The notes below the pieces were generated by a model that was not told the DNA's origin, made no database searches, and worked only from the letters and a program-made list of their open reading frames with translations. Positions 1 through 64,000 of a stretch of 64,000 bases of DNA are shown piece by piece (position 1 is the stretch's first letter; each line of letters begins with the position of its first letter). Made by a program: the position numbers and the translations under genes. This DNA comes from Lytechinus pictus (Eukaryota), in the NCBI RefSeq assembly GCF_037042905.1, contig NC_087251.1:6946001-7010000 (forward strand), given 5' to 3'.

Positions 1-432
1 TTGAAATGCTTAAAATGACCTAAAACGTACTCTGTTTTGGTCAAAAAGTGATTTTTAGCATTTTAAAATTTTGACGCGCGCGTACGCGCGCGTCGTGACC
101 TTCAGGTGACCTTTGATGACATGACCTGATGACCCTTGATCTGAAGTTTATGTCATGTGAATTTGATTTATTTTTGATAATTGATAATGGAGATATGATT
201 GATAATGTGATTTTACAAAATGGCGTCTAGATGACGTCATGATGACGTCATGACATTAAGATTCTTGCAGAATTGAGGTCTTATTGATGTTGATATGTGG
301 TGATATTTTGATGATTATTGAATATGAACTTTCTGAGATTTGCTGTCCACAAGAAATGGAGGAAATAAAAATAAGAAATAAGAATAAACTAGATTTTAAT
401 TCGTCATGCGGACGAATTAGGTGGTCTGTCGT

Positions 433-1136
433 ATAGATAGATAAACAGGAAAAAAATATTTAAACAGATATTAGATTGAAAAATAGATAGACAAACAGAT
501 TTACATAATCAAACAGATACATACAAGAAAGATAATTATATTAGATGGATGGAGTGATGGATGGAGAGATAAATTATAGGTGGTTATATTAATAAAACAT
601 AGACATATATAGATAGATATAGAGAGACAGACATATAGATAGAGAGACAGACATATAGATAGATAGAGAGACAGACTTATAGATAGAGAGATAGATTGAT
701 AGATATATAGATATATAGATAGATAGAGAGATGATTGGTGGTTATATTAATAAAACATATATAAACATATAGATAGAAAGAGAGACAGACAGATAGATAG
801 ATAGACAGATAGATAGACAGACATATATATAGATAGAGAGACAGACATATCATGAAGCTATTACGAGCTATCTCGTAATAGCTTCATGCTGCGTGGTCCT
901 ATCGCGTTATGTAAGCGGGCTCTAACTTTCGCCTGGCGGCTCGCCAATTGATGTTAGATATCGTTCCTTCGCCCGAAGGAAGCGATAACAAAGGATTAAG
1001 AGAGAAATTGGAAGATGGTTCTCCTTCTCGTGATAGCTTCATGGATAGATAGACAGACATATAGATAGACAAACATATAGATAGACAGAGAGACAGAAAT
1101 ATAGATAGATAGAGAGACAGACATATAGATGGATAT

Positions 1137-1173
<37 letters not shown>

Positions 1174-1605
1174 CATATAGATAGATACAGAGACAGACAT
1201 ATAGATTGATAGAGATCGAGACAGAGATAGATAGAGAGACAGACATATAGATGAATAGAGAGACAGACATATAGATAGATAGATAGATAGATAGACAGAT
1301 AGATAGATAGATAGAGAGACAGACAGACAGATAGATAGATAGATATATAGATAGATAGATAGATAGAGACAGGCAGATGGATGGATAGATAGATAGACAT
1401 ATCTAAACAGATAGATACATATATATTAGACAGAGAGAGAGAGAGAGAGATAAACAGACAGATAGATATACAATGTAGGTAGATAGACAGACAGACATAT
1501 GGATAGATAGAGAGAGAGGGACGTATTCAAACAGAAAGATATATATTAGACAGAGAGATAGATATGTCATGTAGGTAGATAGACAGACAGATAAATAGAT
1601 ATGAT
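433..1605. repeat. Degenerate (GATA/GACA/GAGA)n microsatellite inside Helentron-like unit (shorter copy at ~3060-3676)
   Basis: Directly visible tetranucleotide runs; source of the spurious YLSI-repeat ORFs 899-1400. Confidence 0.95.
851..1043. mobile_element. ~193 bp MITE-like insertion in the GATA tract of one array unit only
   Basis: CATGAAGCTATTACGAG (851-867) vs CTCGTGATAGCTTCATG (1027-1043), a 16/17 inverted match. Left end is itself a palindrome (851-888). Absent from the sister unit at ~3440-3470. Confidence 0.65.
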
Positions 1606-1694
1606 ATAAAAAAGTAATTATAATCTGTTTTATTTTGCAATATTTTAGCTATTATTTGTTAGAATTCTTATAATTGATCGTGGGCAAGATAGCT

Positions 1695-1805
1695 AAAAAA
1701 AAAAAAAAAAAAAAAAAAATCATGTTCACCCGCGGACTCGAACCCCTGCCTGCATGATGGAATGAGAAGTAAGTCTGACGCCTAACCGATTGAGCTAGAA
1801 TATTT
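1695..1805 (-). ncRNA. tRNA-derived RNA Pol III cassette (A box, B box, oligo-T terminator); not a functional tRNA
   Basis: Minus strand reads TAGCTCAATCGG (A box, 1797-1786) ... GGTTCGAGTCC (B box, 1744-1734), then 25 T (1719-1695). Acceptor and anticodon stems do not pair properly. Confidence 0.6.
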
Positions 1806-3765
1806 CCCATAGACTTAACACGTAAGCAAAACACAAGAATCTCAAATCCAATCTTGCCAGTGAATTACGGGCATGATCCCGACATCTGATCGGAAAATGA
1901 AGGGAACGCAACCGAAAGCTTAGAATCTCAGCTACAACATACTAAAAGCTCAGGGATAACTAGCAACAAAAATTGGAGATATGGCTTACGAAATAGAAGA
2001 ATGTAGAATCTAGTTTTGAGAAAAAGTCATGTCCCATAGAGATTACACGCAAAATGAGTAAAAATGACATGCCATTATTATTTGCAATTTTTGAGGATGA
2101 TTTGTTTATCAAAATGAAAAATAAAGGCAATAACTCAGAAAGAGTAAGAACTAAGCTACAACATATCAAAAATTGGGTGAAAATTGACCAATATTCACGG
2201 AGTTAGAGCAAGATTTGCATAATTATAATGACGTCATAATAGGCAAAATGGATTTTTTTGACTTCCGACGCCATTTTGATGACGTCATAATATAATTGAG
2301 GGTCAAATGAGACATGAAATTATATCTCTAGTTCATACTCTATCAAAATATGAAAAAAAAATTGGGGGTCCCCATGCGTTCTGAAGAGCTACAGCGGATT
2401 TTCTATAGGCATATTTTTGCCCATATATGGCCTATAGTGAGAGCTCGCGCGCACACGTGCTGCAAACTTTAACGGGTGTTAATTTCCTTATTAATGGTCG
2501 TAGAAGGTTGATCAAGGTATCAAATTGCTCAAAATTATATGATCAATGCAATGAAATAAAAAAACGGTGTTTCTGAGTTGCATTGAGGCGTTACGCGCGG
2601 AAACGCGCGCGCATACGTTTGCGCGCGCAATTTTTTGAAATGCTTAAAATGACCTAAAACGTACTCTGTTTTGGTCAAAAAGTGATTTTTAGCATTTTAA
2701 AATTTTGACGCACGCGTACGCGCGCGTCGTGACCTTCAGGTGACCTTTGATGACATGACCTGATGACCCTTGATCTGAAGTTTATGTCATGTGAATTTGA
2801 TTTATTTTTGATAATTGATAATGGAGATATGATTGATAATGTGATTTTACAAAATGGCGTCTAGATGACGTCATGATGACGTCATGACATTAAGATTCTT
2901 GCAGAATTGAGGTCTTAATGATGTTGATATGTGGTGATATTTTGATGATTATTGAATATGAACTTTCTGAGATTTGCTGTCCACAAGAAATGGAGGAAAT
3001 AAAAATAAGAAATAACTAGATTTTAATTCGTCATGCGGACGAATTAGGTGGTCTGTCGTATAGATAGATAAACAGGAAAAAAATATTTAAACAGATATTA
3101 GATTGAAAAATAGATAGACAAACAGATTTACATAATCAAACAGATACATACAAGAAAGATAATTATATTAGATGGATGGAGTGATGGATGGAGAGATAAA
3201 TTATAGGTGGTTGTATTAATAAAACATAGACATATATAGATAGATATAGAGAGACAGACATATAGATAGAGAGACAGACATATAGATAGATAGAGAGACA
3301 GACTTATAGATAGAGAGATAGATTGATAGATATATAGATATATAGATAGATAGAGAGATGATTGGTGGTTATATTAATAAAACATATATAAACATATAGA
3401 TAGAAAGAGAGACAGACAGATAGATAGATAGACAGATAGATAGACAGACATATATATAGATAGATAGACATATCTAAACAGATAGATACATATATATTAG
3501 ACAGAGAGAGAGAGAGAGAGATAAACAGACAGATAGATATACAATGTAGGTAGATAGACAGACAGACATATGGATAGATAGAGAGAGAGGGACGTATTCA
3601 AACAGAAAGATATATATTAGACAGAGAGATAGATATGTCATGTAGGTAGATAGACAGACAGATAAATAGATATGATATAAAAAAGTAATTATAATCTGTT
3701 TTATTTTGCAATATTTTAGCTATTATTTGTTAGAATTCTTATAATTGATCGTGGGCAAGATAGCT

Positions 3766-3876
3766 AAAAAAAAAAAAAAAAAAAAAAAAATCATGTTCAC
3801 CCGCGGACTCGAACCCCTGCCTGCATGATGGAATGAGAAGTAAGTCTGACGCCTAACCGATTGAGCTAGAATATTT
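3766..3876 (-). ncRNA. Second copy of the tRNA-derived Pol III cassette
   Basis: Same A box/B box/T-run, 2071 bp downstream of the first copy, in the next array unit. Confidence 0.6.
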
Positions 3877-6865
3877 CCCATAGACTTAACACGTAAGCAA
3901 AACACCAGAATCTCAAATCCAATCTTGCAAGTGAATTACGGGCATGATCCCGACATCTGATCGGAAAATGAAGGAAACGCAACCGAAAGCTTAGAATCTC
4001 AGCTACAACATACTAAAAGCTCAGGGATAACTAGCAACAAAAATTGGAGATATGGCTTACGAAATAGAAGAATGTAGAATCTAGTTTTGAGAAAAAGTCA
4101 TGTCCCATAGAGATTACACGCAAAATGAGTAAAAATGACATGCCATTATTATTTGCAATTTTTGAGGATGATTTGTCTATCAAAATGAAAAATAAAGGCA
4201 ATAACTCAGAAAGAGTAAGAACTAAGCTACAACATATCAAAAATTGGGTGAAAATAGACCGATATTCACGGAGTTAGAGCAAGATTTGCATAATTATAAT
4301 GACGTCATAATAGGCAAAATGGATTTTTTGACTTCCGACGCCATTTTGATGACGTCATAATATAATTGAGGGTCAAATGAGACATGAAATTATATCTCTA
4401 GTTCATACTCTATCAAAATATGAAAAAAAAATTGGGGGTCCCCACGCGTTCTGAAGAGCTACAGCGGATTTTCTATAGGCATGTTTTTGCCCATATATGG
4501 CCTATAGTGAGAGCTCGCGCGCACACGTGCTGCAAACTTTAACGGGTGTTAATTACCTTATTAATGGTCGTAGAAGGTTGATCAAGGTATCAAATTGCTC
4601 AAAATTATATGATCAATGCAATGAAATAAAAAAAACGGTGTTTCTGAGTTGCATTCAAGGCGTTACGCGCGGAAACGCGCGCGCATACGTTTGCGCGCGC
4701 AATTTTTTGAAATGCTTAAAATGACCTAAAACGTACTCTGTTTTGGTCAAAAAGTGATTTTTAGCATTTTAAAATTTTGACGCGCGCGTACGCGCGCGTC
4801 GTGACCTTCAGGTGACCTTTGATGACATGACCTGATGACCCTTGATCTGAAGTTTATGTCATGTGAATTTGATTTATTTTTGATAATTGATAATGGAGAT
4901 ATGATTGATAATGTGATTTTACAAAATGGCGTCTAGATGACGTCATGATGACGTCATGACATTAAGATTCTTGCAGAATTGAGGTCTTATTGATGTTGAT
5001 ATGTGCTGATATTTTGATGATTATTGAATATGAACTTTCTGAGATTTGCTGTCCACAAGAAATGGAGGAAATAAAAATAAGAAATAAAGAAAGAAAGAAA
5101 ATTCGGACAAACATAAGAGGTGATCTGTCATAGACAGACCACCTAATAAATAATAAAGAAAGAAAATTCGGACAAACATAAAAGGTGATCTGTCATAGAC
5201 AGACCACCTAATAAAAAAGCCTTGGACACAGTGCAAAAAACCTAACGATTTGGCCGCGTTGTTAACAACTATCGTAGGGGCGCTTTATTTATAAATAAAA
5301 AAGAATATGCAGCTGTCTATGGCGACGTGGTTTGTCGCGAGATTTGAGACAAATCCGTGGGAATTCTTGAGAAAATACATCAAAAGAACCGGTGAGTACC
5401 GATTAAACATTATTAAAGTTGTAAATAGATTATACATACCTTGTAGATTTAGTTTTTAAGGTGATATTAGTGCTTAGTTCTAAGCTAGGGAGGCCCAAAC
5501 GCGCGTGAGCGGAGTCCCACTTTATTAACACGGGTAAGTATTGCGGTGTCGCCTAGAGTGATTTTATCCAGTTTTTTGTTTTTAATCTTTAAATTTTTTT
5601 CTCCTTATACCTCATAAAGTAAGCTCCATCCATACATCAATTCTACAATCAGTAATGAATAAAACATTATTTGATCTCCATTTATTAAAATATATGATTG
5701 GCATTATCGTGGTTTATGTCACCAGTCCATTCACTGCCGTTTATTTCGTCAGCGGTGGTGACATCTTTCCACTCCCATTGACTTTGTACACAACGAGCGC
5801 ACACACACCGACACACACGAGAAGAGCTAGAGGTGACAAATTTCACGATAAGGCCATATGATTTTATGAAAAGTCGTCATTCCGAAATAAAAGGTTCAGG
5901 TGATGATGAAGACTAAATATTTTTTCGATACTATCGATATCAAACGATGTTGCGGACTTGGAAGACAAAATTGCCTTCGTGAAACGGAAAGCGCTGATTT
6001 GTCGCCAATCTTCCATTCTCGGAAGAATGGTCCTAGGACGTTCCTACGTATCGCTCATCTCGTCATGCAACAGGCCCCATCTCATCATGCAACAGGCCCC
6101 AGGGCAGCTCCATAGACATTTATTTGCTACTCACCGCCGTCTTTCCGTTTTCTTGCAAGCCGACGCTTCCCCGACTGATTTTGTCTCGTCCACGCCTCGC
6201 TTACCGGTCACATCTTCACTGGTGTGGATTTTGCTCGTAGAACTAGAAGTTGTGTCACCCCGGAAACGCATTGTTCTTATAAATTGTTGTGTATAACTGT
6301 TATTTGATCGATATATTTTTGTAGCTTACAAATCCACATGAAACTCTACACGTGAAATAGTTTAATTCAAATAAAAAGTAAACACTGCTCCACTTCTCTC
6401 TCGATCATTGCTCATCATGCAAAATTCCACGGCCGACCACAACGTAAACTCGGAGTTACGCAATGCCGGCCTAGCGCTAGCCTCTATGATATGAGGTCAA
6501 CGAACTTTTTAAGAGTTTAGTTTACCTTTACAGACTTAACACAATAGACTCGAGTTGTTAAAATTTATCAATTTATCAAAGCTCCATATCACAATCATGG
6601 CATGGTGAATTGATGTATTATATAAATGGTTATAAATTATGGTTATTGATTTTTTACAGGAATATCGAAATTTGTATCGTGGGAACAATGAGTTCGATGA
6701 ACCAAAAACTCAAACTCCTCTCTGACTTCGAGTGAGACTATCTAAAGGCCTTGAAGAGATCGAGAAAGAAGGCCGGTGTAGCGACCGGAACATGGTCATG
6801 GGTCTATATTAAAGTCTTGATATATTTCACTTATTTGTCATTTTTAGAAAATAAAAGTAATAACA

Positions 6866-9800
6866 ATGCTTCACAAATTACGCCCATGGATATTTTACCC
6901 AAACTACCGGCTATTCTGCAGAAGTACTCGCCTATCTTGCGTGAAAATGGTAAGTAGAATTCAACCCATTTTCCCGATTTAGTCAATCTCGCTTAGAAGT
7001 TAGAGTTAGAGTTAGACTCTTTATTTTAGTAACCGGTAACCCACTAATTAAACCGGGGAGCTCCGGCCCGCTTCGCGGTCCGGAGTCCAGGGGCCGATTG
7101 CACGAAAGGGTCTTTCCAAGGAACGTCTTTCGTGTCGCCCATCTTTTATGATACGCCATGTAAAACGCATTTCAAATAAATTATCTGCAAATATATTTTA
7201 TTTGTCCGTTAAAATAAACAAAATATTTGTTTATAAAATGATGTGATATCTCATAAAATTGTATAAAATTTGATTTAAAAGCAAGCTTACGAATTTTATT
7301 TGTTTATCATAAATTTCAGAAACACCCCGCTTATAGCCACTCATTCAATGAACAAGGTTATGATATAACCACTCATTCAATGAACAAGGTTATGATATAA
7401 CCTTGTTCTCAGTTATATCTCCATGTGTGGCAAAATAAGGGTGGCAATGTTTGGCTTATTTTATCTTTTTCTTTGGGACAAATGCTTGATTTTTTTACAC
7501 TGACAGTTTCCATTACACTTATTCGTCATACAACTTGGCCCTTAAGTAAATTTGATTCTTTAAATTATTTTTTTCATAATTAAAAATAGAGATTAAAAAA
7601 TGAAAATTTTCTTGCCATATAACTTTCTACCAATAGAGGGCGTACACAAAAATATGCCAAAAATTCAAGTTTTTGAGCGCTTTAGTGAATACAAAAATTA
7701 TTCCCAAGTTACTATTAAAAAATAAATTGCAACTGTATGGAAATTGTTAATTTTGGTCACAAAAGTGATATTTTAATGATTTTTTAAAGTGTGGCTCTGT
7801 ACAGCTTTGGCATGCCATAGTCCTACCTGTAGATTCCCCACAGGTAGGATGGTTGCAGTGAACAAGTGGATATAACCTTGTTCTCAGTTATATCTCCATG
7901 TGTGGCAAAATAAGGATGGCAATGTTTGGCTTATTTTCTCTTTTTATTTGGAACAAATGATTGATTTTTTTAAACTGACAGTTTCCATTACACCTTTTTG
8001 TCATACAACTTGGCCCTTAAGTAAATTTGATTCTTTAAATTATTTTTTTCTTAATTAAAAATAGAGATAAAAAATGAAAATTTTCTTGCCATATTATTTT
8101 CCACCAATAGAGGGCGTACACAAAAATATGCCCAAAATTCAAGTTTTTGAGCGCTGTAGTGAAAACAAAAATTATTCCCAAGTTACTAATGAAAAATAAA
8201 TTGCAACTGTATGGAAATTAGTAATTTTGGTCACAAAAGTGATATTTTAATGATTTTTTAAAGTGTGTGCTCTGTACAGAATTGGCATGCCATAGTCCAA
8301 CCTGTAGATTCCCCACAGGCAGGGTGGTTGCAGTGAACAAGTGCTTATAGCGCACCATAAAAGATGGGCGACACGAAAGACGGTCCTTGGAAAGACCCTT
8401 TCGTGCAATCGGCCCCAGGGGTGGTATTCTGGGGCCGATTGCACGAAAGGGTCTTTGCAAGGCCCAAAACGAACAACAACAACAACAACTAACTAACAAC
8501 AACAACAATTTGCAAGGACCGTCTTTCGTGTCGCCCATCTTTTATGATGCGCCATGTGAAACACATTTTGAATAAATTATTTGCAAACATATTTCATTCG
8601 TCCGTTAAAATATTTGTTTATAAAATGGGAGTACCTTTAGAATCCAATGTCATGAATCGATTACAAAAGAGCAATTACCTACTAATTGCTGCTGCCGGTG
8701 TGGTGCGATATCAGTTTTGTCGCCCTCTACGTTCGTGAGTGAATTAAGAGTCCCCGGCGACAAGCAGGAATCGGATCGGGAGATGGATAAAGGATGGGGG
8801 GAGGGGGCAGATGGGGGAGGGGGGATGGCCCCGTAGAGGGAGTACACGACTTGTCCAATGTGGTGGATGTAGTAGGAGAGAGTGAAGTAATGGCAGGTGA
8901 TATAATAATCAGAGGACTTAAAAAGGGATGATATATATGAAGGGATCAAAGAGGGGGCGCGTGATCGAGGACACGTGCAATGGCTTATTATAATCACTCG
9001 GGTCGCGTTCGCGTTCGAAATCACTCGGGTCGCGTTCGAAATCACTCGGGTTTTGGATTTTTGGCGATTTTTTTTTTATTTCGATGCGATTTTTTTTTCT
9101 AACGGTGTCTTCAATGGGACAAACACGCTGGGCAAATAAAATGAAATTGAAATTCTAGTTTCGTTTTCAGCCAGCAAATGCCTTAAATAAAATGCATCAT
9201 CTTAAAGGCGCAAGTGCAATTAAAATGTAATAGAAGTCGCAAGCACGCGCGATGATTCGGAACATGTTATTAAAATGCTGTGGGGAGGTAACGTTTTCAA
9301 ATCAATTTATTACTATCTTCAGAAATTAACTTTTGATAACCAAGAACAAATATAAAAGAAGCGGGGTCCGCTATCACCACGAGGTTGAAGAGAAGTGTCT
9401 ATCATCATAAAGGAGGTAAGAGAGTAGTGCAGTGATGTCCGTCGATAATACGACCTTTAAAATTTCACGGCGGCGTCCGCTATCACCACGAGGTTGAAGA
9501 GAAGATATCTATCCTCGTAAACATCGTCAGAGATAATACTGCGTCCTTCTCCCTGATTAATGCGACCTCTAAATAGCTAGCACCTCAAAAAAATCTTATG
9601 TATATATGTTCTGAACGATCACGCACTGTAACTAGATCTACGCCGATATTTTATATCCGATTTTTCCTTCAAGGGGCATGATCGAAGATTGGCAGGTGAT
9701 CGCGCCGATTGTGGCAAAATCGGGTAAAATCGGGAGCCGATTTTAAAATCGGTTAATTAGAACAGGTACAATTACGATTTTAAAATTTAAAATTAATTTT

Positions 9801-12800
9801 AAATCGATTTCCAAAATCAATTTCAAAATCGATCTAAGATCAATTTTAGATCAGTTTTAGTATTAGTTTTTAAAAGCCCATTCACATTTTTACTGATGCT
9901 GACGAAAAGTTAGTTTGGTTGTCAGAGCGTTATTTGTCCTGCGTCTAAATAACTATGTCCGATCGAAGGACCGTTTTAATTTCGGAAAGGTAGGAGAGAC
10001 AGAGAGAGAGACTGATCCCCGTTCAGCTCAACGTATACGTTTGGCACGCGAGCACAAAGAAGATCAATTAAGCACATCACCTAATGCAATGTTTCGAGAA
10101 TTTAGGTAGGGAATTTTTTAGGTCTCCAGTTACTCTCCAGTTACTTAAAACATGATATGGCCATTTTATCTATAAAATAGGACAAATTTTATGAGAAATG
10201 GACAATAGTTAAGAGCAGAATTTTAAAACGCCTATCGGAAAGATCGTCCTCAAAGCTCATTACGTATTAGACAGCTGGCAGCCGTCTGTTTCGAGTTTTT
10301 TAACATTTTTATTTCTCCTCGTACACAGACGGCTCGCTATGGTGCAACCATCATGACGGGGTTAACAATGCAAAATCCCCCAGACGGCGCTCATCGATTT
10401 TTGTCTTTATTTCATAAAAATATATGGAAAGAACTGTATCAAATAAATATTATTATTCCGTTTTGTCCTAAAATGCACCAAAAAAAGAGAAAATAAACTT
10501 AAAAGGGGAAAAACAGTAACTAATTGCTTCGGCTGTCGCGCAACTTCACTTCCCCGTTTTATTGGAACTTAATGCATAAACATATGGCCATTGAGTCCCT
10601 GTACAGATCGAGCTAGAACTTCGGTCTCTGTATTGGTGAGTGGAGCTAATGGAGTTCAGCGGAACAACGAACATTACAGACTGGAGACCGAAGCTTTTGG
10701 TCTAATTACGTATATATATGCATTAAACCACGGATGGCTGGCTATGCATACCGCTGAATAAAATACTTTCGGACGAGCTGCAGACTGACTGGCACTGTAA
10801 CGTGGGATCTAACTCGGCTGGACTCACGTTACCTTGCTCCATGCTACCGATGCACGCCGTGTCCGACCGTGGCCGGGTCCTGCCTTGGGGCCATTGCATG
10901 CAGGCATACATGTCCGTACATGGGAATGACGATGTAATATCGATGTGGCAGATATGGCAAGTTCCGACTCGGAGTCCTCGTATAAAAACAGTAGAAGTCT
11001 GGATGTATTCTAGGATAGTTGAGCCACATGGCTGATTTGCTTGTTTGTTATGTTAAGCAGTAGGCGAGTGCCTTTTATTTAAGGCACTTGCCGGCTTAAA
11101 ACGAAACTAGAATTTGAATTTCATTTTATTTTCCCAGCGTGTTTGTCCCATTGAAGACACCGTTAGAAAAAAAAATCGCATCGAAATAAAAAAAATCGCT
11201 AAAAATCCAAAACCCGAGTGATTTCGAACGCGACCCGAGTGATTTCGAACGCGAACGCGACCCGAGTGATTATAACAAGCCCGTGCAATGGTATATAATT
11301 ATGTTGATGATGTTGTTTAAGGAATGATATACGTTGATATCTATATATGGATACAGAATACTTGGATACTATTATATTAAAACATGTATGGATATGAATA
11401 CATGGATACGTGGATACTTGGATACTATTGGATACTTGGATACTTGGATACGTGGATACGCCGATACGTGGATACTTGGATACTATTGGATACTTGGATA
11501 CGTGGATACTTGGATACTGTTGGATACTTGGATACTTGGATACGTGGATACGCGGATACGTGGATACGCGGATACTATTGGATACTTGGATACTTGGATA
11601 CGTGGATACGTGGATACGCGGATACGTGGATACGTGGATACTTGGATACTATTGGAGACTTGGATACTTGGATACTTGGATACGTGGATACGTGGATACG
11701 CGGATACGTGGATACGTGGATACTTGGATACTGTTGCATGGATACTTGGATACTTGGATACGTGGATACGCGGATACGTGGATACGTGGATACTTGGATA
11801 CTATTGGATACTTGGATACGTGGATACGTGGATACGCGGATACGTGGATACGTGGATACTTTGATACTATTGGATACTTGGATACTTGGATACGTGGATA
11901 CGCGGATACGTGGATACTTGGATACTATTGGAGACTTGGATACTTGGATACGTGGATACGCGGATACGTGGATACGGGGATCTTAGATACCTTTGGTTAC
12001 ATGGATACTTGGATACGCGGCTACGGGCACATGCCTACATGAAAACTTAGATACATAGATACTTGGATAAGAACATCAAGGAGTTTTTGATACTCTGGAA
12101 CATGGAAAACACATGAAGAAGTGCATGATACTAAGTGTACTTTTAGAACGAAGCATCACAGACCCTAATTACCTTATTTTCAGATAATTGACATCGTCAC
12201 TTTTAATCTGTATTTTTCTTGAGAGAAAAGATAGAAAAGGCTACTTTCATCAGTGAATCGTTAAAAATTGGCTGCTCTCTTTATAATTATAACGAGACAT
12301 ATATATCAATTCCCTAAGCCCATATGATTACATTTTGACCAATTAATCTTAATCCTTTTTAGGATTGATTTTATTTAATTAAGTTGATTTCAGTAAACAA
12401 AATATAAATAAACTATTTGGATTATTATAGATTTTTCAGTCAACATAAAAGAAGGCTAATATAATAACATGTACGAATATGCAGCTTAAAGGTCAAGTCT
12501 ACCCAAAAAGTTATTGATTTGAATCAATAGAGAAATAAGAAACAAGCCAATTTCATCAAAAAACGTATGTAAAATAAGAAAGTTATGACATTTGGAAGTT
12601 TTTCGCTTATATTTCGCAAAACAATTACAATCATGTACAACTCAGTGATAAGTAATAAGACACGAGCAACAGAGAACAACAAAATAGTTAAGTAAGGGGA
12701 TAATAAGAACGATATACGTTTTGGTTATATTAAAATGACCAATCAATTTCAAAACATTGGTTACAATTCGACAATTAATTTCACTCACTCCTGTTGGTAA

Positions 12801-15800
12801 TTGCAACGAGACACATCATAGGGCCAATATCACAATCCTTTTTTTAAAGAAATTAATTTCATTCCTATGTCTTGTTATGTGAATGTCTCGTTCTGATTAT
12901 AAATTATCTCATATGACTCGTTCTATTTATAATTATTGGCATATAATTTACTTCTTTTCAAAAATTATAGAAAGAGTGAACTTGATGAAGAGAAATAGAA
13001 GAGGAATTACAGAAGGGGGAAAATAGGATAAAAGGAGAAGACGGAGGAGGAGAATGAAGAAAAATAGGAATATGAAGTAAGGGAGTGCAATACAAAGTTT
13101 TGTTAATGATATATTGCATTATTGGCATATAATTTACTTCTTTTCAAAAATTATCTTCCTACTTATACATCCAGAAGACTATCAAGAGAGCATGGAGAAC
13201 TGCAATTGTAACAGAACATCGGCATGCAATGACGCCTATGATATAATATCTCGTTTTAAGCATAAATTGGATTAAACTTTAATTGGTGGGTTGTAATGTG
13301 AATGTCTCGTTCTGATTATAAATACGGATAAGTATTAGTCCTATATGATTCTTTCTATATCTAAATTTTTATAAAAAATGATTTTTTTTTTTTAATGAAT
13401 ATTTTATGAATTTAGACCTAGTTAAAAATTGAATAAGTTGACCGGTTTATGAAAAGACATGACTTTCTTAGCGTTTTTTGAAATGGTGAACAGGAATGTT
13501 ATATCTGACTAAACAATATTACTGATTCGAGTGCGAAGCGCGATTTAAAATATGTTATAGGGCCTATTGCGATCAAAATCGAATATAAAATAAGAAAGTT
13601 ATGACATTTAAAGATACGCTTATTTTCAACAATTGGAAATTTTGAAATATGACGTGCTTGCACAACACATGTAATTCGATTTAATTATGTTAAAAAATGT
13701 CACTTCAGAATTCCTTCAGTTCATTGATAAAGAACCACCTGTGAATGCCTTTGAGACTATAGGGATACCGTGTAAGATTAATACCCCAAATTCTTGAAAG
13801 GAGGGATTAAGATTTAATAGTGATTACGTAATCTATTGAAGTTAATGACCGGCATGAACGTGAGACCGGCATGAGACGAGGAAAGAAAGATGAAATAAAA
13901 AAAGAGAAAAAAATGTGAAAAAGGAATATAAGAAAAAACAGAAATTCAAGTTTATATTCCTAATGCATTTTAAGCACTTTGTTTGATCGTGAATGATATT
14001 TTATTAATAAGAAATAATAATAAATGATAGCATGTTTATAAATATCGCTTTTCTCAGAACGGCTCAAAACGATTTACAGCATATTATTGTCCCATGATTC
14101 ATTTCAATCCCGCATGAAAAGTGCACAATTTCCACATCTTGGGAAGCATTCCTTGCATTCATCGCAGCCTCGAAATGGCGCTTGCAAATTCAAGCATACA
14201 ATAACTTTCGCATCCAACCGGGTACCCATTTAGCACCTGGGTCGAGAGTGGCAAGGTGTGCCGGCAATACGTCTTACCAAAGGACGGTATATAGACCGCG
14301 GTGAGAATCGAACACACGACTCTCCGTTTACAAGGCGGGAGTCAGAACCACTATACGCCACGACTCTTAAAAAAAAGGCCTTCCTGAAAAAGTCGTGCAC
14401 AGAACATGTTTCTCATAAACATAAAATATGAGCGCGAACTTCTTTCAAACATCAAGGACGAAAAGACCTAAGTATTTTTCGTAAAAATGAATAGCGTGCA
14501 CAATCTTCTTAATTAAAGTATTAAAAGCATGAAGAGCGAAATGAACCAATAATTTTAACAAATTGACCTAGCTGAAACACTGATATCTTCCCGTCTGTAA
14601 ATTTCTTCACTCTTTTTCTTCTTTTCCACTCTTCTTTGCATTTATTCCATTTTTCCTTTTTACGCAGCCAATATAGGGCGTAGAGATCGCATTCGGCCTC
14701 CTGGAATTGCCCATTTACATTTTCTTTTTTAGTCTATATTTTAATTGGTACAAGAGGAGGCAAAGGCGATTAGACACTGGATTCACAAGTTCGTCCAAAA
14801 ATTAAAACTGATATTTCTAATCTTACACATTCACAATCTTGGCCAATTATTTTCTGTTCATTATCGCGATTTTTTTTCCTACTTGATTCTATTTCACCTC
14901 ATTTCATTCATCTCCTTTGTTTATCCAGGGGCCGCGGAACGGTTTTCAAAATGGGGGGGGGGGCTGAGCCAAAAGTGGGGGAGGGGGCTGAAGCCCCCCC
15001 CCCCCCGGTTCCGCGGCCCCTGTAATTCCTATTTCTTTTGTGCTGTTTGTATATCTCTGTAATACTGGGAGGGATAAGCCAGCAGCAGGGAGAGGAGGGC
15101 CGTATTAGCACGACATTCCCCCTTTGTTTTTCTTTTCCACCATATCATTTTTTAAGTTTCCCTTTCCATTTTACTTATATTTCTTCTGTTTGTACTTTTT
15201 TTAAAGGGGTAAGCAAGACCACCTCGCCCCTTGGTCTGCATGTGCCTGTCGAATGCAATTTGCATCCTAACTTCCCGTTTTCTTCCTCTTTTGTAGTATT
15301 AATTTGTGGAAAAAACTATTAGAAAGTAATGTTATAAAGGGAGCCTCGACTTTGCTATTAACATATGCAGTCTTTTTAAAGTTACCTTAGATCCGAGATA
15401 ATTTATTGTCATGTATAAAATGCACAAAATCTGCTTTCAAAAAGTGAAAACTATTACACCGACAAACACAATTGTTTTTAGCCTACATATTTCAACAATC
15501 AAATAATGTGAGCGCAAAGCGCGAGCTGAATATTTCTTACATTCCCAGCTATATACAGGGCATTCTAAGCACCTTTTAAAATCACGAACAGGATAGGGGT
15601 ATGACTATACACTTGATGTGATCGCGAAGCGCGAGCCGAAACGAAATTCGACATCTCACGTTTTGTAAATCATGAAAAGGATGGATAAGTGGATAAATGG
15701 ATAACATTCCTGCATTAATAATTTGATAATCTGATCTGAAACTGGAACAAGATTCGTATCTAAATAAATATGCGTGCGTGTGTTTAGGTTCAAACCTAGA

Positions 15801-18800
15801 ATCTGGACATTCTAATTACATTCTTTATCATAATATCAATAATAAGAGCGCGATCCGCGAGCTAAAGATATTTGATTTTCCGATCCCCAAAAAAAAGTTA
15901 ATTTAAGCGCAATTACGAATTGGATATGGATCGTGCTTAATAAATGATGCGAGTCAAAGCGCAAGTTGATATTTTTATCAATACATATATTTCCAGTTGC
16001 GACCGGGAAATTTTAAGGACATTTTTGTTTTTGTCGAGAGATGAAACTTGTCGATATTCCGTTCTGAAAAAAAAACCGGACAATGATTATTAGGAAATAA
16101 TGAAAATATTATTATCTTACTTATTAATCTAATAAGCCCAATGAGGTCGCGAAATTAATATCAAGGTAAAAAAACTGGATATTTTGTAATCATGAAAAGG
16201 ATGCATGGGTTAATATACTTTAAAGAATACTTTAAAAATAATGCGAGCGCAAATTGCAAGCCGAAAATTTTGATAAACTGTCAAGAAAGAGGAATTTAAA
16301 ATAATTTGTTACAATTGATATAGGTATACATTACTCCCCAATGAAAATGCAAGTGCGCAGCTTTAGCTGATACTATTCAGAATCAGATAAGCCTAAAAAG
16401 GGATATTTTTCAAAAAAATATGGAATACACGAAGAGAATAGTTACTTGACGAATTAAATAATGCTAGTGCGCAGCGCGAGCGGAAAATGTCGATATTTAG
16501 ACCATAAAATATAGTCATTTTACAGAAAACTATAAAATATATTTGTAAATCAAACAAACTGAAAACTCAGTGTCCGAGAAATATTTCATATATTTACTTC
16601 AAAACTTGATATTTTAAGCTCAATATAATCCTATTGAGCAAGTTATGTATATCATAGATTAGGCAATGTGAGCACAAAGCGAGCGAAAATTTAAAATAGT
16701 GACATGAAATCCCTCCCCCCCCCTCATCTTATTTTATTCACTCGTCTTACAGGCTCTTATTTTCGCTCTTCATTTTCTATTCTCTTTTCTCTTCTTTTTC
16801 CTCTCTTTCCATTTTTTCTTGTTTGCTCGTTCCAAAAAGTGGGGGGGGGGGGCATTTGATATCAAATTCCAAAAAGTGAGGGGAAGCGTCTCCCTGTCCC
16901 CCAGGGATTTCCACCAATGTATGCAATTTGATTTGAAATAAAAGAAAACCCTACATCGTCTTTGTAGTCGATTTTTTTTTTTTTAGCGTACTTTCATGAC
17001 GAATTACTTCATTCTCGCCTGTTCCTAAATCGGATTTAATAAGAAAATCAATGTTTCTTTTAAAAAAACCGCACCCCAAACCCCAAATAACACCCCTAAA
17101 TTCATTAAAAAAATATATATGAACGATAATTTTCTTGGAGTATTCGCAATTTGTCCGAAAATTATTCTTATTGTCCTCGTCCTTAAATTTACCACTCGTG
17201 ACGTTGTCCTAAATGTCTCCGGTTCTGTCCTAATACGATCTGCATGCTGTCCGCGCCGAACGCCGACAAATTGATTTAGATAATCTTGTCCCAGGACAGT
17301 TCCAGGAATGTCCTACGACAATACGCAGACAGTCCTGGTCGTGTCCTAGGACAAGATCATTTGCATAATCTTTTACGGAATTTGGTTGCGGACAGCATGC
17401 CGAAATGACAAAAGTAGCTTCCGCAACCCTTCCTGGTCTTGTCCGCGCCCTAGTGGAAAACCGCCTTAAAAAAACAAGCTGTGTGTCTCAAACAATTAAA
17501 TGTGAGCGCGAAGCACGAGCTTAATTTTTTGTATATTGACATGATAAAGGAGCATTTTGACAAATTTTGGAAAGAATTTCCAAAGAGGATAGGTATCTCA
17601 CAAATCAAACAATGCGAGTGCGCAGCGCGAGCTGGAAACTTTTACATTTTAATTTTGTTTTATCATCCCCGCGAATTCGACCCTAAACGCGTAATTTTTC
17701 TAGCGAAATAGATACCCTTTTTTCATTATTTTTGTGTTTTTGACACCCTTATCACGTTACGTACATAACGTGCCCTATCGTGAAAAAGACATCCTTTTTA
17801 CGTGTTTTTTTTTTGTCGCGCATGGTATCCACTCGTCAATGTAAGTGCCCCCCCCCCCCCGCGGGGTTCAAACAAGGACAGAAAATGAGCTATGCCTATA
17901 TACGAATCGCTTCATATTTATCCTCCTAAACATTCAGAATCCATGTCATATTCATCATAATCTCTAGATTTATAGAGAAAAAACAGCAAAAATATTGCTC
18001 TACAATTCTAAAAAGAAGGGTATATACATGTATATATTATTTTAATCATACGAACCAAAAGTCCAGTTTTCTGTCTTATAATTTACTGTGAAAATCACAA
18101 GAATTTGATTTAAAAAAAAATAGGTAGGCCTGTACAATTTTTTTTTAATTAAAAAAGAAACAAAAATAGAATGGACAAGAAAGGAAGAATATAAAAGAGA
18201 AAAGAAAAATATATTTAAAAAAAAAGAAGAAAAGAAAGGAGAAAAACAACGTAAAGGAAAAGGAAAAGTGTTTAAACAATGACAAAAAAATGAGCTATAT
18301 GCCTGTATTGTCTTGAAAATGATTTTTTTTAAAATAAGATGACTGAGACACGTACTGCACTGGGCCATGTTAAACCAATTAAGAAAAGAATATAAACCAA
18401 CAAAATTCTACTTTTAGTTAACGACAGATCGACCGACTGAAATGTGGATGAAAATATTTTCTGATTCTCCCTTCTTTTCCCCCTTTTCGCGAAAGGTGCA
18501 TGGATCCTCCCCTGTATAACATACCCCCACGACTCTCCCTCCTTCCACCCCCCCCCCCCTTTGGCGAAAGCTGGATACTCCCCTGTACCCCCTCCCCCGT
18601 ATCCACAAACATTATCCCAGCTGCCCGTATCCTCGTATCCACGTATCCGCGTATCTTCGTATCCATGTATCCAGTTATCAGTACGGTAGTAGTATCCACG
18701 TATCCGCGTATCCACGTATCCTCGTATCCATGTATCCAGTTATCAGTACGGTAGTAGTATCCGCGTATCCACGTATCTTCGTATCCATGTATCCATTTAT

Positions 18801-21800
18801 CAGTACGGTAGTAGTATCCACGTATCCCAGTATCCACGTATCCTCGTATCCATGTGTATCCACGTATCTTAGTATCCATGTATCCGCTTTTATCTCAAAA
18901 ACGTAATTTCTAAAAAAGTTAACAAGTACCGGTACGTCGTATCCGTTGTTTTCTCGTTTTAAAATCTAGAGATTTTTGTAATCGATTCATGACATTGGAT
19001 TCTAAAGGTAAGCCATAAAATGATGTGATATATCATGAAATTGTTTAAAATTTGATTTAAAGCAAGCTAACGAATCTTATCTTTTATCATATATTTCAGA
19101 AACACCCCGGTTATAGCGTATCATAAAATATTGGCGACACGAAAGACGGTCCTTGGAAAGACCCTTTCGTGCAATCGGCCCCAGGAACACTGTCATAACT
19201 TTTCTCATAAATTTTGTCATTTCTCTCCGAGATGTGACACCGCGCTATGATTGTAACAAATCGGTATTCTGAACATTGTCTTTTCCCTGTCATATCTCTC
19301 TAAGAGTCTAAGTTCCCGCCCATCTTTTCGGAAGCAAACCAATCAAAATCATTGTTAAAGAAAGACGTTAGTTCCCAGTGGGAGCACTTCTAGCCAATAG
19401 GAATGTCTCGTGGCAGGTAGGGCGTATCCCCAATACAGTTGCTGGCATCGCTCAACTATGCATATATTGATGTGCTTATAATTACAAAGAGAGACAGGGG
19501 AGCTGTGAAGGATTTTAGAAGAGAAATAGACAAAGAAGGACAACAGAGAAAAAAAAGGAAGATTTAATAATATGTAGGGCCTAACTCATCCATGACAATT
19601 TTCAAAATTAATACCACAATCTAATCTAAATAATATTATATGCTTGACATTCAGTCGGCAGGCCAGGGTATCAAGATATTTGGTACTAAAAGATATGACA
19701 AAATCTATGACTGCTTCCCCCCTGTCATAACTTTTGTCATATCTTTTGCTTGTGTAAAAGGATTACACGTATTTAAAGCTGCATATTTTTGGTGCGCGCT
19801 AAAGAGAAGAGACAAAATTTATGACAATTTTTGTGACAAAAGTTTTGACATCCACCAGAATACCTATTTTGTCATATCTCTGAGAAAAGATAAAATATGG
19901 AGAAAAGACAATGTTCAGAATACCACCCCAGGACTCGTCCATACTAGTCAAACATATACTCTCCAAAATGGGGTAGAATGGGGTCGCAATAGCACTCCAA
20001 ATAAAAGGGGAAAAAATAAAAACATGCACTTACCTCGATTATATGGATTAAGGTCTATCGTGACACAAAATCCTGACATCGAGGCACAAACTGGACCCTC
20101 AAATTTCAAAAAAAGGAAAAGTTAGACGTCTATGACTATGTCGCGTTCGTTTTGGTATCGATCTGCCATTTTGTTTTCAATTTTGACAGAAGGAGAATGA
20201 ACGAGACAGAACTTTTCCTTTTTTTGAGGGTTAGTTTGTGCCTCGATGTCGGGATTCTGTGTCACGATAGACCTTCATCCAGATATATTCGAGGTTAAGT
20301 GCATCCAATTTATTTTTCCCCCTTTTATTTGGAGTGCTATTGCGACCCCATTCTACCCCATTTTGGAGAGTATGTTTGACTAGTATTACACGGACGAGTC
20401 CTGGGTTAAGTCTCACTCAGCTCTCAGTCTCACACTCCCCTCACATTCACAATCACAGTCGATCTAACGCATAGATACTAATGTTATTGGGCGTTGCAAG
20501 AAACTTGCGATCAATTGCAATTAGACCTATATTTTTGGTCACTAAATGAATCATAAGATGTGAAATTGATTGTGACTTGCAATTGATTTCTTATCTGTTT
20601 AAACAAGCAGTGTAATTGTAATCGGATTTGCTACAGTTGAAATTGATCTATCAATTGTAAACTTGCAACAGAATATTTGCAATTGACGAGTGGATACCAT
20701 GCTTAACCATGGGGTTTCGAAAAGCACCCTTATTAAACAAGCATTTTCCATGTTCTGAAAATGCACCCCTTAACAAGTATTGGCGTGTGAAACCCTACCC
20801 TTAACAAGTATTGGAAACAAAACGGTACCTTAGCCTTGGCAAGTATTTCCTGAATTGACCCCCTAAACAAGTCTTAATTGTTAGGGCTTATGCCATGGAC
20901 ATGATCACGGACATCAGCTTTACCTTTTTTTTACTTTTCATACCCTCACAAATGGGACTGTAAACACAGTTTTTCCTAGCAAAATATATACCCTTGGCCT
21001 TTTTTCATTCTAGTGTTTTTGACACCCGTATTACGTTACGTACGTTACGTGACCTATCTTGAAAAACAGATCCCTTTTACGTGATTTTTGGTTACGCATG
21101 GTATCCACTCATCAATGGAAGTGCCCCCCCCCCCCCCCCCCCGTAGTAGTGTTAGACTCAAAGAGACTGCTGATCAGTATTTAGCATGTTTAGTATTGAA
21201 CTGTATGCCGATGCCAATCATGACATGTTTTCACTTTTTCAGCCTCACCCAGAACTCTAACTTAGGTCTACTCTAATAAGTTAAGACAGTTAAAAACACA
21301 TTTCTCATGTACTGTAGTGTAGCCTGTAGTAGGAAAGGGTTCATCAGATAGTGTTTCATTAACATTTTTGTCTGACAAGCTGTCCTTGAGATTGGCTGAG
21401 AGGCACTGTTACTGTTCCTAAATATGTCGGATAAAATGGGACTTGGATAAAACGCCAAACAACTTTGACAAGCATTTCATTCTACAAGTGTTTCTAACTG
21501 GAAATTATTTTCAAGCTTCCCGGCCATGTATTTATGTTGTTTGAACCACACAAGTCACAAGAGCCATTTCTGGTATTGAAATTGAATGATCACCGAGAAT
21601 AAGCCATGATTTGTAACAAATGGTCACACAGGAGACGGGTCATGAGTTCCAGACTAAGTAAGTTAGTGCATGCCCGGCCCCAAGCCGAGCCCAGTGTATT
21701 TGTTTTGTTGGAATCGTGCATATAATGGCGGAACAAGTATTCAATCTACAACTACCTTGCCTGTGTTAATTGCTTCATAAGCAACCTAAATTCCTTAAAT

Positions 21801-23784
21801 TTCAAAAGATTAAATATTTCAATTTTTTTTTTATTATTTCTGGCCCTTTCCTCATTCTAACTCGGGAAGAGTCTCATGCATGGCCAGGGTCATACTTTCA
21901 ATTGACCCTACTTGAGTCTACATGTAATAATACTAACTAGTATATGATTATTATCACTATTTTTCTTTTAATCTATGAATGATGCAGGAACGAAGTAAAG
22001 CAGATCCTTCATCAGGGGAAGCTTTGGAAGAAGATCCGCCACCTATGCCTCTTCCGTCATTCCCAAGTCATGATTGGATTGGCCCAGCTGATAAGAAATC
22101 TAATCTCAGATTGATTATACTTGCTCAGCCTGAACAGGAAACCGATTCAGAAAGAGATTACAGAGTCATGAGAACAGCCACGTATGAATGGAACCATCAG
22201 TTCTGGTCAAAGCAAAATGAAATATTCATCAAGGTAATTTAAATTTTGTAAGGAGATTATTTGTGATTGGAAGATTTTGGATACGTCCTCCAAGCTAGGA
22301 AAACAAATGAATATGAGAGGCTGTGTACTAGGAGAAAACATAGTTGATTGTTACTAGTACATATATTCTAATTCAATTTTAGTAATAACTCTTGTAAGAT
22401 GTATTTGATAAATTAACAATGAAAAAAAAAAAACAATTCCCAATAATTTTCTTTTAGTATGTTTAAATTCACAAGTCTATATAAATTATTTTGCCAATTC
22501 TGTAAGACTTGACTTCCCCATCATGACCCCATGGTTTGTGACCTTTTTTGTCCCTTTCACACTCTGTATCTGTTTCTTTCTTTCTTTTTTCCTTTTTTTT
22601 GACAGGCCAAAGAGCAATTTGTCCAGGAACGTCTTGGTAATAAGCAGAAAGAGATAAAAGACTCTTCGGGTAATGAGGCTGTAATATCTGGTATGCTATT
22701 TATTCCATTTTTACTCAAAATTACATTCTTAAGAGCATGAATAGTATGTAAACATTTGGCAAATTTAGTTCAAAGAATGTACCAATATAAGCAAATATTA
22801 AACTCAATTTGGGTGACAAACAGTTTTCCAGTTTCCCCTGGGTAGTAACCAAATACATACACTTTTATATGTTAAAGGAGAATGAAACCCTTGAAACCAG
22901 CTGAATCCATATCAAAGAGAAAAATCAAAGAAACATATTGTTGAAAGTTTGAGGAAGATTGAATGAATAATAAGAAAGTTATGAGCATTTGAATATTGAG
23001 ATCACTAATGCCATGTAGAACCTCCCATTGGCAATGCGACCAAGATCTGTGATGTCACACACGTACAACTCCTTCAATTACTTTAGTACTTATTTCACTT
23101 ATATTCTCACTTTTATAGAGTCTATCACAAGGTGAGGTGTTCTCTTTATGAGAGGACAAGTAAAGAGGTTTCACAACATTATATCATTGATGAATCATTT
23201 GTCATATGATTAGAATGAGCATAAAGAGATGTTTTGGGGTATATTTTCAGTGTCCAAAAGGGGAGAGTTGTTCATCTGTGACATCATAGATCTTGGTCGC
23301 ATTGCCAATGGGAGGATCTCCATAGCATTAGTGATCTCGACATTCAAATGCTCATAACTCTTCTATTGCTAGTCCTATATAACTTTTGTTGATCTTATTC
23401 TTTGATTTTTCTGCTTTCACAAAAGCTAACTTGCTCCAAGAGTTTCATTTTCCTTTAATTAAATTACTGATCTTCCCCATATTTACATATGTAAGTTGTT
23501 AGAATATGTGGTATTATATGGCTTCTAATCTGAATTGTATATTAACCAATTCTGATAATGTAGAATACCGGTAAATTGGTATTATGTATTATGATATTTG
23601 GATTCCAGGTGTAAAGCAAGTTCTGAGTGCTGAGGAGATGGCAGAGTTTTATCAACAATTTCTGAAAGAAAATCAGCATTCATTCAAAGACTACAACAAG
23701 CAATGGTACAGCAAAAACTTCTCTCTCTTGTGGCCAGCAATAAAAGCCAATGTATCAAAGTTGATGAAGAAGAACAAAAGATGA
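6866..23784 (+). CDS. COA8: Cytochrome c oxidase assembly factor 8 (APOPT1), mitochondrial; coding exons 6866-6949, 21988-22233, 22606-22690 (alternative donor after 22669), 23609-23784; ~196 aa
   Basis: Exons 2-4 give HDWIGPADKKSNLR...YEWNHQFWSKQN...LSAEEMAEFYQQFLKEN...YNKQWYSKNF, matching the COA8/APOPT1 family. Exon 1 (MLHKLRPWIFYPNYRLFCRSTRLSCVKM|GTAAGT) is Arg-rich and acid-free like a mitochondrial presequence and is phase 0, matching exon 2. Exon 1 assignment is less certain than exons 2-4. Confidence 0.88.
7091..8415. mobile_element. PIF/Harbinger-like non-autonomous element A with ~476 bp internal tandem duplication
   Basis: ~60 bp TIR GGGCCGATTGCACGAAAGGGTCTTTCCAAGGA...; CAG TSD at 7088-7090 and 8416-8418. 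Internal direct repeat begins at ~7394 and ~7870. Confidence 0.8.
8982..11281. mobile_element. 2.3 kb non-autonomous element with ~215 bp TIRs, GG...CC ends and 8-bp TSD (Merlin-like), nested in the 10.4 kb element
   Basis: GGCTTATTATAATCACTCGGG... vs ...CCCGAGTGATTATAACAAGCC; TSD CGTGCAAT at 8974-8981 and 11282-11289. TIR contains 3x AATCACTCGGG. Confidence 0.85.
10600..10705. repeat. ~100 bp hairpin-type dispersed repeat; inverted homologue at 36870-36970
   Basis: CTTCGGTCTCTGTA ... TACAGACTGGAGACCGAAG; reverse-complement similarity to 36870-36970. Confidence 0.55.
11345..12070 (+). repeat. GGATAC(TT/GT/GC) 8-mer minisatellite
   Basis: Directly visible; produces the three spurious DTWIRGY ORFs. 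Confidence 0.95.
14030..14367 (-). mobile_element. tRNA-derived SINE
   Basis: Minus strand: TGGCGTATAGTGG (A box), GTTCGATTC (B box), central CCAGGTGCTAAATGGGTACC, tail ...GAAAAGCGATATTTATAAA followed by an AT-rich simple repeat. Confidence 0.7.
15500..16920 (-). repeat. Degenerate MITE-family tract with repeated GCGAGCGCGAAGCGCGAG motifs (same family as 52930-53975, opposite orientation)
   Basis: About 15 degenerate copies of the motif at ~70-110 bp spacing. Confidence 0.6.
18572..18886 (-). repeat. GTATCC minisatellite (reverse complement of the 11345-12070 array) with ~60 bp higher-order repeat
   Basis: Directly visible; TATCAGTACGGTAGTAGTATCC occurs three times. Confidence 0.93.
22876..23454. 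mobile_element. TTAA-flanked MITE with AGG...CCT ends (Kolobok-like) in COA8 intron 3
   Basis: TTAA|AGGAGAATGAAAC ... GTTTCATTTTCCT|TTAA; long imperfect inverted arms. Confidence 0.75.
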
Positions 23785-26379
23785 TGATGCATCAATTAAG
23801 ATTATTTGTAAAGGAAGATTGTCAAGAGGATTGTTGCAACATCAGTTGAGAAGGTTGAAAAGGTTCAGTCTCACTTTGACAGTTGTTCCACCAAGACTAT
23901 GCCTGGCTCTAATGGACCTCCAGTGAAGGAAGCTAAGAAATCTCAGTAGTGACAAATGTTTCCCCAGAACAGACGGATATTTCCTTCTAGGTTGAGAGCT
24001 CAACATTCTGAAGTGGATCTGATGCTTGATTTATCCTTAATTAATGGGTTATCAGGGATACTGGGTAAATGTTGCTTTAACTCAACCAACTGATTTTTTT
24101 TCTGATCCCATACAGCCAAAATATATATATAAAAAATATTGTCCAGAGATGCATGAACAAACTCACAACTAGCTAGGTACTCACATCATTATGAGTCCTG
24201 GATATGAATTTCACAAGCTTGTCCACGTAACTATGTACAGAAAAAAAATTATGTTGCATTAACATCGAAGATTTGCTTTGATCAGCAGCTATTTGCAGTT
24301 ACAAAACAAATAAAACGTCTGCCTTTGCAACATTTTGGTTGCATTGAATCCTGATGACTTCATACACACAATTTTGCTGAGGTTTGTCTAAACAAGCCCA
24401 AAGGCTTAATACAGGGATCATCTCTGTCCTATATAGTCAGTTTGTTCCAAGTATATATGTGCAGGAGGAAATCGTGTCTGCAGCTTAAGTGAACTACATG
24501 TATGCCAATGTCTAATCAGTTTTGACAAAAAATAACTTTCTATTGAAGTATGTATCATAAACTTTAATTTGAACAAAAAGAACAGCTATGTCATTGACCG
24601 TGCCTGCATTATGCCATTAGCAGATCCTTGACTTTGTGACAAATGATTTTTAATTTTATTATCCTTAACCGAGTTTTAATTTCATTGCAATCTGCAATTA
24701 TTTCTTTTAAAGTATGTTTAAAATGACATTTGAATTCAAAGTTAGACCTGGAAGACACCACGCCTGATTTATGATATAAATTTCAAGGAATTGGAAAGAA
24801 GTGAAAATAATTAAAGTTGGTGTAGTATTAATTGTAATTGGCAAGACCCAAATGTACAAATGTTTTAACCTCAAATGACCTTTGAATTTAAATAAGGATC
24901 AGCAATTTTTGTCACATTATATCAGTGATACTTTATTATAGTCACCTCTTGTTCACACTACACATCATAGGAACTCAAAATGTTAAAGATTCAACATTTT
25001 AAGTTAAACTGTAAGGTTATTTATGTTGATAATCCTACACCCAATTTTCATGGAATAGTTTTTTTTTTAATAATCCGATTTGTTGAAGTTTTGCTGCTGC
25101 TTAGCACTTACGTCTTGCTTATGAAGGGGAGACAAAATTTGTAATTTGAAAGATGGGTTATGATTACATAGATCCAAAATTGCAAAAATGACTGTATGGA
25201 GAACTTAAATTGCCAATGTACTCCTGCCCATAAGACTGATCTAAAAGAAACTTCATTTGCCTCTTTTCATACCTTTAAATAAAAATCTTGAACACCATTA
25301 CATAAAATTATATTCTTTGTATTTATTTATTACTGTGTATACAGTATGTCTTTGTATTCTGCCACGAGCTTTTGCTTTCAGGGACCTATGCCTTCTATAA
25401 ACATAATTTGGATGTATTTATATTTATGATGAATTGATTTTGTATTCATTTATGTTTACAAAAATTTGCGAAATGGAAAAAAATAAATGTTAGTGTGAAA
25501 TTAAAAAATAAATGGCCAATTATTTATTCTTTATAAGAAGCTGGACATGCAGTAAATAATAAGTTATATAGAGTATTTGTGAATTAAGCTCCAAAATCAC
25601 TATGGCATTTCATTTATTGCATGTTGGTAAATTTAAGTTTATATCATCTTTGTGATTTTATTCCTTGTCCATTTTGGTGAAATATTCAATTTGTCTGCTG
25701 CTGTTAGATAGTCCAGGGTTTTAGATATTCTCATTTAAAGAAAGACATCGTGACCGTTGATCCATCAAAACTCCATCGTGGAGCTCTAATTTACATGCAT
25801 TACAGTTCTAAAAAGTTTTTACTGCATTTCAGTGCATGATTTTGAATTTTATTATTCAGGTAAATCCACCTCTCATATAGTAGTGTTATAATAAACTTCT
25901 GTGACTGAAAGTATTTTAATGTATACACACAGTCAAACTGTCAAAGTAATGTTTGGGTCCTTGTGGCCATTAAAATTGCCATGTATTACATACAAGTAAT
26001 TTCAGTTGTGAGAATTGAGATATAAACTGAAGCTGAAAACAAATATTTTAAATCAGGGCAGAAAGACAAATACAAAGGGCTGGGACCTGGGGAGCAATTC
26101 ATGAAGTTTCCAGTGAGATTTGTACTTCTATAAAATAATAATATTCTCACATATGACTGGCTGGGACTAAGCTTCTCAAAGAAAATCTTTCTTTTTTTTT
26201 TAAATAAAACTTGTCCAGGAATATTATCTACCAGGATTATCAGATCTTTATAAACAAAGTTTCATGAGGCCCTAATTAGTTTCAATTTCTCATCAAGCTC
26301 AAGTCCTTTGATTTAATGATTTTGGGACTCGTCGTTGAATGTAAGTTTCCTGCAGTGCCCAATTGTCTTCCTACAGTAT

Positions 26380-26892
26380 ACAAATAGCGAATAGGCATGA
26401 GTGCGATGGTGCGAGATTTCGCATGAGGTGAAAGAAAGATGCTCTATTCAACGAGGCGTTAGCCGAGTTGAATAGAGTGTTTTCTTTCACCGAATGCGAA
26501 ATCTCGCACCATTGCACGAATAAGAATATTCGCTATTTGTGTTGTACAACGCCTCGGAGTTTAGCGAATTTATGAAAAAACAATGAGTTTTTCCTGCAGT
26601 AATCTATGAAAAGGGAGCAAAAATATGGAAAGCGAAAAGCAAAATCCCACAAGCGAACACCTCGGGCATGCGGCAGCATTGCGCATTTAGCCAGCAGGCT
26701 ATACGCGTATTGCACCTGCATTTTCACCGAGCGCAATGAATTGAATCGTATTGTGACGTCACTTCCTAAAGCCGTGCAACGGTACATTTTGGATGGTACG
26801 TCGTGTGTGCAACGCAGTGCAACGGTACGAATGTTTGACATTCAGCCTCCCATTTGCTCGCGTACAACAAGCTAAGTAGGCGTTGTACAATA
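26380..26892. mobile_element. Double-foldback non-autonomous element
   Basis: Inverted pair 1 spans 26380-26540 (CAAATAGCGAATA...TATTCGCTATTTG). Pair 2 is TTGTACAACGCCT (26542) / AGGCGTTGTACAA (26890). Confidence 0.6.
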
Positions 26893-27789
26893 CCATATAA
26901 CATACAAGTTCTCATTGAGATGGTACTGTCATGTATAATATAATATTATCACATGATTGTTTAAGACTTTATTTGGTGCAGAAATTTAATTGCATAGATT
27001 TCCTCTTGTCTGGTAGTTCACCCTGATGTTAATTTCCTGGTTACAATTAATTTGTTGAAACAGGGGAGTCAGAGAAACAATTCAATGATTGTAATATTAA
27101 AGCCTGAAGGCCCATATTCACATAATAAATCTAAATGAGGGAAAACAAATCCCTATTTTTTTTGAAGGGCTCACAAATAAACTTACAAATTGCACAAGTG
27201 CGCACAAACAACTTTTATGAAATTGGAACATACAGTGTGCATGTGTGCTTTTAGCACCTTGGTGGGGTTTAAGCCTCATGTGAATTTGAATCATTACAAG
27301 ATCATATTTTCAGAAATCAAGGATTCTTCCCTTCCACACAATTCATCACTAAACAGGGTCGTGTTCTAATGAATCTTATCAATAAATTGAAAATTTCATA
27401 TGAAAATTTTTCCACCAGCCAATCAAATGCTACCATTTCAGTGACTGTCATCAGTTACCTTAATTCTATGAAATAGGACCATCAATGACTAAATGATACT
27501 GAATCTCTTTTAAAAGTAGAAGGGAAAGTACACCAAGGTCAATGGTTCGTACCAATTAAAAAAACCCCAACAAAACAAAAGAACACCACCATTCACTACA
27601 ACATCTGATCAAGATGAGCATTAAATATTTAATTTTCATTACAATTCAATGTACTATCATCCTTTTAAAGAGAGTAATTATCTACAGATATGAAGTTAAG
27701 AATTTCCCCAGGACAATTCATCCCCCATAATAACTTAGTTCAGTAATGGCACACTGCTGTTATCATCCAACTTGTAAGGCCTGTCTTAA

Positions 27790-28255
27790 AGGGGAAGTTC
27801 ACCCTGACAAAAAGTTTATTGTAAAAATAGCAGAAAAATATTGCCGAAGGTTTGAGAAAAATCCATCAAAGAATATAAAAGTAATTAGAATTTTAATCAT
27901 TTGTTTTGTGACGTCATATGCGTGTAGCTTTCCTCCATATAGTAAGGTAAAAAATCAATGAAATGGGAATTTCTCAGACAATGAAAAGTGGTTTTTACTG
28001 TACCTTCAGTATATCAATAGACAAATCATTTCACACTGGTTTCTAAGAAGAAAACATCAATAAGTCATCGTGAACCAATAAAAAATTGAAATCTATGCAT
28101 TTATATTACGTAACATATGGGGCAGCTGCTTGTTTATGACGTCACAAATCCAAAACTTTAAATTCTAATAACTTTCTTAATCTTTAGTGGATTAATATTA
28201 TTTATTATTTTTTCTGCTATTTTACAACAAACTTTTCTTCAGGGTGAACTTCCCT
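27790..28255. mobile_element. TTAA-flanked MITE (Kolobok-like)
   Basis: TTAA|AGGGGAAGTTCACCCTGA ... TCAGGGTGAACTTCCCT|TTAA. Related ends form the foldback at 34588-34720 and a partial copy ends near 54372. Confidence 0.75.
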
Positions 28256-28960
28256 TTAAGCTGTGATAAAGGGTCAATAATGTTAATTATAATCAAGTAT
28301 CATTTAAAGTTTCAGTCTTACAAAAGTTTAGTGGTGATACGTAATACAATTTTAATGACTTGTCACTCCTGTGGAGCATGGCACAATGCTAATACATTGG
28401 ATAATGGTGGTCAAGTATCTTACAATTGAATTTACATTACATGTATTTTCTTTCTTATTAATTGTCTGATTTTCTGCTCTTATGAAAGTTACAGATTCAA
28501 GAATTATAAGACAACAGATTGAATAGTTTTAAGCATTTTTTACATTCGTTGGGTACGTTTGAGGACTGCAGACTCTCAAAATACTTGATGCCAAAATAAT
28601 GATAAATCTATTCATCATGAGATTATATTTGCTTTTTGTATGGCTCAGTGGGTTCTAAACTTGAATATGACAAAAATAAACACCAGTATAACGTGCATAC
28701 AGTGACCATCTCCTAGTCATTTTATGTAGTAAATTGTCCATTATATTTCTTACAATTCCATTATATTAATTGTTCCTCCATCATATGCATTTGATTTCAT
28801 TTTGAGCTTCAATGGATGACATGACTGCTGTTCATCACCAAACTATCTCTCTATACTTGCCAGTCTTGAATAAAGTCACCTTCATGATTTGGGCTAAAAA
28901 CCAAACTGAAAATATCCATGTCCTCCGCCGACAATAAAGCAAAAACTTGGGTGGAATCCC

Positions 28961-31900
28961 CTAGAATATCATGGTTCCTTCTCGAACGAATTTGCTTTCG
29001 AATTTCCTAGGTTTTTCCTCTTTCCATTCTAGAGGTAGCTCTTTATCCCAAGGCTCTTCATCTACATCTGTTCTTGTTTCCTTGTTCTTTGGTGATGCTA
29101 CTACAATAGGGAGGCATCCACGCTCTGGACGCATCTCAACAACATGAAGGCCTTTCCTGTCTGCTATCTGCTGATGGGTCTCCTTTACAGGGGAATAAAA
29201 AGAGAGGATGGATTGATTGAATAAGGAGTTGAGTCTAACCTTATCATGAATTTGGTTCTGAAAGAGGCATAAATATCAAGAAGAAGGTGAAAAGAAGTTT
29301 GGTATGGACAGGACAATAAATGAGAACATTGCAAATCTTTTGAAATAATGAGTAGACAATGATAATGTAGTACACAAGGTAGAATCATAGAATTCATCCT
29401 AACACAAGTCATCACTGGTACAAAAGCAGTAATGACCCTACACCCACATTCATTTTGTATTCTAAGTTTCATTGGAAAATTATACTTATATTTTATGGTG
29501 CTGTATTCTTTTAAAAAATATCCACATGATTCAGATAGGTACATAGAGGTGTGGCTACATTTCAGGCATTCAAAAAAATATAAAATGTGAGGGGGTAACA
29601 TGAATTATATGGAAACAATGCTTGGAATCGTTAAATTCAGATTCTTTCCTCAGAATTCAGAATGGTTTTGAGGTTTACAATAATGTATATCAATAATAAT
29701 ACATACCTGGTTAATTAAACCATTAATAGCAGCTCTAGTTAGATTAATAGGATTAGTAGAACCATACACTCTGGCATAAAGATCCTTAATTCCAGCTAAT
29801 CTACAGATCTCCTTGATAACACGATGACACCTCAACCCATATCCTGAACGAAAAAAAATACATGAAATGGAAACTAAGAAAACATTAAACTTTTTTTCAC
29901 AACACACAAAGAAAACTTGATGAACATAGATGAACTTTAATGATCAAAATGGAAATTCAATATTTACCAAGCCAACATAACAATTTTCCTGAAATTTGTT
30001 AATATTCCTTTTTTCTTCTTCAAAATCCTGTTCAATTTTTCTAACATTAAGAAATAAACTTCATCAATTCGACAACCAATTTTGATAGTACCAATGACAC
30101 TGTTATCTTGATTTTCTTTTGCAATTTACTTTACTACACTTACTTGTAAATCTAATTATTGATGTGCTCTACATTCTAAACTGTTTTATATAAGAAATTG
30201 ACTGTTAAAAGTGATGAAGGAGAAATTCCCTGTTTCAGTTGATTTTTTTCTTTAATCTATAGATGCAAACATATAAAGGTGCACTAAACTTGAATTATTC
30301 TCTTGTAAAAAAGTGACATACCTTTGTTCTGCTTCCTCATTCGAATTCTGGTAACTTCAAAATTTGTCTCTATATCATGATAGACTGGAAAGAAAAGAAC
30401 AAACAAGCATTCATTAAAGTGATGAAGATATTATATTTATTGGTGCAGAAGTTCATGAGTGACTTTGACTTAGCGCTTGATGCCTTTTTTATTCAAAATA
30501 AGATAACCAGCATCCTGCCAAAGGTAAACATGTACTTCATACATGATTTTGTGAACGAGATGGGTTGCTCATAGGATAGGGGTGATCAACAGAAATATTG
30601 ACGAAGCAAGTGGAGTTGATTAGGAAAATTGGGTTGAGGATGGAAGGGGCACAGAATAAGGCAATAGGGAGGAAGTGAGAGGTAAAGCAAACCACCACCC
30701 ATGTTTATATAAAAAAAAAAAACCTCAAAGATTAAAAACTTTGGATTTACTACTGCCGCCACTACTGACCAGAATCATTATAAACAAGTTATGGTAACAG
30801 ATGGAAAATTGGTTAGGTCAAGTCATTCATTAGTGTGTTGTTTTCAAGGGCTCCTATGTCTACATTAAAAACTGACATCAGGTGATGTTAATTAACAAAA
30901 CACTCCCAGCTAGCTTTCTTGATCTGAAAATAGTTGGCTATGATCAACCTAAATCTTTGATTTTTTTGTTGTAAGAAATGTATGTGTTGGATTCTGTCCT
31001 TTGGTGTGGTGTAATGCACCATTCGTATATGAACCCATACTAGCAAATTGACTGCTGACTAAAACCGATGCTTATTTAAGTTTTAGGTTGAATATAGGAA
31101 CCTTTTCATAGAATAACAACAATGTACATTATGCCACTCATTCTGGTAGGCTAAAAAGTAAGTTATCATGGATAATTGAAAAGTATGCTGTAAATGAGTA
31201 TGGTTTTAAAATTGTGATAACTCTTCACATGATCATCACATTGTCTCTGAAAGTTAAAAGAAACAACAGCAACACGTAACAAATTTATCTCTCTATACTT
31301 ACTTGTGTGGTTATCATGTCGTTCAATGTAGTGTAGATTTGTTGCAGCTTTGTTTTTAGCCTTCCTCAGAGCAGCTATCACACCAGGTGCCTTACCAAGG
31401 GCATAACCTGTAAAAAAAAATACAAAAAGCAACCTTCTTGCAATTTTCAATATAATCAAACACGATGTCTACCAGCGCTTCTAACCATGTGTAAATAAAA
31501 CTTTGTTAATGTCATTCATATACTATGGATCTAAGCTCCTGAACTTCTGCAGCATAATGTGAATATCTTCTAAAATGTGAGACAACTCTGAAAAACCTAG
31601 TGGTTGTGATTGTCAATAGGAAGTATATAGGATACATTCATGACTTTGATCACTGAACTAGCCAGTGGGCATTTCAAAAAGCATTCGGAAGCCATCTTAT
31701 ACCAATAACCAATAAATACCGGTACTTACTATCTCTTTCATGTACATGAATGATCCTTGAGAATTTGATAAGATGCAAACAATTCTTACCTATTGCTCCA
31801 TTTCCATTGCCAACAACAACCAGAGCTGACATTGACCTCTTTCTACCAACTGAACCTGTCATATTGAATACTCTCCTCACATGGATCACACGAGAATCAA

Positions 31901-34900
31901 AGCCTTCAAAATTCTCTGCAATACAAGTAAGCAAGTATTAAATATTTCAAATCATTTTCTTTCCTTACATGACATGAGACATGTGGGGTTAAGTTGTAGA
32001 TCAAACAATGACAAAATATTTTAATCTATTTTGTTTTTGTCATCGGCTTTAATATCACTTTTCTCAATAAAACTGTGAGGTGAGCCTAGAAATCATTTTT
32101 AAGAAAAAAAAAATACAAGAGTCAATGTGGATCTTGAGGTTAAGAGGGTTGAGGTGCACTGGTCTAGATGAAGATTTCAATTTCTTCCCATGGACTGTTA
32201 GTAAAATAAGTTGAGTAATGATGAAGTGGATCCAAATTATTGGCTATGCACACATTCTGCTGAGTATGTAAATTTTAATCAGACCACTGATGAGTGGTAA
32301 TTTAATAGTAAAGTACTATAGTAAATCATTGGTTTGAGATGAGCATAATAACCAAATAAATACAGATTCACAACACAATCTTATTTAAAAAAATCTAACT
32401 TATTTTACTTAGGCATCAGTATAATATTACCCAGTTTTGGAACATTTGAAACGATCCAAATAAACTTGACTATGCCCCAAGCATTTTAGAACTGTATCAA
32501 AGGTACCACAAGCATGTAATTCTCACTTATGTCCTCTTGATGATGTGCATTATTTGTGTAACATCATTACATGTACATACATACCTCCTGGGATAGGGTC
32601 AGGAGATCCTAATGTTCGTCCACCCCAGCTCTTGGAAGTCCAACCTCTTTCTTCTGGTGGTACACTACGTTTCTTTTTCTTGTCCCATTGCTCTCTGATC
32701 AGACGTAATCGTTCTTCCTTCTCTGGATCAGGTTGTTTCTTCTTGATTGTTAAGACTTCTTTTCCTTGAACTATAGGTGCATTCAAACCTGGCCAAGCAA
32801 TCTGAGCTCTTCCTGCATTTGCCGATTTGCAGAACAGCACAATTTTTTATTGAAATTTATACATTTTTACAAAATTAAAAAATACTCCAAAATCAATTTG
32901 AGACAAACCATGTTTGATAAAAAAGAAACAGTTTTCACACTGACAAATAACAATTGAAGATTTCCATTGAGGAGGAAGTGCCTTGTGCACACTACAATTG
33001 TAATACTATTATGTCAGTCCTTATTAGATAACTTGTTGACATTGATTTTGAAGTTGATATTTTCACCAATGTTGCACTACAAAAGCAAATCTTAGTAAAT
33101 ATAACACCACACCTGAAATGTCATCTTATAAAGTATCCATGAGAAAGCAAACACTAGAAAAATTTAGCAAAAGATTAAATAAAACATGAAAATTTGATCT
33201 TATACAGTATTCTAAAAAAAAAACAAATACGTACCCTCTCCAAATATTTGTCCTTTGTTAAGATCCTTCTTCATTCGTTTTGCAGGTCTCTTGCCTCTTG
33301 CCTTCCTTGCTGCTTTACCAGTAGTTGCTAACATTCCTTTCCATAGCTGATCAGCAGTTACTAAAATAAATCAAACAAAGTAAATTACTTCTAAACACTG
33401 TTGACTTATCCATATTCAAGTCAAGCAATTTCAGATATGTATCGCCACAACATACAGCTAAACCAAGATGAGATTAATCATGAAAGCATAAAGAACTTAC
33501 AAGTATTGTACCAGCTTGTGTATCTCTTCTGGATCATGAAATGCTGTGGGGCATCTAACATTTGATCACCTCTTGGTTGACATTGTGATGATGAAAGCAA
33601 TCTGATCTGGCTGGTTACATTAGGACTTATCACTAATCCTAGAAGTAGATAGGAAAATGCATCAAATAATATGGGCATGAAGACATTGGACAAATGAAAC
33701 CCAGGACTTATTACATACAGTGTAAGAAATCATTAGAAAAATAATAACATTCAAATTTTCAACTTAGTGAAAATAAATATTGGCAGCACATCATATGCAC
33801 AACATCATCATTCAATTCATTTGACAATGTATTTTGTAACTTGGCCTTAATATTTATTTTCTTCTATCAAATAGATGTGATATACCAAATTGTGTAGGTC
33901 TAAGCAGATTGTAAATCAGGACTAGATGGCAATTTCACCCGGGGGGGCCACTTACATTGACGAGTGGATACCATGCGTGACCCAAAAAACACGTAAAAAG
34001 GATGTCTTTTTCAAGATAGGGCACGTAACGTGATAAGGGTGTCAAAAACACAAAAATAATGAAAAAAGGGTATCTATTTTGCTATGAAAGGTATGTGTTT
34101 AAGGTCAAATTTTCGGGGATGATAAAACAAAATTAAAATGTTTTATAAAGGATGTCCTTTTTGCCCCAACACTACATGTTTAGGGTCCGATTTGCACGAG
34201 GTGTGGAAGGTGGAGCCGTAGGCCTACTAAACCAAATGGTGTGTAAAGGTACAACCGACGGACCCGTGACATAACAATGAAATATCGCTGTACTTGTTTA
34301 GGGGTTCATTTCAGGGAATACTTGCCAAGAGTATCATTTTGTTTCCAATACTTGATAAGGGTAGGGTTTCAGACGCCAATACTTGTTAAGGGGTGCATTT
34401 TCAGAATATGAAAAATACGTGTTTAGGGTGCTTTTTGAGACCCCATGGTCGCGCATGGTATCCACTCATCAATGGAAGTGGCCCACCCAGGCAATTTCAT
34501 GAAGGAACAAATGATCACAATCTCCTTTTGATTGATAGATCTTCTAAAAAACAAACTGATAGAAAGGAGTCTTATTTTTATACTTAGAAGAGGAAGTTCA
34601 TCCTGATGATCAAGGTGTTTATATTGAAAGGAGAAAATATTAGAAATAAATTATTAATGTATTTCTAATATATTTTACTTTCAATATAAACACCTTGATC
34701 ATCAGGATGAACTTCCCCTTTTAAGGGGAAGTTTTGTCACGTTCAATTTTGACACGAGAACGAATGAGACAGAACTTTTCCTTTTTTTGAGGGTCCAGAT
34801 CCAGTTTGTGCCTTGAAGTCAGGATTCTGTGTCCTGATAGACCTTCATCCATAAGTGCATAATTTATTTTTTCCCCTTTTATTTGGAGTGCTATTGCGAC

Positions 34901-36680
34901 CCCATTCTACCCCATTTTGGAGTGTATGTCTGCCTCGTATTGCACGGATGAGTCCTGGGCTCCGGCCCACTTTGCGGGCCCGAGCTCCCTGGGTTACAAC
35001 ACAATCGCGGGCCGTCGGTGTACGAGGAGAAATAAAAAAAAAATGTTAAAAAACTCCTTGAAACAGACGGCTGCCAGTTGTCTTTGTATAGATTCATTGC
35101 CATTCCTATTTCACATTTTTTCTTGATTTTCGAGAAGCTTTCGATACGGTAACCCATCAGTTTCTATTTTAAATATTATACAAACTTAAATTTAAAGAAT
35201 CTTTTATTACATGGATTAAGGTCCTCTATGCAAATGTGGGAGGGAGTGTCATGAGTAATGGTTGGATTTAGAAAAAAATTGAAATAAAAAGAGGAATTAG
35301 ACAGGGTTGCCCTCTGTCAGCTTTATTGTTTATTCTTGTTGTTGAAATTATGGCATTAAAAATAAAGCAGAATATTGATATCAGTGGTATCACTGTAGTA
35401 TCTACTGAAACTGGTATTTCAAAAGAATTTAAGATATATCTCAACTTGCAGGTGACACTGTTCTCTTTTTAAATAACATTCAATCTGCCAACTTATGTCT
35501 TGAAGAAGTAAAACTTTTTGGTTTCTTTGCTGGGCCAAGCCTAAATGTGATGAAAACAAATGATGTCACTATGCAACAACAACATGCATTCATTGAAGGT
35601 ATTAAATGAAATGATGAACCTGTCAAGTACTTAGGAATGTATCTAACAAGTGATAAAAAAGAGTCTGAACGACTGAACTGGTTTAAGAAACTTCAAAAAA
35701 TTAAATCAATTTTAAGTTTTTGGAAAATGAGAAATTTAACTTACTATGGTAAAGTTTTGATTCTTAAATCATTAGTAATTTCTCAATTTGTTTACGTTGC
35801 CTCTGTATTACCCATCCCCCAGAAACTAGTTGTTGATCTCAATAAACTGATGTATAATTTTTTATGGAATTCAAAACAAGAAAAAGTCAAGAGAGCAGCA
35901 GTCTTGATTAATGATATTATAAGGGGAGGACTGAGAATGATAGATTTGAAATCTAAATTCCAATCCTTACATTTATCATGGTTGAGTAGATTCTTTGAAA
36001 ATGATAATGATGTACCGTGGAAGTTTATGTTTAGATATTGGATTGAAAAAATATGTCCTTTTTTATTACTTTTGAAAACAAATTGTTTCAGTAAAGATAT
36101 GTTGAAGTTGTGCGTAAAACAAAAGGTACCCGACTTTTATATAGACTGTCTCATAACTTGGAGTGAACTGAAATATATTCAGTTTCCAGATATTGTAAAT
36201 GTTAAAAATCAAGTTTTGTGGTACAATAGTAATATCACACATGATAGAAAACCTTTATTTTTTTAAAAATGGTTTGAAAAAGGCATTATAACAATTAATG
36301 ACATTGTAGAAAATGGACGATTTCAGCCAAGAGAACATATTTGTCGAGTGCTTGGCTCAAATTCTTTGTTGATTGACTTTATGTATTCGAAACTGAAAAA
36401 TGCGATACCAAAAACTTGGATCGAAAGAATTCTAGACATAAGCAGAGATGCCAACCTAAAGGGATGGTTGTCAGGAACATTTAACATATTTGTCAGGAAC
36501 AAATGGGAGTTTCTCAGGAACATCCCGCGAAGTAGCATCGTTTATACAGGGATGCCACTAGGTGTCCTCCAAAAATACTGAAACTCATCTCGGGCCGAGA
36601 CAGTGTCCAAGAAAAAAAAATTTAGGGGGGTCCACCTTTAATTTTGGGATGGACACATGTCACAGGTAAAAAATTGGACA

Positions 36681-36722
<42 letters not shown>

Positions 36723-39434
36723 GGAGGGGGGGTCTGCCCCCACCTCAAATTTAGGGGAAGGGGGGGGGGGGGGGAGGACCAAGTGGCTTCTTACCTTGTT
36801 GTGATTGATGACTTTGAAGTCAATTAGGTTTGAAAAACTGACGGTAGTTAGTTGTGTGTTTCTCATAGAACGCTAGACCAAAAGCTTCAGTCTCTGTATT
36901 TTGGTTGTTCAGCTGAACCGCGTTGGCTCCACTCACCAATACATAGACTGAAGAGTTGTTGGCCCGTACATTAAGACAACGTATCAGCTAACCCAGGGAG
37001 CTCTGGGCTAGCTGATACGTACGTAACCCAAGGAGCTCCGGCCCGCTTTTCGGGCCGGAGCTCCCTGAGTTCCGTATCAGCATGCAGCAGTAACGTTAGA
37101 TCTAACATTCGGCGGAAACCCGATTTTCGGATCGTTTTTGGTACATCAAATGTCACATTATGAAAAAATAATTACATCCAAACTTACGAGAAAATATATA
37201 AAATTCAGAAACATCGTACCTTAGACCGCAGTTACCGCTAATTCCTTTCAAATGATGATCAAAACTTAGTCATCCTCGATTCCTTCGTTGGTCATCGTAA
37301 GTTGCCATCTTGGATGACATCATCATCTTTACAGTCGTATTTACCAGTCGCTATTATACCGCGATTCGTGCCGCTGATTTGTGCTTGTCTATGTGCGTGC
37401 GTTCGGAACTTTTCGCTCGCATTGATTGGCAAGGATATCGATAATTCTAATCAGAAAGCCTTGATAAAAGCATAACTCAATGAACGTAGTAGGCAGTGCG
37501 CGCGTTTATAAATTATAGTAGAGAAACTGGCCACACACACGCTGCATGCACGATACATGTATACACAATACACGCATATACATGCACAATACACGCATAT
37601 ATACACATGCACAGCAAAGCAATACACAATACACATGTATTGTAGTTGTTTTTTCCGTAACCTTTTTATTGTTGCCGTAACACCGTAATCGGAGGAATAA
37701 AATCGGAACAAATACGGCGAATCCGTAACGGTTGGCATCTCTGCATAAGTTATGCAGATAACGATGAAACAAATTCACAATACGGAAGCGACGTATTCGA
37801 AATTAGAACGCTTGATTTTATTAGACTACGATCAATGAAGTCTCGCAATTTCTATAGTTTATTGTGTGAATTTAAGAAAAGAGAACCGGCTGCTTTAACA
37901 TTCTGGGAAGGTAAATTGAACCTTGCAATTGATTTTGACTGGAAAGACACATTGAAATTTAAGTTTAAGACATTGAAAAACAATAAAATAAAGCAACTCA
38001 ACTTCAAAACTCTTCATAGGATTTTACCGTTTAGATACAACTTGTGGAGGTGGAAAATCGTAACAGACAACTTATGTATTTTCTGTAAAACAACAGAATC
38101 TTTTGTTCATGTTGTTTTAGAATGCCCAAGCGTAAAGCTTTTCTGGAAACGTATTGTGGATTTGATTAATTTAATGTTTAAAGAAAAAATTATATTAAAC
38201 GAAAAATTATTAATAGTTGGTTTTGATTTCACACATGAACAAGCAACATATATAAATACAGTCCTTGTGTATGCTCAATATGCAATCTATTTGATGTATA
38301 TGATTAATTATTTTCAAGGTAAACCATACAACAATAATTCTATATGGCATTTTTTTAAATATGAAATTCTTTTAGACGACATCTCGGATGTTGTCTCTAA
38401 GTGTTAATAAAGCAATATTGACTGGCCTCGGGGCGATACGACATATATCGCCTGAGTCGTAGACGAGGGTGATATCAATTTAGTGAGGGCGATATATGTC
38501 CTTTCGCCCCCAGGCCAGTCAATATTGCTATTATTAACCAAATCAGACATCTAGAGCAAAAATCGTTAAAATTTATATATTTTTCATTTTTAGAATGAGA
38601 ATCTAGTTTATCATGTTGAGCAGACTGGGCCTCTGAACTTTACCATTGTGACGTAATTGAAATGACGCGTCCCTGGCCTAGGGACGCAGTATCCAGCGTT
38701 GTCTTAACTTGACTACCATTATGACGTATAGCACTGCGCAGTTCAAGGACGCGTGCAAAAACGTGTAGAATACCCGGATATTAGCGCTGCCTTTTATTGC
38801 CTGCTACATTTCCACGCATTTTCTCATTGACTTTCCTGAGCAGGCAATAAATTGGGCCCGTGGATAAACGATTGGAATTATATTGACCGGCCATTTGATC
38901 CCAGTCTTAAGCAGGCAACAATGTTTCAAAGTTGCCCTGCTCCAGATGTCTGATACGGTTAATATAGTAAATAATACTGTACATGTTAATTTGGCTATTG
39001 AATGAATAAAAAACCTCTGACACGAGGAAATTTTTTTTTTTTTTAATTTCACATAGGGCCAAGGGTAAGGACAAAGTTTTATCCTAACCTTGCACATTGG
39101 ATGAGTACTTTTTAATTGACTTTGTAGTAATTGTACGCACGAATGCACTTCCACACAATGACTTCAACTTCAAGATATTGCAATTATGAACATGACATGG
39201 ATATCAACACGTGGGAAATGAATCATGGCCATAGCTTAGCCTGGGCCTAATTTATAAATAATCATTCGGGCCAGGTCGTGTATTCAACAGGATTTCGTCA
39301 TAACTCATTGATAAACATTTCCCAAATAACATAGACCATTCAAATTAGAGTTTAAATGAGATCTTCAAAAACTTACTTCGAGTTATGACTGAGCAAAGTT
39401 GCGAAACACTCTGCACTTGCCGTACAGCCGCCAT
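28961..39434 (-). CDS. MRPS5: Mitochondrial ribosomal protein S5 (uS5m); coding exons 39434-39377, 33638-33501, 33360-33235, 32812-32585, 31915-31790, 31407-31303, 30384-30322, 29843-29707, 29182-28961; 400 aa
   Basis: All junctions GT-AG and phase-consistent (1203 nt). Motifs [129 protein letters not shown]. Confidence 0.95.
33938..34491. mobile_element. MITE with CCCGGGGGGGCCACTT TIRs and 8-bp TSD; related copies ~17670-17866, ~20684-21143, ~40232-40735
   Basis: TSD CAATTTCA at 33930-33937 and 34492-34499; shared sub-terminal GACGAGTGGATACCATGCG in all copies. Confidence 0.8.
35122..38407 (+). pseudogene. Decayed, 5'-truncated L1/Tx1-type LINE ORF2 (RT plus C-terminal CCHC), antisense in MRPS5 intron 1, split by an insertion at 36443-37743
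   Basis: [30 protein letters not shown] (degenerate YADD), [24 protein letters not shown] and [18 protein letters not shown], with in-frame stops and frameshifts. Confidence 0.9.
36443..37743. mobile_element. 1.3 kb non-autonomous DNA element with 14-bp TIR and 6-bp TSD (hAT6-like)
   Basis: CAGAGATGCCAACC ... GGTTGGCATCTCTG; CATAAG at 36437-36442 and 37744-37749; LINE sequence resumes after it. Confidence 0.85.
38404..38965. mobile_element. Double-foldback non-autonomous element (same architecture as 26380-26892, different sequence)
   Basis: Pair 1 AGCAATATTGACTGGCC (38411) / GGCCAGTCAATATTGCT (38529). Pair 2 ATTAACCAAATCAGACATCT (38533) / AGATGTCTGATACGGTTAAT (38963). Confidence 0.6.
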
Positions 39435-39636
39435 GCCACATCTCTAGTTCAGGTGCTTTTAATATATAAGGGGGACCCCCTCTATCACTTACCTTGCTCG
39501 CGGGCCGCTCCGGCGAAGCATGCACGTACGCGCATGCAACATGTTGGGCAGTGTTAGTTACCGCAGTGCCACTGGACTAGTTCAGTTGGTGATATCCATA
39601 GACATGGTCGAGGTCATATCAATCAGTTAATTAGCA
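39435..39636. promoter_or_regulatory. Bidirectional promoter shared by MRPS5 and TTL
   Basis: 202 bp between divergent ATGs; locally CpG-rich; near-perfect palindrome GCATGCACGTACGCGCATGC (39518-39537) resembling an NRF1-type GCGCATGC site. Confidence 0.8.
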
Positions 39637-42600
39637 ATGTATTCATATACTGTTCGAGACAACAAAAGTAGTGTATATCAGGCATTAGTTGAAACCATTT
39701 CAAGACGATCTAATTGGACTCAAAAGACAGGCGACACCGTCAAGGCAAATCTGATCATTGGAGAGAGGAACACATTGAAGTTTCCATTTGGAAGATTAGG
39801 TAGGCTTATAGTTATATTTAAATTTGGTTTAACTTTAAGTTTAGATCAAGTAATGTATATCTATTACAAATTAAATATTTTTTGTAGTAGTCTCGGAGGA
39901 TTCTGATGTAACAGCGCTTTTCTCTGGCTGGGTTAAAATTATCAATAAAACGTAGATTTTTTTTTTAAAGAATGAACTTTGTACTTGTCTTGGTACTGGT
40001 AGGCCGTAGGATAGTGTACTGCATACTGCAAGATGGTTATTTGTAATTTTCCTATTTAACTTGTTGTTTTCTTCAGTTCAGCTGTCTTGCATTTCTATTC
40101 CATCTAGACTTGAGTTTATTTGCATTTCTTTTAAGCACTGCCCCTGCAGTCTGAACTCGGGTTATTTAAGATTAATATATTCAGTTGTGCATATATATAT
40201 ATAATTCATTCATTCTACTCTGAATGCCTTTCGGGGTGGGGGTGGATACCATATGCACGACTAAAAAAAGCTTAAAAGGGATGTCTTTTTAAAGACAAGG
40301 CATGTTACAAGGGTGTCTACTTCGCTAGGAAAGCTATGTGTTTATTTGACCCTAAACTTTAGGGTCAAATTTGCGAGGGTAAATAAAACTAAAAGACAAA
40401 TGTTTTTATAAAGAATGTATTTTTTTTGCCCCAACAGTCAACACCACTTGTTTATAGAGTCCGATTTGCGCAAGGTGTGGGAGATGGGGCCACCCAATGA
40501 TGTAGGTAAAGGTAAAATCGACGACCAAAGTCCATGACATAAACAATTAAAATATTGCTGTACTTGTTTAGGGGTTCAATTCAGATAATACTTGTCTAGG
40601 GTATTGCTTTGTTTTTTAAGGGGTGCATTTTCAGAATATGGAATATACTTGTTTAGGGTACTTTTCGAGACCCCATGGTCGCGCATGGTATCCACTCGTC
40701 AATGGAAGTGCCCCCAGGCCCTCCCCCCCCCTGGGATGCTTTTCTTTGCCTCTGATTCTCTCTTGTCATTCATTCTCTATTCTCTCTTCAGGTGTTAATT
40801 CACTCACTCCATCCCTCACCTGCATTGAAGTTTGATCCTTCCATTCATTTTATTTTGATTGGTTGACTCTACTTGATTTGAATATACATGTATGTAAATT
40901 ATTATGTGATTCCATGATTAGCTGAGGCAAAGTAGCCCAGAGTTTAAAGCAGTGCACTTCCAGACTTCTTCGGTTTCTGTTCAATTCATTTTGCGTCTTC
41001 TTCTAGCCTCACTTAATTATTTCCCCTTTGTTTTGATGATTGATTGATTTGAGCTAATTGAACTTATATTATTTTCTACTCCTAAAATAACTTTATAATT
41101 TTACACCCTTACAACTGGAAGCAGCGGTGGGATGACATCTTCACGCCGTTTTTAACTTTCCTTGGTTCTATGATTCAGTTTTGTCTGCAAGCTAATCCTT
41201 TATCATCTGCTTTGGGAATTAACTTTATATACCTCGTCTGTCCCTTTTGGTCTACCCGGTGCTATCAAATAGCCAATCGTTGTTCTGCTCAACTTACCTG
41301 GTGAGTGACGACCTGTTTAGTTTCCGAGTACATAAACCTACAGTACCTGGTCGAAGTGAAACCGCAATCCTTTGAACTGTAACCCGAATAACATTTATCT
41401 GCTACTGCCTCTTTCTTCAGCTTGAAAGCTCTCTTCACACCAATAAGAGACTCTTCCATCCTTTCGGTCTGAACATATTTTTGCCATCATAACAATTAGC
41501 AGTGATTCCATCATGTCACGCAACGATTCTTTGGACACTAATGCCTTGCTATCACGTATAGATTGTTTGGAACGAGCCCTTCAACATCTTCAAGGCAATG
41601 TTACCCAACTTCAGGCATTGTTGTCCACATTTGCCCGATTACATCCAACCGATGTTGCTGCTACGATGTGCAACAAGACAAAACAGACAGAGCCTTCTCG
41701 TGTGTCTGCGCCAATGGACCTTGATAATCTCAACCACCAAGTAAGTGAATGTCAGAATGAGGACAGAAACATTTCAATGCTGAAATATTTCCTGGAACAT
41801 GACATTAAACCCAAAACCAAGGAGAATGCTGATTTTGAGCCCCAAATGCGTCGACTCCTCTGGCAATACCCATGTTTCTCCCTGAAAGACGGCAAACTCT
41901 TCCGCAAACGAATGGCCTCTGATGGCATTTAGTAAACACCACCAACTCGTCGTTCCAGCAAAAAATAAGTTCAAAGTTGTAGCTCAAATCAATCAATCAT
42001 CAAACCAAATGGAAATAAGTGAAACTAGAAGAAGATGCAAAATGAATCGAACAGAAACCGAAGAAGTCTGGTAGTGCACTGCTTTAATGTATGGGCTACT
42101 TTGCCTCAGCTAAACTTGGGATCATATAATGATTTAAATATATTCAAATCAAGTAGAGTCAACCAATCAAAATCATTCCTCCAAACTGGAGCTGGAGTAC
42201 CTCAGGCGATGGTTCGTGTAGGCTCCACTACACGAACCATCTCCTGAGGTAGAGCTGGAGGAGCTAGTAGACAGGACAAAATTCGAATTGAAACACAATA
42301 ACCATAATGCTGCAGTCATATTTCCCCTACAGTGGCTGTATGGCGAGTCGAAAACAGTCATTTTTATTCAAACCACCTATATCTAGCAGGTACAAAAAAT
42401 GTTACAATGGCTGTTTCGACTCGCCGTACGGCCGCTGTAGGGGAAATGTGACTGCGACATAACCAAACCACACCAAATGGGAATACGTGAAGCTACAAGC
42501 ATATAGCAGCGCTCTTTACTGCCGCAGATGGAATAAATGATTTGCATACTACTTGTAGTATCTTTGCCCTTTACATTGATATTTATGCACACAGATAGTA

Positions 42601-45600
42601 TGCTTCTGCATTAGCATGATTGGTAGAATTTCTTAATTTCCTACCAATATAATATTGTTCCACTGATTTTGCTTGTGCCAATTAGAAGTTCCAATTGGTG
42701 TCAGTTGAAACCAATTGACAAATGGTTTTCAATTGAGACCAATTGGCTATTGGTTTCAATAGGGACCAATACCGGTAGTCAATTGGTTTCAATGGGGGCC
42801 AATTTAATACCGAGGAGGTCACATCGGGTGTGGAAACGTCCCACAATGAACAACAACAACAATTTAATACCAATTGGTTTCATCGTGAAGAATGGCCAAT
42901 TGGTTTCAATGGTACCCAGGTCAGAGGTCATTTAGGGTCAATGAACTTTGGACAAGTTTGGGGTATTTGTTGAATTTCCATCATAACTTTGAAAGTTTAT
43001 GGATATAATTTATAAAACTTGGACATAAGAGTAATCAAGTATCACTGAACATCCTGTGCGAGTTTCAGGTCACATGACCAAGGTCAAAAGTCATTTAGGT
43101 CAATGAACTTGGCCATGTTGGAGGTAATTATTAAATTGCTGTCATAACTTTCAAAGTTTATGGATATACTTTATGAAATGTGGACATAGGGGTTATCAAG
43201 TATCACTAGCTAGTCTTAGGTCACATGATCAAGGTCAAATGTCATTTAGGGTCAATGTACGTAGTATTGTATCATTATATTAATGTTGTTTTGGGGGAAA
43301 TAATTTTATTTTATAGTAGTTTTCAAAGTCAGCACTGCTGCTATATTGAATCGCGTAATGCAGTTGAGACTGCCAGAGGCGCTCCACTTGTTTATTAATT
43401 TAGATCTGTATAAAAATGCAGTCATTTTAGTAACAATTGTGACTTAGCCCCTCATTATGCATTCATTAATGGACTCTTTTCCTTTTATGTGTACACTAAA
43501 TTAAGCAAAATTTAATGCGAAATCATAAACCATGGTTTCAGACAACGACCATTAATCAGATCTGCTATTTTGAAATTGAGCCAATTTCTAGAATCCACTT
43601 GTTGCCTCCCCTTGTTCTGTGCACATAGGCCATGATGGAATTCTGCAACTAGTAAACTGTTACAGAGGATCAGGAAAAATAAGCAGGAAGGCTGCTCTTG
43701 TAACTGCTTTGACGAGTTGGCAGGAATCTACAGGAGAAGATATATCACTATGGTCACCAGAAACCTACATCATCAGGCCACAGCAAAGGGATGCAGACAC
43801 TTTAAAGAAACCATTTCAGATATCAAAGCCTGATCAAAGAGAAGAACTGAAAAGATCTCATGAAAGAAAGCAAGAAACAGGCAGGGGAGATGTTTGGATT
43901 GCAAAATCTACAGCTGGACTCAAAGGTTTCAATTTTAAATACATCTATTTTTAATGATTATTTGAAGGGCTGCAACAGAATGATATTTCTGTGGAGTCCT
44001 CTTACCAATGAAGTTTATATGACAATTTACCCTGTATCAATGTATTTTGACATTATTTGGTAATAAATTCAGTTCAGTTCAACAGTACATAGTGATTGTT
44101 TTATCAGAAAGTCATAATCGGCATTTATGCATGCATACTCATATTTTTTCCTTTTGGTGATTTTTGTTTTACTGGTCAGAATGATGAATTGCTATGTCAA
44201 GGACTAGCAGCAGAGAATTAGAATGATAAATGAATATACCAAGTTTTTGTCATCTTTGATATTGGACAAGGGGGGGGGGGGGGTAGGGCTGGGATTACTT
44301 TTTTCAATAATCATGGACAAAAATGTGAACATTACCATCTGATTGAGATTTTTTTACATGGTCAGACCCCCCTCCCACTTTGAGCTCAGCTCCCCCACTT
44401 TCAAAACCGTTCCATATCTCCTTGTTTGAGATGGTAAGAATTTTAATGCTCTTTTTGATAAATCTCTTTCATTCTTCATTGTTACTTTAATTCTTCTTGA
44501 ACAGTTAGATTAACCTAACAAAATGGAATACCAACCATAAAAAATTGTAGTCCTTGTGTTGTAGCTGCTCCAATTCAATTCTATTCATTTTTGTTCCTAT
44601 TTTGTATGTTTTAATTATATTTCCCCATTCCTATTTATTTTGAGTATGTAGGGCCTGCAAATTAGTTTTATCCATTTTTCTCTGATCTAGGAGAGGGTAT
44701 TTTAATATCCAATAAATCGGATGAACTTCTCTCATTTGTGGACTCCCGTCCTCATTCTCATGTTGTTCAGAAGTACATTGAGAATCCTCTTCTGTTACCA
44801 GGCAACAGAAAGTTTGACATCAGGTAACGTGATATATATGATTCATACACCAATGTAAATTTTTCCCATTTTTAGTTATTTTAATGGTAATAGTCATCAT
44901 GAATTCAAAAATTATTTGAACGGTTTGAAATCATCTTTATCATTATTATCACATATATCATGACTAGTAATAGAGAAAGGATATGTATTCTAACTCTTTA
45001 TATTTCTGATTTACACTTCAGATGTTGGGTGTTAGTAGATCATCAATATGACATATATCTGATGAGAGAAGGTGTGTTGAGAACATGTGCTGAACCATAT
45101 GAAGCAGACGACCTGTCTAATCATGTATCTCATCTCACCAATCATTGTATTCAGGTATGGATAAAAACTTGTTCATAGCTTGAAAATAAAGACCTATGTT
45201 AGGTCTTGGTAAATCCCCTTAAAAATGCCTGAACATTACAGACCTGCCAACCAGTACGTTTTTGGCGTATTTAGTACGTTTTCGCAACCAAAATACGGCA
45301 GTACATTTTTTCTTTAAAAAATATGTTTTTGTAAAAAAAAAATCGTAATTTATTGAGAAAAATCATCTCTATTTCATAAAACTTACACAAATATGGTTAT
45401 TAGATCAATGTAATTTCATTTTGCTTAAAACCAGGGTGAGATATACACATGTTTCAATGTTTTTTTTTTTTTCATCTGCAAGAGCAGTGCGCATTTTAGC
45501 TTGCATGCAGCTTGAGCGCCGCGATGAGCAAGTGCGCCACACATTTTATTATGAAATACACTTTTTTGGGGAAAATACAGTTTTTTATCACAGAATACAA

Positions 45601-48600
45601 TTTTTCATTCCCAGAGGTTGGCAGGTCTGCTGTTAGGCTGTCCCCTTTCGAATTCATTTCAAGATGAATGTGTATGCTCCCCCCAAAAAGAGAACAGTTG
45701 TGGAGAATATAATATGTGTTTTATTGGATGAATATTGTGATTCTACAGGAGAGTTTATTTTGGTCGGGTGCTCGATCAAAATGAAAATAACTGCATCTTT
45801 ATAAAACCACTTCTCAAGCAAGGATAGACTGAAAATTTCAGGATATGATCTTTGTTTGTGGAAAAACTAGAGTATCAGTTTTAACTCTCCCCTTGCAATC
45901 AGGGGTTGGGTGTTTGAATCTCACCATGGATTAGCGAAGCCATGGTGGGATGAATCCTTAAGCAAAACAAAATTGAACCAAATGATTTGAAATAAAAACA
46001 CTTTTTCATTCAATTTATAACAACTAAGTATTCACAAATGATTTTGAAATAATTGACAATTGTTGGCATCAGCTGGTGGAAATTGAATGTCTGCAATATT
46101 TTGGATGTGCAGCTTAATCATCCTAACACCCTATTTACACATGGGCTGGTTTAATTGAGTCTGCCTCATGCCGGCATCAAGCCGCCTCCAAAAATTTACG
46201 AAAGTGTGTTTACACATAGCAGAAATGTCGGCTTGACGCCGCTTTGACAAAACCCCATTTACACATACTGTTCGGCGGCCAGCGGCAGGGCCACTTGAAA
46301 GCGTGCGATACTGAGGTACTGAGTAATACAATAAAGCTAGATCGATGACGTATCCCAACTATTGCGCAAGCCAATGATCACGTGACTCCCAAAAGCCGAC
46401 CTTAGTCTGCTTTGTCTTTACACATACAAGAAGGCGCCTTCATGCCGCCTCAAAGGCAACTTCAAACCACCTCCAAACAGAGGTGGTCCAAAATCGAGGC
46501 GGCGTCAGTCCACTTGTGTGTTTACATACATTCAAGGCGGCGTGAGGCGTACCGCCTTCACTTTTATATGTAAATGGGGTCTTAGTCTTAATCAGCTGTT
46601 TTGATATCTTCTGTTTGTAGGAAGCCCACTCCAAGGACTTTGGAAAGTTTGAAGAAGGAAATGAGATGTTCTTTGATGCATTTGATAGGTATGTAAATTG
46701 AATCCATTGTATGCATGGATCCATAGTTGGATGAGTTATGGATATTGAACATCATCATCTCTCTATGTCACAAATGAGCTGTACCTTCTCTTGTCCTTAT
46801 TTAATGGTACATACAGTGATGCCAAAATTGAAATATATGAAATTGGCACAAAAAAAATCATGCAATAATTACTTGTAAATAATGTGATTTTTCATGCTTT
46901 TTTTCAATAAAAACAAATTTATTTTTTTAAACAAATATTTGGCATTAAAAGATGTATCTCATCCCAAACTTATATCTTGGAGGGGAATTGAACCCATATA
47001 GAAATAAGATAAGTATTTCATCAGCTTCATCTTTAGATTGTTGGTTGTAACCATTACACATCCATGGAATAAAAACCCTCTATGTGTTGTTAATTTGTCT
47101 GTTACATCAGCGCACGACACTGGCACTGGTCCGACGGTCCCAGACCGGCAAAAATTGCTGTTGGGCCAGTAACTTTTCAGAAAAAGCCAGATTGACTGGT
47201 CCGACATGAACAGTAAGATTATATTCAAAATATATTTTCTTCTCTTTTGTAAATTATAAAAATGGTTCTGGCGTCTCAAGTTGGCTCTCATGATACATGA
47301 ATTATGTTGTGTGTGTGTACTGGGGTGGTTTTTTTTTTTTGGGGGGGGGGGTAACAATAAGCCATAAAAGACAGCAAAATAAACTCAATTCTTTTTTATA
47401 TTTTTCTTCATTTTTTGGGACCAGTCAATTTTAGGTTCGGTCCAGTAAAAAGAGGAAAAACTGGGTATGTACTGGTCCGACATGATCAGGTCGGACCAGT
47501 AGAAAAAACAGGTTAGTGTGGAGCCCTGGTAACATACTTATATTAACTTTTGTTGCAGATTTTATTCTTTTTTACATTGTAAATTATGATCCTGTTCTAT
47601 AGAATTCTACAAGAACATTGGAATGTGAGCTTAGAAGACAAGATTCTACCTCAAATCAGACATATTGTGAAAACATGCTGTCTATCAGTAAAAGAGGTAA
47701 GTCATTCTGGTGTTCTGACTCGGGTTATAACTCATCAATGGTCAAATTAAATGGAAATTTTTTTCTCACCCATTTCATGTTCTGACTCGGGGAGACCGAA
47801 AATTCTCACTGTAAATGAGTCATGGAATATTAGTCGAGTCATTGACTATAAGTGACTACCTAATACATTGACCATTGTTGATAAGACCTTATGCAGTTTC
47901 ACAAATCTTTTTGCAAAGTTGCACATGACTTGGCAAACAACCGAAACATGATCTTGATTCAAGATGATTGGTTTACAGTAATACGTTAATTCACATCAGT
48001 AAAAGTTGAAATATGATCTTGGTTGAAGTTTTTTTATTAAAACATTGAAATGAAAGGTATGATTCGAGAAATTTATTTGTTTCATAGGAAATTCAGTCCT
48101 ACTTTAAACACAATTTAAAAAAATGTGGGTGTCTCATTTCATTTGACAAGGAACTTGTTGCAGCAATTTGTACATTCATTCATAAAGTCATGTGTAAGCT
48201 CTATGGAAAAGCACCTTTTATTTCATTTTTATGTACATTGCAGGTGGTACAAAGTTAAATGCATTTACTTCCTTTCTCACCGTTTAATTTCTGGCAAATA
48301 TGAGCAAAAAACCCTTATTAAAAACTCATTTTTTATACCGACGTGTGTATCAAATTACTGGTACTTACTATTCATTGTTCAAAAGGATGTTTTTGTCTTT
48401 GTCTCAATTTAAGACAATTAAGTGGGTGTGGCTTGAACGATTATTAAAAGAATTATTGTCATGATTTATTTTCTTGAAGGAGTTATCTACCATTGGTCTA
48501 TCATACCATAGTTTTCAGTTGTATGGATTTGATTTTATGCTGGATAGTGACCTAAGAGTATGGCTTCTAGAGGTTAACAGTGCCCCTGCTTGTGCCCAGT

Positions 48601-49394
48601 GAGTCAACATTCATTATTTGATTATGTTTTATTTTGACTTATAGCTCTAAAAATTATACTAGTTTGCTTAAAAGTCTTTAGAATCAGATTTTCATGTGGA
48701 TACTGTTTATTATTGTTATTATTACATGTATTTATAAAGGGTGCTTCCATGGTGCATTAAAACAGGTATTTTGATCTAGGTGCTTGATTGACCTGTGCAG
48801 TATCAGAAGTCCCCATAGGCTTGCTGTACAGTACTGTGTTGCATGGTCTAATGAATAATGATTATTAAAGTTAAAGGTGATGATTTATTGACTGGCTATT
48901 CTTCATTGGATACCAGAAATATTACACTCATCACTGTACAAACATTGCACTCATCTAATATTTATACAACAATGGCCTAACTTGTGGAATATTTCTGGTA
49001 TCCCATTCTTTGCAATCTGATATGGTATAATTGTCTGATAAAGATAAATATAAGGTTTTCTTCAAGGAATATGACCTGAACCGTTGATAAGCCCCTGCAC
49101 AAGGGGTTGATTTCTTACTAATTAAATTAATAGGATTAATTGACATCAGATTAACCTTGAGATATCAGGAATATACCATTATTTAGAAAAAAAAAGCAAA
49201 AGAATATTAAGGACCTTGTGATATCAGGGACATTGTTGTAGCAGATCTTGATTTCATATTTCATTTCTATTTGTAGGAGGCTGTTACCAAAGTTAATTGC
49301 TGGTATGATAACTACTGCTATCGATCCCCTGTTTCCTCAACATGTTGAGCCAGAGATTAAGGATGCATCTAATGAGGTATTTGAGAAACTCTGA
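39637..49394 (+). CDS. TTL: Tubulin--tyrosine ligase; coding exons 39637-39799, 43629-43925, 44691-44823, 45022-45154, 46621-46688, 47603-47696, 48480-48598, 49277-49394; 374 aa
   Basis: All junctions GT-AG and phase-consistent (1125 nt). Motifs [112 protein letters not shown]. Confidence 0.96.
40852..42174 (+). mobile_element. Internally deleted Ty3/Gypsy-like relic with PBS, bounded by ~215 bp inverted LTR-like repeats
   Basis: ...TTACA (41113) followed by TGGAAGCAGCGGTGGGAT (41116-41133, tRNA-Leu-type PBS). ORF 41513-41932 ends in a pol-like segment Q.ED..I...[10 protein letters not shown], with HQLVVP just after the stop. 40852-41067 is the reverse complement of 41963-42174. Confidence 0.65.
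42313..42455. mobile_element. Small MITE with ~45 bp TIRs
   Basis: GCAGTCATATTTCCCCTACAG...GGCGAGTCGAAA vs TTTCGACTCGCC...CTGTAGGGGAAATGTGACTGC. Confidence 0.65.
42917..43393 (+). mobile_element. Partial copy of the Helentron-type family at 60510-61700 (opposite orientation)
   Basis: GGTCATTTAGGGTCAATGAAC repeats and end ...GAGACTGCCAGAGGCGCTCCACTTGTTT, the reverse complement of 60510-60570. Confidence 0.75.
45239..45629. mobile_element. MITE with CAGACCTGCCAACC TIRs (related termini to 36443-37743)
   Basis: Perfect 14-bp inverted ends; TSD not clear. Confidence 0.65.
46127..46580. mobile_element. MITE, possibly Harbinger-like
   Basis: ACCCTATTTACAC ... TGTAAATGGGGT ends; internal GCCGCC/TTTACAC repeats. 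Confidence 0.5.
47108..47528. mobile_element. CAG...CTG-ended MITE
   Basis: CAGCGCACGACACT / AGTGTGGAGCCCTG; flanks GTTACAT / GTAACAT; repeated ACTGGTCCGA. Confidence 0.55.
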
Positions 49395-50797
49395 CAGTAA
49401 ATCACCAAGGCAAGACAGCTGATCTACATCATATATCCAACAATTCAGTTCAAGAATAACTGGACTCTTTGACATAGGTATTAATGCCAAGCTAAGGTTT
49501 AAAATTCCAAGTCTTTCAAATTGTATCACTGTATAGTGACAGAGAGACAAAAATATGTAGAGAGGGAGAGAGAAAGAGTGTGTGTGCGAGGGGGGGGGGG
49601 ATCTATGCAAAAGCAACAATTTTTTTTACACATATATTTGTATTCACCTTGAAGAAGTGAGAAGAAATATTGATTTTTTCAGTCTTTGCTAGAGGAAAGA
49701 GCTTTCCTGTCCAATTTCAAGCAGGAATGTATTTATATTTTTGTCAATCTTGTACAAAATATGTTTACATATGTACATGTCTATATTGAGTGATTATTTA
49801 TATTATGTTAAAAAAAAAGGTTTTCTCCGCCTCATTTTGGTGTTTGTGTGTCTTACTTTACAATCACATGGGTAATAGACTGGTACTTGAAAGCCTACAT
49901 GTAAATGGGTGTTTCTACATGGGGAACTTATGACAAATGTATTTCACGGACAACCTTATAGGCAGAAGGTGACTTTGTCCAGTATCAAAAAATCAACATC
50001 ACCTTATAAGCGGTCATATTGAAAGCCTTAAAGGCAGGTGACTTTGCATAGGGTTAAAAAAACCAACATCACCTTACCAGTGTCATATATATCAAGGTAT
50101 TTACAATATAAAATTGATAGAATCATTCGGGTGTCAATAGCGCACCACCATTACCAATAAGAATTCTTCTGGTAGACCTTGCTCTCGTGCTCATACACAT
50201 GCTCATAATAATAGGGGCTGTTAGACATGGTGAACTTAAAGCAAACCTGTCCCTTTTAGAGAATAAATGACTTCCATTTCACCCAAAACTATCAGGTATT
50301 GGTGATTATACACTAGATAAAAATGCAGTATACCTCTTCTTTTAATTTATATACTTTTTACAATGTATATTACAATCATTTCTGCAATAGTATCATGAAA
50401 ATTACATATAATAGATTCCTTGTTTTGAAGTTCATTATTTCTTAAATATTAAATTAATGAAATATATTATCACTCAAATAGCTGAGAATTATAACATATA
50501 TTTTAGTGCAAGTATATTTCAATCAAGATATTTTGATATGAATGTATTCCGTCCATTGCAATGTGCAAGTGTATTTACCTTGATTGTTCATTACTTTTAT
50601 TGTCCATTAATATTTTTCTTTCCTATAGCTGACTGTAAAAGTGTAATAAATAAATACGACTCAAATAATTAAAGTGTGATATGGCATTCATTATTGGCAG
50701 GGGCAGTGTCATTTTGGAGGGGGGGGGGTGATTGCCCCCATAGTTTTTCACACACAAAAAAGGAGTAAAGGTTAAGCGAAAGTCCATCATAGAATTA

Positions 50798-52205
50798 AAA
50801 CTAGCACATCCGGCATCTCGCAACGAAATTTAACACAATTTTAATTTCAGCCCAGTTGACACTGTATTATATTGGTGACATAAATTGATATAGAATTGAA
50901 ATTGATGAAGAAATGACATAGAAGCATTTTTGTGATCTATGAATAAATTTCATATAAATAATTTTCTAGTCAAAATTTCTTAACTCTGTGTAGAACCTTG
51001 GTGAACCTCATGTAGCTCTCAGATGGAACAAAAATAATCAAAATCAATCAACAAATAAAAAAAGTATTTTTTGTGAGTTTTGAAAATATATGAATAAATT
51101 AGCATATTGAATGAGTTTCAAAATTCTGTGTTGAAATTTTGTATCACCACCTCGAGCTATCATATAAAGCAAACAAAATTGAAATTGATCAACAAATGAA
51201 GAAGAAATTTATTTTTTGTGAATAAATGAATAAATTTTGCATGAATTAGCATAAATGATTTTTAGACAAAATTTCTAAATTTTGTGTACAGGTTTGGTGA
51301 ACTTCATGCAGCTCTACCAGATGGAAGAAAAAAATCAAAATCGGTCTACAAATAAAGAAGAAGAGGCATTTTCTGTGATTTATGAATAAATTTTGCATAT
51401 TTAGCATAAATAATTTTTTACTGAATATTTCAAAATTCTGTGTACAAGTTTGGTGAACCTAAAGAAGTTCTACCAGATGAAAGAAAAAAAATCAAAATCG
51501 GTCAACAGTTAAAGAAGCATTTTATGTGAATTTTGAAAATAACGCATAAATTAGCATATTTAATGAGTTTCAAAATTTTGTGTAGAAGTTTTGAATCCCC
51601 CACCTAATGCTATCATATAAAGCAAACAGAATTGAAATCAGACTTGAAATGACGAAGTTGAAGCATTTTGAAATTCAGTCAACAAATAAAGAAGAGGCAT
51701 TTTTTGTGATTTATGAATTTCGCATAAATTAGCATAAATAATTTTCTACTCCAAATTTAAAAATTCTGTGTAGAAGTTTGGTGAACCTCATGAAGCTCTA
51801 CCAGATGGAAGAAAAAAAATGAAAATCGGTCAACAAATAAAGAAGAAGCATTTTATGTGCATTTTTAAAAATATGCATAAATCATTTTGCATAAATTAGC
51901 ATAAAAATTGTTCTAGTCAAAATTTCAAAATTCTGTGTAGAAGTTTGGTGAACCTCATGAATCTCTACCAGATGGAAGCAAAAAATTCAAAATCGGTCAA
52001 CAAATGAAGAAGCATTTTTTGTGAATTTTGAAAAATGCGCATAAATTAGCATATTTTATTAATTTCAAAATTCTGTGTAGAAGTTTTGAATCCCCCACCT
52101 AGTGCTATCATATAAAGCAAACAGAATTGAACTCGGACTTGAAATGGCGAAGAAGCATTTTGAAATTGTGGACGGACGCCACGTCATAAGCTCATCAGGC
52201 CCTTC
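50798..52205 (-). mobile_element. Helentron-type non-autonomous element with internal tandem repeats
   Basis: Minus-strand 3' end ...GATGTGCTAG-TTTT. TAGCACATCCGGC (50802) is echoed by AAGCTCATCAGGC (~52188-52200) next to a GGAC mini-repeat. About 9 internal repeats of AAATTCTGTGTAGAAGTT. Confidence 0.6.
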
Positions 52206-52534
52206 AACTGATGTTGAAGCGCGATGAATAACAAGAGTCACTGTAACGAGTTGAAATGTCTGTGAAGACGATGTTGATGATTAACAGTCAATTTCAGCAA
52301 TCCATGGGTTGAAAAGCGTTCATTGAAACGGGTTGATGATCTCGAGAACTGAGAATTCCTCTTTCAAAGTAACTGCAAACACATTGATGGCGTGCAAATA
52401 ATTCCGCAGAAGATAGATATTCCAGGTGGAAATAAACCCTGCTCTGACATAAAGTCTTGCGTGAAACTCTTGAGTTCTGATCTGATATTTTTTACTAGGA
52501 CATTCTGGAATATTCTTAATCATTCTATGCTATG

Positions 52535-54082
52535 CACTGGCGTAAATCCCGGGGGGATGGGGGGATATATCCCCCCCCCCGACTTTTCGAGGAGGGGGGG
52601 ATGGCCTGTACAAACATCCCCCCACTTTTTACGAAAGAAATGAAAAAAAATCACAAGAGGCAATTGTTTTATTGGTGAAAATTCTTCCTAAAATACCGCT
52701 TAACAAATAAAACAATATTGTTGAATCATAAAATGCAAATAAAGAGCCAGTTCACCATTTCCAAACGAAATACTTATGTCCTTTATAACATTGAAGAGAA
52801 ACCCCCGTTGGGGTCTTTGGGAAGGGATTAAGATGGAATGTCAAAAATTGTTAAATGTAATCTCTAATAAAACCATTAAACCATCATGGGGTAAAAAAAT
52901 ATTGGAGGGGTATTTGCCATATGGACATACAGTGACGTAACTACGGGGGACATGGGGGGCACATCCCCCCCATCGGCTGACAAAAAAAAACGGGGAAAGG
53001 GGGAAAATGAGAAAAGAGGGAGAAAGGAAGAGAAACGTTGTGGGAAAAAAGAAAATATTATTCATTATAATGTTATATTATATTATAATTATGTTATGTT
53101 ACATTACATAAGAAACATTTTTATCATAACTTTATGAAACATAATTTGCCCAGGGCCTACGTCTTCATTGTTCCTGGTGCTCGCATCGTCTGTTTAACGA
53201 GATATATAATCCTGTTTTACTAAAACATCCCGTTTTCAAGTCAATATAAACCAAATATATTTCCCAGCACTGAATAAATTGAATTGAAATTGAATTTTTG
53301 ATATTCAGATCAGAAGAAGGGACATATTAAGGACTGATTTTAGGAATTCATGAAGAGCAGACATATTAAATTGAATTGAAATTGAATAGTTATCATTGTT
53401 TTATGTAGTGACATATGCTTCTTTTTCATGACTCAAAAGTGATTGCCCCATGTTAAGGTCTTCGTATATATGAAACATTTCCTGTCCGTGATTACGTTCG
53501 CATTAGTGGATCGGTGAGATATGTCTGCTCTTCATGAATTCCTAAAATCAGTCCTTAAAATGTCCCTTCTGATCTGAATATCGAAAAATTTCAGCTCGCG
53601 CTTCGCGCTCGCATCATTTGGTTAATGAAATACGTATGGTCCTAGTTAATTCCTACAAAGAAACCTAAGAATGCCCCACTTCAGGTCTGAATTATCTAAA
53701 TTTTCAGCTCGCGCTTCGCGCTTGCATTGTTAGCGAAACAGGTACCTATCATGATTACACAAATTTGATTATAATGTCCCTTTTTAGGTGTGAATATAAA
53801 AAAAATTCAGCTCGCGCTTCACGCTCGCATTAGTTGATCAGTGAGATACATATCCGTTTAATGACATTGTCTCTATTAGGTCAACTGGCAACTGAGCGCG
53901 CTTCACGCGCACTCACTCAGTGATTCAAACATTTTGCTGGTACCCCCCAATGCCGTGACCCACGGTGCGCCACTGTGGACATATTAATGACAATTCCTTG
54001 CATATCTAAAAACATGATTGCAAAAAAAATGCAAAAATATTTTAGTCATCCCCCCACCCATCAACACGGATTTACGCCAGTG
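52535..54082. mobile_element. hAT-like MITE with 8-bp TSD, containing a nested element
   Basis: CACTGGCGTAAATCC ... GGATTTACGCCAGTG; TSD ATGCTATG at 52527-52534 and 54083-54090. Confidence 0.85.
52930..53975. mobile_element. Nested hAT-like MITE with 8-bp TSD
   Basis: CAGTGACGTAAC ... GGTGCGCCACTG; TSD TGGACATA at 52922-52929 and 53976-53983; internal CAGCTCGCGCTTCGCGC repeats. Confidence 0.8.
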
Positions 54083-54416
54083 ATGCTATGAATATCCTTA
54101 AAGAGAAAATAACTAAATAAAATGAATGTAATTGCTCTTAGAATTCTAATATATAACAGTGATATAAGGAATGAATTAGTCATTCTCAATTTTCTTTAAA
54201 ATTACATTTATGAAAATTTGTATCACATGACCAAGAGGGAAGCAGCTCAAGTGTGACATCACAAAAAAAACCAGAACTTTAATAATCCACGAGTGTAAAT
54301 CTTTGATAATTTTTTGTGCAAATTCTTCATCCTTTTTTTTAATTTGCCTTACTCCAGGATGAACTTCCCCTTAAAGGCATTTTTTTTTGTTTCCAAATAA
54401 CCTTGCCAATAGTTAA

Positions 54417-55000
54417 AGGTCAAGTCCAACCCGGCAAAATGTTGATTTGAATAAATAGAGAAAAATCAAACTAGCATAACGATGAAAAATTCATCAAAAT
54501 CAGATGTAAAATAAGAAAGTTATGGCATTTTGAAGTTTCGCTTATTTTTCACAAAACAGTGATATGCACAATTCAGTGTCATGCAAATGAGTCAGTTGAT
54601 GATCTCCATCACTCACTATTTCTTGTTTTTTATTGTTTGAATTATACAATATTTCATTTTTTTATAGATTTGACAATAAGGACCAAGTCGACTGGACCAT
54701 ATAGTATTAAACAATGCTAATTCCACATGTTCAGCCAGGAATTAATCATTGTTTCATGTGACAATGAGAAAATTAGAATATTTCATATAATAAAATACAA
54801 AAGAAATAGTGAGTGGATGACATCAGTCTCCTCATTTGCATACTGACCAGGATGTGCGTATAACTGTTTTGTGAAATTAAGCGAAACTTTAAAATATAAC
54901 TTTCTTATTTTACATCCGATTTTGATGAAATTTTCAGTGTTATGCTTGTTTGATTTATCTTTTTATTAAAATCAACTTTTTGTTGGGGTGGACTTGTCCT
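54417..55000. mobile_element. TTAA-flanked MITE (Kolobok-like); fragment of the same family at ~12486-12650
   Basis: TTAA|AGGTCAAGTCCA ... TGGACTTGTCCT|TTAA; long inverted arms. Confidence 0.8.
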
Positions 55001-57753
55001 TTAAAATAGAAGTCAAGGTTGCAAGCTTGTCTAGCTTGGTTTCTAGCTGACCAGGCTCCTTATGGGGATGACAACCCTAGCTTGCTTCCATACAGGCTGT
55101 GAAGGGGTAAACCCTGTTTCAATCCTAGGAACAAGTGGCTTCGGCCCCTGGTTATGATTGGTTTGACTACCCATTCCACCCAATTACTAATGTCATGTTA
55201 AGTGGCAGTCATAGACTAGTCTGCAGGCACAGACCCCGATTGAAACAAATGTGTCTCCATGCAAAGACTAGCACATACAAAACTTGCCGTTTCAATTCAG
55301 GCCTTCAGTACACAAGGCACGAGTAGGCTGCAATTCAGACCCTTAACTTGAGTGAAGGGTTTGCACAGCAGACTAGCCATGGACCATTTTTCATCATTTC
55401 ATGATGGCAACATCAGGCCCAAAGAATAATCTAAAAATAAAACAAAAAAACTTGTGACCCATTACTAACAAATAAAATTGCCAGCCACAGCAAGAGGCTA
55501 TGTATTCCAATATCAAAAATGTTTCAATTACTGAGCTCATTCACACTTCATTTACTTACTCCATCTAAAAAACCCTTTAATTTCAATAGCTGAGCAAATG
55601 GGTATATCTCTCATAAATTTGCAAGAAATTACATAATGTATAAAATGCAATCTATTTATCACTTGGTTTTTATTCTCAATCTTGTTTCACATCCTTCATT
55701 TTCCTTCACTTACCGACTCTATTTGTCCATCTCTCTTCTTCATAACCACCCTCTCTCCTTTGAACCATGGACCTAGTAGTAGGTCCATGTTTGAACACAC
55801 ACTCTCACTACCTATCCTATATCAATTACAGCCACCAAGATAAAGCCAGGGTAAGAAGTCCTTTGGAAGTGCATGGAGACGTTTGAGTCAAAATGTGATG
55901 TGCGCTTTACAAGAACTGTCTATTATGCCATGTCTTGCATAATTACCCCTGGATAGGTGACACTGCAATAAGTTCATTTTAATCTTGAATATCCTGAAGA
56001 AGTAGTTTTCTAATTTATGCCCTAAATACTAATACTGACTCAAAATATTTGGTTTTTTCATGTGAATGTAAAACACATACCCTTTACAAATATATTGCTG
56101 TTGGAAGTAAATACATACCCTTTTTTCTCGATTTTGGCAATTTTGATGCCCCTTCTCCTGTAGAAACATACATCACTTGGCCATAAAAAATACTTCACTT
56201 ACTTTTGTGTAAAGGCCACCTTACCTTGCAATGGCAGTGAGCCACCCCCACACATGTCACAGTACAATACTATTGCAGCATAATAATGTGAATGATGCAT
56301 GAATAAATTGAAGGATAACTTTATTTTCATGGTACAAAACAAAAAATACACGAAACAGATTTACATATGTATCAACATTCTTGATTTCACGCTAGATTAC
56401 CAACAAGCAACTCGGGTCTGGTGCAATAAAATGGATTAAATAGTGAATATGGAACTAAATCAAGAAAATTGGCAAAAGCGATATTGCTACGTTAGAAAAG
56501 TTTGAACAAACTCTATTAACATAATTAATGCTATAATATTAACCACAAACCACCTTGCACATTAATGATCTGATGAAAACCAACATAGCTTCAATCATAT
56601 TCTCCATACCAATATTGCACCTGTTGGTATTTTAAGGGCTGTATGATATTATATATTTGAGTGTCAATTATCACAATGTATGGTGATATACTGTCTCCCA
56701 AGCCATGCATAAACATCAAATGTTCATTTTCTTTGGTGAGGAATGATATTTGCAGCATTCCAATTAAGATTTCTTTTTGTCTAGAAAAATGAAGACTTTT
56801 TTTGGTGTGATTCAAGATGTGACTGAATGTGGATACAATATTGTTAAGACATTTAGTTTTTATATCGTCATATTGTGCAGCCCTAGTACCATACCCCATT
56901 AGGAAACTTGTCTGATTAGATCAGGCAACCTTTTTAAATATAAATACATGTACCTGCATACCACTAATCACCTTTTGAAGCTTTTCATCAGTTTACAGGT
57001 AATTCCAAGAAAGACGATACAAGCACAGACATATTTAACTCTGAATACTGCATTTACTAAAGACTATACAATGCTTAATATTGAAGCTTTACCTAGGTGG
57101 GGCAAAATGCTAGACATCCACATTGCTATCTCTTAAAATGTTAAAGCAGTATATGGAAATGCTACGTATAGTTCAGGATGGGTATTATTTATTTGGTAAT
57201 GATCACTGGAAAATGATTCGTAAGTATATGTAACCGTCGCAATGAAATGGTTTACCCAGAATACTTTAACTTGATACATGTATATTAAATATTTTTAATT
57301 TTGACTTCAAAATGGAGTAAAATTACAGTGAAAGTGGTAGAGACTTTTTAGAAAATGTTCCATTTAAAGATTGTAACAATTTACGTAACATGAATTAAGC
57401 AAGAGTTCGATTCCAAAGAGTAGGGTAATTATGAATCAAATTGAAATACTTTCACTTTATGAAGGATCTTGTGGGGGAGAAAGAACAGATTGAAGTAGAG
57501 TATTATTGGGGTGCAGACATGTGAATGTTGATTTGCTACCTGGATTACTGCAATTCACATAGTGACCATGCTAATGGCTCCCAAGATCAGAAGTTCCTTG
57601 CACCCTTCCTGTCTTTCTTAGAAATACTTGGAGAGACTTCCTGCGCCCCCACAGTCCATATCACAGGATCATTATGACAAAGTTCGCAGAATGTTCCTAA
57701 TCACATTAGTCATGTTCTCGCATTCTAAGATGGTATAATGTTCAGTTCAGTTT

Positions 57754-60700
57754 TTAATCAACTTCTTCCATCCTGGATGCATCATCATCATCTCCTTCCA
57801 ATGGTGGCATGTCTTCATCAGCTGTTTCCTCAGGTACATCATCCTCATCAATTCCTGCACCAAAGACAAAACATTTCATAAGCTAAAGGCCTTAGAATCA
57901 TACATTGTACCTACATTTATACATTTACCTAGAATATCCCCCCCCCACCCCTTGAAGAGGACACACGTGAAAGTTTCTTTTTTCCTAACTTCTGGCACAT
58001 GTAAAAAACAAAATTAAACCATAAAAAATGTTAATCCTAAAGGCGCTGAGTCAGGTTTAATCAACCCCCCCCCTCAATATTTTCTGTGACCATTCTGCTG
58101 CTCGAAAATTTCGGCCGCGCTACCCACTGACTTTCCACATTGAAGTCTTGGGCATCTTCTGAGACCAAATTCATTACACTTAGCTATGCGGTTATAAAAT
58201 TACACAACTAAGTGCATGTCAGACCCTAAATTGCTTCAAAACCTGATTTAGTGTACAAAGTCAATGTGAATTAGATTTTCTCACCTTATTCATAAAGTTA
58301 TGATTATTTTTACTTTCATCAGCTGAAATTAATTGATTTCAGCATAATTAAAGTGATTGGCTAACATTGATTTGACTTTAAAAAATCTGAGCTAGAAGGT
58401 CACACTTGTCACCTGTGTCTGTGATATGTTACAAAAATGAAGCCCAGAAAAAAATTGCGTTCGAAAATAATTATTTAGTGCTTCAAAAATTGAAATATAA
58501 AGTGACCGAAAAACACCATCTTAATTTCATCCCATACACTTATGTGTACTATTTAGGCGTCTATAAGACGCTTATTTACAAAATCGGGGTTTGCCTTGTA
58601 GTTATAGCTTTTCATTCTCAATAATGGTTGTTTTCAGGGTTTATTAGTTCTAATACATGCACTTGTACACATGTTTCATCTTGATTTGAGAATTTTTTAA
58701 ATCGGCTGCTCACAAAGTTAAATAATACCTTTAAGCTTCAAAAAGGTCCTGCTATAAATTTGGCAAAAAAAAGAAAAGAAAAACAAAAGGTCGGAAAACA
58801 AATAAATAAGAAATTCATTTTCAAACCAGGATTTTTTCACTTGTAATTGTGAAATTAGCACTCTGAAATTTTTACAGTGAATTAGAGCAAAAACTATGAT
58901 TTACGCATAAATTAGCATAATTAATTCATATTAAAAAAATCTGACTTTGGAAAAGAAAAAAAACATACAGCGTTGCAGATTGCATCCTCAACTATTATGC
59001 CCAGTCTGGTTAGGGTTAAAAAATTTATAAAGAATATGTGACTCGTAGATGAACTTTAGTGATAGCAAAACATAGTGAAGCAAACTGTTCAGTAAACAAA
59101 TATACAGAATGTACAAATAAATGACCTGCATTGTGAAATACAGGCGACTCTACACATCAAAATCGGTTTCAACATATATGAAGGATAAATAAGTCTTGTA
59201 TAATATGGTCTAAACATTGCCTGACTTGAGGAATTCTACATCTGCCTGTTGCTTGGGTAGAGTTTTTTTATTATTATTTGTCAAAAGTCATCTGCGCATG
59301 AGAGGCGAAAAAGCAAAGTTAATCACTTTGACCGCAGGTCTCTCCCTTTTTTGTTAAATTGTATCTGGGCAAGTAATGTACACTAGCACATTACAAGAGA
59401 TGGAATATACAACTTACCAAGACCAAGTTTGATCATCCTGTAGATGCGTGATGCATGGGTCTGAGGCTCTTCCAATGAGAATCCGGATGCCATGAGGGAG
59501 GTTTCATAAAGAAGCATCACCAAGTCCTTCACTGACTTATCGTTCTTATCAGCATCAGCTTTCTGTCTGAGTGTATCAATGATAGGATGTTCTGGGTTGA
59601 TTTCAAGATGTTTCTTGGCTGCCATGTAACCCATAGTACTTGTATCACGGAGTGCCTGTGCCTTCATGATACGCTCCATGTTAGCAGTCCATCCATATTG
59701 ACCGGTAACAATACAGCAAGGAGATGAGACTAGACGATTTGACACAACAACCTGTACAAAAAGGAGATCAATACCTTATCATTACTTCATCCTACACAAA
59801 TCGAGGTTGTGATCACGAGATTGAATAACAAGATATCCTAATGAGGAAAGGTGCCATTTATGTTTTACTTAACATGTCTCTCGTTATCATTTCTTATACC
59901 AAAGATGAAGAGCTTCCATTATCAACGTAACTAACAACTGCCCGCATGAACACCTTGGTTGGACCTTTGATCTCTGCTTTGCACAACTGGGTAATTTCAT
60001 TTTATTCTTTTGTACAGAGATGTGCTCATGCATGAGTTAGAAAGCATAACTCTTTCAGCAAGAATCTGTCATTATAGTTTATACATTCCTTTGAATATTT
60101 TTTTCAGTGTTACGGGATCTCATTTTGACAGTTTTGAAGAGAAAAAAAAGCAAAACTACATACCTTCTCAACCTTCTTGTCAAGGATTTCTTTGACGACT
60201 TTGCAGAGGTTCTCAAACTTTGCCTTTGCCTCTTCCCTCTTCTTCTTTTCTTCTTCATCCTCCGGCAGTTCCAGGCCTTCTTTTGTGACAGAGACTAGGG
60301 TCTTTCCATCGTATTCCTTCAGCTGCTGTACACAGTATTCATCAATAGGCTCAGTCATGTAAAGAACCTCAAACCCACGCTTCTTCACACGTTCTACAAA
60401 TGCTGAATGGGCAACCTTGTCCTTTGATTCACCTATCCATGCAAAAAAAAGGGGGCAATGTAACTCAAGGAGAGCGAACACAGCAAAGCAATATGTAATT
60501 ACTTGTAAGAAACAAGTAGAACGCCTCTGGCAGTCTCGCCTGCATTACGCAATTCGATATAGCAGCAGTGCTTCCTTTGAAAAACAGCTAAAGAATAATT
60601 ATTCACAGAAGAAAACATTAATAAGATAATAAAACATTATGTCCATTGACCCAAAATGACCTTTGACCATGATCATGTGACCTAAGGATTGTGCAAAACT

Positions 60701-63700
60701 ATCATTCATGCTTGATTACCCTTACGTCGATGTTTCATGAGCAAGTTCCATAAACTTCCGAAGTTATGATGCCAATTCAACACATATTCCCAAAACAGCC
60801 AGAGTTCGTTGACCTTTAAGTGACCTTGGCCATTTTCGTGAAACACACAGGGTATTCAGGGAGACACTGCTGCTCTTATGTCCAAGTTTCATGAACTAAA
60901 TCCATAGACTTTTAAAGTTATGACAATTCCACAAATACCCCCAACATTACCAAAGTTTGTTGACCCTAAATGACCTTTGACCTTGGTCATGTGACCTGAA
61001 ATTAGCACAGGATGTTCGAGGATACTAGATTGCTCTCATGTCCAAGTTTCATGAACTAGATCCATAAAATTTCAAAGTTGTGATGACAATTCATCAAATA
61101 CCCCCAATATGGCCAAAGTTCGTTGACCCTTAGTGACCTTTGACCTTGGTCATGTGACCTGACACTCGCACATGATATTCAGGGATACATGGTTGCTCTT
61201 ATGTCCAAGTTTCATGAACTAGATCCATAAACTTTTAACGTTTATGATGAAAATTCCTCAAATAACCCCAACATGGCCAAAGTTTGTTGACCCTAAGTGA
61301 CGATTGACCTTAATCATGTGACGTGATACTAAGGCAGGATATTCAGTGATACACTATTACCCTTATGTCTAAGTTTTATGAACTAGGTCAATATACTTTT
61401 GAAGTTATGACATTTCAAAAACTTAACCTTGGTTAAGATTTCGATATTGATTCCCCAACATGGTGTAAGTTCATTGACCCTAAATGACCTTTGTCATGTG
61501 ACCTGAAACTCAGGCAGGATGTTCAGTAATACTTGATTACCCTTCTGTCCAAGTTTCATGAACTAGGTCCATATACTTTCTAAGTTATGATGACATTTTA
61601 AAAACTTAACCTTGGTTAAGATTTCAATGTTGACGACGCCACCGCCGCCGTCGGAAAAGCGGCGCCTATAGTCTCGCTCTGCTATGCAGGCGAGACAAAA
61701 ACTTATGAAATTGAAAACTGTCAAGCTTATAAGAATTCAGAAATAGCAATGTTTCAGCTGAAAAAAAAGGCAAAAATCATAAATGTATGATTATTTTTAG
61801 TTTTGCTGGTCTAAATGGATTTATTTTATGCTATTTATGATCTCAAGAGTCCCCAAAAAAGTTCATTGAAAAAACAATGAAAACAAAAGCTCCAAAAACA
61901 AAGAAATATACAAGACATTGCAAAACACAATATACATAGGAAATTGATCTGATATCGCAATTCTTTCATGTGCATTTGATAAGAACATCACAAAGAGTTT
62001 CTACGCCAAAAATTAGAACATTTGAAGCAAAATTTAGGAAGTTAGAGGAAAAAGTATGATTTTGCATCCTACATAAATTAGCATAATCACTTTATACCAA
62101 TTTGCATGAAATAAATTACTATACAGTCAGTCGGCAAGCCCCTGTGTTAATGAGCAAGATTTATCCAAGTCCTCTCGTGGCTGAATTCATGTCCCTGCAA
62201 AATCTCGTGAATTGTGAGACTTTCTTTCTCAAAGAATTTAACCACTTTCTCCTTGGGTAATATTGATTATTTTTGTACCATGGGCAAGAGTAAATGTTAC
62301 TCTTTTATATTGGTCATTTCTTTTGAATGAAATATTTTGATAAGTAAGTGAATTTTTTACCTGAAAAGATGCATCAAACAGAATTTTCTTCCTCTGTTTT
62401 CACTTGCAAATTGTGCAACATTTTGTGTTTTAGGCACCAACATTATTTATAATTATATCATCAGAAAGCTCAAACTCTGTACTTTCTTGCAATGTCACTC
62501 TTGATATGTGGCATCTTTTAGATGGGTCAGCAGCCAGCTTTTTCCATCAAGATGCAAGACGAGATTTCTGAAATTTCTGAGTAACATAAAATCCAGAGTT
62601 CTGATTGGCTGAATAATGTTTTCAACATTCAAGTGTGACCTTGCAGAGGCCAAGTGAGGGGAACATTGGAATTTGCGTGGGTGTGTGGTCTCTATGACCA
62701 ATCAAAGCGCAGTATTCTTGTTTTTGAGCTGCTAAATGTACTTGGCCTTTGAAAAGCTGGCTGCTGACCCATCTAAAATACATCTTTTTATAAAAATTAT
62801 ATCATATTAAAGCTTAGATATTCAGCTTTATCATGATCTAAAAATCATTTGTGCTCAAACAGAAATTAAGTGTGAAAACAACAACTTTTGTTGCATGAAA
62901 AAATTATTTTGTTTCATGTTTTAGATCAAAAGTTTTCCCTATATTACAACATCCTTTTAAAAATCCAAACACATGACCTGAAAGAATGATTCTTCTTCTT
63001 TACAAAGATACCAAAAACATGAAATTTGGTCAATATTTAGAGCAGCAATGGCCGAATAAAAAGAGGTGTTTTGGTTCGCACCAAGCTAATTAACTATGCA
63101 AAAACCCTCTAGTCATGAATATCACTTGGATAAAAGAAGCTTTTTTTTCAGGGCTTGCCAACTGACTGTACAATTTTGTAGATTATGTCTCAGACAACCT
63201 GCGTGCAAATTGTTGGCGCGATCAATGGCCGAGATCCCAAAATACGCCAGCCTAGATAGGGTTAAAGAGTAAAAAGGTCGGCAAGCGGCAGTCTAAAAGA
63301 AATTTGCAGATTTATGTCAAAAAAAGTGTCGAGGGGTGAGGGCCATTATGGCCCCACCCCCCCCCCCCAAAAAAAAGTATTAAGGTTAAAATACAAAAAA
63401 TTACTGATTCCCTTTATTTACCTGTTATGTAGTAGATTTGTGTTTGGTTTTCCTTCATTCTAGAGACATAGTCCTTGAGAGTTGTCAAGTCATCACCAGA
63501 ATGTGAAGTGTAGTATCTGAGGAAGTCGGCGATCTTGCTTCGGTTCTGTGAGTCCTCATGGATTCCAAGCTACAACCAAACAAATATTAAATTTACAACA
63601 AAATTAAATAAAAGTAATACAATTATAGAAGTATAACAAGAAAGATGTATAAGCCTAGAATTCCTGTTTTATAATCAAGTATAGACACTACAGCATAACA

Positions 63701-64000
63701 TTCCCATTCTTTTCTATTTTTAATATGTACCACCACATTCTTTTGTTAATTCCAATTGTAATGGACTGTCCTATGAAAATACTGCATTGTTAGTATTGGT
63801 TCAGACTCACAGAATGATGGTTCCTTTTTAGGTTTGGCGAGGGGAAAACAGGTCGGTATTATAAAAGATGATCTTTATTGCTTCTAATTGGAGTTTAAAT
63901 AGTTAAGTTACCTTGAGATTCTTGGAGAATTGTTCATACAGCTTATTGTAATTTTCCTTGTCCTCAGAGAGTTCAAGGAAGAGTTCCATGCACTTCTTGA
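57754..64000 (-). CDS. HSP90AA1: Cytosolic heat shock protein 90 (HSP90-alpha/HSP83 type), 3' part; exons >64000-63912, 63569-63422, 60432-60164, 59751-59418, 57854-57754
   Basis: KKCMELF...[19 protein letters not shown]...YYITGESK...[20 protein letters not shown]...[28 protein letters not shown]...[11 protein letters not shown]...SRMEEVD*. MEEVD marks the cytosolic form. Splice phases are consistent. The AA1 symbol is nominal for an invertebrate gene. Confidence 0.96.
58035..59015. mobile_element. TTAA-flanked piggyBac-like MITE with a nested fragment; related remains at ~61700-63386
   Basis: TTAA|TCCTAA ... TTAGGG|TTAA; shared CATAAATTAGCATAA with 62070-62086 and AGGGTTAA end at ~63258-63265. 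Confidence 0.5.
60510..61700 (-). mobile_element. Helentron-type non-autonomous element with ~163 bp internal tandem repeats, in an HSP90 intron
   Basis: subTIR GTCTCGCCTGCAT (60533-60545) vs ATGCAGGCGAGAC (61684-61696); terminal hairpin 61671-61696; (CCG)n mini-repeat; 6 units of GACCCTAAATGACCTTTGACC at ~60648, 60811, 60962, 61125, 61289, 61476; A-run flanks, no TSD. Confidence 0.8.
62124..63168. mobile_element. Tc1/mariner-like MITE (TA TSD)
   Basis: TA|CAGTCAGTCGGCAAGCCC ... GGGCTTGCCAACTGACTG|TA; internal inverted pair 62516-62543 / 62752-62778. Confidence 0.75.

What the first reader, a model, noticed from the sequence alone, without database searches (positions are those of the whole stretch)
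7048..20409. At least five-level Russian-doll transposon nest that can be unpacked step by step
Seen: host foldback MITE (7052-20405) > Harbinger-like C (8419-19928, with sibling A at 7091-8415) > Harbinger-like B (8432-19181) > 10.4 kb GG-ended element (8628-19014, TSD ATAAAATG) > 2.3 kb GG-ended element (8982-11281, TSD CGTGCAAT) > small internal repeats. Removing each layer restores its host. Every insertion lies within ~13-350 bp of the left end of the previous element. Inference: terminal regions of these elements, next to the COA8 promoter, act as a repeated landing pad, and the nest gives a relative chronology of family activity.
Basis: partly seen in the sequence, partly recalled or inferred. 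Interest (0 to 1): 0.72.

Follow-up and report, generated by a model that had tools for sequence, protein, structure and literature searches.

The report
Nested jumping genes in urchin intron
Nine gene-less cut-and-paste mobile elements sit inside one another in the first intron of a sea-urchin housekeeping gene; the stacking is real and deeper than first described, but it looks like a known kind of pile-up at favoured target sequences, not a special left-end landing pad.

Summary
The nest is real and deeper than reported. It has nine elements (host>C>B>D>E>G; host>A>F>F') filling 13.4 of the 15.0 kb of COA8 intron 1 in a sea urchin (best protein match: Lytechinus pictus). Eight of nine have exact target duplications; B has CTG/CAG flanks. 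In-silico excision restores the three hosts that have an independent copy, and public reads hold A without F. No coding capacity was found. The claim 'every insertion lies near the left end' fails. D sits mid-B, F is 64 bp from A's right end, and G is 1.3 kb into E. Six of seven hosts are under 2 kb. A second three-level nest in the window has insertions at 80% and 49%. A modest left skew remains (post-hoc p 0.008–0.07). Best reading: sequential insertion steered by target motifs (CWG for NuwaI/Harbinger-like A, B, C; a palindrome in F's tip), perhaps helped by the nearby promoter. Nesting orders copies, not family activity. Genome-wide tip enrichment and empty alleles could not be tested. Earlier unchecked scan notes describe similar nests elsewhere in this genome. 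Ordinary-to-instructive.

The parts
6866..6949 (+). COA8 coding exon 1 (28 codons), followed by a GT donor
   Evidence: Translation matches the N-terminus of P0001 at 27 of 28 residues; RNA run X23 has depth 16.9 on one mate direction in bin 6804-6971
7048..7090 (.). TTAA target copy plus the left 39 bp of the host MITE, ending in the CAG target used by A and C
   Evidence: TTAA on both sides; the restored junction aligns 48/65 with the intact family end at ~34.9 kb
7091..8415 (.). Element A: NuwaI/Harbinger-like MITE, GGG ends, ~60-bp TIR, CAG TSD, 311 bp once F is removed
   Evidence: the joined form without F occurs in X10 (2 contigs) and X23 (11 reads, 9 starts)
7338..8343 (.).
   Evidence: heterogeneous loose ends at 8343 in X10 (47 contigs, agreement 0.38)
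7370..7868 (.). Element F-inner (missed): full 499-bp copy of the same family, 8-bp TSD GATATAAC, 32 bp inside F-outer's left end, within a 27-bp palindrome
   Evidence: 473 of 500 columns identical to restored F-outer; flanks; loose ends at 7369/7370 in X10 (46 and 72 contigs)
8419..8431 (.). Left 13 bp of element C (NuwaI-like, GGG ends, 13-bp TIR, CAG TSD; the CAG at 8416-8418 is shared with A)
8432..8627 (.). Left part of element B (same family as A), with a ~55-bp (AAC)n micro-insertion between two TTTGCAAGG copies
   Evidence: B minus the micro-insertion vs restored A: 277 of 300 ungapped columns; repeat
8628..19014 (.). Element D: GG...CC ends, 41-bp TIR (2 mismatches), 8-bp TSD ATAAAATG, inverted octamer arrays (11398-12025 and 18626-18885) and ~6.5 kb non-coding interior of decayed repeats; Merlin-like by hallmarks
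   Evidence: interior matches to other window repeats at 70-97%; no Pfam hit in 150 ORFs
8982..11281 (.). Element E: GG...CC ends, ~215-bp inverted arms (94.6%), 8-bp TSD CGTGCAAT, 354 bp inside D
   Evidence: X9 record 20 matches 8827-8973 without differences and leaves the window exactly before this TSD (read as D lacking E, inferred)
10268..10704 (.). Element G (missed): TAGAC...GTCTA ends, 9-bp TSD ATTACGTAT, abundant family, inside E
   Evidence: loose ends at 10704/10705 in X23 and joints at 10268 in X10; family ends also at 35083 and 36874
19015..19181 (.). Right TSD of D plus the right 159 bp of B; flank is CAG, not the expected CTG
19185..19928 (.). Remainder of element C (744 bp)
19929..20409 (.). 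CAG, the rest of the palindromic host MITE (its right end lacks ~37 terminal bases present in the 34.9-kb copy), and TTAA
21988..22233 (+). COA8 coding exon 2; intron 1 is 15,038 bp, 1,680 bp without the nest
   Evidence: Pfam PF10231 E=3.8e-20; 100% identical to P0001, named COA8 of Lytechinus pictus by nr; lengths

Best explanation
The stretch is a tolerated intronic pile-up of non-autonomous cut-and-paste transposons, moved in trans by several transposase types. Shown: the nesting order host>C>B>D>E>G and host>A>F>F'. Inferred: each family picked its own short target. NuwaI/Harbinger-like A, B and C use CWG, and the only two CCWGG sites of the 513-bp host lie in its tips. Because these elements end in GGG/CCC, each insertion re-creates CCAGG, so A and C ended up side by side at one site. 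F landed in a TATA-centred palindrome in its own family's left tip. D, E and G landed at positions with no shared motif. The apparent left bias comes from short hosts, tip-located motifs and possibly open chromatin at the COA8 promoter on the left. Some layers (G in E; the old interior of D) probably arrived pre-assembled.
For: TSDs and restorations. CWG TSD with GGG ends defines NuwaI (PMC4482050 passages). Other A-family copies also carry CAG at the flank: pieces start at 7088 in X1 and X10, and three X1 contigs leave at 8419. CCWGG occurs only at positions 36 and 508 of the host; TATA occurs only twice in F-outer, both in the first 50 bp. 3 of 7 sites are not left-sided. A second nest in the window has sites at 80% and 49%, and two other TTAA insertions sit in the centre of palindromes. 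Same-site double insertion, MITE-in-MITE multimers and position hotspots inside host elements are published (PMC5932611, PMC5172404, PMC2836564). G-E junction contigs occur in X9, which shows no depth on the unique flank.
Against: A left skew is nominally significant under a uniform null (p=0.008-0.017). The motif-conditioned test that removes it (p=0.41-0.52) is partly circular, because the longer motifs were read from these same sites. E at 354 of 8079 bp of D (P=0.044) has no motif explanation. B's flanks are not a clean TSD. X9's empty flank may be a filter hole, so the pre-assembly reading is weak. No empty or intermediate allele of this locus was seen, and the read tables were truncated.
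Confidence: 0.68

Rival explanations
1. Element termini are true cross-family landing pads: transposase bound to, or hairpins formed by, terminal sequences attract new insertions of the same and of other families, beyond simple motif matching.
For: 4 of 7 sites lie in the first 8% of their host. The host and F sites lie in 13-bp and 27-bp palindromes. Unchecked scan notes e1-7810640 and e1-7810261 report tip insertion for other families in this genome.
Against: 3 of 7 sites are not terminal, and the second nest shows no tip bias. The two D/E-type insertions differ, one central and one subterminal. Motif location already predicts three of the four tip events.
Confidence: 0.14
2. The COA8 promoter, apparently bidirectional, makes a local insertion hotspot; 'left end' simply means 'promoter-proximal'.
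For: Eight left junctions lie 103-2033 bp from the exon-1 donor. RNA reads lie on opposite mate directions on either side of ~6470-6800. P-element same-site dimers are closer to start sites than single insertions (PMC5932611 section 11).
Against: A nest also formed at 52.5-54.1 kb (its distance from a promoter was not determined). If layers came pre-assembled, their inner positions say nothing about this locus. Chromatin was not measured. This explanation can add to the best one.
Confidence: 0.13
3. Part of the structure is not sequential insertion: a composite A-to-B unit moved or rearranged (A's left end and B's right end are both flanked by CAG), or the region is mis-assembled.
For: The pairing 7091-19181 also has a perfect TIR and CAG on both sides, and B's own flanks disagree.
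Against: Removing 7091-19181 does not restore the host, because C's interior follows. Five distinct 8-9-bp TSDs and gap-free restorations are not expected from mis-assembly. One substitution, or conversion from a CAG-flanked family end, explains B's flank more simply (inference).
Confidence: 0.05

Closest known systems
NuwaI group of the PIF/Harbinger (PHIS) superfamily (PMC4482050; passages read)
   Same: A, B and C have GGG termini and short TIRs; A and C have CWG (CAG) target duplications.
   Different: No transposase or Myb/SANT ORF here (non-autonomous). B's flanks are CTG/CAG. The passage lists fish, a beetle, a crustacean, a mollusc and an anthozoan as hosts, with no echinoderm; the supplementary tables were not read.
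Merlin superfamily (PMC8101967; passages read)
   Same: D and E have 5'-GG termini, 8-bp TSDs and TIR lengths within 24-462 bp; D has internal tandem repeats.
   Different: No DDE_Tnp_IS1595 transposase is present. D is 8 kb without E and carries old non-coding DNA between inverted octamer arrays, like a foldback element.
Same-site double insertion of P elements and other TEs (PMC5932611; passages and section 11 read)
   Same: A|C share one target copy (CAG) between them; the site is near a promoter.
   Different: Two different families share the site here, and further layers are nested rather than tandem.
MITE multimers and self-insertion in rice and maize (reviewed in PMC5172404; passage read) and insertion hotspots inside human TEs (PMC2836564; abstract and passages read)
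   Same: MITEs inside MITEs, self-insertion (F in F), and preferred positions in the host element.
   Different: Greater depth (six levels) and at least four target-duplication types in one nest.
Dating TE families from nesting (PMC1914374, PMC5657132; search listing only)
   Same: Uses the rule that the inner element is younger than the outer.
   Different: Those listings describe genome-wide analyses; one nest orders single copies only.

Membership tests
NuwaI (PHIS) for A, B, C | 5'-CWG-3' TSD | tested here: inconclusive
   Met for A and C (CAG/CAG); B has CTG/CAG. Other A-family copies are flanked by CAG.
NuwaI (PHIS) for A, B, C | TIRs of 12-61 bp starting GGG | tested here: met
   Ungapped TIRs: A 60 bp, B 31 bp (interrupted by the micro-insertion), C 13 bp; definition
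NuwaI (PHIS) for A, B, C | Autonomous partner with DDE transposase and Myb/SANT ORF sharing these TIRs | not testable with these tools
   No coding sequence in the nest (0 of 150 ORFs hit Pfam); no genome is held
Merlin for D, E | Terminal 5'-GG and 8- or 9-bp TSD | tested here: met
   definition
Merlin for D, E | TIR 24-462 bp | tested here: met
   D 41 bp; E ~215 bp
Merlin for D, E | DDE_Tnp_IS1595 transposase in the element or in a partner with the same ends | not testable with these tools
   None inside; a partner cannot be sought without the genome. Other superfamilies with 8-9-bp TSDs are not excluded.
piggyBac-type MITE for the host | TTAA TSD and CCC...GGG termini (definition recalled, from no call) | tested here: inconclusive
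   TTAA on both sides; the left end reads ACC here and CCC in the 34.9-kb copy, whose flank is TTAC; the right end is shortened
hAT or P for F | 8-bp TSD with CA-starting termini (definition recalled, from no call) | tested here: inconclusive
   8-bp TSDs and CAC...GTG ends are present, but they do not separate hAT from P; no transposase
Dedicated terminus-targeting system | Insertions confined to host termini | tested here: not met
   3 of 7 sites are central or right-sided; second nest at 80% and 49%

The most novel reading that the evidence does not exclude
In this sea urchin, palindromic subterminal motifs of non-autonomous DNA transposons act as cross-superfamily landing pads that each insertion renews. 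Nests then grow directionally at promoter-proximal tips, and multi-layer composites (such as E+G, or D with kilobases of old cargo) move on as single units. That would be a self-feeding route to rapid intron expansion.
Probability: 0.15. Interest if true: 0.55.

Novelty: new member of a known kind. Interest (0 to 1): 0.27.

Why it matters
The nest makes COA8 intron 1 about nine times longer (1,680 to 15,038 bp) and starts ~100 bp from a housekeeping exon. It is a clean test case for how intron size grows and for calibrating TE annotation in sea urchins. It also supplies precise ends and target duplications for several families (NuwaI-like, Merlin-like and unclassified). If tip targeting beyond motif preference were shown genome-wide, it would add a rule to target-site choice of DNA transposons; one locus cannot show that.

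Tried and rejected
No whole genome is held, so the genome-wide tests could not be run. Metagenome scans: 0 loci for the A/B terminal motif; 2 loci for a host-MITE 20-mer, which matched only 24 bases and are chance hits. Pfam on 150 stop-to-stop ORFs of 40 aa or more from 7000-20500 (ORFs starting in the octamer arrays were mostly left out): 0 hits. One coding-looking 40-aa stretch in D: no homologue (a weak search). Exon-like scan of D: 8 candidates, none convincing. Rfam on 5000-22500: 0. ARAGORN: 0. Sequencing-run search: no RNA holder listed on record. The single read-laying run covered 6300-11330 only and used 4 of 24 listed runs; its tables showed 15 of 268 joints, 24 of 1823 loose ends and 24 of 23,555 pieces, and no row at the flank-host junction. 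Presence, absence and polymorphism of the nest therefore remain open. Rejected: reading 7338-8343 as a simple 475-bp tandem duplication (one search reports it so), because two separate 8-bp TSDs and a full 499-bp restoration show self-insertion. Rejected: A-left to B-right as one element (see rivals). Earlier-findings look-ups by sequence for A, E and F, and by place nearby, gave nothing relevant. PMC4744444 (passages) was not useful. Literature searches listed no paper on this locus; supplements were not read and may list echinoderm NuwaI or Merlin families.
Full report
Setting. The window is from a sea urchin. The exon at 21988-22233 hits Pfam COA8 (E=3.8e-20) and is 100% identical to a protein that nr names COA8 of Lytechinus pictus. 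The N-terminus of that protein is encoded at 6866-6949 (27 of 28 residues). The nest therefore lies in intron 1, beginning 103 bp after the donor. The intron is 15,038 bp long and would be 1,680 bp without the nest. In RNA run X23, reads lie on one mate direction over exon 1 (depth 16.9) and on the other at 6300-6467 (depth 2.6), which suggests a divergent transcript (inference). No whole genome is held.

Observation. Exact direct repeats flank the host (TTAA), A (CAG), C (CAG), D (8 bp) and E (8 bp). B is flanked by CTG on the left and CAG on the right, so it has no clean duplication. With ends fixed by the inverted repeats, the 8-bp duplications have chance probabilities of 7e-5 and 1e-5. 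Excision in silico restores the hosts that have an independent copy. The host junction aligns 48/65 to a second family copy near 34.9 kb; B across the D site aligns 48/51 to A; A across its internal insertion aligns 54/60 to B. C could be compared only with its own right end and an internal motif (31/39 and 17/19, with one extra base); D has no second copy in the window. One record of run X9 matches 8827-8973 without differences and leaves the window just before E's duplication, which is what a D copy lacking E would do (inferred, the joint itself was not shown).

The 'small internal repeats' in A are two copies of one 499-bp family, one inside the other. F-outer (7338-8343) and F-inner (7370-7868) each have their own 8-bp duplication, and restored F-outer matches F-inner at 473 of 500 columns. 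Public data agree. The form of A without F occurs in X10 (2 contigs) and X23 (11 reads, 9 starts), and none was listed for X1 or X9. Heterogeneous loose ends mark F's termini at 7369/7370 and 8343. E contains a third missed element, G (10268-10704, 9-bp duplication), whose ends are also marked by loose ends and joints. The structure is host>C>B>D>E>G (six levels) plus host>A>F>F': nine elements, eight of them with exact duplications. A relaxed TIR-plus-TSD scan is not by itself convincing (4 hits against a mean of 1.4 in 30 shuffles, one reaching 4), so F and G are accepted on restoration and read evidence. Nothing codes: 0 of 150 ORFs hit Pfam, and Rfam and ARAGORN found nothing. D's interior holds decayed repeats, 70-97% like others in the window. 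The strict TIR-plus-TSD scan found no convincing intact element there, so the interior is probably older than D's insertion (inference).

The left-end claim. Positions in the restored hosts are: A/C 39 of 513, B 13 of 757, D 196 of 355, E 354 of 8079, F-outer 247 of 311, F-inner 32 of 499, G 1286 of 1854. Four of seven are in the first 8%; three are central or right-sided. Combined tests give p=0.008 (four chosen steps, left end), 0.017 (all seven, left end), and 0.048 and 0.070 (either end). These are post-hoc tests on one selected nest, but they count against my reading and leave a real skew possible. A control lies in the same window: a three-level nest at 52535-54082 has insertions at 80% and 49% of its hosts.

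Mechanism. A, B and C fit the NuwaI group of PIF/Harbinger elements, defined by CWG duplications and GGG ends (PMC4482050, passages). Other A-family copies are also flanked by CAG (pieces starting at 7088 in X1 and X10; three X1 contigs leaving at 8419). The restored host has CWG at 9 positions but CCWGG at only two, one in each tip, and the used one lies in a 13-bp palindrome. Elements ending in GGG/CCC re-create CCAGG at their edges, which explains the A|C pair sharing one CAG (inference). Same-site double insertion is described for P elements (PMC5932611, passages and section 11). Both F duplications are TATA-centred; F-outer has TATA only twice, both in its first 50 bp, and F-inner landed in a 27-bp palindrome there. 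Conditioning on these motifs removes the skew (p=0.41-0.52), but this test is partly circular because the longer motifs come from the same sites. D and E have GG ends, 8-bp duplications and TIRs in the Merlin range, and D has internal tandem repeats (PMC8101967, passages); without a transposase this is a resemblance, not membership. Their two target sites share no motif, and E's position 354 bp inside D is unexplained. The promoter on the left may add a gradient: P-element dimers lie closer to start sites than single insertions. That was not testable here.

Chronology. Nesting fixes the order of copies along each branch. It does not fix A against C. A and B are one family (277 of 300 ungapped columns), so the family appears at two depths. 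Contigs spanning the G-E junctions occur in X9, which shows no depth on the unique flank 6300-6971, hinting that E moved with G already inside; the tool warns that holes prove nothing, so this is weak. No empty or intermediate allele was seen. The call covered only the left 5 kb, used 4 of 24 runs, and showed a small part of its tables.

Comparison. MITE multimers and self-insertion (PMC5172404, passage), position hotspots inside host elements (PMC2836564, abstract and passages) and dating by nesting (PMC1914374, PMC5657132, listing only) are established. Searches listed no paper on this locus; supplements were not read. Unchecked notes of this scan describe several other nests, self-insertions and same-site stacks in this genome; I use them as leads only. 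The piggyBac, hAT and P hallmarks used for the host and F are recalled, not taken from a call.

Verdict. A real, unusually clean and deep nest of non-autonomous DNA transposons in a housekeeping-gene intron. It is a new example of a known phenomenon. The left-end landing-pad rule is not general, and the remaining skew needs a genome-wide, motif-matched test. Interest 0.27.

Noticed in passing
window 52535-54082: A second three-level nest: outer element with 8-bp TSD ATGCTATG, middle 52930-53975 with TSD TGGACATA, inner 53331-53554 with TTAA in the centre of a palindrome.
   Followed up: partly
window 40852-42173: A 1136-bp TTAA-flanked element (40948-42083) inserted at the centre of a palindromic MITE.
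   Followed up: partly
window 36443-37743: A 1301-bp element with 6-bp TSD CATAAG interrupting a LINE-like frame (35610-36581 and 37661-38407, the latter with zf-RVT); a G-family end lies inside it at 36874.
   Followed up: no
window 34583-35083: A half copy of the host MITE family lies next to a G-family end and is cut by a small palindromic element.
   Followed up: partly
window 1-5150: Recent tandem duplication of 2.0-2.6-kb units (94-99.7% identical) containing (GATA)n tracts and a poly(A) run.
   Followed up: no
window 8463-8517: A ~55-bp (AAC)n-rich insertion between two TTTGCAAGG copies inside B's left TIR, perhaps a truncated retro-insertion.
   Followed up: partly
window 6300-6467: RNA reads on the mate direction opposite to COA8 exon 1 suggest a divergent transcript and a bidirectional promoter.
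   Followed up: no
window 12070-18620: D's interior is ~6.5 kb of old repeat-rich non-coding DNA between young-looking ends; a captured-cargo origin is possible, and the donor is unknown.
   Followed up: partly
run X9 on window 6300-11330: This run, labelled organism B, holds near-identical pieces of A, D, E, F and G but shows no depth on the unique flank; low-coverage admixture, filtering or shared families are all possible.
   Followed up: no
run X10 on window 7338-10704: Several contigs join an F or G terminus to another F or G terminus across 3-22 letters, so ends of these abundant families sit close together at other loci; no rate could be derived (table 5c).
   Followed up: no
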